Assembly (NCBI GenBank): GCA_002269645.1
Contig: NIVC01002519.1
Location: 62,001 to 126,000, forward strand
Source of the DNA: Macrostomum lignano
Lineage: Eukaryota
DNA: 64,000 nt
Direction of reading: 5' to 3'
A program made the translations under genes and the position numbers. Below are positions 1-64,000 of this stretch, piece by piece. Position 1 is the stretch's first letter. The number at the start of each line of letters is the position of its first letter. Under the pieces are notes generated by a model. It saw nothing but the letters and a program-made list of their open reading frames with translations, did no database searches and was not told the DNA's origin.

Positions 1-149
1 CATGCTAGTAAAATTTAACAAGATATTTCAAGTATTTCAGTCTGCAGCAGACCCATTCACTTAGCATCTTCATCCTGTTTCAAACTTTACCGTAATCCAG
101 TACGTATGCACAGCGAGCAAAAAGAGAAAAAGCCAATAAATAGTTTGAG

Positions 150-600
150 ATTTCCTCTTGCCCGCTTGTGTCTGACTTTGCCTTCTCTCTCCTTACTGCT
201 CCCTCATTTAAGAGTCAGATTGGACCTGCCCCCCCCCCTAGGCGTCCGTCTCATTTGACCTCTGTCCTTACTGCTCTCTCATTGGCTGAGCTGATTGGGC
301 CTGCCCCCTAGGATGAATTTCGCCCGTCTGACTTTGACCTCTCTCCTTACTGCTCTCTCATTGGCTGAGCTGATTGGGCCTGCCCCCTAGGATGAATTTC
401 GCCCGTCTGACTTTGACCTCTCTCCTTACTGCTCTCTCATTGGCTGAGCTGATTGGGCCTGTCCCCTAGGATGAATTTCGCCCGTCTGACTTTGACCTCT
501 CTCCTTACTGCTCTCTCATTGGCTGAGCTGATTGGGCTTGCCCCTAGGCAGAGTTTCGTTCCTCTGACTTTGACCTCTCTCCTGTTTCATTGGCTAAGCT
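150..600 (+). repeat. 79-bp tandem repeat array with two ATTGG (CCAAT-box) motifs per unit
   Basis: Unit GATGAATTTCGCCCGTCTGACTTTGACC...CATTGGCTGAGCTGATTGGGCCTGCCCCCTAG recurs at 312, 391 and 470, with degenerate flanking copies. Confidence 0.9.
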
Positions 601-1424
601 ATATTGATCCTGCATGTCATTTCCAATCTAGGCGCTGTGGTTGCAAACTAGTTAGGATGTAACAAATTCCAGTTATTTTTTAGTCTTCAGGTCCTCTTTC
701 TATCAGTAGTGCAGGATAAAAAGTTACAATTAACTTACTAATTAGTTGAGGCAAAGGCGAATTTGCTAGCGTATTTCCAACTGCTTCTATTTCTTTCATT
801 TTTAACTTTTTCATTGATAAAGTTTCATCTCCGCTAGTCAGTTAGCAGATAAAAAAATTGCCTTGATTTATTATGTACATTTGCGTGATTTTTTGGTGTT
901 GTTTATGATATATGATATGCTGCTGTACCCAGTAAATTTAAATCGGATATTCCCTTCATTGGATATTTATGTTACTCCTGTAGCAGATGGTTGCAACCAT
1001 CTATTATATGTACGTACTTAACTGAAAATTTGCGAGTATCACTTAAAGCAGTTTAATTAGACAAAAATTATGACATGAAGTCACATTGGTACTGTGATGT
1101 ATTTTTCTAATGCAACAGCTGTTTGTTTAGTCAAAGTTTGGGCTTAATTTCTATTCTTATTGGTACTTAATTTTTGTTATGCAAACAAATTTGTCTACAC
1201 ACAGCACGTTTGGTTACACAGTTTCATGTTATAAAATACTAATTATAATTGGATTTTGCGCACGACTTCTTTTTTCTGGGCCATATGTTTCTAATTTTTA
1301 ATGAGAATTCTACTTTGCATCGTAGCCCACCTGCACAAAATTATTCACTTCTTTTAACTTTTCAGTTTTTGTCAAGAAACATGCGTTCTCTTTGTTTTAT
1401 TTCATGGTGGCAATCTAGGGAGAT

Positions 1425-1650
1425 CTAGAGAGACAGCTGTGGCCATCTGAGAGTCTAGAGAGACAGCTGTGGCCATCTGAGAGTCTAGAGAGACAGGTGT
1501 GGCCATCTGAGAGTCTAGAGAGACAGCTGTGGCCATCTGAGAGTCTAGAGAGACAGCTGTGGCCATCTGAGAGTCTAGAGAGACAGCTGTGGCCATCTGA
1601 GAGTCTAGAGAGACAGCTGTGACATTATCCCAGCATGAGTCTAGAGAGAC
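1425..1650. repeat. 30-bp minisatellite
   Basis: Unit CTAGAGAGACAGCTGTGGCCATCTGAGAGT repeated about 7 times. Confidence 0.95.
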
Positions 1651-1736
1651 AAAAGTACATGTAATACTTTTGCTAATACAAAAATAAGTTCACAACACAC
1701 TCTGATGCATGCCGGGCGAATTCATCAATAGTGATT

Positions 1737-2201
1737 ATGTCAGTACGCAGCAAGCTGGGCCTCATCAGGCGTATGCCTCGGATAGATCTGTACGGCCCCA
1801 GAGCTACCGAACGCTTTGATCCTCAGGGCGAGAGGCACTGGACTAAACGGTATCAATTTGGCGGCAGCGAAGAATGGGGCGAGCGTTGGGGCGAGCGGCA
1901 GAGCTTCCTGCCTATTGGCAATCACGTGCGCAAGATGCCGTTCTATCTGGCCATACCAAGCGAGCCGTACAATGCCGACTGGCTGCACCGGCGGGAGCTA
2001 GTCCGCATCAGCCTGCTGGACCTGCAGCGGCTGGTTGACCTGGGCCGGATTGATCCTAGCAAGCCGGTGCGTGCTGGGTTGCTAGATTGATGGATGATAG
2101 ATAGATAGATACATAGATAGATAGATAGATAGGTAGATAGATAGATGGATAGGTAGATAGATAGATAGGTAGGTAGATAGATAGATAGGTAGGTACGTAG
2201 G

Positions 2202-2236
<35 letters not shown>

Positions 2237-2357
2237 GTAGGTAGATAGATAGATAGGTAGATAGATAGGTAGGTAGATAGATAGATGGATAGATAGGTAG
2301 ATAGATAGATAGGTAGATAGATAGGTAGGTAGATAGATAGATAGGTAGGTACGTAGG

Positions 2358-2400
<43 letters not shown>

Positions 2401-2449
2401 GTAGGTAGATAGATAGATGGATAGATAGATAGATAGATAGATAGGTAGG

Positions 2450-2499
<50 letters not shown>

Positions 2500-3163
2500 C
2501 GTAGGTAGGTAGATAGATAGATAGGTAGATAGATAGATTACTCGTAGTAGTTAGAATTGATTGCTTGATTGATGGATTAATATATTGATAGACAGCTCAA
2601 CTGGACCCCGCCCTCAGGTGGACCTCACCGACATCGCTGCCACCCGACTGTTCCCGCTGAAAGACCGCCAATACGGCTACCAGCTCACTGACGACGCAGG
2701 CTTGGATAACCTGACGGCCAGGTTCGCCCGCCTTGAGGTTCAGCACGCCTCGGAGGCGGCCATCGCTGCCATCGAACGCAGCGGCGGTCGCATAGTCTGC
2801 CGGTTCTACGATCTGAGCAGCATTGCCGCTAAATCCGATCCCAGAGCATTCTTTGCCACGGGCCAACCGCTGCCAGCCTGCAAGCTGCCGCCGGTCTCGG
2901 CCATAGACTATTACTCCAGCGCCGAGTCGCGCGGCTATCTGGCTAATCCGGCCGATATTGACAGGTGCAGAGACGAATTGGCTCAAAAGTATGGCTACAG
3001 TTTATCCACTGATTCAATTAAACATGAGGATCAGCAATGGGAGAAATCTCCCAGGCAAATATTCGCGGGACTTCAGCCTGGCAGCGTTGTTAGCGTGGCG
3101 GATAGGCTGGTGTACAAGCCTCTAAGTGCTGACGTGTTGGCTCACTATCAACGGCCTGTTTGA
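1737..3163 (+). CDS. MRPL15: Mitochondrial ribosomal protein uL15m, 2 exons (1737-2066, 2618-3163)
   Basis: Donor GTGCGT at 2067 and acceptor CTCAG at 2617 give a phase-0 join ...GRIDPSKP|VDLT. Motifs [48 protein letters not shown] and PRQIFAGL match metazoan MRPL15. Confidence 0.92.
2092..2540. repeat. (GATA/GGTA)n microsatellite in the MRPL15 intron
   Basis: Directly visible tetranucleotide run. Confidence 0.97.
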
Positions 3164-3344
3164 CTTGGATTCACGCAAATATATAAGGATTTATTTATCA
3201 GCTAACAGTCTTTGTTTGTGCTAGCTAGTTTAATTATTGAATTTGTAGTTTTATAAAATAGTGAAATGTGGGGTTTTATAGTTTGACATGAGGGATAAAT
3301 AGAATTTAGATACATTAAAGCCCTGACATTCCTCTAGGTTTCTG

Positions 3345-3650
3345 AGATCAAGTTTAGAGACATCAGAGGAGTGACATCTAGGTTTAAGGACCTCAGAGGA
3401 GTGACATCTAGGTTTAGGGACCTCAGAGGAGTGACATCTAGGTTTAGGGACTTCAGAGGAGTGACATCTAGGTTTAGGGACTTCAGAGGAGTGACATCTA
3501 GGTTTAAGGACTTCAGAGGAGTGACATCTAGGTTTAAGGACTTCAGAGGAGTGACATCTAGGTTTAAGGACCTCAGAGGAGTGACATCTAGGTTTAAGGA
3601 CCTTAGAGGAGTGACATCTAAGTTTAGGGACTTCAGAGGAGTGATAAATA
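3345..3650. repeat. 24-bp minisatellite
   Basis: Unit GACTTCAGAGGAGTGACATCTAGGTTTA(A/G)G-type core repeated about 12 times. Confidence 0.93.
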
Positions 3651-4285
3651 AGTTGATTTGTTTATCTGAGACCTTTAAAGTCACCACTACGCATTTCTAG
3701 CAGTCAAACGTTAACATCTTTAGTCGACTGTGTTACCGTATTGACGTTTTCATTCATTGTATTGAGTAGGCCCACAGCACCATTTTGTAACTGAGCGTCT
3801 CAAAGTTGACAATAGTAGGTTAAAAATGAACTAGGTGCGATTTCTATGAAAATTGTTTTTTGTAAACTTTGTGGCTTTAAATTATTTTAAACTAAAACTC
3901 GCACTGTACTACTGAGCTTTTGGAATGCTGATTTCTGTTCACCGGTTTTGCAGGTGTATTATTTGTTTGTTTCATAATTCAGTGAGATTAAGCTGAAATA
4001 TACGCGCTTCTAAGTTTGCACAATGCAGTGTCAAGTATATTTTCTTATGCATTCAGAATAAATAAGATTACGAAAACAGTAAAGACTCTTGTTTAAAATT
4101 TGGCATTTGTTTAAAAAGAGTGGAACAATTTTCCAAGAAATCTGCATCCCCAGCAACTCACGGTAACGATGATCAACAGTGCACATGTAGAAAACGAAAT
4201 TTTTTATTTTCGTTTTCTCCATTCGTCATTTTATTTCCTCATATTGTAACGTAAATTTCGTGCAACTATTTCACCATAATCAGCT

Positions 4286-4637
4286 CAAGGACTACTCAAA
4301 AAGGACGAGAAACTAAATTTCTTGGGAAATTTTAGAAGACAGGTTTTACCGAAAAAAATACATTACAAGAGATGAGAGGTTTTCATTTTTTCAGCACAAA
4401 ACACTGTTATTGATTTTGATAGAGGACAGACCCAATGTGTCATCTGGCAATGGCACGGCTCTACTAATTGATTTTAGTTAGAGACATAATCAAAAGATGA
4501 ACACTGGGTCTCTCTCCTTTCAAAAGCAATAACACAATTTTGGTGTTTAAAAAATCGATATTTTCGGTGAAAGTAAAACCTGCCAACCTAAAAATTTCCT
4601 AGAAATGTAGCTTCCCGTCCTACTTGAGTAGTTCTTG
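4286..4637. mobile_element. MITE with CAAGG-type termini, P-superfamily-like, degenerate
   Basis: TIRs CAAGGACTACTCAA / TTGAGTAGTTCTTG. Flanks AATCAGCT (4278-4285) and AATCAGAG (4638-4645) form an imperfect 8-bp TSD. Related to the element at 49158-49855. Confidence 0.7.
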
Positions 4638-5290
4638 AATCAGAGCATTAATTAATTAATTAATTACAGCGATTAGTCTTTAAATCCAGTGTATAGTAGT
4701 CTGTATTAGCCAATTTGTGTGCGCGTGTTTGTGTGTGTAAAATGTGTTGTTGTAATCTGCTGCAATTGCTAGGTATAGGCTAAGGTACGCTATGACTCTG
4801 CACGGGGTGTACTCTATTTGTGTGTCCTACGCTTGTATGCGCCTAAGGGTTTTGGGCCTCGGATTTTACTTGGAAAATCCGACCTTGCAATTTCTCTCTC
4901 TCTTACCCAATCAGCGCGCTTCAGATAAAAGACTGAGGCAAAGATTTTTTGTAAAGACTGAATTAGGATGCCCTTAGCTGTAGATAGACGTTAAGAGACA
5001 TGAACTAGCCGTCTAGCCCTATACGTTCCTATGCCCTTACATGATTTGAGTTTGAGCAAGATTCTTAGAAATATCAATATATTAGTCGACATCAAAAGCA
5101 TTTTTCGCTATGTACAATTAATAGCTATACGGATAGTTCTATATATATAAGCGAAAAATGCTCTTTCAGCCACTGCTACAACCATTGCGATTACATAGTT
5201 TACGCAGCAGCTTAGCGACAATAAAAGTTTTAATAGTCTTTAACTTATTATTATAAAATTTCTTATTGCCTGCAGTGTGGTCTTCGTCAA

Positions 5291-7895
5291 ATGGCCTCTG
5301 ACGAAGTGCGCACTTTCTGCAGTCTACCGTCAGCTTCGCAAAAGGCCCTGCTAGCTTATCCGGACCTGGTGAACCGGTGCCTCAACTGGTATGCTAGCAC
5401 CGGTTCGGCTAGGGACAGCTTGTTGAGTCTGTTGGACTCGTGTCCGGAGCTGCTAACCGCAGTCGATAATCGGACCTACCGCGAGAGTGCGCTTGGCTAC
5501 GCCTTGCTGAAGAAGCGAATCGATACTTGCTGGCACATGATCAGCATTGCTGATCGGTGAGACGCCCCTGTCAATATACATCTCCTATTTACATAATTAG
5601 TCATTCTCATTTTCTGTCTTACTCATTTTACCCTGCATAATTTAGGCATGGAATTGCTCAAACTGTGCTGCGTCATAGAAATTCGTCTGGCCACACATTG
5701 CTCATGTTTGCCATCGATTTGGATACGGAAGCTGAAGGCGGTCCGCTTATTGAAAGACTTCTTGACGAGTGGCCTGAGCAGGTTTGTTTACCTGATATCC
5801 TGAGCTCAATAAGCCGTTTAACGTAATTTGTTAATTCTGACTCACTTGATTGCACTATTGTTGCAACACACTGACTCATTTGATTGCATTCATTGCTGCA
5901 ACACACTGACTCACGTGATTGAATCATTGCTGCAACACACTGACTCACTTGATTGCATCATTGCTGCAACACACTGACTCACGTGATTGAATCATTGCTG
6001 CAACACACTGACTCACTTGATTGCATCATTGCTGCAACACACTGACTCACGTGATTGAATCATTGCTGCAACACACTGACTCACTTGATTGAATCATTGC
6101 TGCAACACACTGACTCACTTGATTGCATCATTGCTGCAACACACTGACTCACTTGATTGAATCATTGCTGCAACACACTGACTCACTTGATTGCATTTAT
6201 TGCTGCAACACACTGACTCACGTGATTGAATCATTGCTGCAACACTGACTCACTTGATTGCACTATTGTTGCAACACACTGACTCATTTGATTGCATTCA
6301 TTGCTGCAACACACTGACTCACGTGATTGAATCATTGCTGCAACACACTGACTCACGTGATTGAATCATTGCTGCAACACACTGACTCACGTGATTGAAT
6401 CATTGCTGCAACACACTGACTCACGTGATTGCATTATTGCTGCAACACACTGACTCACGTGATTGCATTATTGCTGCAACACACTGACTCACGTGATTGC
6501 ATCATTGCTGCAACACACTGACTCACGTGATTGCATCATTGCTGCAACACACTGACTCACGTGATTGCATCATTGCTGCAACACACTGACTCACGTGATT
6601 GCATTATTGCTGCAACACACTGACTCACGTGATTGAATCATTGCTGCAACACTGACTCACGTGATTGCATCATTGCTGCAACACTGACTCACGTGATTGA
6701 ATCATTGCTGCAACACTGACTCACTTGATTGCATTCATTTATGCAACACTGACTCACTTGATTGCATCATTGCTGCAACACTGACTCACGTGATTGCATC
6801 ATTGCTGCAACACTGACTCACTTGATTGCATCATTGCTGCAACACACTGACTCACGTGATTGCACCATTGTTGCAACAACCTGACCTGACTTCCATCCAT
6901 CCCCAAACGGATCCCGCTAGGTGCACACCTGCTACGATACTGAAGGTCGCAACGTTCTTCATCACTGCGCCGCTGATGGCCGGTGCAACTCACTTCGCGT
7001 CATCCTTCGCTGCCTGCTTACCAAATTTGGATCAGCGGCGCAATGCCCCTCGCTAGCGCTGACGGCTGCGGCTTCAGCATTCAGCGTGCCGGACAGTGTT
7101 GAAAGTCTAACCCCGATTCACTACATGGCCAAGTCTTGCCGGCTTGACCTGCTTCAAGTTGTTGCAGAATTTGCTTCAACAGCTCAATTAGTTATTAATT
7201 TCGACCAGCCCTGGCCAACCGGACACACGCCGCTGTGCTTGGCCGCCGTTGCAGAGTTCGCCTCTCCAACCCAGAAACTTGGCGTCTGTCGCTGGCTGGT
7301 TGAGAGTGTCGGTGCCAACCCACGAACAGCTTTGTCGAGTGTTGCAGGCAATTCGGCAGCAAAGTCTTTGTTCAATCAGTTGGTTGCGGAATTTCCCGAT
7401 TCGGCATTCTGCGATTCCGAAGACGACAACGATGAAGAGCCGGACAATGAAGCTGACGAGTCCGAGGAAGAAGCGAAAGCAGAAGACCAATCGAAGTTGC
7501 AAGTTGATGCCGCTATTAGCCAAGTTGAACGACTTGGCTTTGTTGATAAGAAAAATAGTGAGCAAAATTTTCAATTATCCAATCTGGCTCGGCGGCAACT
7601 TGCAGACGACCTGAGGAGTGCTGGAAGCGTTGACGATTCCAGCAGATTTATTGATGCCCTGCTGGCCAGCTGCCCGACACTGTCGGGTACCAGAGGCTTT
7701 TTGCAACAGTCAGCTGAGCCTGTCCTACTGTGTCTGAGTCTGCTGGCTGCCGATTCAAGCTGCAGTAGGTCTGGCGAGACTGGCCATCCAGGCAGCTTGC
7801 GGCTGGCAATCCAAACTGCTCTGAGACACATCGGCCGGACCGATTTGATGCATATTTTAACAGACAACTCAGATAATTTGACTTCTGACCTGTAG
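5291..7895 (+). CDS. Ankyrin-repeat protein with acidic linker and C-terminal death-domain-like region, about 458 aa, 3 exons (5291-5556, 5646-5781, 6921-7895)
   Basis: GT-AG junctions keep the frame (phases 2 and 0). Ankyrin-type motifs RESALGYAL, GHTLLMFAI, GRNVLHHCAADG, TPIHYMA and GHTPLCLAA. The C-terminus ALRHIGRTDLMHIL resembles the last helices of a death domain. Confidence 0.8.
5850..6880. repeat. 32-34-bp minisatellite filling intron 2 of the ankyrin gene
   Basis: Unit TTGCTGCAACACACTGACTCAC(G/T)TGATTG(A/C)ATCA repeated about 30 times. Confidence 0.95.
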
Positions 7896-8104
7896 CATTG
7901 ATACTGCATGGTGTACACGCAGTCTCAAGTGTGCAGCATTTCGTGTGCGAAATATAGAGAATTTCTTACTGTATACTCACTGTCAACTAGGAGGTCAGTT
8001 TCGGTCTAAAAACGTAGTTAAGCATGTTTTAGTGCCATCAAAGCAGCCAAATTATTACACACACCCAGATTAAGTGCCAAGCATGTGAAAAACTGTGATT
8101 AATA

Positions 8105-8710
8105 AATTTATATAGCATTTTTCAAGCCAATTAAGTCTAGGAGCAAGCAATTTAATCCTCATTGGGAGAATCAAGCTATTAAAGACTTGCTTTTCATTGT
8201 CTGTGGCCCGAAAGGGGGGTCTATGGAGCAACCAATTTGAGAATTTGGGCGCGCTATTAATCCTTTTCACAGTTGTGCAAGCCTTAGACCATAGAAAATA
8301 ACAGATTTCATTAGACAAAGATAGATATGGCAGACGAAGAATTTAGCGAGCACCAGTGGCGTAGCCAGCGGGGGGGTGAGATTGAGCGCGGCGGGTACCA
8401 AAAACCATGAGGCAATTGAGTGCCTGCGGCGCTAAAATGAGTGCCTGCGGCGCCAAAATCTGTGCCTGCGGCATCTCTGAAATCAAAGTGTTAATGTCAA
8501 TCGTTTTTTATATGCTATCTAGTTGCTGACGTTATTTCAGTGAAGTTTATTCGTGAAGGATATAACGAGCATTGTGAAAGGGATTATTTGCGCCCAGATT
8601 CTCAAATTTGTTGTCCCATAGACAATGAAAAACAAGTCTTTAATAGCTTGATTCTCTCAATGGGGATTAAATTGCTTGCTCAGTTGGTTTGGAAAATGCT
8701 ATATTTTTAT
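8105..8710. mobile_element. Foldback/MITE-like element with ~150-bp inverted arms and an internal hAT-like fragment
   Basis: 8105-8255 is the reverse complement of ~8590-8710 (GCAAGCAATTTAATCC...AGCTATTAAAGACTTG). The interior has CAGTGGCGTAGCCAG and GTGCCTGCGGCGC repeats also seen at 39990-40070. Confidence 0.6.
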
Positions 8711-9669
8711 CCACTGCCAACTTTCCTGTTCTATTATTCGTCGTAAGTTAATTATATGCCTATTATTTTTGCAACCCGTTTTGTAGTCCATTATTTACAC
8801 GCTTTGAATTCAATCCAAGGTATGTTGGTCAAAGCAATGGAGCAATAAGTTTCACCCCTAGATTCTCATTTAGACATGGCACAAGCAAGCAGTGAGGAAA
8901 AAAGCAATGCAATTCATTTCAAACTTCATTTGTTGCATATAGACACAAACTTCATTACTTATTGAATTCAATGGTTGTGAGCTAAAATGGTCTGCAAAAA
9001 GCGACAACTAAATAAGAACCAAATATAGTTTCTACATTTGATATCTTCAAATTTGTTAAAATATAACGTCTTCGGAATTTCCGGGTTTGTACTTTCTTAT
9101 TGTACCTATAGCCATTGAACAAAAAACTTAAGCATTCATTCTTCAGAAAAAAATTCAGTAAGTTACCAGGGTATGTTTGCACTTCTCATTAAAACAACTG
9201 TTAGGACCGAAATTGCTCTAAATTTATACCGGATGCAAATCTATTATTACGTGTATATGGAATTAATAATCTTACACGTACATACACTAATTATAGTTAA
9301 GCGTCTTTCACTTTATTTGTTCATATTTTTTCATACTTTTGTTGACTATACTTTAACAAAAATCATTTAGCTAAAATAATACATGCCTTTAGTGCTAACT
9401 TATAATAAATAGTACCTGATGTTTATTTGCATGCACTTGTAAAATTAAAATGCAAATACAGGATTGACAATTTGTCAATTTTTTGTCAAAATATAAACTA
9501 TTTCTTATTCAAATTAATTTGCAACTTGACTGCCATAAATAGATTGCTGTCTATTTAGATTGCTGTCTATTGTCTCTACCATATGGATATGCTAGAGTTT
9601 GGGATTTGGTTGGGTTTTATTAATGTTAATAGAATTATATTTAGGATTATGGCTGGATTGGCAATCATA

Positions 9670-10260
9670 TTGTCACTGACTATCAATTGTCACTGGCAGT
9701 CAAATTGTCACTGACAGTCAAATGTCACTGACAGTCAAATGTCACTGGCAGTCAATTGTCACTGACACTGACAATCAAATTGTCACTGACAGTCAATTGT
9801 CACTGGCAGTCAATGACACTGACAGTCAAATGACAGACAATCAAATTGTCACTGACAGTCAATTGTCACTGGCAGTCAAATGACACTGACAATCAAATTG
9901 TTACTGACAGTCATATTGTCACTGACTATCAATTGTCACTGGCAGTCAAATTGTCACTGACAGTCAAATGTCACTGACAGTCAAATGTCACTGGCAGTCA
10001 ATTGTCACTGACACTGACAATCAAATTGTCACTGGCAGTCAAATGACACTGACAGTCAAATGACACTGACAGTCAAATGAAACTGACAGTCAAATGACAG
10101 ACAATCAAATTGTCACTGACAGTCAATTGTCACTGGCAGTCAAATGACACTGACAGTCAAATGACACTGACAGTCAAATGACACTGACAATCAAATTGTT
10201 ACTGACAGTCAAATTGTCACTGTCAGTCAATTGTCACTACAGTCAAATGACAGTCAAATT
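9670..10260. repeat. Complex 11-22-bp minisatellite (TGTCACTGACAGTCAAA)
   Basis: Directly visible, immediately upstream of SDHAF1. Confidence 0.93.
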
Positions 10261-10381
10261 CCATTTACATTATTTCAAGTGTAGCTCCCAGCTACATGTA
10301 CTTCACAGTTTCCATAGCAATTCTCTAAACAGTTATTTTCCCATTGCAGCCAGGCTTTCCTGTCAATCAACCGATCGCTCC

Positions 10382-10660
10382 ATGCCACCAGGCGGCAAGA
10401 TCAGGCAGACGGTGCTGCAGCTCTATCGAGACTTTCTCCGGCTCGGCCGCCAGAAGCCGGGAGTGGCCGACTTGGCCAAACGGGAATTCCGCCGGCAAAG
10501 CCGCATTCCGGCCAGCGATGTTGTCCGGATTGAACAGCAGGTGCGAAGAGGCAAACACCTGCTCGCTACTTTAAGTAGCCAACACGTGACTGGTATTGGT
10601 AGCATGGGGCCGCCTGTGCAGTCAAAGATTGACCCGGCTTCTACGGCTTCTAAATCTTGA
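10382..10660 (+). CDS. SDHAF1: Succinate dehydrogenase assembly factor 1 (LYR family), 92 aa, single coding exon
   Basis: MPPGGKIRQTVLQLYRDFLRLGRQKPG...REFRRQSRIPASDVVRIEQQVRRG matches the SDHAF1 pattern (VLSLYRDLLRAGRGKPG...EFR...SDVLRIE...RRG). ATG at 10382, acceptor TTGCAG at 10349. Confidence 0.88.
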   Translation: MPPGGKIRQTVLQLYRDFLRLGRQKPGVADLAKREFRRQSRIPASDVVRIEQQVRRGKHLLATLSSQHVTGIGSMGPPVQSKIDPASTASKS

Positions 10661-11479
10661 ACTAATGTTTTTTGTAAATTAACAATTCATCGTTAACAAG
10701 GATGTGCAAAATCAAGCTCATTAAATTTTATTGTTAAACAGTAAAACTGCAGGTTGCTAAAGTAAAAAAAACAGTGAAAGCAGTTTCTTTGTTTATTTTA
10801 ATTTAACCAACGTTACATTAATTACTCTGTACAGTTATATGCATGGGATACTTGATTTTCGACTTAGCTTAATTGTGTCAGTTTAAACTCCCACAGGACC
10901 TGCAAAAAAATGATTATTTAAAACTGTTCAGTGTTTCAGCTCAAGTAATTCATTTGCTTGAAAAGTCCTTTTTACTATTAATAATCTCGGTTTGCTTGAA
11001 GGATCCGTTTAGCAGACAAATAAAAAAGGAAGTAACCGTAACTAAATTATCAAAGCACAATCATTGTTCAAGAAGCTTAAAGCAGTACGAGCGTATAAAC
11101 AACGCAGAAATCAAAAAAAGTGGCGTTATTATTTCATTTAAACATTAAAAAGCTACAACTTGTGATTGTAGGAGCACAAAGCAATTAAAGCGTTAAGAAA
11201 ATAATCTTTCCCGTTGTTGGTTTCAGGCCAATCTGAGTTCCTTTCCCTGCTTTTTTAATTTTAACCACAGATACTACAGTAACTAGATATGCCTCTCGCA
11301 ATTAAATTTATGAAAAAGTAGAGCGTAAATGTATGCTTTTTCAGTAGTTCATCTGCGCAGTGGCACTTAAATTTAATTTAAATTGGCAGCTAAAATTCCC
11401 TTACTTTCTTCGGGCTTTCGACCTCCTAGAGCATATCCGGTTAATAATGAGCAAGCTGTTAATACGCTGTACACAAGTA

Positions 11480-12050
11480 AACGCGAGACGGACGAAACTC
11501 AGCCTAGGGGCAAGGCCCAATCTAGCTCAGCCAATCAGAGAGCAGTGAGGAGAGGGGGCAAGTCAGACGGACGAAACTATGCCTAGGGGGTAAGGCCCAA
11601 TCTAGCTCAGCCAATGAGAGAGCAGTGAGGAGAGGGGGCAAGTCAGACGGACGAAACTATGCCTAGGGGGTAAGGCCCAATCTAGCTCAGCCAATGAGAG
11701 AGCAGTGAGGAGAGGGGGCAAGTCAGACGGACGAAACTATGCCTAGGGGGTAAGGCCCAATCTAGCTCAGCCAATTAGAGAGCAGTGAGGAGAGGGGCAA
11801 GTCAGACGGACGAAACTATGCCTAGGGGGTAAGGCCCAATCTAGCTCAGCCAATGAGAGAGCAGTGAGGAGAGGGGGCAAGTCAGACGGACGAAACTATG
11901 CCTAGGGGCAGGCCCAATCTAGCTCAAGCCAATGAGAGAGCAGTGAGGAGAGAGAGCAAGTCAGACGGACGAAAGTCAGCCTTGGGGGGCCAATCTATTG
12001 TAGCTCGGCCACAATGAGAGGGCAGTAATGAGAGAGGGCAAGAGGGGTGC
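11480..12050 (-). repeat. 80-bp tandem repeat array, same family as 150-600 in opposite orientation
   Basis: The reverse complement of the unit (GTTTCGTCCGTCTGACTTG...CTCTCATTGGCTGAGCTAGATTGGGCC) matches the 79-bp unit. About 6 copies. Confidence 0.9.
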
Positions 12051-13249
12051 TTTCACAAGGTCGAATCCTAGAAACACAACATCGAAAACTTAAATAGCAG
12101 CCACTCAATAAGGTCGAAGTTTCACAACGTCGAAAACTTATTATAACAAGAACTATGGCGATGAGCGTTTAGGTTAGAAAACTAGGAGTCCTTAGGTTAG
12201 AAACTGCAGAATTGGAGGTCTAGGGATATAAACAATTCTAGGGATATCCACGATTGGAGTTAAAGTGAATATGTACAGTAGTTTTCTATGTTGTGAAATT
12301 TCGACCTTATGAAGTTTCGATCTTGTGAAAGAATGTGCTTTCGACGTTGTGAAATTTCGAGTTTGTGAAACCACCCCCCCGGGCAAGACACCAGCGGGCA
12401 GGAGGAAAGCCAAACAGCAACTGTTTATTGACCTGGCTGTGGGGTGGGGCGCCAACACCTTTTTCTCGTGCTCGCTATGCACACAATGAAGTTGCTAATT
12501 TAATGGGTCTGCTTGTCGAAAGCCAGAGGCGATTGTTGCAGAAACTTTAAATATCTATTAAATATAAGATACTGTTTTTTTTACTAATATCAAGGCAAAA
12601 AACGCTAATTTTGCTACTGAACAAGAGTATCTGATAGAAGCGAGTGACATTCTACTTATTCTGGTATCTGTGATTTTAACAAATTACCACAAGACAGCTA
12701 CGCATTCAGTAAATTGCATGATGATATCAAGAATCCACAAAATTTTGCAATCAGCAGTTTAATATTAAACGAAATTTTACTACAACAATTTGGCCGTAAA
12801 AAACAGATGTACCAAGTATAGTCTAATGTTGTGACGCTAAACAAAAATAAAAATTAACAAGCTGCTACTAACTCTACTTACAGTAATCTGTAGGAAACAT
12901 CAACTTAAATGTGGCGAGTAGGCAAAAAATGAAAGAAGCGCGATTAGAACTCGTGATTTTTAAGGAAGCATTTAAACAATTAAAACGCGTTTAATTCGGA
13001 GGCCCTATTCACAATCAATTATACAAAATATAACTAAATGCTTTGTTTACGCGCGCAGTACACATTTTTTGTAGCCTGACAATGTACTTTTAATAAGTTG
13101 ATCGACAATTGGAAGCGTATAAGCGATACTATGTAGTAGTCAGGCAAACTTTGTGATAAATCTGATTGTTAGGAACAATATAATGAAACCTATAAAGTTG
13201 TTTGTTATATACTACTCAATATTAGTAATAATAATTACACATGTCCCAA

Positions 13250-13455
13250 TAGGTAGATGTGCAACCGACAGCTCTGCCGCAGCTATTGCGCGGCGCATCT
13301 GAAGGCTGCGTGCGGCTGTTCAGTCTAAGGACTTAGGAGTCGCCACACGCAACCTTAATTACCCCAGCTAATACTGGCACCCATTTTACAGCTGGGTGAA
13401 CTGAAGCAATGCAGAGCTTCAGTGGTGAGTCAGACGCTCTAACCAGTAGGCTAAA
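13250..13455 (-). mobile_element. Degenerate tRNA-derived SINE fragment with a Nin/Deu-like central domain
   Basis: The minus strand has a tRNA-like start TAGCCTACTGGTTAGAGCGTCTGACT and the motif TTCACCCAGCTGTAAAATGGGTGCC, which resembles conserved SINE central domains. Confidence 0.45.
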
Positions 13456-13738
13456 ACTCCCTATATTAAGTAGCAAGTAAGGCAATTTTGTGGCAATTGA
13501 GGAGTTTTAAATGGATTAATTGAGCTTCATCTTGGATTAGCTTACACTTCCGCTAGCTCAGAACTTAACAACTATCTAACCTGCTAAGAAGCAATACTAC
13601 TGAATAGACAGTAACATAATAGCGCATATATAAACGCTTCAACAAATTCGAAAAACTAAAAAAGAACAACATAAACCAGTTAAAAAAAATAAAATTGTTT
13701 CAATTGGTGGTAGCGGTTCGAAGTAATGATTGTGACCA

Positions 13739-16700
13739 TTATCCGTACAGCACTTCGTCCAACAACTGCAAAGGTTTGTGCAGTTGAACTTCAACCCAAC
13801 ATGGCGTCTCCTTGATGCTCCGCCGATTATAGTCTCGGCCCCAGCCTTTGACGAAGCTCAATCGAATTGCGCACAAGCGCCTGAGGTCGTCGACCCCGAC
13901 GCCGGTGTCCGAGCCTTGCAGCGGCCCGTTGTCGGTGCCGGATGCGGCGCTTGTGGCGGCTCTGGAAGCTTGCAATTTCATCTCTTGATGGCATTGGCCA
14001 ATGTCGAATACCTGCAATAAATGTTTTATAAATTGTGGTAAACCTTCGGCCAAGAAGTGTCCCAGAGAGTCATTTGCGTCACCCAAAAGTCGTTGCAGAT
14101 AGCAGGTAAAATTAAAGATACTAGAATAACTAGATAGGCCACTCAGTACATTTGCGTGTAAGCTACTTTCAGTTCAGTAGTTAAACTGAAGCATTCTAAT
14201 GTAATTATAAAGCCCAGGCTCATTTTATTGGCTCTTACCTCCAGCTTAAACCCTTCAAAAGCGCCTTTCCACACACTAACCCGGCACCACCCCAATTTTT
14301 ATTGCCTTTATCAGAATTCCAGCCTAAAGCTGCCATGTACATTTCAGTGGACTGGCCAATGTACATTACTGCTAAACCAATTAGCAAGTTGTTTACGCCT
14401 GCAAGCTTGGGTTCTAAACTTATTAAAGTCATTTCAAGGACCTTTATTTTTATAAAATAGCTTACGTATTCTTCTTTGCTACTGAACTGAAAGTAGAAGG
14501 CTGTTTTACTGAGTATATATGCCTGAGTGGCCCATCTAGTAATTCTAGTTTATGTATCTGTGGGTAAAATAGGAAAGACGTACTCTCGACGACCCACTCG
14601 GATCAACCAGTGGGTGGCTTCAAAGTACAGGGAGAGGTGGGCCAACGCCCCCGACTGCCAACAGTCCCGCGCGGCTGTCCCCTGTTCTTCCCCCACCTTC
14701 CGCAGGGACATCAGGGGGTGACCATGGCCCTCTCGGGTCATGGCTATTTTGCCAGGCATTGCCATCTCCAGGGAAAAATCCGTAGCGAGGAATGCCTGTG
14801 CCTGCCCTATCTGCCTCTCCTTGAGTCTCCTGTGTTGAAAAAGCGGAGCACTTCATCTGTGAATGCCCCGCCTTTACTCGGGACAGGCTCACCTACCTCG
14901 GCCCAAACACGGACCTCTCCGACGTTTTCAGGCCCGAGACTCTCTGCCAGCTCGTCCGCTATTTAAGGGCTACTGGGCGAGCGAACATCCACCTTCTGGA
15001 TTCTCCGGGAACCACCAAACCAGTTAATTTTTAATCATGATTAACCACACCATTTGTTTGCAATTTTTTAAACCATAGTACACCTTGTTTGTTAACTTAG
15101 ACAATTTTCAGATGCACAATTTCAATTTAATTAGCTTTAATCAATAAATGTTGCCAGTAGGAATCTCAACTTGAACTTACTATACATAAGAAGGTAAAAA
15201 TCTAGCAAATCTATGCTTATTAAACTGGCCATAAATTTTCTAATCTGGTCCTGATTGCACCACTTCGAGCCACTTTAGTTGTTGACCGTGAACTGGTATT
15301 AGACAGGACTTCAATTTTATTTATCTATTAACTATAAGCCACGGATACAGATACTAGAATAAACTAGATAGTCCACTCAGCACATTTGCGTATAAACTAC
15401 TTTTAGTTCAGTAGTAAGTTAAACAGACGCATTTTGATATACTCTTAAATGTTAGCTCTAATCCCCCCAGCAAAAACCCTCCAACCCTTCCTTTCCACAC
15501 TACCCCCTCCCCCCCAATTTTTATTGCCTTTACGAGTATCAGAATTCCAGCCTGAAGCTGCCATGTACATTTCAGTGGACTGGTCAATGTACATTATTGC
15601 TGAACCAATTAGCACGTTGTTTACGCCCGCAAGCTTGGGTTTTTAAACTTATCAAAGTCATTTCAGCTGCCTTTATTGTTATAAAATAGCTTATGCATTC
15701 TTATTTGCTACTGAACTGAAAGTAGAAAGCTGTTTTTACTTTCCCATTGGCCCATTGACACAGTCATTTTAGAATCTGTGTTATAACCACATTGGTTGCT
15801 GTGTTGCAAATTTATGTATAGTCTGCTGAATATGGAAAAGCAGGCTAACTGTGGAATTCGCCAGCTTTTCTTATTAATTTAGGCTAACGACAATGACTAA
15901 AGTTTTGATTTAGTCCCCGTACGAAACACTGAGCGATATTAAATTTAATGTAAATCTTGCACAGTGTCAGATCAAGGACAGAGTAATGCTATAGTATAAT
16001 TATATTAATTACATTAACAAAAGTATGATTGTTGAAAAAACTATCGGAGCGGAAGTAATTTGTTACTGGCCGGAAGTAACTAGTTAATAACCGGAAGTAA
16101 TTTGTTGTATGACCAGAAGTAATTTGTTAATGGCCGGAAATAACTAGTTGATGACCGGAAGTAATTTGTTAATATGACCGCAAGTAATTTGTTTATATGA
16201 CCGCAAGTAATTTGTTTATATGACCGCAAGTAATTTGTTTATATGACCGGAAGTAATTTGTTAATGGCTGAAAGTATTTTGTTGATGGCCGGAAGTTGAG
16301 CAAATAACAAAAAGCGTGAATGGATTTATTATATCTGGATACACATTACTTTGGCAAAAAAATCGCTGTAAGACTTGGATATTTAGCCCAGCAAAGAAAT
16401 CAAGCAGACAATTTGCTAGATTCTTATGTTAAAATACAGCTGGACAAGAGTCTCTGTCTTAATAAGAGCATTAATCTGGTCCCCGTACGAAACACTGGGC
16501 GATATTATAATTTTATACGAATCGTGCACAGTGTCAGATCAAGGACATATTAGCTAAATAATAGTAAAGTACAACACAAAGACCTACACAGTGTATAAAT
16601 TATAGCTTTAAATTGTGTTTTTAAGATTACAGAAGATAAAAATTTGACCAAGAGCGACAAAAATATGACCGGAAGAGATACAAAAATAACCGGAAGTGAT

Positions 16701-17690
16701 ATAAAAATGTCCGGAAGCGATATAAAAATGACCAGAAGTGATATAAAAATGACCAGAAGCGATATAAAGATGACCGGAAGTGATATAAAGATGACCGGAA
16801 GTGATACAAAAATGACCGGAAGTGATATAAAAATGACCGGAAGCGATATAAAGATGACCGGAAGTGATACAAAAATGACCGGAAAGTGATACAGATAGGT
16901 GTCCAAAAGCTATGAAAATATGATCAGTATGATCAGATAAAATAGATAACCGGAAGCAGTAAATATGACATGGAAGGGAAAACACTGACTATTCACCTTA
17001 ATCCTAGCGGACGCGTAGATTTTATGCACGACATCACCAGGCGGACGACCGGCCTCCCTATCCAAGTAGAGCGACTCCACAAACACAGGATGATCCGATA
17101 GGCAAGCCAGCCAGACGTCTCCGCTGCCAACCATGCTCAACGACACGCACCGGCCAATATGCAATCTGGCCCGTTCGGACACATCCGTACGCCTGACGTT
17201 GCTGAGTTGGCCTAAACAAAACCGATGCGTCGAAGAAGGGTCCGTGTAGCCGTCTATGGTTACAATCGACTGACGGTAGGGCACCTGGCATTGATTACAG
17301 AGACGGAATGGTACGTATTCAATTTTATACCGTTGCTATGGGCCTATGGTATATTATTTATCAGGCAAGTCTTAACAAAAGAGGTTCTGTCTATGGTTTA
17401 TCCATATACATCAATCCATAGGCAGAGCTGTGTTGTCTCATTATGTCAAGGGCGCCACTAAGCATTAACCATAGACGAAACCAGCGGGCACGGAGTGCAC
17501 TCATTGACGATTCCGTGGGCCGTGCGACCCTTAAGATCTTGTATGATCTTTGGGGCGCCCCGAAAATCATTGGAAAACACGAACGCACGTACATTAGTTA
17601 TTTATATTAGTCAATAACTGCGGCTGGTCTGATCCAACTGAACTTAGAAGTTAGGCTGTCGCTGTCGGCCTGTCTCTCAGGCTTTGTTAC

Positions 17691-17727
<37 letters not shown>

Positions 17728-20700
17728 GTCTGCCTGTCTAGATATGTCTGTCTGTGTCTGCCTGTCTAGATATGTCTATCTGTGTCTGCCTGTCTGTGTC
17801 TGCCTGTCTAGATATGTCTGTCTGTGTCTGCCTGTCTAGATATGTCTGTCTGTGCCTGCCTGTCTAGATATGCCTGTCTGTGTCTGCCTGTCTAGATATG
17901 TCTGTCTGTGTCTGCCTGTCTAGATATGTCTGTCTGTGTCTGCCTGTCTAGATATGTCTGTCTGTGTCTGCCTGTCTAGATATGTCTGTCTGTGTCTGCC
18001 TGGCTAGATATGTCTGTCTGTGTCTGCCTGGCTAGATATGTCTGTCTGTGTCTGCCTGTCTAGATATGTCTGTCTGTGTCTGCCTGTCTAGATATGTCTG
18101 TCTGTGTCTGCCTGGCTAGATATGTCTGTCTGTGTCTGCCTGTCTGTGTCTGCCTGTCTAGATATGTCTGTCTGTGTCTGCCTGTCTAGATATGTCTGTC
18201 TGTGCCTGCCTGTCTAGATATGCCTGTCTGTGCCTGCCTGTCTAGATATGCCTGTCTGTGTCTGCCTGTCTAGATATGTCTGTCTGTGTCTGCCTGTCTA
18301 GATATGTCTGTCTGACGTCTGTGTCTGCCTGTCTAGATATGTCTGTCTGTGTCTGCCTGTCTAGATATGTCTGTCTGTGCCTGCCTGTCTAGATATGCCT
18401 GTCTGTGTCTGCCTGTCTAGATATGTCTGTCTGTGTCTGCCTGTCTAGATATGTCTGTCTGTGTCTGTCTGCCATGCCAGCCTGTTTATTTACACAACTC
18501 AGTCGATCTTCTGATCTGCTTGTAAAATTTCAAATTGAGTGCAAATGTTTTCAAGACAAGACCGTGTCATTACAAAAGCGGATTAGAGCTTAGTTAATAT
18601 GACTAATAAGAAGAATGATCATACTAATATCGCTGCCTTAACTCGAGACGCTCAACGCTAACTAATTAGGGCAAAAATCAAAAGTATGTGCGCAATATGA
18701 AGCAGACGTAACCGACAGACCCCAGCAAGCGTAGACACATTAGTGCTGCTTCGGGTGCATTTTGTAGCTGAGCAACTCGGATTGCAGGCGGTGGCAGGGA
18801 AGGGCGCCCAGATAACGGACAGTCTCCAGCAGAAGGAAAAGGAAACAAGAAAGAGAGCCTGTCTAAGGCAAGCGGTTGATAGAGAAAAAAATATGGAGGA
18901 AATTAATGCCGCGCGCCAGTGCAAAACAATATTTATAAAGTTATAAACGATTGATGAAGAAACCAAGCTCGCGAGTTTTTACTGCCCCAGTTTGACGACC
19001 AGCTGATGCTGTATTGCAAGAAAAAATATTTTTGCAACGGCTCGCGAGCTGAGCTCTTGATGAAGCGGATGAAAAGTAAATTGGATAGCAAAATCTTTTA
19101 TCGGCTTTTGCTTTGTTCTAGGAGACTCGGCTGACTGAACTAGGGTAAACAGATAGATAGACTGGTTTATACATATAGATAGATATATAGATACACTGGC
19201 AGATAAATGCAGATAGACTGGCAGATAGATACAGATAGACTGGCAGATAGATACAGATAGACTGGCAGATAGATGCAGATAGACTGGCAGATAGACTGGC
19301 AGATAGACTGGCAGATAGATACAGATAGACTGGCAGATAGATGCAGATAGACTGGCAGATAGACTGGCAGATAGATGCAGATAGACTGGCAGATAGATGC
19401 AGATAGACTGGCAGATAGATACAGATAGACTGGCAGATAGATACAGATAGACTGGCAGGTAGATACAGACAGACTGGCAGATAGATACAGACAGACTGGC
19501 AGATAGATACAGATAGACTGGCAGATAGATACAGATAGACTGGCAGGTAGACACAGATAGACACAGATAGACTGGCAGATAGATACAGATAGACTGGCAG
19601 ATAGACACAGACAGACTGGCAGATAGATACAGATAGACTGGCAGGTAGATACAGACAGACTGGCAGATAGATACAGACAGACTGGCAGATAGATACAGAT
19701 AGACTGGCAGATAGATACAGATAGACTGGTAGGTAGACACAGATAGACACAGATAGACTGGCAGATAGATACAGATAGACTGGCAGATAGACACAGACAG
19801 ACTGGCAGATAGATACAGACAGACTGGCAGATAGACACAGACAGACTGGCAGATAGACCCAGATAGACTGGCAGATAGACAGCCCAAAGCTAACCTTGAA
19901 GGTCTCGCCAATCTGCTCGTCCTGCTCAAAGTAGGAGATGGAGCACCAATGCTCCGGATTGACAGCTCCTAGCGACGCTGGCGCCGACAAAGCGACCGCG
20001 GCGGCGGTTGTAGCCGCACTTGGCCGGTTGCCAACGACGCCGCTAGACCAAGTGACCATCGATTGCTGACTGTGCGCCAGCCACGGTTGCTGCTGCTGAA
20101 GAGGCGCTGGCGGAGGCGGTGGCATCATGTGCAAGCTGGGGCGCTGCAACGGCGAGTGCAGCATGGACACCGGGCCAGACGGGGTCAGCAGCGGTGGCGG
20201 AGGCGGCGGCGGCAGGCTCTGTAGCGACAGGGATAAAGAAGACGGATCTGGTGGCGGCGGCGGCGGCGGCAGCGGCGGCGAATCATCGGACGGGTCCATA
20301 ACGGCGCCCACAACCCGCTCATAGTGGTAAGGATTAACGCAGACGGCATTTTGTTTTAAATCGAATGCAAACTGGCAATGCCGCAGGTGTTTCAATTCGT
20401 TTTTGTGCAAGTCTGGCCAGCGCCAAATTTTTGCGTACACAACGTGCGGAAAACCTTTGCGACCGGCAACCTGGGGCGCGATTGAGGGGACAGGGGAGGC
20501 ACGTTCAGGTAAATTGGATGATGATTCATTGGATTTCACTTTTGCTAGGTGTCTATTGTCATTACTTAAGAGGCGATTCTCATAATATAAGAGTGGCGAT
20601 TCTCATAATTTGAGAGACGATTCTCATAATTTAAGGGACGATTCTCATAATTTAAGAAGGGCGATTCTCATAATTTGAGAGACGATTCTCATAATTTGAG

Positions 20701-21645
20701 AGACAATTCTCATAATTTGAGAGACGATTCTCATAATTTAAGGGACGATTCTCATAATTTAAGAAGGGCGATTCTCATAATTTGAGAGACGATTCTCATA
20801 ATTTGAGGGACGATTCTTATAATTTAAGAGACGATTCTCATAATTTGAGAGACGATTCTCACAGTTTAAGAAAGGAGATTCTCATGATATAAGAGGCGAT
20901 TCTTATCATTTAAGAGAGGCGATTCTCATAATATAAGAGTGGCGATTATCATAATTTGAGAGACGATTCTCATAATTTGAGAGACGATTCTCATAATTTA
21001 AGAAAAGCTATTCTCATAATTTGAGAGACGATTCTCATAATTTGAGGGACGATTCTCATAATTTGAGAGACGATTCTCATAATTTGAGAGACGATTCTAA
21101 CAGTTTAAGAAAGGAGATTCTCATGATATAAGAGGCGATTCTTATCATTTGAGAGAGGCGATTCTCATAATTCAAGAGACTATTTTTGTCATCAATATAA
21201 GGGACTATTATCACTTTGTCCTAGTAACCTAGTTAAACCAAAGTAATAAACTGGCAAAGTGCAACATTAAACGAACCTGGAGCCGGCCATCTAAAGTCCT
21301 GGGTATAGTGATGCAACAGGTCGTAGTTGCCCCGGCACTGGTGACACTCTGAATCAGTGCGTCAAGTTCTTCTCGTTTTTCTTTCAGTTTTTTAACCAGA
21401 GACTCAATTGCCCGCTTGCTAAAGCCTTCCGATTCGCCTTCGAGCCTGTGCTGCATCAGCGAGTGCACTATTGACAAGCAGGCATCTGAGGAGGTCACGT
21501 GACTAGTAGGTCCACTAATAATCGCGTGATTTGAGGCATTTACAGGCTGTCTAACGGTGGTCAAGTTGCTGCCGCCAGCAGACAGAGTTGGAGACGAGAT
21601 GGAAGCTGACGGACTAGGAGATGTTGGACTTGCTAATTGAAGCAT
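13739..21645 (-). CDS. SMAD4: Co-Smad (Smad4/Medea), about 501 aa, 4 exons (21645-21277, 20470-19895, 17284-16997, 14011-13739)
   Basis: All introns are GT-AG, phase 0. MH1: [22 protein letters not shown]|[22 protein letters not shown]2: [16 protein letters not shown]...[17 protein letters not shown]...SFVKGWG...[12 protein letters not shown]...LLDEVL. No C-terminal SSXS. Confidence 0.96.
14163..14496. mobile_element. MITE-like element with 18-bp TIRs, copy 1 of a local duplication
   Basis: CTACTTTCAGTTCAGTAG ... CTACTGAACTGAAAGTAG, with AAG on both flanks. Confidence 0.6.
14577..15000 (+). mobile_element. 3-prime fragment of a LOA/R1-group LINE
   Basis: Encodes [16 protein letters not shown] and [13 protein letters not shown]...RYLRAT, homologous to the 3-prime part of ORF2 at 32068-32450. 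Frameshifted. Confidence 0.75.
15397..15725. mobile_element. Second copy of the 14163-14496 MITE-like element
   Basis: Same TIRs and homologous flanks (GATACTAGAATAA...GCTGTTTT). Confidence 0.6.
16050..16295. repeat. Minisatellite of CCGGAAGT-core units, array 1
   Basis: Repeated (T/A)GACCG(G/C)AAGTAATTTGTT units of 20-24 bp. Confidence 0.9.
16645..16890. repeat. 21-bp minisatellite of CCGGAAGT-core units, array 2
   Basis: Repeated AAAAATGACCGGAAGTGATAT. Confidence 0.92.
17690..18480. repeat. 28-bp minisatellite (TGTCTGCCTGTCTAGATATGTCTGTCTG)
   Basis: Directly visible in SMAD4 intron 2. Confidence 0.95.
19150..19880. repeat. 12/24-bp minisatellite (GATAGACTGGCAGATAGATACA)
   Basis: Directly visible in SMAD4 intron 2. 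It explains the long repetitive ORFs here. Confidence 0.95.
20570..21180. repeat. 21-24-bp minisatellite (GACGATTCTCATAATTTGAGA)
   Basis: Directly visible in SMAD4 intron 1. Confidence 0.95.
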
Positions 21646-24102
21646 TGTTTTTTAGTCTATAAAAATAATTATGTAGTTTGTCTAATCCCTGATTACAACC
21701 AGAGCAGAACAGGTTAAATAGTGCAGACTTGCCAGTGGGTTGTGCAGCAGAAATAGAATTTAGACCATCATGCAGTAATGGCATGCAAACGATTACATAA
21801 TTGGCTATAGTAACAATTCAAAAATCAAGGATACAATCTATTCTAAAAAATATGTCAGTGTATACAACATTGTACTATAGTCAAAAAGAGACATTACCAA
21901 TAGTCCAGCTCATTAGACTTACCCCCCAGAGATTTCTGACAAGATTTCTAGATTTCTAGATATCTGTTAGAAGTTTGTGAAATAGCCTTGGCATTAATTA
22001 TCTGGCATAAAAAATACATGATATTTTGGTAAACTGTCTTTCATTAAAAAACAAATTGTAAACTCTAAAGGCCTAACAACTTTTATATTCTTATTATTTT
22101 AGTTAATTTTATATTTATAATTTTTAATTTTATTATATAAAAATGCATTCAACTTTTTAATAAAAAAATCAATGCAAAGTTATAATGTCATTGCCACATT
22201 TTATACCTTAGTCATAGATTTTTGCCACCTTTTCTCCTAGTCAATTACACTAGACATACAGCTGAAGACTGGCCCAAATGATAAAAATTAAAAAAAATTG
22301 TATCAAGAAACCTAAACAAGCAAAAAATAGACTATTTTTTCTAAAAATTAGTGTCTTTAAATTAGTGATGGATCCAAATATTTGGATTTGAAATCTGAAT
22401 CCAAAAAATGTATTTTTTTTTAGAAATATTAATGTTTTTAGATTGGGAAATTTTTTTCTGAATATTTTTCAAATGTGCTTCCAAATATTGGAAAAATCAA
22501 GAAACCTAAACAAATTCACATTTGTAAAAGAAACAAAACTTTTGAAATAAGAAAGTATATAAAAAATGCAAAATTTTATGTCATATTGTTCATTTTTGCA
22601 GTAACAAATTTGAAAAAAAGTTATATAAAGTTAAATTATTAAAGTATAAGACCTTTGAAGCATTTAACCTAAAGTTGCAGAAACATTTATGGCAATCATT
22701 GTTTAAGTATAATCATTAGTTGGTTTTTTTTTCAAAATGCAAATGCAGACTTTCAGACTACAGTAAATGGTTTTCAAGAACATTCTCAAATACAAATGTA
22801 ATGTCAATTAGTATTAGTAATTATATTAGCTAGATTAGTTATATAGGAATTATGATCAATTCAAACTTACTTACTCTTTAATAAGTTTTAATTCTTATAG
22901 CCTAATCTTACTTGAATTTTGTTTAAAGAATAGAAGTCTTAGTTGCTTACTTAGATCATAAATTAGACGCTGAGATATTTTTGTTACTTAAAAGTGTCAT
23001 AGTTATTCTTGCCATTTACCTTTTACTTTTTGCTTATATTTGGAAACATATTTGGATATTTGGATTTGTATTCAGAACTTTTTGTACATTTGGTTTTGGT
23101 TTTGAAAACTTATAAAAATTTATATTTGGTCTAGGCGTATTACTACATAATTCCTTTTTCTTTTTTAATAGACATAATTTATCAAGTTGTTTCTAGACTA
23201 AGGACAACTAAGCTAACCTATCGGTATTGAAAAAAGTGAGAATTTTGTCAAAGTTGACAGTTGGTATACATCACTCCTAAGAAAATAGTGCATGGACCTA
23301 TGCATACCTAGCATTCACTTTATAAAATCACGTGGAAGATTTAAGCTATTGTATGCAAAGTAGAAAAAAAAGATAAAAAATTATTTTTAAGCATAAATTT
23401 TAAGCCTTCCAGGTTTTTTAGGCTTGTAATAAGTATTTAAACAAATCTTTATATGTATTGATTTTTTGATATAAATAATATTGCCAAAAAAGTATTAAAA
23501 AACCAGCTAAATTATCTGCTAAAAAGGGTACATCATGCAATTCAAAAAAGGTCATTTAATGTTGCAACATTGGTGTAGTTTTGAAAATAGATAGGCCTAT
23601 ATAGTCAATTATTTTTTTTAATGTATTTGTATTACATGCATTTGTAAGCCTAATTATACAGTTTTTTATTTGAGCATATAGGCCCCTACCCAGCTGCAAG
23701 CATGATCTAGACTAGGCCTATGGAAAGTATAGACATCATTTTCTGGCATGGCACTACATTGTGACACCAATAGGCCTATATATATTTAAAAAACTACTTT
23801 TAAGTTTTATTTTAAAGTTGCCTTTTGAACAGGGTTTTTTTTTGTGCGCAGAGTGTGCGTATGCACCCTAAATTTTAAAATCGCACCCTGAAATTAAAAA
23901 AGTAGGTACGGTTTAGGTGCAGTCTTATAACCATTTTTCTTTAAAGGCTTAACCATGCTTAAGCTATTTTTTATGCACTGCCTTAAAATATGAAACAAAA
24001 TAACTCTTTAAATCCTATTAAGTCATATAGGCGATATAGCCTATAGCTATAGCCTTATGTAAGATATTAAAATATACATTCCCAGTTGTCAGAAATGTGA
24101 GC

Positions 24103-26389
24103 AATGTGAGGGTTTCACGGGAGATATTCAGATAGGGGCTCCCTAAAACACGCCCCGCACCGGGCCCCGAACCGCTACACATTATAACATTTTTTGTCAA
24201 TGCAGTATTTGATTGCAAGGAAAAGTTAAAATAGTAATGGAAGAAATATCTTTATTTATTTATTTAAATATTATAATTTTTTTTATATTCTCATTTTCAT
24301 TATTAATTTATAATATTATTATTTTATTAATATTATTATTAATATCACTTATTGTTCACCGAATTTTATATTTCAAAGTAAAAAAACTAAATTTAATAAA
24401 AACTTGAAGCTTAACAGAAAACGCATTCTGAAGTGTCTTTAGTTATAGTCCAATTTGTTTTAATGTGTAGCGCTGCAGGGCGGTGCGGGGTGTGTTTTAG
24501 GGAGACCCATTCAGACAGACATTCAAAATGATTGTCTGTAACTTCAAACAAAATTGACCCGCTTCAACCATCTTTTTGGCAAATACTTACGTAAGTGTTG
24601 GGCGTCGAATAAGCTTTAATTTATTAACTGAAGTAAAAATCCTTCTGACATACATTGATTTAAAAATTGCTTAGCAACACTAGCTCTGATTAGAAATCGC
24701 TTTACTGTTGACTAAAATTGTTTTGATCGTAGCAGCCTAAAAGCAGATACTGGATTTAAAAATGCTTCGATTTACTCTATATGCATGTCTCAGCTTTAAA
24801 ATGACACCTCAGGTGTTGCAAAAGACAGCTTTGATGCTGAGATATTCGACACTAAACATTGCTTTGCTCAAACTCACATTCGGAAACTTCACTGATTTTT
24901 ATTCAATATTTGTTCAGATGCTTGTCTACTTCTCCATTTATTAACCATCACATGGAGCCTTGCTAACGTACAAGTGTATGTAGTTACTGTAAATGGGGTT
25001 TTTGTGACTCACTTAAACTTGTTTACGCATTCTGCAGCTATTCGCCGCCTTTCATTGGAGTGATTCATGGAGTCCAGTTGATAAATTTCCGCAAATTGGA
25101 TTGCTTCTACATCAGATCTCAACATTTGGAACCATCCTTGAACTATTTCAGAGTTAAGTGAGCTAATGGCATCAAATGGAAGGCTAGTGCTCATACTCGT
25201 AAGCGAAGCAGGTTCACAATTGAAATGGTTGTATTCATGGCCATGGGATCTAAACTGATCTGTTTTACTTTCACGATCGCTTCGGTCTCCGAAGGAGCAG
25301 CAGTTGATGGACTGAGGTGAGAAGAAGATGTGTCACGACTTGAGCTGTTTTTAGAAAATATCTTTATCCAATTAAATATTTTCATGCGGCTCCTTAGGTT
25401 GTTCCGAATTCCGAGTCTAGAAGTCAAGACAAAAAAAGTTAAGAACTGCTACGGTAGTCCATAGGGATTGGAAAGCTTAGCAGTACATTAGAAATCGCCT
25501 GTTCAATCTAAAAAGTTTGAAGTACATATAGCTATTGGGTTGCAACAACAGTAGAAAAAATTCTTCCTTTTTATTTTATTCCCACCGCTTACCTCATTCC
25601 GATTTGGATAGCAGAATTGCCACGCAAAAAAAGTAAAAACATAACAATAAACTATTTGCTTCATATTAATTGCCACTGACTGTTAATAAACGCAACGTCA
25701 ATTTCTCTCAATAACAGTTGGAACATGTTTCTTGAACACTCGTATATTTATTTGAACCGCAAAGCGGTGAAAAAGTCATGATTGGTCGCCATATATACAA
25801 ATGTATACTCACAGACTCACTGACTCAGGTACAATCTATGCAATATAAAGGCAGGCATCATTAAAAATCAAATACTTAAGACAGTTTAGGAGAAGTCCAG
25901 GTTTAAACTGGACATGACTAGAATTTGACAAGTTTCTGATGAAAAAACAAGGACATGGCAGCTGCACAAATATCAATAAAAATCAGTGAAATTTCTGAAT
26001 GTGAGTTTGCGCAAAGCAATTGCTTAGTGTCAAATATCTCAGCATCAAAGCTGTCTTTTGCAACGCCTGAGGTGTCATTTTAAAGCTGAGACATGCGTAT
26101 AGAGTAAATCGAAGCATTTTTAAATCCAGTATCTGCTTTTAGGCTGCTACGATCAAAACAATTTTAGTCAACAGTAAAGTGATTTCTAATCAGAGTGTTG
26201 CTAAGCAATTTTTAAATCAATGTATGTCAGAAGGATTTTTACTTCAGTTAATAAATTAAAGCTTATTCGATGCCCAACACTTGCGTAAGTATTTGCCAAA
26301 AAGATGGTTGAAGCGGGTCAATTTTGTTTAAAGTTACAGACGATCGTTTCGAATGTCTGTCTGAATATCTCTCGTGAAACCCTCACATT
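24103..26389. mobile_element. Non-autonomous DNA element with ~430-bp TIRs and ~1-kb interior
   Basis: 24103-24134 plus 24518-24925 is the near-perfect reverse complement of 25955-26389. No transposase recognised and no TSD resolved. Confidence 0.75.
24135..24508. mobile_element. Mutator-like MITE inserted in the left TIR of the larger element
   Basis: TIRs GGGGCTCCCTAAAACACGCCCCGCACCG / CGGTGCGGGGTGTGTTTTAGGGAGACCC. 9-bp TSD ATTCAGATA (24126-24134) / ATTCAGACA (24509-24517). Confidence 0.75.
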
Positions 26390-26936
26390 CTAAACAAGAC
26401 TCAAGAGAAATTGATTGAGCACGCGAAGGCGTATTCAGCATGCCAGTGAAGTATGAGACAGACTAGGCCCATGGGCTAAGGTCTGCGATGCTTCACGCCT
26501 GCCCCTATCTTCAGCAGGTCAAGGCTGGTGGGAGGTCTGCACCCTCTATTTGCCTCTGGCAGCCGCAGACCCCCCCCCACGCTGTCTCGCAAGTCGACCC
26601 AGGGTACTCGTCCCCGCGTGTGTTCAAGGCAGTCCCTAGGGCTGCTGGACAGACTGGGCTCCGGCGCTGGCGACCCTATCCAGTGGCTTCGGCCGAATTT
26701 GGGTATGCGGGTCTGGCTCGCCAACCTGCAGGCCGTGGTACTGCTCAATGTACTCTCTAATGCCTAAGGTGTTGACCGTGCCGATGGGCTGGAAGGCCGG
26801 GGAGTAGTCCGGTCGCAAGCGGTCCCCCTCCTGGTGTCGGGCCAGCCTTGAGGGTGCTATTGGCCTACTGCCCGGTCAGGTGGAGCGGCCGGGTGGGTAC
26901 CGCGCCCCTTTGAGGGTAGCCCACCAACCTTTTATC

Positions 26937-28442
26937 ATGGCCTTCGAGCCGACTATGGATAAACAAGCTATTTCTAGGGACGGGGACCCTTCTAAACCCC
27001 AACCTCAGTCCGAAGGACCGGCCGGCCCTGCTGGCAGATCCCAACCGACTGATTCAACTGTGGCAAAGGAAGGACCGGCTGGCTCTGCTGGCAGATCCGA
27101 CCAGAGCTACCAAACTCAAAATACCCTAAGACCTGCCAGCTCCGCTGGTGGATCTAAAGGAACCGCGAGCTCTGAGCCTAAAGGACCGGCCAAATCTGGC
27201 AGATCCGATGAAGCTCAGCGGGCTCGGCTTGAGCGCAAACGCGCTAAACAACGCGCCAAAAGGCAGGCCAAGAAGGGAGCTGCGGGGGCCAAAGCGGCGG
27301 CGTCCACCATGGATGCTGAAGCGACTGGAGTCCCAAGGCAACCAGGCGGGCCGGCCGGTGGAAGCTCCAGTAGTTCAGCGGCGGCGCTCCCTGGAGCTGC
27401 TGCCGCGGCTGCTGAGGCCGAAACCACGGCGCAACAAATGGCCACTGCCAACAAGGAGGTTCCTTCGGGAGCTACCTTTGCGGCGAAGGCCAAGGCCAAA
27501 ATCCCGGGAGTGATCATCCAAGGTCGCGACCAGGACTGGACCACTGATCAGCTTCAAAAAGTGTGGAGTGCTGTTGACTCCTATCTGATTGAGCTGACTG
27601 TCGAGGAGGGAATCTCCATCGGCGTTGAGCGGATGGTGCTGCGAAGCACATTCGTTCTTATTGCTCCTAGCAGCGAGGAGGACGCTCGGCGGCTGCTCCA
27701 GCGGCTACTGACGGTCTCCTTGGATGCTGACCTTGGTGGAGCTCTTTTTCTTCGCGAGGGCCAGCGTCCAAAGACGATACCCTATGTGGTTTTCGTCCCT
27801 GCTAAGAGCACCGCAGCTGGACCAGACGTTATTCGCCGGGTCCTACTGCGTCTGAACCCCGACCTCCCTACTAGTGGACTGGTGTATCACCGCAAAGTCC
27901 GCAGGGGGGAGACGGGCAACTCAATTGTCCTCGGCCTTTCCAGCACTTGGGCGAGTCGGTACCCTAATGGATCCTCTTTCCAGCTGGGTGCCCTCAAGCT
28001 CAAGTTGCGCCGAGGAAAGTCTGCCAAAGGGAAGGCTACTGCCAACCCCGGCATCTCCGGCAAGAGCGGGGCGCAGTCTAAGGCCCAAGGAAAGGCGCAA
28101 GCCGATCCCAAAGCCAAAGCTGCATCTCGCCCCTCTGCTAGCAGCAGTTCGGCGACCGCGGTAACGGCTCCGGCCGAGCCCCGGGAACCAAACCTGCCAG
28201 TCGGAGAAGGAGTTGAGGACGAGGCCGGGTCTTCGGAATCCGAGCTCTCCTCGGCCACCTTGGTGGGGTCTGAAGGTAAAGATGCAGGTGAGGAAGCTTC
28301 CTCCATCCTGTCATCGGAGCCTGAGGACTCTGCTGGGGGGGCCGGTGGGGGTGAGGAGGCCATGGACGTCGACCAACTCCCATCTCCCAGTCAAGCCCCA
28401 GCGGCCTGGGACGAGGACGATCTGTTGTCCAAGTCTCCTTGA
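26937..28442 (+). CDS. LINE ORF1 (gag-like, basic and low-complexity ends, no CCHC knuckle seen)
   Basis: Open frame of ~500 aa from ATG 26937, ending 39 nt before ORF2. Confidence 0.8.
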   Translation: MAFEPTMDKQAISRDGDPSKPQPQSEGPAGPAGRSQPTDSTVAKEGPAGSAGRSDQSYQTQNTLRPASSAGGSKGTASSEPKGPAKSGRSDEAQRARLERKRAKQRAKRQAKKGAAGAKAAASTMDAEATGVPRQPGGPAGGSSSSSAAALPGAAAAAAEAETTAQQMATANKEVPSGATFAAKAKAKIPGVIIQGRDQDWTTDQLQKVWSAVDSYLIELTVEEGISIGVERMVLRSTFVLIAPSSEEDARRLLQRLLTVSLDADLGGALFLREGQRPKTIPYVVFVPAKSTAAGPDVIRRVLLRLNPDLPTSGLVYHRKVRRGETGNSIVLGLSSTWASRYPNGSSFQLGALKLKLRRGKSAKGKATANPGISGKSGAQSKAQGKAQADPKAKAASRPSASSSSATAVTAPAEPREPNLPVGEGVEDEAGSSESELSSATLVGSEGKDAGEEASSILSSEPEDSAGGAGGGEEAMDVDQLPSPSQAPAAWDEDDLLSKSP

Positions 28443-31400
28443 TGGCCCTGGGCTCTAGCCAGATATTGCATTTAATACAGTATGACTAAGCTCCACGCTG
28501 CCAAAGGAGCGACATTCTGTCTGCAAATAAATTTACAGCATTGCGTATCTGCGTCAGTAAATCTGATGAAGATTGCTGAGCTGTACAGGCCAGGCCTCAT
28601 CCTGATCCAGGAACCCTGGATGCGCAACGGTAAGTTGCCCAACATTCCCTCTGGCTACTCTGATTTTTATGTGTGTGGCCCGGGGAACAGCCGCCCTAGA
28701 GCGGCTATCCTCGCTGCTAGCCATCTCCAGGCTTGGCTGAGGACTGATCTCTCTGATGGAGACCTTTGCGTCATCCAATCTAATCATTTCTCTCCGCGTA
28801 CGTGTCTTGTTGCCTCGGTTTATATCCCAGGCGACAGAGACCCTGCTCCGAGAGTTTACTGCGCCTTGCGCAGTACTGCGAGTCCCAGAACGCTGAGCTG
28901 TGCTTAGGGGGCGACCTCAACGCGCACCACAAGCACTGGGGCAGCAAAGATACCAACACTAGAGGAGAGGAGCTTCTGGCCCTCATCTCTAACACAAACC
29001 TCATGCTCTGCAACCGCGGCAGCACTCCTACCTTTAATAATGGCAGATGGACCGAGGTCCTCGACGCCACACTCGTTACCCCAAGACTCTTTGACAGAGT
29101 CAAGGAGTGGAGAGTCTGGTCTGAGGAGCCCTCCCTGTCTGACCACTGCTTTATCGCCTTTAATATCGCGGACACTAAAACCCAGTCTCCGATCACTTGG
29201 AGACGCAATATCCGCAACACTGATTGGGCGGCCTACAAGGCTGCCCTTGATCTGCACCTGCAGGAACTCACGGACTTACGTCCGATTGAGACCTGCGAGG
29301 ATGTGGATCATATGGCTGAGACGCTGACAGGTTGCATTATTGCAGCCTACGAAGCGGCTTGTCCTGCTCGCGCCTACAGAGGCAAGACCTCGGCGCCGTG
29401 GTAGAACCCGGAGCTGGGGAAACTCAGGCGGAAGGCCAAAAGCCTTCATCGCCGTGCCATGAAGACCGGAAACCCGGAGGACATGGAGCTTTTCCGGCAA
29501 GCCTCCCGCAATTTCAAATCTGAAGTGCACAAGGCCAAGGAATGTAAGTGGCGCCAATTCTGCAATGAATTGGATCAAGACAGACCTACTTCTAGGCTTG
29601 TCAAGGCCCTTACAATGGACAAAATGTCCAAATTAGCCATGATAAAAAAGATGATGGCTCTCTTACTAAAGACCCTGAAGAAGTGCTTCAGCATATGCTT
29701 AGCACATTCTTCCCGAGGGTACCTACTGCTAGACCGGAGCCCAACCATTCGATGGATGGAGCCACCCTAGCGGCGGGCATTGTCACTGAAGACCTAATCG
29801 CTCGTGCGGTCAGAACCTTCAAACCCTTCAAATCTCCTGGACCTGATGGTATCTACCCTGTTCTCCTTCGTGAAGCAGCCAAGATACCCTCGTTCCTGAG
29901 ACTCACCCGCAATCTTATGCGGGCCTCTATCCAGCTGGGATACGTTCCCAAAAGCTGGACTGAAGCTCGAGTAGTCTTTATTCCCAAACCTGGGAAGGGT
30001 GACTACCAAAGCGTCAAGGCCTTCCGGCCAATTAGCTTAACGTCAGCAATGCTTAAGCTCACTGAGAGGCTTATTCTCTGGCGGCTGCTCTCCTGCGAGC
30101 TGACAGCGATGCCCCTCAGCAATAATCAGCACGCCTTCCGTACCGGGAGGTCGACTGACAGCGCCCTGCATGCGATTGTCGAAAAGATTGAACGGGCGGT
30201 ACTGGGTGACGGTTACGCCCTGGCTCTCTTTCTTGACATTGTTGGCGCCTTCGACAACGTTATCTTTGAAGCGTTTCAGAGGGCCCTTCAAAATCGCAAA
30301 GCTCATGCTACCCTCATACGGTGGATCATGTACATGATCTCCAACCGTACGGTCACTGCCCAACTTCTTGGGCAAACTGCCTCCACCAGAGTCTGTAAGG
30401 GTGGACCCCAAGGCGGAGTCCTCACCCCGACGCTCTGGAACCTGGTCATGGACGCTCTTCTGAGTGACTCCCGACCTGACCCCGTCTTCAAAGTCGGGTA
30501 TGCTGATGACGTCACGGCCATTGTGGCAGGACCGTCTCCCAGCACGCTCAGGGATCTGATGCAGAGCTTTATCCGCAAAGCAAATCCTGGGCCAATGACA
30601 ATGGTTTGGAACTCTCTGAGCCCAAAACCGTTGCCATTATGTTTACCAGCAGACTACGCTGGAACATACGTCCTCTGCAGCTCTACGGCAGAGATATTGC
30701 CTTCGCGCACCAGACCAGATGTCTCGGGGTCACACTTGACCACCGGCTCAACTGGTCCTTCCACGTGAAAGCAAAAGCTAAGCGTGCCTCAGCCATCCTG
30801 GCCCAGCTCCGACGAGCACTTGGCACTTCTTGGGGTCTATCCCCAAAGCGGCTTTGGTGGATCTATACTTCCGTAGTTAGACCTGCCATTACGTACGCCT
30901 CTGTTGTCTGGGTTAGCGCTACCCAGGTCAAAAGCCATGCAGACCTGCTCAACACGATCCAAGGCAGAGCGTGTAGGCTCATCTGCAACGCCACCAGGTC
31001 CACGCCCTTTGCTGGCATGGGGGCCTTTCTTAATCTTCCGCCTCTTGACCTCTTCATCAGGGGTGAGGCGGCTAGAACGACGCGGCGTCTAATTGATGCC
31101 GGCGTCAAATTCATTTACATGAGAGCACCTGCTAAGCGGAACCTTGTCCCGCATAGCGATCTGTGCCTCAACTTTCTCAACGAGTGTCAGGCCAATCGCG
31201 TCTTCACCGATGGCATTGCCTCAACGCTCAACCTGAGACAGCGCTACTCCGTAGCTATCGACTCGCGCGATAACATCAATGACCATTGGAACCCTGGTGA
31301 GCTTCATTGCTACACCGACGGTTCTAAGCAGTCAGCCAACACCGGCTTTGGTGTTGGAATCTTTCTGAACGGGAGGGTCATCGCTACCCACGCTCAATAC

Positions 31401-31787
31401 ACTGGGGTCAACTCCAGTGTTTTCCAAAATGAAGTTCTGGCCATCAGCTCCTGCACTGCAGAGCTTCTCGCCACTGGCGTTACTGGTAAGAACATCATTT
31501 TCCATTCGGACAGCCAAGCTGCCTTGCACGCCATCAGTGGCTGCAGCACCAACTCTGCTACAGTCCTTGACTGTATCAAACTCCTCAATGTGTTGGGTTC
31601 CGCCAACAAAATTACCCTTAAGTGGGTTCCGGGGCATGTGGGGATCCGAGGAAATGAGTTGGCTGACACCCTTGCAAAAGTTGGTGCCTCCGGCTCCTCT
31701 CTCGGCCCCGAACCTCTTGTCCCGATCCCTGGCTGTGTCATCGACTCGCGCATCAAAGCGTGGATCAGGACTCAGCACCGCTCGACT

Positions 31788-32067
31788 CCCTATTGCAGCG
31801 CATGGCTTAAGTACGCCAGACGCCTACACAACCTGCGCCACGCTGTGAAATGACTTACCTGTGAAAGAAACCCTAAAGCAAAATTAACGCAGTTTTGGGT
31901 AAACGGCAGGAGTAACTATGACTGTCTTATCAAGCCTAAATGCCTCGGCATCTAATTAGTACCGCGCCGCGCCGTACTAATCGCCGCGCGCCGTACGCGC
32001 CGCGCCGCGCCGTATTAGATCCGCGCCGGACGCCGTCCGCCAAAATGCCCATGCGCTGCAATCAGGG
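31788..32067. mobile_element. 280-bp MITE inserted in LINE ORF2
   Basis: TIRs CCCTATTGCAGCGCATGG / CCATGCGCTGCAATCAGGG. TSD CTCGACT at 31781-31787 and 32068-32074 (8 bp GCTCGACT if the right end is shifted by 1). Removing it restores ...TQHRSTWANRTNC. Subterminal CGCC repeats. Confidence 0.88.
31897..31960 (+). other. 28S rRNA-derived fragment (helix 69-71 region, R2/I-PpoI target) inside the MITE
   Basis: 54/64 ungapped identity by hand to the conserved eukaryotic GGGTAAACGGCGGGAGTAACTATGACTCTCTTAAGGTAGCCAAATGCCTCGTCATCTAATTAGT (recalled consensus). Not a functional rRNA gene. Confidence 0.85.
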
Positions 32068-34904
32068 CTCGACTTGGGCGAACCGCACGAACTGCAGGCA
32101 ATCCAGAGGCGCTGTCCCTCAGCCCTCTCACCAGCTCCGGAAGCTCCTCTTGCGCCTCTCGCGCAGAGACATCCGGGCTGCCACCATGACCCTCTCTGGT
32201 CACGGCTGCTTCTCCAGGCACCAGTACCTGCAGGGCAACGCCACCAACGCCACCTGTAGTTTCTGCAACTCAGGTGACGAAACCGCTGAGCATTTCGTCA
32301 GCATCTGTCCCGCCTTCACGCGGGCCAGACTCACTTACCTCGGGCCACACACATCTATTACTGAAGCGTGCAAACCCGAAAACTTTAATCAGCTCATGCG
32401 CTACCTTCGGGCCACCCGCAGGGCTGAACTCTCCTTTCCAGAGAGCACCATAGCTGCTGGCGACACTGGGGACCTCCCTGGGCCGCGCCAACCCTCCGTC
32501 CATAGCGACGCGTCGGCCGTTCAGGGACTAGCGGAATGGGCGCCCGCGCCTTCCCGCTGTGTCCCCTCCGGGACAGCCCTGCAGCTAAGTCAAGTAAGTC
32601 AAGAGAAATTGCACTCTGAGCCTTAAAATCGCACCTTGAAATTTGGCACAAGGTGCGATTTTGCACCTTATCTCTGGCGAAAAAAAAACCCAGCTTTTGA
32701 ATGCATATTTTGGCAAGTAATTGGACCCTTATTGAAGTCCCGACTCCCTACCAAAGAACAAAGTTAGGCCTAATATATTAATATTATAGCCTATACAATA
32801 CTACAATAGGCCTAGGACAAACACAAATGGAATTTGGAATAGTTATAGGCCCCTACCTATATATCTTCAAAAAATCAAAATTATTAGGCCTATTTAACAT
32901 GATTTTGACAGATTAATGGATTTAAAAGGTATTAGATAAAACATTAAAACAGCACTTGAAGTTGAAAATGAAAATGTCTCATTTAAATTACAAATATGAA
33001 AACTGAAAAAATTTGTTTGCTTAGGGCCTAATTACAGAGAACAGTACAGTTTTAGTTTTGCAATGTACTGTTTAAATTAAATTAGGCAATTTCTAGAGTT
33101 CTGGCACAAACCCATTTTCTAATAGCTATATTTATGGGTATAATATAGCAGAAACATTTTACTTTTTAACAGGTGGTTGATATTGAGATTTTGTTCAAGA
33201 TAGGCCTAAGATCAAAACGAAACGATGAGATTCAAATCAATATACTTCTTATGTTCAAGACTTCATTATTAGTAGATAACTGCCTGCCTGCAGAAGACTG
33301 CTGGATCATTAGCCATTAGAAAACGGGTTCCAGTGCCGGAACCCTAGCCATTACAATTAAATTAGGCAAATTAAGTAGCTTATTAACTATAAACTATGTA
33401 TCTTTAACACAGAACTATCTGATTTAGGTTTGTATTGCTGCATGTATAGGCCCTATATATTTAATAAAGTCCACGCATCTGCATGGTAGTAGTAGTAGTA
33501 GTAGTAAGTTTGGCTCAGGCAAAGAGCCTGTTTTGCCAATATGATTCGATGTATTTAATATTTGTTCAAAAGGTTGATTATTTCTTGATCGATTAATAGG
33601 CCCCTACGATTTAAATGATATTTTTATAAGTAGGTATTTGAAAGAGCGTCTGGAATTTTTACGGTTTTTTCGAACGACTAACGACTAACAACAGAACGAC
33701 AAGATTTTAAGAAGGGAATAATTATACAAAAACAGTGTGACGAATAAAGGCGGGAAGACGTACGGTTTGTGTAGCGGTTAAATTTAATAATCTAGAGCCA
33801 GCAGCCGACTTCCCTTAGCGTAAATTGCAGATTTGGTATGTTGAATTGAAGGTTAGGTTTGGATTGGTAGCTGCTTAATTTTAGTGCGACTAAAGCAATT
33901 GAATGCGACGGCTAAGGGGCCCGCGAGAAGCGAAGCGAAAACCCAGGAGTGAAGGGAGAGAGCGGCGTGGCTGACTGCAAGCGTATATTTAATTGGTAGG
34001 TAAACAGATAACAAACAACAACACCCCTAATCCAAAACCCAGACAAAATGTAATACATATAACCTGTCTATAAGTCTTTTGTTTTAAAAAAACCTAGAAT
34101 TGATGGTATCAAAAATTCAACGCATCTTAGCATATGTACCTGTAGGAGTGAAGCGACATGTAACCGACAGATACTGAAGAAAATTGCTAGTGTTGCACAG
34201 GTTGTAGCGCATGTATAATCGGGTGGTAGTCACTCGAAAACTCCCACTTCCAGACCTTAAGCCTAGCTGGGAACAAAATTCAGTGATCACTTGTGCGGGC
34301 TCCTCTTCTTTGCAGTCCGGGTTGCAGTTGCGCGCTTAAGAATTCTCGCTGTTGACTCTGAACGAAGTCGGCCGAATATGAGAGCACACTTTAATTAAAT
34401 TGTCGTCAATGTGTTCAATAAACAAAATCGGAGATGCGCCCTAATAACAAAGTCAATTATATAACAATAATAACGAGGTCCTCCAGGAAGGGCGTCTTCT
34501 TCTGGAAATAACAGAATCAGAGTCGTGTGCCCTTATCTGTTACTCTAGGGTATCAAAATCAATCAATTAAGAATCCTCTAAAGGTATCGGAATCTGTCTG
34601 CAGATCCTATCCAATCCCTTAGGAAAAGGGAAGGCCTCAAATTCAATAAACTCAGTAAAATTAACTGATTAGTAACAGTCGGTAATAACAAGGCTCTCAA
34701 TAATCAAATAACGAAGGCTCGAACAAAGACTTACCGAACGGTATTTATTTCCCTCAGAGATTTAGCCTCGCTTAGCTGCTCCCAGCAAGCTCAAGATATC
34801 TTTTGGAGGCTGCTCCGAGTCTGAGATTTTAGCTCGGATTTTTCGCTTGCATTTATAGGCAATTTTTGAGAAATATAAATCGCAACATAACTCATCTAGC
34901 TTAT

Positions 34905-35165
34905 CGGTAAAAATAGTAACATGATTCTTCTTTGCGCTATAAATAGTAAGACGATTAATCTTCGTTATAAATAGTAACATGATTCTTCTTTGCGCTATAA
35001 ATAGTAAGACGATTAATCTTCGTTATAAATAGTAACATGATTCTTCTTTGCGCTATAAATAGTAAGACGATTAATCTTCGTTTTAAATAGTAACATGATT
35101 CATAAGTTTCGTTATAAATAGTAACATGATTCATAAGTTTCGTTATAAATAGTAACCTGATTCAC
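34905..35165. repeat. ~60-bp tandem repeat with 30-bp subunits
   Basis: AAATAGTAACATGATTCTTCTTTGCGCTATAAATAGTAAGACGATTAATCTTCGTTAT about 3 times plus partial copies. Confidence 0.9.
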
Positions 35166-36176
35166 AGTTTAAGTTTTGCTGCGCATGTTTGAATTAGTCT
35201 ACTTACAGTAGCATTTTATGAATAATTATTCATAACTCTACAACTTGTACTATATGCATTTACATAAAAGTTGACTTAAAAAGTCCAGGCAATGAGGTGC
35301 ATTTAAGCACAAGGCAACTGAGGCTGCAAGGCAACTGGTGAATTAATGAGTCAGTGTTTTTAATTCTGCTACAAGTACATTTGCGCATACATGTACATGC
35401 GCTATACGGTTTGACCTACTGACCACAGAATATCACAGTATTCTGTGCTACTGACCGTCCTTCCATGCAACCCCGACCAAATAAAGCTTTCATTTCGTAC
35501 ATATGTATGCAGTACGTAGTTTGATAGTCGTGCACAGTGTGTAAATACAGTATCTAAATACGCACTACCTTCGATTCACGATCATTTACATGTATTTCTC
35601 CCATTTAAAGGATCGTAAACCGAAGTGGATGTACATGTATAGGATCCCCGTCATCGCCATACAGTATATGCCACGGGAGACACCATAGCTCGGCTATATT
35701 CCGTTCAGTTTTTCTAGCGAAACGAATAAGCCCAGTTTAACAGTTTTTTGTTTCTTTTGAGCAGGCCATGATCGCTAAAATGGAAAATAACATAGGGTTT
35801 GGGAACCAAAATGCAGGTGAATAAATAATCGTAAACCGAAGGATTAGCGATTACTCTACGAATAAAACGAATACAATTCAATATAGAACGTTGATTTCTT
35901 CTGTACCTTCTTAAATAGTTGTGAAGGCTTCGTGTTTTTTGACTTGCTAATGACTAACAGCAGCTATAGGGTTGTGTACACGTAAAACGCAGTTGTCACG
36001 ATGTCCTCCAACGAGGTTTTTATAGAGGGATACATGCGAGCGAGCAGCAGGGTCTCTTGTAAAGAAAATTGAGTTAAAAAATACCGAGTAAACAATAACT
36101 GTCTCGTACACACGGATATCGCACTGTTTAACTTATACAAGTAAAACGCATAATAAAATAATTTTTCATACAAGTT

Positions 36177-36794
36177 TTAAAATATTTCGTCGCTAGCCGC
36201 CCGGTCAGCCTCCTGCTGGTCCACATCAACGAGGACGTCGTCTTCGGCGCTCTCATCCTCTGCCTGAGCATCCTGCTGGACATTGGCCGCATTGGCGCTG
36301 TTCTCTTCCTCAAAATTGTCTTCGTCCTCGTTCTCTGCTTGGTCGACCGCGTGCCGATTCTTGCTGGCTTTCTTCGACTGCTGGGTGCTGTCTTCGAATC
36401 TTTCTTCATTATCGTCTTCTTCGGCTGGGTCCTGCTCTTCTCCTTCTTCTCCATCTTCCTCTTCTCCTTCTCCTTCTTCTTCTTCTTCTTCACATTGTTC
36501 ACCTTCTTCTCCATCGTCTCCATCTTCTTGATCTTCGTCTTCACACGCCTGCTGTTCACTTTCATCCTCTTCCTCAGCGCCCTGGTCGGCATCGCCCCCT
36601 TCAACTTCCTCTTCCTCCTCTTCTTCTTCTGCTCCTCCGTCTTCTTGATCTTCGTCATTTTGCACCTCGTTGCCATCTTCTTCGAATTCATCCTCGCCAT
36701 CCTCAGCCTCATCTTTTGTCTGCTGAGTCAAATTTAGCTTGTTCTTGTTGTTAGCACTGCGGTTGTCATTGAGCTGGCAGCTTGAATCGTTCAT
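36177..36794 (-). CDS. Hypothetical very acidic, probably disordered protein, 205 aa (may be one exon of a larger gene)
   Basis: Open frame from ATG with about 92 of 205 residues D/E and mixed codons rather than a pure nucleotide repeat. No homology recognised. Confidence 0.55.
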   Translation of the reverse strand: MNDSSCQLNDNRSANNKNKLNLTQQTKDEAEDGEDEFEEDGNEVQNDEDQEDGGAEEEEEEEEVEGGDADQGAEEEDESEQQACEDEDQEDGDDGEEGEQCEEEEEEGEGEEEDGEEGEEQDPAEEDDNEERFEDSTQQSKKASKNRHAVDQAENEDEDNFEEENSANAANVQQDAQAEDESAEDDVLVDVDQQEADRAASDEIF

Positions 36795-38109
36795 GGTGAA
36801 ATTGATACTTTTTGACCATGCAGTTTCACAGATATGCGACAGATATGATATTAATATAGATTAACCTCCATCGGTTTTGTCGGCCATTTAATTAGGTTCG
36901 TCTTTTCCCGTGGAAGACCAAGTCTATGGTAAATTTTCAGTCAATTTGATTCTCAGTGCCGAAGACTAAAAAGAGGACTAAGAAATAAGTTTGAGTTTAG
37001 TATATTGTGATTATACTCAGTAGAACAGCAACAAATATGGAGGAACGGGGATAGGGAATGCAGAAATCGCAAAGCTTCTTATTTGGTCAACAGTCACTAT
37101 ATTTGGTCAAAAGCTAATGATAGTCCAATCAAGACTCACACCCATGTGATTCTGAATGGATTCAAGCGCCCATTCCACTTTGCGTCTCGTGCCATCGGGA
37201 ATAGCAGCCTGAAACTTTAACTGAACACCATGGTAAAACGACTAACTACCAGTATAGATGATGCTGTTGAAGCAATCGTCGAAGTAGAAGCAGAGGTTCA
37301 GTCTCTTATCTAGTGAAAAAGTTAACTCAATTAATACATAGCTTGGCTTTCATTAGACACTTTGCGTATGATATAAATGTGGGGGCTTGGACGTGCCACG
37401 TGCTGACTTTGCGATTGGGATGAATTTCTGTTGAATCTTCTGCTTCAACGTTCAGTAAAACTGCAGCCACCAACTGCCAATTCAGCTCTTGAAGGATCTC
37501 AGCAATAAATAGGATAAATCCACCAGCGAGAAGCATCTCGGAGTTCAAAGCTACTCTGCTCAGCCAGAAAAGAATATTCGCTGGAAGCGCCTCCGTTGAG
37601 ACTGCGGGAACTGTCGGATGTGACCAGTGACAAGACGTCGCAGGCATTAGCCTAGCAAACAAAATGATTCTGTGATATATTTTTTCTTGAAACAATCGCT
37701 TTAAACACTCTCTGTGCGTTACATCTCAACAACGCTACAGAAAACATATTCAGTAGCATTTTAGCATAAGGTATTTTCGATAAGCTGTCTGCTTTTCACT
37801 TTGGTTTTAGACGAGAAAAAAATAGCATTTGAAAGCTTGTGGATAAAATTAACAATGCAATTGTATTGCTTCAACTAGCTAAAATCTAATTGACTTCTCA
37901 TACATTTTAAAACAGAAAAAGTATGCAATTTTAAGCTCAATCTCAGCTACTGTCGCTTTTCACTTGGGGCTGAAAAAATCTGCATGTAGTGAACAAATTT
38001 ATCCTGTCGGTCAAGTCAACCCACTTTAAGGATATTCGCTCACGAAATCATGTGAGTGATCAATATGTACATCTATCAGTCTATGAGTCTGGTATGCTGA
38101 GTACTCGGG

Positions 38110-39250
38110 CGGGAAGGAGTGCGAGTCTACCGGACTCTCATCAAGTCTCCAGATGAAGCTCCAGGGATACTTGAAGCGGCAAGAAAACTGCTCAATGAGC
38201 ACTTTCAGTTTCAGCCCACCATCAGCGTGTATGCCAAGCGCTATGACTTCCGGCTGTGCATCCAGCGGAGCGGCGAAGGCGTGCACGCATTCGAGGCAAA
38301 CTTGCGTCATGCCACCCTCAACAACTTCGCCAGCGTGCACAGGAGCAGCACTGCGGCACCGAACTCGGCTCGGAAAAAGATTGAAGGCGTCGACTTCGAC
38401 AGCTCCGCTCAACAAAGAATCTTTGCCGTGAGCACGGACGAGAAGGGCGAGTACAAGAGAGCCAGCGTCGGGATCCCCTGCGACCGTTTGGGAGACAGCT
38501 CGTGTCATAAAACGGCTCCAGCATCAGCGTCTACGGCGGGGTCAACGCCACGGTTGAGTTCGACTGCGTCCAGCTCCCGTCGTTTACCTTCACCGTCGTC
38601 ATGAACGGCGATGACCTGATGGAAATCTACCTGATGGACAAGCTGAACTGCAGAGTTCTCGGGCCTTCCAGACATCAGATTGCTGCGGTCGAGTCCCGAG
38701 GAGTCTTCGACCATGTCGATACCCGAACTGCCTCTAGCGCTGTGCCATGAGTGCGACAGCGAGATTCAACGCCCGCTGAACTGATGCTGGGACGGAAGCT
38801 CCGCCTGCTTCTCGAGCGTCTTCAACCAGCAAGCACCGAGTCAACGACGGACCAGGAACTGCGGCGCAGCGTCACGGAGCGACAGCAGCAGGCCAAATGC
38901 CACCGTCGGCTACGCAAGCAAAACCACCCGCTGAAGGACGCAGCGCTGACAGTCTGGAGCCGCGTCCGCGTCCGCCGGCCGAGGCGCGGAAAGCTCAGCA
39001 GCGGCTTTTTCGAGCCGCAGACAGTCGTAGTCGTGAGGGCAACACGATCACTTTGTTCGATGGCAGCCGCTGGCACATCAGCCGCCACATTCTGGATGAC
39101 CACCACGGCTGGGGTGACGGGGCCGACGACACGGAGGCTCCGCAGCAGCCTGACGACTGGCAACCAGAGGTGGCGACGCCAATGCCACCGCTGCACCGCT
39201 CTGAGAGACTTCGCACTCTGCATCTAGCTGCAGAACGACCTCTCCTCTCC
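38110..39250 (+). mobile_element. Degenerate Ty3/Gypsy LTR-retrotransposon internal remnant
   Basis: Gag-like KRYDFRLCIQRSGEGVHAFEANLR and integrase-tail-like TPAELMLGRKLRLLLERLQP. Many frameshifts, no LTRs seen. Confidence 0.65.
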
Positions 39251-39741
39251 TTCCCTCGCAACGCCTGCGTTGGCTTTGTTCATTTGGCTGGCAGCCATAA
39301 CAGCTTCATTGTCAAATAGGCAAAAATACTGCTTTTTAGGCTGATAGCTTATGGCGCATGAATGTGTTAAGCTAGCTGCAATATCCCAAATGTTCCACAT
39401 CTAACGGGCACATTAGATTCATAAAAATAGCTCTGATCTAAAATTTCTCTTTGAAGAGAGGGGTTTGATAAAGCAGGTACTCAAACAATAAAAGCACTTA
39501 AATTCATACTCAGTGCTTTGATTGAATTGAAAATAAATTGCTAGAGAAATTTTTTAACTCTTTGATCAACGGTTGCCTAGTAACCTGTAAACATTTCTCA
39601 ATGCATCGAGTTGTCGATAAATGGCTCAGTAAAAGAGCCGGCGGCAGAAGCGCGGTGCGACTGCTTGTGCGCCCCTTACTAGCTGCTAGAAGCGCTTCGG
39701 CTCGAGACAGACGTGTCGCTGGGAGTCCCACTAAGCCTGCT

Positions 39742-40914
39742 ATGGTCCTGCTACTCGCTGCTCTGCTGCCACTGAGCAACACCTCCGGTTACTTCAGCTC
39801 ATCGAACATAGGCATAGGAACGGGGGAGGGCAGTGGGGCGGGCCATGCCCCCCCCCCCACTTTTAAAAATGGGGGGCCAGTAATGGTATCTGGCCCCTCC
39901 ACATTTTAAATGTAAAATGTGGACTTCTTGTTTATTTTTGGTTTTTGCTGCTTTCCACGAATGCATTTTGCTGCAGGGCGACAAAACATAGCGCCTGCAG
40001 CGCCAAAATGAGTGCCTGCGGCGCTAAAAGGCGGGCCTGCGGCGCCAAAATAAGTGCCTGCGGCGCTTTATAAAATGAGTGCTGACCAGATGGAGTCTGA
40101 AAATAATCGGTACATGATAATGTGCATTTTCCATATAAAAAAATCTAACTCGACCGGGGCGTGCGCCCTGTGCGCCCCCCCCCCTAAATCCGTCACTGAA
40201 CCTGCCCCCCCCACTTTTTGAAACGTTCCTACGCCTATGTCATCGAAGGCTAGCTGTGCATCAGGAGCGACTTCGTTGAAACTGCTACGGAGGCCGGATC
40301 TGTGACAGCTTGCGCCATCCGATGCCATTTTAACCCGAGCTGTCAGGCGTCAGGCGTTCAGCCTGGCTGACGGTCCGTGCCAGCTGTTCGTGTTCGACAA
40401 GTGCAGCAAGTCAGTGAGGGACTGCGGCTGCTCCAGGAGAGGCCGGGTGTTTGTGAAGCAGCAGCCGGGACTCGAGGCGGGCGCGCTGTGTCCGTCTGGC
40501 TACGGAGACGACCTGTGCGGAGTGAAGTACAAGCTGCACTTTAACGCCGATTTCTGGTGGCCGAGCAGACAGAAGTGCGAGTCGGAGAGCGGTCTGGTGA
40601 TCATGGCCGACGTGGTGGACGCCTCCGAGATGAGCCACGTGGAGACGATCTACAGCAAGTACAGCGCCGGATTCACGATGTGGCTCGGAGGCTACCGGAC
40701 TCCCGGAAGTCCCGAGCCGAGAGGCGGCTGGCACTGGGCCAGCTGCAACATCACCATTGACGACAGCCTGTGGAATGCGGTGGAGCCGGGCAACTTCGGG
40801 CCACATGGCGAAAATGTAATCGGCCGATATCACAATTCGAACAACCTGGCTGATTTCTGGGAGTCGTTGGAAAAGTACAGAGTGCTGTGCGAGTGCGTGT
40901 CGCCGTTTGTTTGA
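39742..40914 (+). pseudogene. Secreted PAN/apple-like + C-type lectin domain gene, disrupted
   Basis: Signal-like MVLLLAALLPLSNTSG, PAN-like CAIRCHFNPSCQAFSL...CQLF, and CTLD WLGGYR...GGWHW...WNAVEPGN...VLCEC. Broken by a MITE, a frame discordance and a 7-bp duplication TCAGGCG (40343-40356). Confidence 0.7.
39807..40239. mobile_element. hAT-like MITE
   Basis: TIRs CATAGGCATAGGAAC / GTTCCTACGCCTATG. Perfect 8-bp TSD TCATCGAA (39799-39806, 40240-40247). Confidence 0.88.
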
Positions 40915-41292
40915 GCTGTGGAGAGGCCAATGAATCCGATCATGCAATGCTGGTTATTAAGTTTTTAACTCAAACGCAACCTTTTAACGCAATAACCTGT
41001 CTTTTACGATAATAACCAGTCTTTTAACGCAATAACCTTTTAGCGCAATAGCCAGCCTTTTAATGAAACAACCTGTATTTTAATCACTTTGAAACTGTCT
41101 GATTATAGCAACAATGAAGTTATTCACACGCTTTCCGCAGTTTCCAGAGTTCTGAAGTTGAATTTCGAAATAAAATTCTCTCAAGTTTAAGTCTGACATA
41201 TTTAAAATAACGGGGCCTGATTAGAATCTACCTGCAAACCAAATAATAAAAGAATTAATACTTCATTTATTTCATACATTGATCATGGACAG

Positions 41293-43230
41293 TGCTGCCC
41301 CAGTGAGTATGGTGGGCGTTTAATCAGAGAGGCGAAGACCTCCTAGCCTACGTTGCCTCTACGACCCTCGAGTTCTGCAACTCTGGGTCCACTCCTACTT
41401 TTGACAACGGACGGTGGTCGGAGGTGATCGACGCAACGCTCGCAACACCCAGGCTCTACCTCTACAAGGCGTGGCGAGTGCTTCCAGTGTCCTAACTCTC
41501 GGATCACAAGTTCATCTCCTTCAACCTGATGGCCGCGCGTAGCGCAACTCGTGTTACATGGAGACGGAACGCCAGAAATACTGATTGGGAAACCTTCGGG
41601 CTCGCTCTGGAGGAATTCCATCGGTCTCCTGGCCAACCATCCACGATCACGTCGTGCCGAGAGGCGGATGAGTGCGCGACTGTGTTGACAGAAACGCTAA
41701 CCGCCGCCTTTGAGGCATAAAGGTAAAAAATCTGCGCCGTGGTGGAATCCCGAGCTCGGCAATCTCCGTCGCAGAGCTAAGAGACTCCACCGCAGAGCAA
41801 CTAAAACTAAGAGCCCAGCGGACCAAGCCGCCTATCATGAAGCAATTCATGAGTTTAAGAGGCAGGTTAGGAATGCAAAGGCTCAGAAATGGCGACAATA
41901 CTGCCAAGAGCTAGAGGGTTCACGCCTCACCTCCAAAATTGCAAAAGCGCTTACGCTGTGATTTTCATCCCTAAGCCAGGTCGCCCGGACTACCATTATA
42001 TCAAATCCTTCAGACCAATCGGCCTGACCTCCTCCCTGGTCAAGCTGATGGAGAGACTGCCAAAGCACGGCGCCTTCTCTCTGTAGAGCTGAAGAACAAG
42101 CCCCTCAGAGGCGTTCCGAACAGCTCTTTGTGAGAGGCAAACGCACTCACATATCACCGGATGGATCATGTACATGATTAGCCATCGCACGGCCACCGCC
42201 AGTCTGCTGGGCCACCAGAGGACGGTCCCCGTCTGCAAAGGTAGCCCGCAAGGTGGGGTGCTGTCTCCAGTTCTATGGAATATGGTCATCGATGAGCTCC
42301 TTCGGGATGCTCGGCCTGACCCCATTCTGAAAGTAGGATATGCGGACGGTGTTACCGCGGTGGCATCTGGTCCGTCCCCTGACACCCTCAGGAACCTTCT
42401 TCAGAACTTTATCTACGCCGCTGAGCAATGGGCGGATCGTTGTGGTCTAAAGCTCTCTGAGACTAACACCGCAGCGATCATGTTCACCAGCAGGACCAAG
42501 TGGCAGATTCGGCCGCTCACGCTTTACGGAAGGGAAATCCCCTTCTGCAAGCAAACTAAATGTCTAGGTATTACCCTGGACCACAGGCTGAACTGGTCAC
42601 CCCATGTTCATGCAAAAGCAAAAGAGAGCCCTCGCAATCCTCGCGCAACTGCGATGAGGCTCAAAGAATTGAGAGACGGCGACGGGCTCCACGTCTTATC
42701 TGACGGCGAACCCCGCACTCTCAACCTCTTTCAGCGCTACAAGGTCACCATCCCCTCTAGGAATGTTGCCACTGACCACTGGAATTTCCAGGAGGTGCAT
42801 TGCTACACGGACGGATCCATTAAAAACGGCCATGCCGGCTTTGGGGTCTGCATCATCATCAACGGCCGCGTCATTGCCACGCATGCCCAGCACACTGGCA
42901 GACTCTCCACAGTCTTCCAGAACGAAGTCCTTGCCATCAGCTTCTGCGCTGCAGAGCTGAACTCCAAGGGTACGAGAGGAGATACTAGATTGTCATGCAC
43001 TCCGATAGCAAAGCGGCCTTACTGGCCCCTCTGCCACACCACAACGAACTCCCGGACAGTCGCCGACTGCATCCGGCAGCTCAACCTCCTGGCCAGTAGC
43101 AATATTGTCAGGCTGAAGTGGATCCCAGGGCACGCTGGGTTTCCGGGGAACGAGCTGGCAGACACCCTCGCCAATAGGGCGACCCCGCCTCCCCGCTGTG
43201 TCTACTCTGCAGCTAAGTCAAGTAAGTCAA
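41293..43230 (+). mobile_element. 5-prime truncated, multiply deleted LOA/R1-group LINE
   Basis: 12-bp TSD GATCATGGACAG (41281-41292, 43231-43242) and the same TAAGTCAAG tail. Remnants of APE, PWWNPEL, RT (GSPQGGVLSP, YADG) and RNase H (YTDGS, WIPGHAG). Confidence 0.9.
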
Positions 43231-44809
43231 GATCATGGACAGCTGCAGTAAAAGGATGCTACGATCGAGCGCACATTCGATTTCTTGTAAATGAGCAAAG
43301 ACGCCGGTACGCAACGTACGAGCGTACATAACGGTATCTCCTGCAACGAGTCCATCATCTACACCATCTGCCCTTTCAACTCATTGTTTCTTATTCACTC
43401 GACAAATTGAGCTTTCGACGGCCCCAGTCGGCTGTACTAAATCTAAACACTAACGCGAGGTCTCTCCAGTGGCCTCTGATCCTCAGGTCTCTGATTCTTG
43501 ATCCACCAGCTTTCTAAGTTCCCTGGTGAATATCATCGGCATTCGGGTTTTTGGACTTGCACTGCCGCAGAACTGTCTTGTGAGTTTCAGATGCGGTCTG
43601 CTCCTTCTGCTGAATTGTGCTGTGCCATTCTGGGTTAAAGCTTCATCGATGAGCAGGGAGGGAATCCTTTGACGAGTGTCCATATACAGCATGAGGGAGG
43701 GAATCTTGTCCTTTCTTTGTCGTTGTTTCGATAATCCTCAGATTCTCTGATAATATTCTTGAGCAGAATTTAGTGCAGATATACATACGGTACCGCATGC
43801 ATCGTGTCTATCATCCAGACAAATAACTCTCCTCTCTCTCCTTACTAGCTTAAGCTTGGGCCGCGCAATCAATCAATTAATCAACCAATCAATCAATCAA
43901 TCAGTCAACCAATTAACCAACCAACTAATTGATCAATGAATTAATGAATCAATTAACTAATCAATCAATCAATCAGTTAATCAATCAATCAATTAATTTT
44001 TTTCTCTGGATTTTCATTTCAAATCAGTCAGGTCCTAAAATATGTCGTTTTATTAAACAAAGTAGTGTAGTGATCCGCTAGTTGGTGTTAGGCGTCGCAC
44101 TAAGTCAGCAGTTTCCCTCGCCCTCGCCCTCGCCCTGGGTTGCTGTCTGCCGCTGGTCAGCTTCCCACCTCCCTTCTGTCGGTCTGTTCGTTGCCCCTTT
44201 CCCCTTTTCTGCCCGTTTTCTGCGCCCGTTTTCTGCCCGTTTTCTGAAACGTGAGCAAGTCACATGACAGATCTTGCTTTCTTGGAGTCCTAAAGTGCAG
44301 TAAACATGTTTACTGCACTCGCTGGTCTGTATTTACGGGAGAATCACGTACCTAAGGCCCTTCCCTTCTCTATAAGAAGAGGAGTGACTCATGTTTCTAA
44401 AAATAGACACTGAGTCACAGCCGTGTGCACTCTGCCTGGAGGCCCCAGTGATGTCAGTTCTAAAAATAGAACAAAGTCACGAGGTCTTGTGCGTTAGGGC
44501 AGTGGTGAATCCCGCGCTATAAATGCAGACCCCCTTCACCCTTGGTTCAATCAAGGAGGCTTCAATCAAGGAGGCTTCAATCAAGGAGGCTTCAAATTTC
44601 CGAGTTCAGTGCGCGAACGCCTGTTCTGTGTCTGAGTACGTTTGACCCATTGCTATTGGTCTGAATGAGACCCACCTAAGCCAACCCCAAGCCTACGAGA
44701 GGCTAACACAGCCCTCCCATCCACCCACCGAGCCCGGCAGGATCTGCTGACGAGACGCCCTGTACGTTGAGCGACGTTCAAAACTGAATGTGAAGGAGAG
44801 AAGCAAAGA

Positions 44810-45030
44810 TTTTAGGCGTTGTGAAATTTAGGCGATATGAAATTTAGGCGTTGTGAAGGAGGCTGCATATATTTTAGGCGTTGTGAAATTTAGGCGATAT
44901 GAAATTTAGGCGATATGAAATTTAGGCGTTGTGAAGGAGGCTGCATATATTTTAGGCGTTGTGAAATTTAGGCGTTATGAAATTTAGGTGATGTGAAGTC
45001 ATGTGCATTAGGCGTTGTGAAATTTAGGTC
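44810..45030. repeat. 16-bp minisatellite (TTTAGGCGTTGTGAAA)
   Basis: Directly visible. Confidence 0.9.
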
Positions 45031-46150
45031 TTATGAAGCGCCCCCCCCCCCAAATATGCACACGCTGCTGAGTTCGTTGACTTGTACTTCTTTCGTTCCG
45101 ACGGGAAGCTGACCTCACCGAAGGCCGAGACCTGAAGGAACTGGTGACAGCACTAACTACGCTACTAAGAGCTAAAAAGGCTTCCGATAGAAGAGGCTCG
45201 AGACTTAAGGTAAACTATAAAGTGCCTAAACCGGGAAGCCAACGGCGTCTACTTCAGTAGCAAGATCTCAGAACTCTTTGTTTAAAATCAGCCGAGTAAA
45301 TTGTAGCTATTGCCATTTAATTTTGCGTGCTTTTCAAATATGATATATATTTTTTATATTATATTGGAGCAGACAGGGACACCACAAAAAAACAAAAATA
45401 TTTTAATTTTCTTATGGTTTTTAAAAACGTGTTTTCCTCCATCAATTTTTTGCCACGCTGATACAAAATAATTTTCTATAACTAGATGAAAATAAAATAT
45501 ATATGCTTAAGATTAGGATTCTGTTCAAACAAATTGTGTAAAACTTTAGAGAGATTCTTGTCAATCAATAAAATAAAAATGGGAGCTATAGTTTGTTGCT
45601 GAGAAACATGTAAACAAGTAAAAAAATGATTGCGCGCTTTTCCACAAACAATTGATTTGAGAAAACGTTATTCAGTTGCCACGCTGTTACGGCTCGTACT
45701 TTGTGGCGCTGTTTGTCCAGTGAAAAATATTTCGAATTTTGCTTAGACTAACCATCAAACCTACATGCACATTTAAAGTAGTAAACTTAGGAAAAAGTAT
45801 ATCTATGCAACAGTCCGTACTACGTACTGTTCTGGTTAGTTAGACTAAAAATACGAAACTAAAGAGAAACTGGTTGCGAAATTACCAGCAAAAAAAGATC
45901 CATCACACAAAAACATTTGCACATTATATTGACTATAGGGACAAAGGAATGAAAAACACTGACATCAAGGAGTTTTTTAGAGACTAAAGACGCACTTTCA
46001 CGGGAACAAACGATAAATAACAAATGACTAATCAACAATCAATGCGCTATTCATTGAGATCTGAGACTTAGTCATGAGACTTTCCGTTAAGAAATATAAT
46101 TATCTAAAGGAGGAAACTTTGTTTCACAATTTGCGATTTACAATCAGCCG

Positions 46151-49100
46151 TCACATTGGTTTGTCCAGTGCGTCCAAATAGTTTTCATTGATTACCTTTG
46201 GTATTAGAAGGTGTCTGAAATTTTTAGATGAAAGCTTCTTGTACTCCTGTTCAATAACATAGCTATCATTCAACAAAGCTTTACGATTATATCATATCAT
46301 GACAATGTATACGTAAATGTTAATTGCGAGCTGCGCTTCACAATGCCCTTTGCCCCGAGTCCCAACCGGCTCCACCTCTCCTCTCCCTGCCGCTTGCGCA
46401 TCCTGATCTGCCTCTGTCTTTCTTGTTGTTCCGCCATTCTTGTTGTCATTTTAGTTTTATCGTAGTTTGTATTTTGATTGGCTGGATCCCGTTTCCGTTT
46501 CTCTCTCGTTTGGGCTAGTCCAAATCAGGTCTCTAGCCGTGGAGGCTCCTGATTGGCTAGCCTCCCTCCTTCTTTCTCTCTCGCCCTTCAACTCTGTGAG
46601 TTTTGTCCCCAACCCCAGCCCTGTGTGACTTTGCCCCAACCCCCCCTGCATGTGTAACTTTGCCCCCACCCCCAGCCCTGTGTGACTTTGCCCCAACCCC
46701 CCCTGCATGTGTAACTTTGCCCCCACCCCCAGCCCTGTGTGACTTTGCCCCAACCCCCAGCCCTGTGTGACTTTGCCTCAACCCCCAGCCCTGCTCTCAC
46801 CCCACCGTGTGCAGTATTTATGTGCACGCACTACTCTCCCTCCACCCCTCTATAGTCCTTCGCGTGCTTAAGTTAGTGAAAGAAAGGTGAGATATTCATC
46901 AGAAATATATAATTCTACAAAGAAGCGAAGCGAAGTCAGCTGTTCATGAGCGCATCGAGTAACCTCTCCCGGTAAGAAAGTGTTACTCTTTATTTATTTA
47001 TCCCTATCTACTTCTGAATTCTTTCCTTCCCGTCGCAGTCTTAACTCGGATCTGCGAAGTGTCTGTACGCCTCCAGACCCTTGTTCACCTCTCAAGTGTC
47101 TGTACACTTGTCCGCACCTCCCTCTTGTCGTAGGGCTGGACGAGTGTCCGTAAACGTTCCCAGCCCATCCACTTCCGCTCCGAAGTGCCCATACGTATAT
47201 AGAGATCGATGTAATATATTTATTTTTTTAGAGGCAGGGGGGTTGTGTGCACCCTGGCGCACTTTAAGCGACATAGGCACACAACCGGCGAGAGGCATTA
47301 CTGCCCATTCCGCCGACTCCCCTGAGCAGGCACACAAGCGCGCGGATACGTACGCAGGCACACACTCACACAGGAGTGTACAGCGGCCCTAACTTTATAT
47401 TATCGTTAGGCATGTACACTTCACTGCGCCTTGGGGGGTTGGCTCTCAAGGCCGTTAATTGCACGAGCAGAGCCAAGCCGAGATTCCAATTCAGCCCCAA
47501 ATTAATGTGACTGCACTTGGAATCGAGCCTGGGTCGCTGGCACACCAGTGCAGCTGCGCTACCGCTGGGCTACGGCCCCCTGATGTAATATATGATATAC
47601 AATATAATTATTGCTACGTTTGTTGCTACTCACACTTTCGACGAGGGTCTTAAAATGCAAAAACAATTAAAACAAGTTATACCGATAGCTATATTGAATA
47701 TTAACCTGGCGAGTAGTACAGTAAACTATAAGCGCTTACTGCATATCTCTGTAATTGGTTCTGCACTCACCTGACAGGCATCTGCAGCAGTAAAATGACT
47801 GGGAATCCCAGCTTAGCATAGGCAATGCTGTTAAAACCCAAAGCGCACAGAACTAGCACTTGCAGCAGTTGCAAGCAGGTGAAGATGTGCACCTTGCGTT
47901 GCGGCACTCGCCTCAGAAAGTGAGAGGGCGGATAGGCGGCCTGAAACAAGTTTTCAAAGTACTTATTGAACTTATAATCAACACTATAGTGAGCAAAAAC
48001 AAAACAATCACTTGTGCAGTAAGGCTCATATTCTGTTCTATTGCATTTTCGTAAGTCAAATTCCCGCCAAATAACAGTTACACGAATATTTTGTTTTAAT
48101 ATGATATTTGTTTTAACGTAGTAACTTTTTAGCGAGTCGAATAATTTGTTTTTTTAAACTAAATGTTTGTTTAAACGAATGTAACGCGAGCCAATAGAGG
48201 TTTCAGTTAGTATAAATCTATTAGTAATTAATATAGTAGTCAGCAGTGGCACTGGAGCTACCAGGGTAACTCGTACTGACGATAACCCATACATATAGGC
48301 ATAATTATTAGGATTCCTAGGGTTAGAAATAATAAACTTAGTACAATTAGTGGAGTCTTAATAGAGAGAAGTTTAGCCCTAGTACAACTTGGTGGCATTA
48401 GTAACTAGGCAAAATTACACCTGTAACACTTGTTTATTTGCAATTGAAAGTCCAGAATTGGTATGATATTGGAGAATTTTTATGTTTACTTAAAAATCTG
48501 AGATAATTTTCTATCTCTTTAATGCAGCGAAATTTCCTCCATATGCGAGTGTAAAACCGTCCTTTAGCCTTAAATTTTCCATGCTTATAATGTACAACTA
48601 CACGAGTATATGATTATTTCTGGCGTGTATTATAATTTTTAACATAAAGTAAAATCCTGTTATTACTGGATGACGCGTATCGAACTCTCACACTGAATGC
48701 AAGCTTTCTTGTTTATTATTTGAGCAAACCATATTATTTGTCCAAACTACAGTGTGTATACGAGGCAGTCAAAACGTCTATTCTACGCGATACTCCGTGT
48801 GTGTGCACCCCATTAATTAACTTGCTGAATAGCCGGCATAACACCCCCCATACCTGCTCCGTAAACAATAGCAGAGTCCGCTCGAACAGCTGATTCCCAA
48901 TCAGAGCCGTGATGGCCATGCAGATGAACAGGCCATCCAGCACTGGCACTGGGATGAACTGCAACGGCAGCGGGCACATCAGCAGGGACAGACCAATCAG
49001 TAGACTCGAAACGATGCCCGTGACGCGAGTCTCGCGAACTCTGACCACCCTGTCAGCAGTTTGAGGGTATAATCCGATTGTTACTCATGGTAGTTACTGG

Positions 49101-52100
49101 CAGCATAAGGCTCTTTTATACTAGCCTAATTCTCTGTTGGCACATTCGATTTTTTACCAAGGACGACTTAAGTAGAAGGACGGGAAACCTCGTTTCTTAG
49201 AAAATTTTTGAAGGCACTTTTTTCCGTAAAAATACACTGCGGAGATAGGAAATTTTCATTTTTTCAGCACAAAAATTGCTATTACTTTTGATAGGAGGCA
49301 GATCCAGTGTTCATCTTTTGATATGTTGTGCCTTTCTTATTGCTCTATCGATATTTATAAGGCTTTTCGTTCAGAAAATTAGATTTCTATGTTAATTTTT
49401 TATTTTACGTATATTTCCACGCGTCTTGTGCTTGAAATACATTAAGACTGCCACGGCTCGGCTCTTTGGTTTCATAAGTCTATTTTGTCATTCTTACCCG
49501 ACTGTGTAGCAAATATTCGTAACAGAGATGATAAAATAGATTCATAAAACCAAATATTGGAGCTGTGTCATGCATTTTTGTGATTTTCAGGTACAGGAAA
49601 TATACGTAGAATCAAAAATTAACATAGAAATCTAATTTTCTGAACGAAAAGCCTTATAAATATCGATAGAGCAATAAAAAAGGCACAACATATCAAAAGA
49701 TGAACACTGGATCTGCCTCCCATCAAAAGTAATAGCAATTTTTGTGCTGAAAAAATGAAAATCTCCTATCTCCGCAGTGTATTTTTACGGAAAAAGTGCC
49801 TTCAAAAATTTTCTAAGAAACGAGGTTTCCCGTCCTTCTACTTAAGTCGTCCTTGGTTTTTACATGCCCGTTCTAGTGCAGATCTTAGCGCAAGTTTTAG
49901 CTTGTTTTCAGTCCTCCGATTAGCCACTTAAGCTCCGCCTGAAATCCAAAGCACACTGAAAAAACCCACTGGCTGCAGAGCGGCCATAGACAATTCTAAC
50001 CCCAGATTCACTCATCCCGAGCCTACCGGATAGGACCATGTACATGTAGACAAAGTCGAAGACTCTGATAAAATCTGTGTTCTTGAGTCTATGGTGGAGA
50101 GCAAAAAAGAGACAGAAAGAAGTCTCTTTCGTGAAGCTGAACTGTCACTCTGTTTTCTTTACTAAATTTTATCTGTTCATTGCATACATAACTCATTGTG
50201 TCATGCTGTACGCTCATTATTCCACGCTTAGGGATCATTATTTTAGGCTTTTAAAAATACATTCATGAGACAATGTGTTTGTGTATATGGTTTTGTCATA
50301 GACAATGATAAATTTTAGTCACTCGTGGCTTCGCCACTCGTGAAAATTTTATCATTGTCTACCTCCAAAACCATATACACAATCTATCATTGCTGCTCCA
50401 ACTTCGTAGCTTCGTTTGTTTGTGCCTGTTCTGTTTTCCTATCTAACAGCAAAATAATTGTTTCTTTTAGGTGACATTACATAATTAATATGCAAGAAAT
50501 GCTTTTCCTAGGACCCAGTCTAAATTTTCTGCTTTTCTATCTCAACGACTCTGATCGTCCTGAGTCGACGACTCTTTTTCTCCTCTGATCAGCCATATCG
50601 GGGATTTTCAGAGTGACCGATTGGGTTCGATTGCACAAAAATCTCACAAAGACGCATCTAACGAGTTCGTACTATTCTAAAAAAATAAAATTATTGAGGG
50701 TCATCCCGCGGGGTTGCCGTCATAAACCCGAAAAATCACAACTCCAAAAGCACTTCCCATCATAAACCCGAAATATCATAACTCCAAAGACCAAAATAGT
50801 GTTGGACATTGCTAGAACTTTCGGAGTCATGTGTGGTATTTCGGGTTTGTGATATTTCGGGTTTGTGATATTTCGGGTTTGTGATATTTCGGGTTTGTGA
50901 TATTTCGGGTTTGTGATATTTCGGGTTTGTGATATTTCGGATTTATGATATTTCGAGTTTATGATATTTCGGGTTTGTGATATTTCGGGTTTATGATTTT
51001 TCGAGTTTATGATATTTCGGGTTTGTGATATTTCGGGTTTATGATTTTTCGGGTTTGTGATGTAAAGCGCTTTTTAGAGGTGTGATTTTTCGGGTTTGTG
51101 ATGCCCCCCCACCCCACGGAGGGATGGGAGGGTGGGAGAGTGGTCAACCCACAGGGGGTAGGAGGGTGGTCACCCGGGGACAGCAGCCCCTCTGCCCCCC
51201 TCCCCTGCGCCGCCACTGCTTGTTTTTAATGCTTTTCTAAAAGAAACATGACCTCATATTGACCTCCCCTGCATGGTTGGCATCTGCTTCATTGCAGTTA
51301 GGGCAGTAAACGTCTCAATCTCAAATGCCAGGTAACTGAAATACCGAATTACCAGTCTCAACTTTGCTGTAAAAGTCTTTTCGACTGCTTGCGGCTAATT
51401 TATGACCTTGATGAATGCCTGCTAAAGAAATTTTTACTGCCTAGTTAAACGAATATACAGTGAATCGATTTTGTCAAAATGTAGAGCCTTACGTCTGGTG
51501 AACATGCTGGCCAAAATCGATTCGCTCTTCTAGGTCGGCCAGCGCCTTCACGTGCAGCGGCGAATGAGGCAGAGCGCCGTGCACCCAGGGCAGCCCGAAA
51601 CAGGACAGGCAGCCGTTGATGATGGCCACTACCATCAGGTCCCAGTGGTAGGCTGAGCCTTTGCGAAGTCTGTTGATGAGGGTTAAAAATGTTACGACGA
51701 AATACGCTTTATTCTTAGCAGGTTCGGTAATGGTGATTTTTGGTTTCGGTAGTTGGTGATTGTCGGTTTTGTATTGGTGATTGTCGGTTTTGTATTGGTG
51801 ATTGTCGGTTTTGTATTGGTGATTGTCGGTTTTTGTATTGGTGATTGTCGGTTTTGTATTGGTGATTGTCGGTTTTGTATTGGTGATTGTCGGTTTTTGT
51901 ATTGGTGATTGTCGGTTTTGTATTGGTGATTGTCGGTTTTTGTATCGGTAATTTTCGGTTTTGGTAGTTGGTGATTGTCGGTTTCGGTAATGGTGATTGT
52001 CGGTTTTGTATTGGTGATTGTCGGTTTTGTATTGGTGATTGTCGGTTTTGTATTGGTGATTGTCGGTTTTTGTATTGGTGATTGTCGGTTTCGGTAATGG

Positions 52101-55100
52101 TGATTGCCGGTTTCGGTAATGGTGATTGTCGGTTTCAGTAGATGTTGATTGTTGGTTTTTGTAATGGTTATTGGTTGTTGATTTTGGTAGATATTGATTT
52201 TCGGTTTCTGTAATGGTGTTAGTAGATTAAGGAAATGGTGATTGTCAGTTTCGGTAAAAGTGATTGTTGGTTTCATTTGGTGTGGACATTGGTTTCATTT
52301 GGCACGACACAAATGTCGTTTGTTGCAAAGGGCTTTGAGTTCCATATCTCTAGCAACCATGATTTCCAGGGACAATCGGATTGTCCTTTGTTTCCTGGGG
52401 TCAAGAAACTGAGTATAATGCAGAGCCTAAATCAAATGCAAACACACAATTTCGGCGTTCTTCAAGGATCTTAGCCTGACAAAACAGACATTGATCGGCA
52501 TTGATTCGAAATGAATTAAATTGCCCACGCAAAATGTACTACAAATCGATTAGCATTGATCCCAGTGCGTGGGTGTCGTTGCAAGTGGAACTTTGAGCTG
52601 GTCCCTATAGAGCAGCCTTTGAAGTTTCATCGTCATAGGAAAAATAGAAATAGCAATCAGGGAGAGAAATCTCAGAAACTCGACAGCTTCAAACGTCGAG
52701 CTTTGATCACGCAAAGGAGATTCTTGTTCGTTTCCAAAAATAACTGCCCAAACGTGTCAATAATTCTAAGATACAGTAAAAGCTTAGTAAAACTCAGAAA
52801 ACGACTCACTTATTAGTTGGGCAATTCACCATAGCCGAGCTGATGTTCTGATCCATAAAGAACAGCATGGACAGCGGGATCGCCAGACCAAATGCACCGA
52901 GAATGGCTGTCCATGGCAGCGGTTGGGCAATCACAAAGACAAGATGCAGCTGACGATTACAGGTAAAGTTCTCCTCTGAAAAATGCAATTATAAACAAAA
53001 TTCAAGGCTCTCTTCTCTTGCCAATACTGTTCATGGTAACCAATTAGTGAGCTCACGGTAGACATCGCGGAACAAGTAGGTTCCAAAGAAGGACATAACC
53101 AGCACTGACACGGGCAGGGAGAAGTCAGTGATCAGCTCTCGTTTAGCCCGGTTTAGATATGGCCTGCAATTTCAGCATTGGAATTGGAGTCATTTAGTTA
53201 GTCAGTTGGGGGCATTTGGGGCTCTGCGATCGGATCAAAACAGACTGACACCTGCTTGCAGCTATTAATTGACAGCACGTCTTTTGCAAGAGGCCAATAT
53301 ATGTTAAGTAGGAATTCTAAAACCGTTGCACCGTAGTGAGCCAAGTACGGCTGGTTTTTTTTCTAAAACCACGTTTGTTAACAGCAAGACATTGTTGATA
53401 GATGACCAGCAGTTGGTGGCTAAAGGTAGCAATTGACGTACAGGTTGCCAACAAGTTTCATTGCATTCACTTTTCTTTTAACGGGAAGAAACTAGTCTGT
53501 CATTTTACGAGTTAAACATTTTTCTATCGTGCAATATGGATGAGCTATGTAAAAAGGGTATTTTTAAGTAAAAATCTTAGTTACGAGTTTTTAACACTGA
53601 TCTGCATTTGATGGTTCAAATGATTTCAATGCTTCGAAACTGAGCTGTGCTGACAAAAGTAAACTATGAAGTAGGAAATAGCTTACGTTTTAGTAAAATT
53701 CAGTAAGTACATCGACAAGAACACGGTGCCCAGACAGAGCAGCACAAACAGAATGCTGGTGTCCCGATGACACACTTTAGCGACAGCAACTGCCGACGCT
53801 TCGGTGACGTTCGACAAGCCGCCAGCGGCCGCCACAGTTGTTGTCACCAGCACTGTAGTTGTCGTTGCTAGGGCGTCGTCAACGGTGGAATTACTAACGG
53901 AGCCAGCTCCCGTTGTAGCGCTCTCGCAGTAGAATTTTTTAAAGTCTGCTCACGGACCAATGATACATGTAAATCCAATCATTGTTAGATCAAAATGGTT
54001 CCACATTTAAAATAACTTACTGCTATATACGCTTTTGAAAGCGTCCACGGTGAAGGCCACCGAAATGAACAGCGCGAATATCTCCTCTGTGCTTCTAGTT
54101 GACCAGCGCATCAGCTTGCTCAGGTCAAACATTGAGTATAGGAGCAGCAAGAATGCGTTGAATAGGCCTACCCAGCCGAAGAATGCAAAGAAGTCCAGCT
54201 TGTGCTCTTTGCTCAGATCGTATATAACTAAAATGGTTGCAGAATCGTTGGTAGACCGTCGACCATCATCAGTTGAGAAGGCAAGCGGCACACGCAAACC
54301 CACGCGGATACGTTACTAAGGCCCACTTGAAGTTACAGGATGCTAAATTTACTCGCATTCAACGGAATTTTATATTAAAGCCCGATTTCGCCAACAAAAT
54401 ATGTAACGTTAGAGATAAGAAGTTAGGAAATCTTCAGTTTTTTAGCTATAAACTAGAGATGTAGTCTCCCTACGGGTGGGACTGTTAAGAAGTTAAGATC
54501 AGAACGGTATGTTTGGAGAAATATTGCCCCGGTTGACAGTCTCCAGTGAATGGCATTCCCGAAAAATTTACATGAAAATTAGATAAACCTACGAAGCTAT
54601 ACTTTGGGACAACACAAATGCCGCGGCTTCATGTGGCTGTTTTAATAACAGAAGGAAGCCACTCGTCCACAAAATGCTGGAAATTGTGTGGATTTTCCGT
54701 CTCGGTAATGCGAAATTCGGCCTTTAATTTCATTTTCTTAGAAAACGAGCGTTGCGTCCTTGTACAGTGGTAACTTCTGGGGCTCCTACGCAGGCACACA
54801 CTCACACAGGAGTGTACAGCGGCTCAAACTTTATTTATCGTTAGGCATGTACACTTCACTGTGCCTTGGGGTTGGCCTTGAAGGCCGTTAATTGCACGAG
54901 CAGAGCCAAGCCGAGATTCCAATTTAGCTCCAAATTAATGTGACTGCACTTGGAATCGAGCCTGGACCTTTGTAGTAGATTGTGGATACCCGATAAAATA
55001 TCTTATTTAGAAAGGGAATGAAGAACCAGAAATTCACGCTTGGCGAAGTAGAAAGATTTTTTACATAGGAAGTTCTTTAGTGTCTAACCATGTTCTCTAG

Positions 55101-58100
55101 TGCCTGGCGAACTTATACCAATCTATTCTCATCAGGTCTCTCAAGTGCAAAAGCCATTAGACACGAGTTTCACTTCTCTCAGCCAACGCGCACTGGAACC
55201 CGAGTGGCATCGTAAAGAAATATTAGGTTATAACCGCTGCGCTGAGAACTCGAGGCTTCCATAATCTCGAATCTCGAACCCCATGCCAGGTTGCCTCAGA
55301 AGAATAAAGTGGTTCCCGCAGTGGATCATCGCATCGACTCTCTCCTCCTCTCTCCAGGGAAGCGAACTCAGCCCCTACTTGAGGTGGCACTTTGGCCCAA
55401 TTTTCATCCCGCCGCTTGCTGTTGAAGCCTTCATCCTTCGGGCACTGCATCGCCTACTAGGCTGCAAGATCCCACTGGACTCTGACACGCTGCAGCGCAA
55501 GTCTGCCTCGGCAGAGATAGAGCTATAGAAAGCGGAATTTCCACTGCCCGGCCAATAATCTGAATGCTAATTACAAAACGAACTTTAGTTCGCATAGAAC
55601 CGGGGTACGAAATTAAGGCTTTCGTCTTCTCTTTCGGTCATCCTTTTAAGCCCAGGCCTACTGAGACAGGATGCGAAAGAAGCTAAGCTAAGATGCGAGG
55701 AACCATGAGTAGTATTTATCTCACTGGGCCGACTGATTTCTAGTAGCCTCGCGTCTCTGGCAAGCCAACGGAAAACTCGATCCCACGACTGCCTGCCACC
55801 ATATTAGCTAGTTTTCCTTCAGCACTACAAGATCCTGTCCGAGAGTAGAAGAGGCACTTTGGAACGCCCGCCCTCGCATAAAGTGCTTCTGCACTTTTCC
55901 CACTTTGGCATTCCCTCTTTGGTCATTCCAACTTCTGTGTTGCTTTAACCTCCCGGAGTGTCCAAATTGAGAATCAGGAGGTTCAAAGGTTCAAAATCAA
56001 ATACAATACTAACATCTCTATCCTTGCCCTTTTAAGTTGCTGAACCTCTCAAAGCCGCAGAAAATCTTAAAATATTATAGTTACCGAAAGTTTGCATTGC
56101 AACAAAATTATTGTAGTGTAGGTGTGTCATGACTAATGATAAGGCCATGACACTAAAACCTACTTAAAATGATGCAATTATGAATACAGTTTCGGCAATT
56201 GATTGCTGCATTTATGCACAGTTTAGAACTTTTTAGTATCTTAGTTAGCTTCACTTATTTATTCCGCAAAAGTGCAACACCAGCGGCATTCCATGGTGTA
56301 CTAAGTAGCAAACCAGTTGGCAGGGAAACCATCTGGAACTATTATTAATTGTTCCACTCGGACTGCTTGCAACGGACCTTTATTTATTATTATCGCTGAT
56401 GCAGCACTGATGCTGTGGAGAAGAACTTTACCTGCTTTTTATTGCTGGCATCCATCTTTTGCCAAATTTTTTCCCTGGAAAACCCCAATTTGCAGTTTAG
56501 CATTTGTGCGCGGTTCGGGCAAAAAAGTGCATCCGGTACTTATTACTATAGTCTTTATGGAAACCGAATCCAATGGTGAACTTTCTGCAGCACAAACAAA
56601 AGCAGTAATTTGGTGAACTCTTTTGCCAGAATGAGGAAACGCCTCCAAGTATTTTAACTTCTTAACTGGACTAGCAAATGTCGCAAAGCAGAACCACAGG
56701 AGAAAACAAGTGACAGCTGAAACAGAATGACGCCGCACTTCCATATCCCGGGTGTTGTGTTCGCTTAATTAACTTGTGATTACATTTACAGCGAGGCGCA
56801 TTCCTGCTTCATTTGAAAGTTGGAAGTCCAGACTTGGAGATTTTGGTGATTTACTGTTAAAAAGAAGCTGAAAACTTTCCAGCGTCTTTCTGCTTCAGAG
56901 CAGTGCATGGTAGAATCACTGATGCAGACAGTAAAAGATACGACGACAAGGGCCTATGAACAAGGACGCTGAAGTCGACTTTATTAGAAATGAGATGGAG
57001 GCCGATAAGGAACGTGTATTGGTCGTATCGTCAGCAGAGTGCATTTAGTCAAGGACGACACAAGTAGGACGGGGAAACTACATTTCTTCTCGGAAAATTT
57101 TAGGAGGCAGTTTTTACCGTAAAAATAGAATCGAATCGATAGAAAGGAGACCCAGTGTTTATCTTTTGATTTTTATTATTTTATATAGCTAATCTAAGAA
57201 TGATTAAATAGATACATAAAATCAAAAAAACCCAACTAGGATGCTTTGCTTGTAACATTTCATGGTAAACAAAGCCCAATTTAATTTAACTTACTTCTCG
57301 TGTACAGCGCTAGCGGTGCCGTAGTCAGCATGACAATCAGAGGCTGCCCTCCTAATAGTGCGAATGCGATGCCAGCAATACTCTGCGATAGAATTACTCG
57401 CTGCACCGCTGAAATGATTGGTTTCGTTGTAAATTTGTGCTGTTGCAGTGGTCAAAGAAGTACATTTTTTATCTCGTCCGCGGGGCTGTGTGCACCCTGG
57501 TGCACTTTTAGCGTCATTGTCACACAAACCGGTGAGAGGCTTTACGAGTACATCCGCCCATTCCGCCGACTCCCCTGAGCAGGCAAACAAGCGCGCGGAT
57601 ACGTACGCAGTCATACGCACAGGCACACACTCACACAGGAGTGTACAGCGGCCCTAACTTTATTTATCGTTGGACGTTAAGCATGTACACTTTACTGCGC
57701 CTTGAAGGTTGACCATCAAGGGCGTTTTAATTAACTGCACGAGCAGGGCCCAGCCGAGATTCCAATTTAGCCCCAAATTAATGTGACTGCACTTGGAATC
57801 GAGCCTGGGCGGCTGGCACACCAGAGCGCCGCGCTAGACCTGGCCACGGCCCCCCCCCCATCACGTCGCCCAAAGCACTAAGGAAGAATTAAAGAGTTAA
57901 AAACCTAATCGACTTACTGATCATGCCTCCAGTTTGATTGTCGTTCAGAACTCCGAATGCAATGCTGGGCATAAGGCAGGCAAAATATAAAAATGTGATG
58001 GTTGACATCACCTTTCTCGGGGTTGCGTTGCCGCGAAGGCCTAGAGGCAGAAAATTGTTGAAATTATCGAGCATTTTGAATGTTTTCTTCAATATATCAA

Positions 58101-61061
58101 GTGAAATTCAGTATTGTACGAGAGATATCCGGAAAGTTCTGACACTTTTTCTCAGAGAAAAAAACGGAAAAGGAAACAACTTTTGTGTCATTTAACAGCG
58201 GCACATTTCTTCCTTCTGATACATGTTAAGTTTAACTTATTTTGGTCATTTTATTAAAATTTTAAATTGCTTTCAAGCATGATTTTTTAAAGTAATGACC
58301 AAACTACCCCAGATTGAATTGATTAGAAAGAAGAAGCGTGTCGTTTTAAATTGTCACCAAAGTTGTGTTCTGCAGCTGCTTCCGTTTCTTTGGTCTGGGA
58401 TTAAAACAGGGACTACTCAAATACCGGGATGGGAAACTAGGAGTTTTTTACGAGGCTGGCTGGTAGTCCCTGGATTAAAAGTGTCCGAACTTTCAGGCCA
58501 CGCCTCGTACAAAATCGGAACTGAAACCGAGGCGAAACGCACCGTCCATAAAGTCGGACGGATAGTGCGGCAGGCGGCGCTTGAAGTCCGCCCTGATTCC
58601 GTTGCACAGCAGCCAAGTGCTGTCCTGAAAGAAACATTTACGAGCTAATTGACGTTCGAGTGAACATGGATACAAGCAGGAATTAGTAAAAAATCGATGT
58701 ACGAAATCATGTACAACTAAAGTCAAAGTTCTTGAAGGAGTCTTACTGGAAACCGGGTTTTATTTACTTTTTAAAAGTACTTTACGTTTTATCAATGTAA
58801 ATTTCACGTCGTTGTTTTTCCGATTTATATCTTTAATGCTATAGAAGGGAATTGTAACGCGACTTTGGTCGCCTATTGGCTAGAGCTATTTAATGCACGA
58901 GAAATATATATCGTGATTACAAAGTTGCCCAATAGTCAGATTTTCCGGCTTTAATGTCTATGGCCACTCGTCCGCGCGCACGCTAGGCATAGACATTTAA
59001 GCACGTACTTAAAACCGACTAATGAACTCCTCATTTTTGCTGATCGGAGTTTTGTCCATGGTAAAACAGGAAAACGTCACTTGACGGCATGCAAAATTCA
59101 GTTTTCATTTCTTTTTGTTAGCCTGAATAAGAATTTTTAACTAAGAGTGGTAGCATCCTTTCAAATTAATAGTCCTTGCATGGCAGGTGCTTTTTTTCAA
59201 CTTACGTAACTAAACGCTTGTGACATGAAGTCCTTTGTGCGCAGACTTTTCCGTCTGTAGATTTTCTGCTCTTCTCCTAGATCCTGGGCATGGCCCTGCA
59301 GCATCTCCTTGAACTCGGCCTCCGTCTCGGCCAGAAGAAGTCGCTGGCGAAAGTCGCTGTCGGCCAAAATCGTAGCAAATGTCCTACCGAGCTCGATGTC
59401 ACTCTTCGTACCTTTCTGCAAATCAATATTTGATTAAAAAATTTAGCATCGCCATAAGAATTCTACATCGTCTTATGAGCATTTTTCTAATGATTGACCA
59501 GAGGCATAATTCTCACCTCTTTTGTTGGCGTTACAACGAGCAGCACAAAGTACACGCCTTCGGACGAGCGGCCCAGGTTAACTGGGCTAGCGAGTCGGGC
59601 GATGGCCACGTGTCGTTTGTGCACACCGTTCAAGGAGCACCTGGGTTTTAGGAATTCAGAAAAAATGATTTAGCTACTCTTTATTAATTAATAACTATCA
59701 GAAGCATTACCATTACACAGATTATTCTCGAATCTTACATGGTGCATAACCAACTATTGTCGGTAATCAGGCCTTCATTGTCGATGATCGATATGCTTTT
59801 AATAGTCTTGGCTAGTCTCTGATCTGCAAGTTAAAATGAGCAGTCATTCGAGTTAAAAAACTTTGTAATTCTTTGAAGTACAAAGACTCGCAATATGAAT
59901 TACGCCTGCTTACAAGTGTAGTCTAGCCAACTGGCCTGAAGGAACAGAGTCTTCTTAGCCTCTTGAACCTTGGCATCGAGCCAGTTGCTACAGTCAGCCT
60001 CGTCTCGACTCGAATGAGACTCCTGATCGGCTCGGAAAATTGATTGCAGCATCTTCTCAACGATGCACTCAATATTGGCTCCTTCGAGATCCAGCAGCAG
60101 GGTGGCTTCCTTCAGAAAGCGTTCGATGTCTAAATTGGCTCGCACCTCGCTGCTGAAATCCTTCAGCGGTATCTTCTGTTGGAAGCGGTTTCCCAAAGGT
60201 TTTTGCTGTTATTGTTTTTTTTTCTATGCTTTACCTTGATTATCTCACAGAAAGTTTGCAACACTTACCTCCAGCCGTGACACAACCAGACAAGGTAGTG
60301 ACTCGTCTGTAATGGCATAAAATAATTACGAGTATTATGAGCTTGAACTGTAGTTCTTGGAAAATCAAATTGAAATTGAAATCCAATTAACGAAATACAT
60401 TCCCTCATATATAGTTATTGACTAAACATATTGGATACTTAAAAGCAATCAGAACCGCGGTCAAGTTCACCGTTGTATGAGGACGTAGCACTTAATTTCG
60501 CTTAAAGTAGGAACTTTTAAGTTTGGTATCATTGCATTGTCAATATCTAACCTAAAGGGCTTCCAATATTACATGCACTTCCTTGAATACATGAATTCCT
60601 TTTTTAAATCTGTCGGAAGTAGGAAAACTGCGATCGTATCTGAAAATCCTGAAGTCTAAAATCCGACTGGAAAAATCAGCGCAGGAAAAAAAATACATTT
60701 TGCTTCAATTTGCGCGTCTGCCTGACATTTTACAGTAGCATCTCTTTTCTGAATTTAATTCGATAAACTTGTCCGATGCGAAATCTTCCTATTAATAGCA
60801 GAAGGTTAGAAGTATATTCCATCTTTCTTATAATGGCTTCAAAGGTATTGTCCTTTGTGTGTTACTTGTTAAAATTTTCCGAACGTGATTTACACCGCAT
60901 TTACTGTTACTCAATCTAGACGTCATGCTCTGCAGGCCTGCCGGAGGCTGGGCTGGCTGCAGTAAGTCGCCGCCAACAACTGCAACACCATCGAGACCGT
61001 CGCCATTCCATTCGATTGAGTAGTCGTCGCTGAGCACACTTTGCACTCGGTGGATTTCCAT
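46151..61061 (-). CDS. SLC4A11: SLC4A11-like (bicarbonate-transporter-related) membrane transporter, about 849 aa, 17 exons
   Basis: Exons: 61061-60896 (donor ambiguous), 60306-60269, 60175-59914, 59823-59739, 59640-59517, 59415-59206, 58624-58543, 58040-57918, 57408-57295, 54227-54021, 53945-53687, 53163-53057, 52975-52810, 51669-51493, 49049-48854, 47940-47771, 46214-46151. All GT-AG with consistent phases (2550 nt). Motifs [24 protein letters not shown]...[35 protein letters not shown] and [11 protein letters not shown]. The first two exons are less certain. Confidence 0.92.
46600..46790. repeat. C-rich 28-30-bp minisatellite
   Basis: CTTTGCCCCAACCCCCAGCCCTGTGTGA variants. Confidence 0.9.
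47190..47580 (-). mobile_element. tRNA-derived SINE, near full length
   Basis: Minus-strand head GGGGCCGTAGCCCAGCGGTAGCGC...GGCTCGATTCC (A and B boxes). Body shared with 54785-54965 and 57430-57852. Confidence 0.8.
49158..49855. mobile_element. ~700-bp foldback MITE with CAAGG...CCTTG termini, P-superfamily-like
   Basis: Very long, near-perfect inverted arms. 8-bp flanks TTTTTTAC (49150-49157) / GTTTTTAC (49856-49863). Confidence 0.85.
50720..51218. repeat. 16-bp minisatellite (GTGATATTTCGGGTTT) within a probable hAT-like MITE
   Basis: Array at ~50840-51100, inverted copies at 50722-50790, and an end GCGCCGCCACTG (reverse complement CAGTGGCGGCGC). Confidence 0.75.
51725..52260. repeat. 21-22-bp minisatellite (TTGGTGATTGTCGGTTTTGTA)
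   Basis: Directly visible in a transporter intron. Confidence 0.95.
54785..54965 (-). mobile_element. Truncated copy of the tRNA-derived SINE
   Basis: Near-identical to 47350-47530. Confidence 0.8.
57048..57180. mobile_element. Partial copy of the CAAGG-terminus MITE
   Basis: CAAGGACGACACAAGTAGGACGGGGAAACTACATTTC... matches the termini of 4286 and 49158. Confidence 0.6.
57430..57852 (-). mobile_element. tRNA-derived SINE, near full length
   Basis: Homologous to 47190-47580, including the tRNA-like head. Confidence 0.8.
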
Positions 61062-62280
61062 TTATTCCAAAGAATAATTCCGCGCTGTACAGCAGAAATG
61101 TGCAATTGCTAGAAGATGGCTATCTCTACAAGCTTTATGCAATATGTTCAGAAAAGAATTCCCGGATGTCAATTGCAAACCTTTTAAAAGCAGATTTCGC
61201 ATTCTTGCCCTCTTTGATTGGTCGACCGGCTGCTTCTGAACAGAATGTTGTCTTCAGCCAATTGAAGCAAAAGTATTCCCATAAAGAGAGGTCTTGCTGC
61301 ATGATTGAAGATCTAACTACTAGTGCACGTGGTCACGGTGGCACAGAGAGTGTACCTGTTTGACAGTTGGAAAGTCAGGCCCGCTGTACCCCTGCGTGAG
61401 CGTGTGTTATGAGTGCATGCCTGCGTACAGTATTGGCGCTTGCATGTGCTCTCAGGAGTCAGCGAAATGGGCAGAATTGCCCCCCCCCCCATCGTGCACT
61501 CAGCTCGTATAGAGCCCCCGTTTGTAATCTAACAACTGTCAATTAAAGCAGATTAAAGGAAACGATAGCATGAGTAGGGCTAATAGAAATAGAAATCTGA
61601 TGTCATAAAGAAAATGCGATAATGTTCGCAACTGCCTACTATTAACTACTATTTGTCAATAGTAGCGTGCTGCAAATATTAAAATGTTTTTATATCAAGT
61701 TGCTAATTTTTTGAGGCGTCGATCGCTCTACACCTCAACTCATAGCAGCTCAAAACCTTGTGATCAGCTCGCAGAAAGGATAGGGATGTTTCCTGAGAAC
61801 AACGCAGTCAGAATCAGTCACATGATCCCTCTGTATGGGGAGAATATCCCAAGAAAACATCCGCTTTTTGAAATCCAATATCGCCAAAAAAACCAGAAGT
61901 CAGACCAGCCATATCCGTCTTCTTTCATTTATTTTACCTCAAAGTCACGAATCTGGACTCTGTCCCGCCCACCTATTTGCAGAGAGCACTGGCTGCCAAA
62001 TCTATGCATGCGTGAAATGCCTGCTCAGTGTCGTCTCTTTCTACTTAAAGAATCACATGGAACACTGGAAGTTTGGCAGTTCAAGGCAGTTAGCTCATCA
62101 GCAGAGCTAACGTTTATTCGTTAGTTAGGTATCTGTTGATGCAGGGTTATGAGTGAATTACCAATTCTTGAATACAGAGAGGATATTTAGAGTGCAGATT
62201 TAGAGTTGAGAAGTAGAGTATTGATTTAACAAATGTCGCGAATTCGTTCACTTATTTCAGGGCGCATAAATATTGGCAGA

Positions 62281-62750
<470 letters not shown>

Positions 62751-63391
62751 TTTCAAATAGTCATAATAAAATAATTCAGAATTCGTTTTGCAGCTGCAAA
62801 ACGAAAAAAAGATATTTAACTAACTTTATATAGCGAAGCCTCATAGCCAAAGGAATCCTTTCATCATCTTTTGAAGTTCATTCTTGCATCTCTCATTTTT
62901 ATGATTAGATACTCGTTTCATTTTATCCAGTCTCCCTTGCTTCCCCGCTCCTCTCCGGCCCCAGGAAGTGCGGCCGGGTCGGCAGGGTGATGTTTTACCG
63001 GACCACTCGGCAAGCTCAGCCACCCGAGCTCTGCTCGAGTTTCTTATCCCTAGACCCCGGGGGTCGGGCCTAGCAACTACAAGCGACGATTTATAGTTAT
63101 AAATGAAGACTTGCTCTCTTAGCTAGGCAGGTGAAAGTCAGAATAAGTTGGGCCATCCCTCAGTGTTGCACTCAATAGAGTATTATAAATTTGACGACTT
63201 GCTTCCTTCCCTTTTCTAGAATGCCCCCGTCGCGTCGCCTTCACTTTCTGTCCAGAATCTCAGCTCTTCCTGGCTTGCCTCATCAACAGGCCACGCCGAG
63301 CTTCAAATAGGAAATGCGTGGGTTGGGACTGCGCTTGCTTGTTTGAAAGCTTCTCTTTGCTGCAAATTTTATTTGCCGCCTTCGGGATCTC

Positions 63392-64000
63392 GGATCTCTG
63401 ATCGGGATCTCTGATCGGGATCTCTGATCGGGATCTCTGATCGGGATCTCTGATCGGGATCTCTGATCGGGATCTCTGATCGGGATCTCTGATCGGGATC
63501 TCTGATCGGGATCTCTGATCGGGATCTCTGATCGGGATCTCTGATCGGGATCTCTGATCGGGATCTCTGATCGGGATCTCTGATCGGGATCTCTGATCGG
63601 GATCTCTGATCGGGATCTCTGATCGGGATCTCTGATCGGGATCTCTGATCGGGATCTCTGATCGGGATCTCTGATCGGGATCTCTGATCGGGATCTCTGA
63701 TCGGGATCTCTGATCGGGATCTCTGATCGGGATCTCTGATCGGGATCTCTGATCGGGATCTCTGATCGGGATCTCTGATCGGGATCTCTGATCGGGATCT
63801 CTGATCGGGATCTCTGATCGGGATCTCTGATCGGGATCTCTGATCGGGATCTCTGATCGGGATCTCTGATCGGGATCTCTGATCGGGATCTCTGATCGGG
63901 ATCTCTGATCGGGATCTCTGATCGGGATCTCTGATCGGGATCTCTGATCGGGATCTCTGATCGGGATCTCTGATCGGGATCTCTGATCGGGATCTCTGAT
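63392..64000. repeat. Perfect 13-bp tandem array (GATCGGGATCTCT), running off the window end
   Basis: About 46 apparently identical units. Confidence 0.97.

Follow-up and report, generated by a model that had tools for sequence, protein, structure and literature searches.

Host DNA acquired in repair or replication, and usually without function, is carried by short elements with terminal inverted repeats (TIRs) such as the Pack-MULEs and the transduplicating hAT and CACTA elements, and the cargo of Pack-MULE-type elements usually consists of protein-coding fragments. The mammalian SINE28 derives from a part of the 28S gene other than the one discussed here. Pokey has termini of the CCC...GGG type, and the proteins of R2 retrotransposons contact the sequences that flank their cut site. 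Actinopterygian R2 families have a 28S-like 3' UTR and replace 110-130 bp of the 28S gene on insertion (Kojima et al., 2016, PMC5035012). A link between DNA transposons and an I-PpoI-like nuclease has been described in KolobokP, a group with target site duplications (TSDs) of 4-5 bp and long terminal direct repeats (Kojima and Bao, 2022, PMC9587614). The Dada elements have no TIRs, generate a TSD of 6-7 bp and insert in multicopy small RNA genes (PMC3706591). Pokey (with IGS sequence), SINEs and TRIMs derived from 5S, and SINE28 are named as transposable elements with rDNA-derived sequence in a 2024 review of the interplay between rDNA and transposable elements. No MITE with 28S cargo was found in the table of that review, in agreement with the initial annotation of the present locus, which knew of none.

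The locus described here lies in a 64-kb stretch of Macrostomum lignano DNA, referred to below as the window, from the Mlig_3_7 assembly (GCA_002269645.1), which represents the DV1 line, was generated from PacBio, Illumina and 454 reads and amounts to ~764 Mb. Assembly DNA surrounding the SMAD4-like gene of the locus is 100% identical to window 3739-31645, which places the window at 62001-126000 of contig NIVC01002519.1. A genuine MITE-like insertion with TIRs and a TSD occupies positions 31788-32067 (280 bp) of the window. The element had been delimited in this way, with a TSD of 7-8 bp, in the initial annotation, and both its ends and the restoration of the interrupted frame have now been seen. 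The left TIR (CCCTATTGCAGCGCATGG, 31788-31805, plus strand) and the right TIR (CCATGCGCTGCAATCAGG(G), 32049-32067, minus strand) were located by a pattern search and an inverted-repeat scan. Paired with the reverse complement of 32049-32066 the left TIR shows two mismatches, and paired with that of 32049-32067 it shows a single 1-nt indel. When up to three mismatches were allowed, the TIR pattern had only two matches in the 64 kb, where 0.01 would be expected. The element is flanked by direct repeats that are 100% identical (GCTCGACT, at 31780-31787 and 32067-32074). The G at 32067 can be assigned to the TIR or to the duplication, so the TSD, as judged from this one copy, measures 8 bp with an element end at 32066 and 7 bp (CTCGACT) with an end at 32067.

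The insertion interrupts ORF2 of a LINE, past the part that encodes RNase H and ahead of the C-terminal zinc knuckle. When 31788-32074 (287 bp) is taken out and 31787 is joined to 32075, ORF2 becomes one uninterrupted frame, and its alignment with a JGI metagenome homologue of 57% identity runs over the junction without a gap (HRSTWANRTNCRQSR versus HKDRWANTLDYRQSR; in the wider alignment ...WIRTQHRSTWANRTNCRQSR... versus ...WVASLHKDRWANTLDYRQSR...). A paralogous, more distant LINE fragment at 14596-15004 is likewise uninterrupted across the insertion site. Since 287 bp is 2 modulo 3, the MITE shifts the ORF2 frame, and the protein stops after 21 element-encoded residues. Stop codons are present in all six reading frames of the 280 bp, and the MITE is thus without coding capacity. 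The predicted RNA fold of the element consists mostly of TIR pairing (z=-2.7) and is uninformative.

Several superfamilies were considered for the element and rejected. The TIRs of hAT transposons start with YARNG; the TSD at this locus is possibly 8 bp, but the termini are CCCTA and CCCTG (or CCTGA) rather than CAG/TAG. Membership of piggyBac, and of Pokey in particular, was rejected on the flanks, which are GCTCGACT on both sides and not TTAA, and on the insertion in a LINE ORF2 rather than at the TTAA of 28S. The clear TIRs and the LINE target speak against the Dada superfamily, and KolobokP is ruled out by the 4-5-bp TSDs and direct repeats of that group.

The host LINE (26414-32598, plus strand; 6185 bp including the MITE) encodes APE, RT and RNase H domains and a C-terminal CCHC motif, assigned from Pfam and, for RNase H, from homologues. 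Its boundaries were taken from the paralogous locus L005, in which the empty site (5254-5266) reads ...AAGACTCAAGAGAAATTGCACTC... The LINE ends at its 3' side in ...TAAGTCAAGTAAG and is bounded by a 13-bp TSD, TCAAGAGAAATTG, at 26401-26413 and 32599-32611. Its top protein match is a Macrostomum lignano UniRef entry with 85% identity, and the best named homologue is 'loa-3'. Two paralogous copies of the locus were reached by way of the SMAD paralogues and adjacent genes. Contig NIVC01002086.1 matches the window collinearly at 97.8-99.9% identity and is without 26414-32598; contig NIVC01000184.1, which is ~89-96% identical to the window, is likewise without the host LINE. The absence of the LINE from two paralogous loci, together with a 13-bp TSD in unique DNA, shows that it is young and does not lie in rDNA, and it follows from the same absence that the arrangement of a MITE within a LINE is recent. 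This indicates that the LINE inserted after the paralogous copies of the locus had diverged and that there has been recent LINE activity in M. lignano DV1. The MITE either entered the LINE later still or was already present in the source copy of the LINE and was carried with its RNA. The host had been taken for an R1-group LINE, with the remark that this context might be coincidence. The MITE does lie inside a LINE, but not in an R1 element resident in rDNA: the target TCAAGAGAAATTG is in unique DNA, which is not what R1-type site-specific insertion into 28S would give. Given a non-rDNA target with a 13-bp TSD, the LINE context of the MITE is coincidental. There are several frameshifts in the host LINE, which could reflect decay or PacBio indel errors.

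Other repeats were noted around the LINE. An inverted repeat pair of 414 bp (24509-24921 and 25958-26366, ~94.5% identical) bounds an element of ~1.86 kb with an annotated ORF of 64 aa, which ends 47 bp from the LINE insertion point and is probably another DNA transposon or a foldback element; the paralogue that is more distant (L006) is without 23767-26413. A second LINE with RT and RNase H domains lies at 38000-44000, shows 53-62% amino acid identity to the host LINE and is also found in NIVC01002086.1. The third LINE, the fragment at 14596-15004, corresponds to the C-terminal part of ORF2 with ~50-60% amino acid identity and spans the MITE position without interruption.

More than half of the M. 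lignano genome is repetitive and 180 Mb of it lie in near-identical duplicated blocks. Short and unclassified repeats were filtered out of the Mlig_3_7 repeat libraries, and transcripts that overlap repeats were dropped from the GenBank annotation; it is because of this filtering and removal that the LINE and the MITE are unannotated. A look-up of the LINE and MITE ORFs found no record. The host genes of the window encode an L27A-domain protein (1713-3163), an ankyrin-repeat protein (5276-7933), a Complex1_LYR protein (10352-10660), a SMAD4-like protein (BOX15_Mlig023763g3, 13739-21645, to which an exon of the window shows 98% identity), a 205-aa protein of no assigned function (36177-36794) and an SLC4-type bicarbonate transporter (~46000-60200). 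The first four are found at all three paralogous loci, with SMAD4 partial on NIVC01000184.1, and the last two on two contigs only. Dense tandem arrays are present within the ankyrin-repeat gene (34 bp x31, 5837-6885), just past the upstream end of the SMAD4-like ORF at 19118-20539 (21 bp x29, 20555-21184), within that ORF (22 bp x27-30, 19185-19880) and, with 47 perfect copies of a 13-bp unit, at 63392-64000, where the window ends within the array. For the M. lignano genome a tandem-repeat content of 15% has been reported, and such density is in line with it.

On the evidence of sequence similarity the centre of the MITE (31897-31967, plus strand) is homologous to helices 69-71 of 28S rRNA, in sense orientation. 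The conserved 28S sequence used for comparison agrees with the upper-case Rfam consensus. Identity to it is 54/64 over 31897-31960, and the Rfam match runs on to 31967. No rDNA was found when the 64-kb window was scanned with Rfam at gathering thresholds; in a permissive scan of 31600-32250, model positions 2200-2314 of LSU_rRNA_eukarya were matched at 31852-31967, with 25.2 bits and E=5.8e-4. The core is also the best 28S-like tile in the window, with a score of 90 against a background of ~25. Its ten differences from 28S are at core positions 11, 27, 33-38, 40 and 51, and seven of them fall within the eight nucleotides at 31930-31937 (plus strand), where AGGTAGCC of 28S has become TCAAGCCT. 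Within this block fall the R2 nick site and the greater part of the I-PpoI site, the intact 28S sequence of the I-PpoI/R2 target region being, we assume, TTAAGGTAGCC. Among one million random placements, clustering of this degree had a probability of 6.1e-5 under uniform scatter. The resemblance to the helix 69-71 region at 54/64 and the concentration of seven of the ten differences in one 8-nt block at the R2/I-PpoI/Pokey site were the central claims of the initial annotation, and both have held.

The scrambled block abolishes the TTAA, the position of the GG/TA nick and, by our own count, six of the 15 bases of the I-PpoI site; in the adjacent TTAA the last A (31930) has become T, giving TTAT. 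In a gapped alignment AGGT is replaced by TCA and an extra T follows AGCC, and in this form the scramble looks like one compound event rather than seven separate hits. Outside the block the identity of the core is 95% (92-96% in the ~30 nt on either side), and counted from the cut site there are two mismatches in 33 nt upstream and one mismatch and one insertion in 25 nt downstream. A diverged extension of the 28S homology towards helix 68 (31852-31896, plus strand) is possible; it is included in the Rfam alignment and has, by our own count, ~53% identity. The stretch upstream of GGGTAAACGG (31859-31896) is marginal (anchored shuffle P=0.026; not significant in an unanchored test). Pairs are broken in both hairpins, H69 and H71, of the Rfam alignment, which indicates that the rRNA structure is not maintained in the MITE. 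Downstream, the homology ends near 31967, ~30 nt beyond the R2 site, so that the R1 site, which we take to lie 74 bp downstream of the R2 site, is outside the captured piece.

The rest of the interior is a patchwork, in which ~110 nt without a clear match are followed by the ~70 nt of 28S and then by 19-bp repeats. The repeats (31961-32014, plus strand) are GC-rich, comprise 2.8 copies of the unit ACCGCGCCGCGCCGTACGA, as detected by TRF and as direct and inverted repeats, and begin at the 3' edge of the 28S piece. A 13-nt hairpin (31955-31967 with 31969-31981) is built on ATTAGTAC of helix 71. Repeats and hairpin at the edge of the 28S piece look like slippage and snap-back products of repair synthesis, to judge from their arrangement. 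Two weak motifs resembling the 28S site adjoin the TIRs. One, CTTAAGTACGCCAGACGCCT (31806-31825, plus strand), follows immediately on the left TIR and matches CTTAAGGTAGCCAAATGCCT of 28S at 15 of 20 positions in an ungapped alignment (own count), with P=0.007 against the 35-nt site and P=0.08 against 190 nt of 28S. The other, GCCAAAATGCC (32039-32049), adjoins the right TIR and has P=0.11. Individually the motifs are marginal, with P ranging from 0.007 to 0.11 by search space, and amount to a hint. An internal-duplication model of the MITE interior was tried and was not significant.

Further copies were sought in the window and in three paralogous stretches, which together make up the M. lignano DNA covered. 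BLAST of the element and the TIR pattern search found no second copy in the 64-kb window, and none was found in the three paralogous stretches. Exact patterns for TIR-gap-TIR and for the scrambled block had no matches in metagenome, GTDB-genome and IMG/VR contigs, collections with hardly any flatworm DNA. At the protein level, a six-frame translation of the MITE was compared with 5.8 billion proteins, a search of doubtful sensitivity, and there was no match at E<=1 among the 8000 candidates listed; a 41-aa frame of the MITE gave only weak repetitive matches of at most 42 bits, and no copies, among 1.84 billion representatives. No transposase domain was detected by Pfam in the 20 large ORFs of the window that were scanned. 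It is the TIR/TSD anatomy of one copy that suggests a MITE family.

A second 28S-like piece lies 9 kb away. It was found by BLAST and a shuffle test at 22955-23020 on the minus strand, in DNA of 26% GC, and appears as an older, AT-decayed version of the same H69-H71 segment, reading GGTAAATGGCAAGAATAACTATGACACTTTTAAGTAACAAAAATATCTCAGCGTCTAATTTATGA. Aligned to 28S it scores 43, where shuffled sequences average 21 (sd 1.9, maximum 28). Its flanks show no 28S similarity, so that it covers the same ~65 nt as the MITE core. The piece is kept in all three paralogous loci (the window, L005 at 8648-8707 and L006 at ~8828-8890) and must therefore predate their divergence. At the contested site it has TTAAG-TAAC, which is nearer to 28S than the MITE is, and as it keeps TTAAG-TA the scramble is not shared between the two. 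In the best alignment one nucleotide is missing from TTAAGG and one is added ahead of AAAT. Two of the three scattered substitutions of the MITE are also found in the old piece (GGC-A-GG and CTCx-G-C; GGCAGGAG, CTCGGCATC). By a rough estimate the sharing of two variants has a chance probability of ~P=0.04; alternatively, host 28S with these bases would explain it. About 150 nt downstream of the 28S-like end there is a weak match to the right TIR (P=0.009, one of four tests), and apart from this the flanks of the old piece show no similarity to the MITE arms. A possible decayed right TIR was noted at 22757-22803. A relationship between the old piece and the MITE would place the origin of the scramble later, in the lineage of the MITE; without one, the same 28S segment would have been deposited twice within 9 kb. 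The presence of a piece with the same boundaries at this distance hints that the module may have a greater age and persistence than expected of a one-off capture, and it is the most interesting loose end of the locus.

The explanation to which we give moderate credence is that the element is a non-autonomous cut-and-paste MITE with passenger 28S DNA and one compound lesion. A transposase supplied in trans would recognise the 18/19-nt CCCT...AGGG ends and make a staggered target cut of 7-8 bp, and the present copy would have landed in ORF2 of a young LINE, shifting its frame and truncating its protein. Some 70 nt of host 28S (helices 69-71) would have been acquired when the element formed, by template switching or by filler synthesis in gap repair. 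The 8-nt scramble would then represent a single compound mutation (net AGGT to TCA and a 1-nt insertion) and not an adaptation. We infer a capture of this kind, mobilisation in trans and a lack of function for the 28S piece. Gene fragments are carried in a comparable way by other transposons, and transposable elements with rDNA-derived modules are already known (the IGS/ITS2 of Pokey, SINE28 and the 28S-like 3' UTR of fish R2). Two features of the sequence argue against a neutral passenger. It is striking that the lesion sits exactly on the most contested cleavage site while the close flanks are kept (P ~6e-5), and the core, with 95% identity outside the block, is far better kept than the putative upstream extension (~53%). 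Closest to the passenger explanation, if unlikely, is the possibility that the 28S donor was already damaged at the R2/homing-endonuclease site and that the scramble is a scar or junction inherited at capture. The donor could have been an rDNA repair scar, an aborted R2 insertion or a junction between an R2-type 3' UTR and true 28S, carrying TTATCAAGCCTAAAT or a precursor of it. R2 is known in Platyhelminthes, and the fish R2 families provide a precedent for a 28S-like 3' UTR abutting true downstream 28S. The gapped form of the lesion, a small replacement over the GG/TA nick with a 1-nt insertion downstream, amounts to a -1/+1 register shift rather than to scattered substitutions, and the register shift recurs at 22955-23020 in the deletion within TTAAGG and the insertion before AAAT, which fits a scar or junction. 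The indels of the old piece are, however, in a decayed A-rich context in which the alignment is ambiguous, and a damaged donor does not sit well with the alteration of the downstream half of the MITE block as well (T insertion, T to G).

The 28S-like sequences might instead be remnants in a relic or derivative of a Pokey-like DNA transposon that lived in 28S, or targeted it, at the R2 site, a history that we regard as improbable. Site-like motifs just inside both TIRs (CTTAAGTACGCCAGACGCCT, P=0.007, and GCCAAAATGCC) would be in keeping with it, as would the CCCT...AGGG termini, which we take to resemble piggyBac-type ends. Pokey and mPok, moreover, have an rDNA-derived interior, and the one TTAA of 28S at which they insert has flanks consistent with the garbled site. 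The TSD of 7-8 bp is nevertheless not TTAA, the copy is found in a LINE instead of rDNA, the strong 28S piece occupies the middle of the element rather than flanking it, the subterminal motifs fade against longer 28S (P=0.08; P=0.11 on the right side), and there was no transposase gene among the large ORFs of the window that were tested. Functional explanations have a lower probability again. It is very improbable, on our estimate, that a transposon-borne copy of H69-H71 has persisted since before the duplication of the locus (as 22955-23020) and is still mobilised, with its flanks kept and its cleavable centre lost, so that R2-type or I-PpoI-like proteins might be sequestered by it or rRNA-directed small RNAs templated on it. 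Extremely improbable in our judgement is a family that disseminates a version of the R2/I-PpoI target which cannot be cleaved and which would serve to lure proteins, as a decoy, or to supply guide RNA or RNA complementary to rRNA. The near-28S flanks around a destroyed cut site and the youth of the MITE-in-LINE arrangement are what such a decoy or guide would predict, but the rRNA helices are not preserved, the older piece keeps TTAAG-TA, and one genomic copy could not titrate a protein. The initial annotation had raised the decoy, the guide RNA and a relic of an rDNA-targeting DNA transposon as interpretations, and none of them finds support here. Finally, an assembly chimera or misjoin must be considered in a PacBio-based assembly in which only ~64% of bases are error-free by REAPR and in which the LINE frameshifts could be indel errors. 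A misjoin would not give rise to a perfect TSD, to TIRs that match and to a frame restored exactly on removal, which are signatures of transposition, and this leaves an artefact hardly conceivable.

A MITE with 28S cargo thereby joins the few transposable elements listed with rDNA-derived modules, the module here being recognised by an Rfam E-value of 5.8e-4 and an identity of 54/64. It also flags a recently active pair of LINE and MITE in a model flatworm whose short unclassified repeats are outside the published annotation. If there are many copies and the garbled site is conserved among them, they would represent the first known case of a DNA-transposon family that distributes an inactivated version of the most heavily targeted site in eukaryotic rDNA, and rDNA-specific elements could then be linked, in a testable way, to a mobile element unrelated to them.

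The element may be compared with several known systems. KolobokP is similar in its connection with an I-PpoI-like nuclease, the founding member of whose family cuts the same 28S site, but no 28S-like sequence has been reported in KolobokP and the group has not been reported in flatworms (PMC9587614); no gene for an I-PpoI-like nuclease was seen in the window. Pokey and mPok of Daphnia, which belong to piggyBac, are alike in being a DNA transposon and MITEs tied to the same region of 28S and in having an rDNA-derived interior. They differ in their TTAA duplications, in their presence both in rDNA and elsewhere and in a cargo of IGS/ITS2 rather than 28S, whereas the M. lignano MITE has a non-TTAA TSD of 7-8 bp, lies in a LINE and carries a 28S copy that is without the TTAA. 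The fish R2 families are likewise mobile elements with a diverged copy of a 28S stretch adjoining the R2 site (PMC5035012). They are, however, autonomous non-LTR elements resident in rDNA, as opposed to a TIR/TSD DNA element outside rDNA, and the 28S piece of the MITE, unlike theirs, spans both sides of the R2 site. SINE28 of mammals, as it is presented in the 2024 review, resembles the MITE in being non-autonomous and in having a body derived from 28S rDNA, but it is a retroposon without TIRs. From the Pack-MULE-type elements, finally, the M. lignano MITE is set apart by its rRNA cargo.
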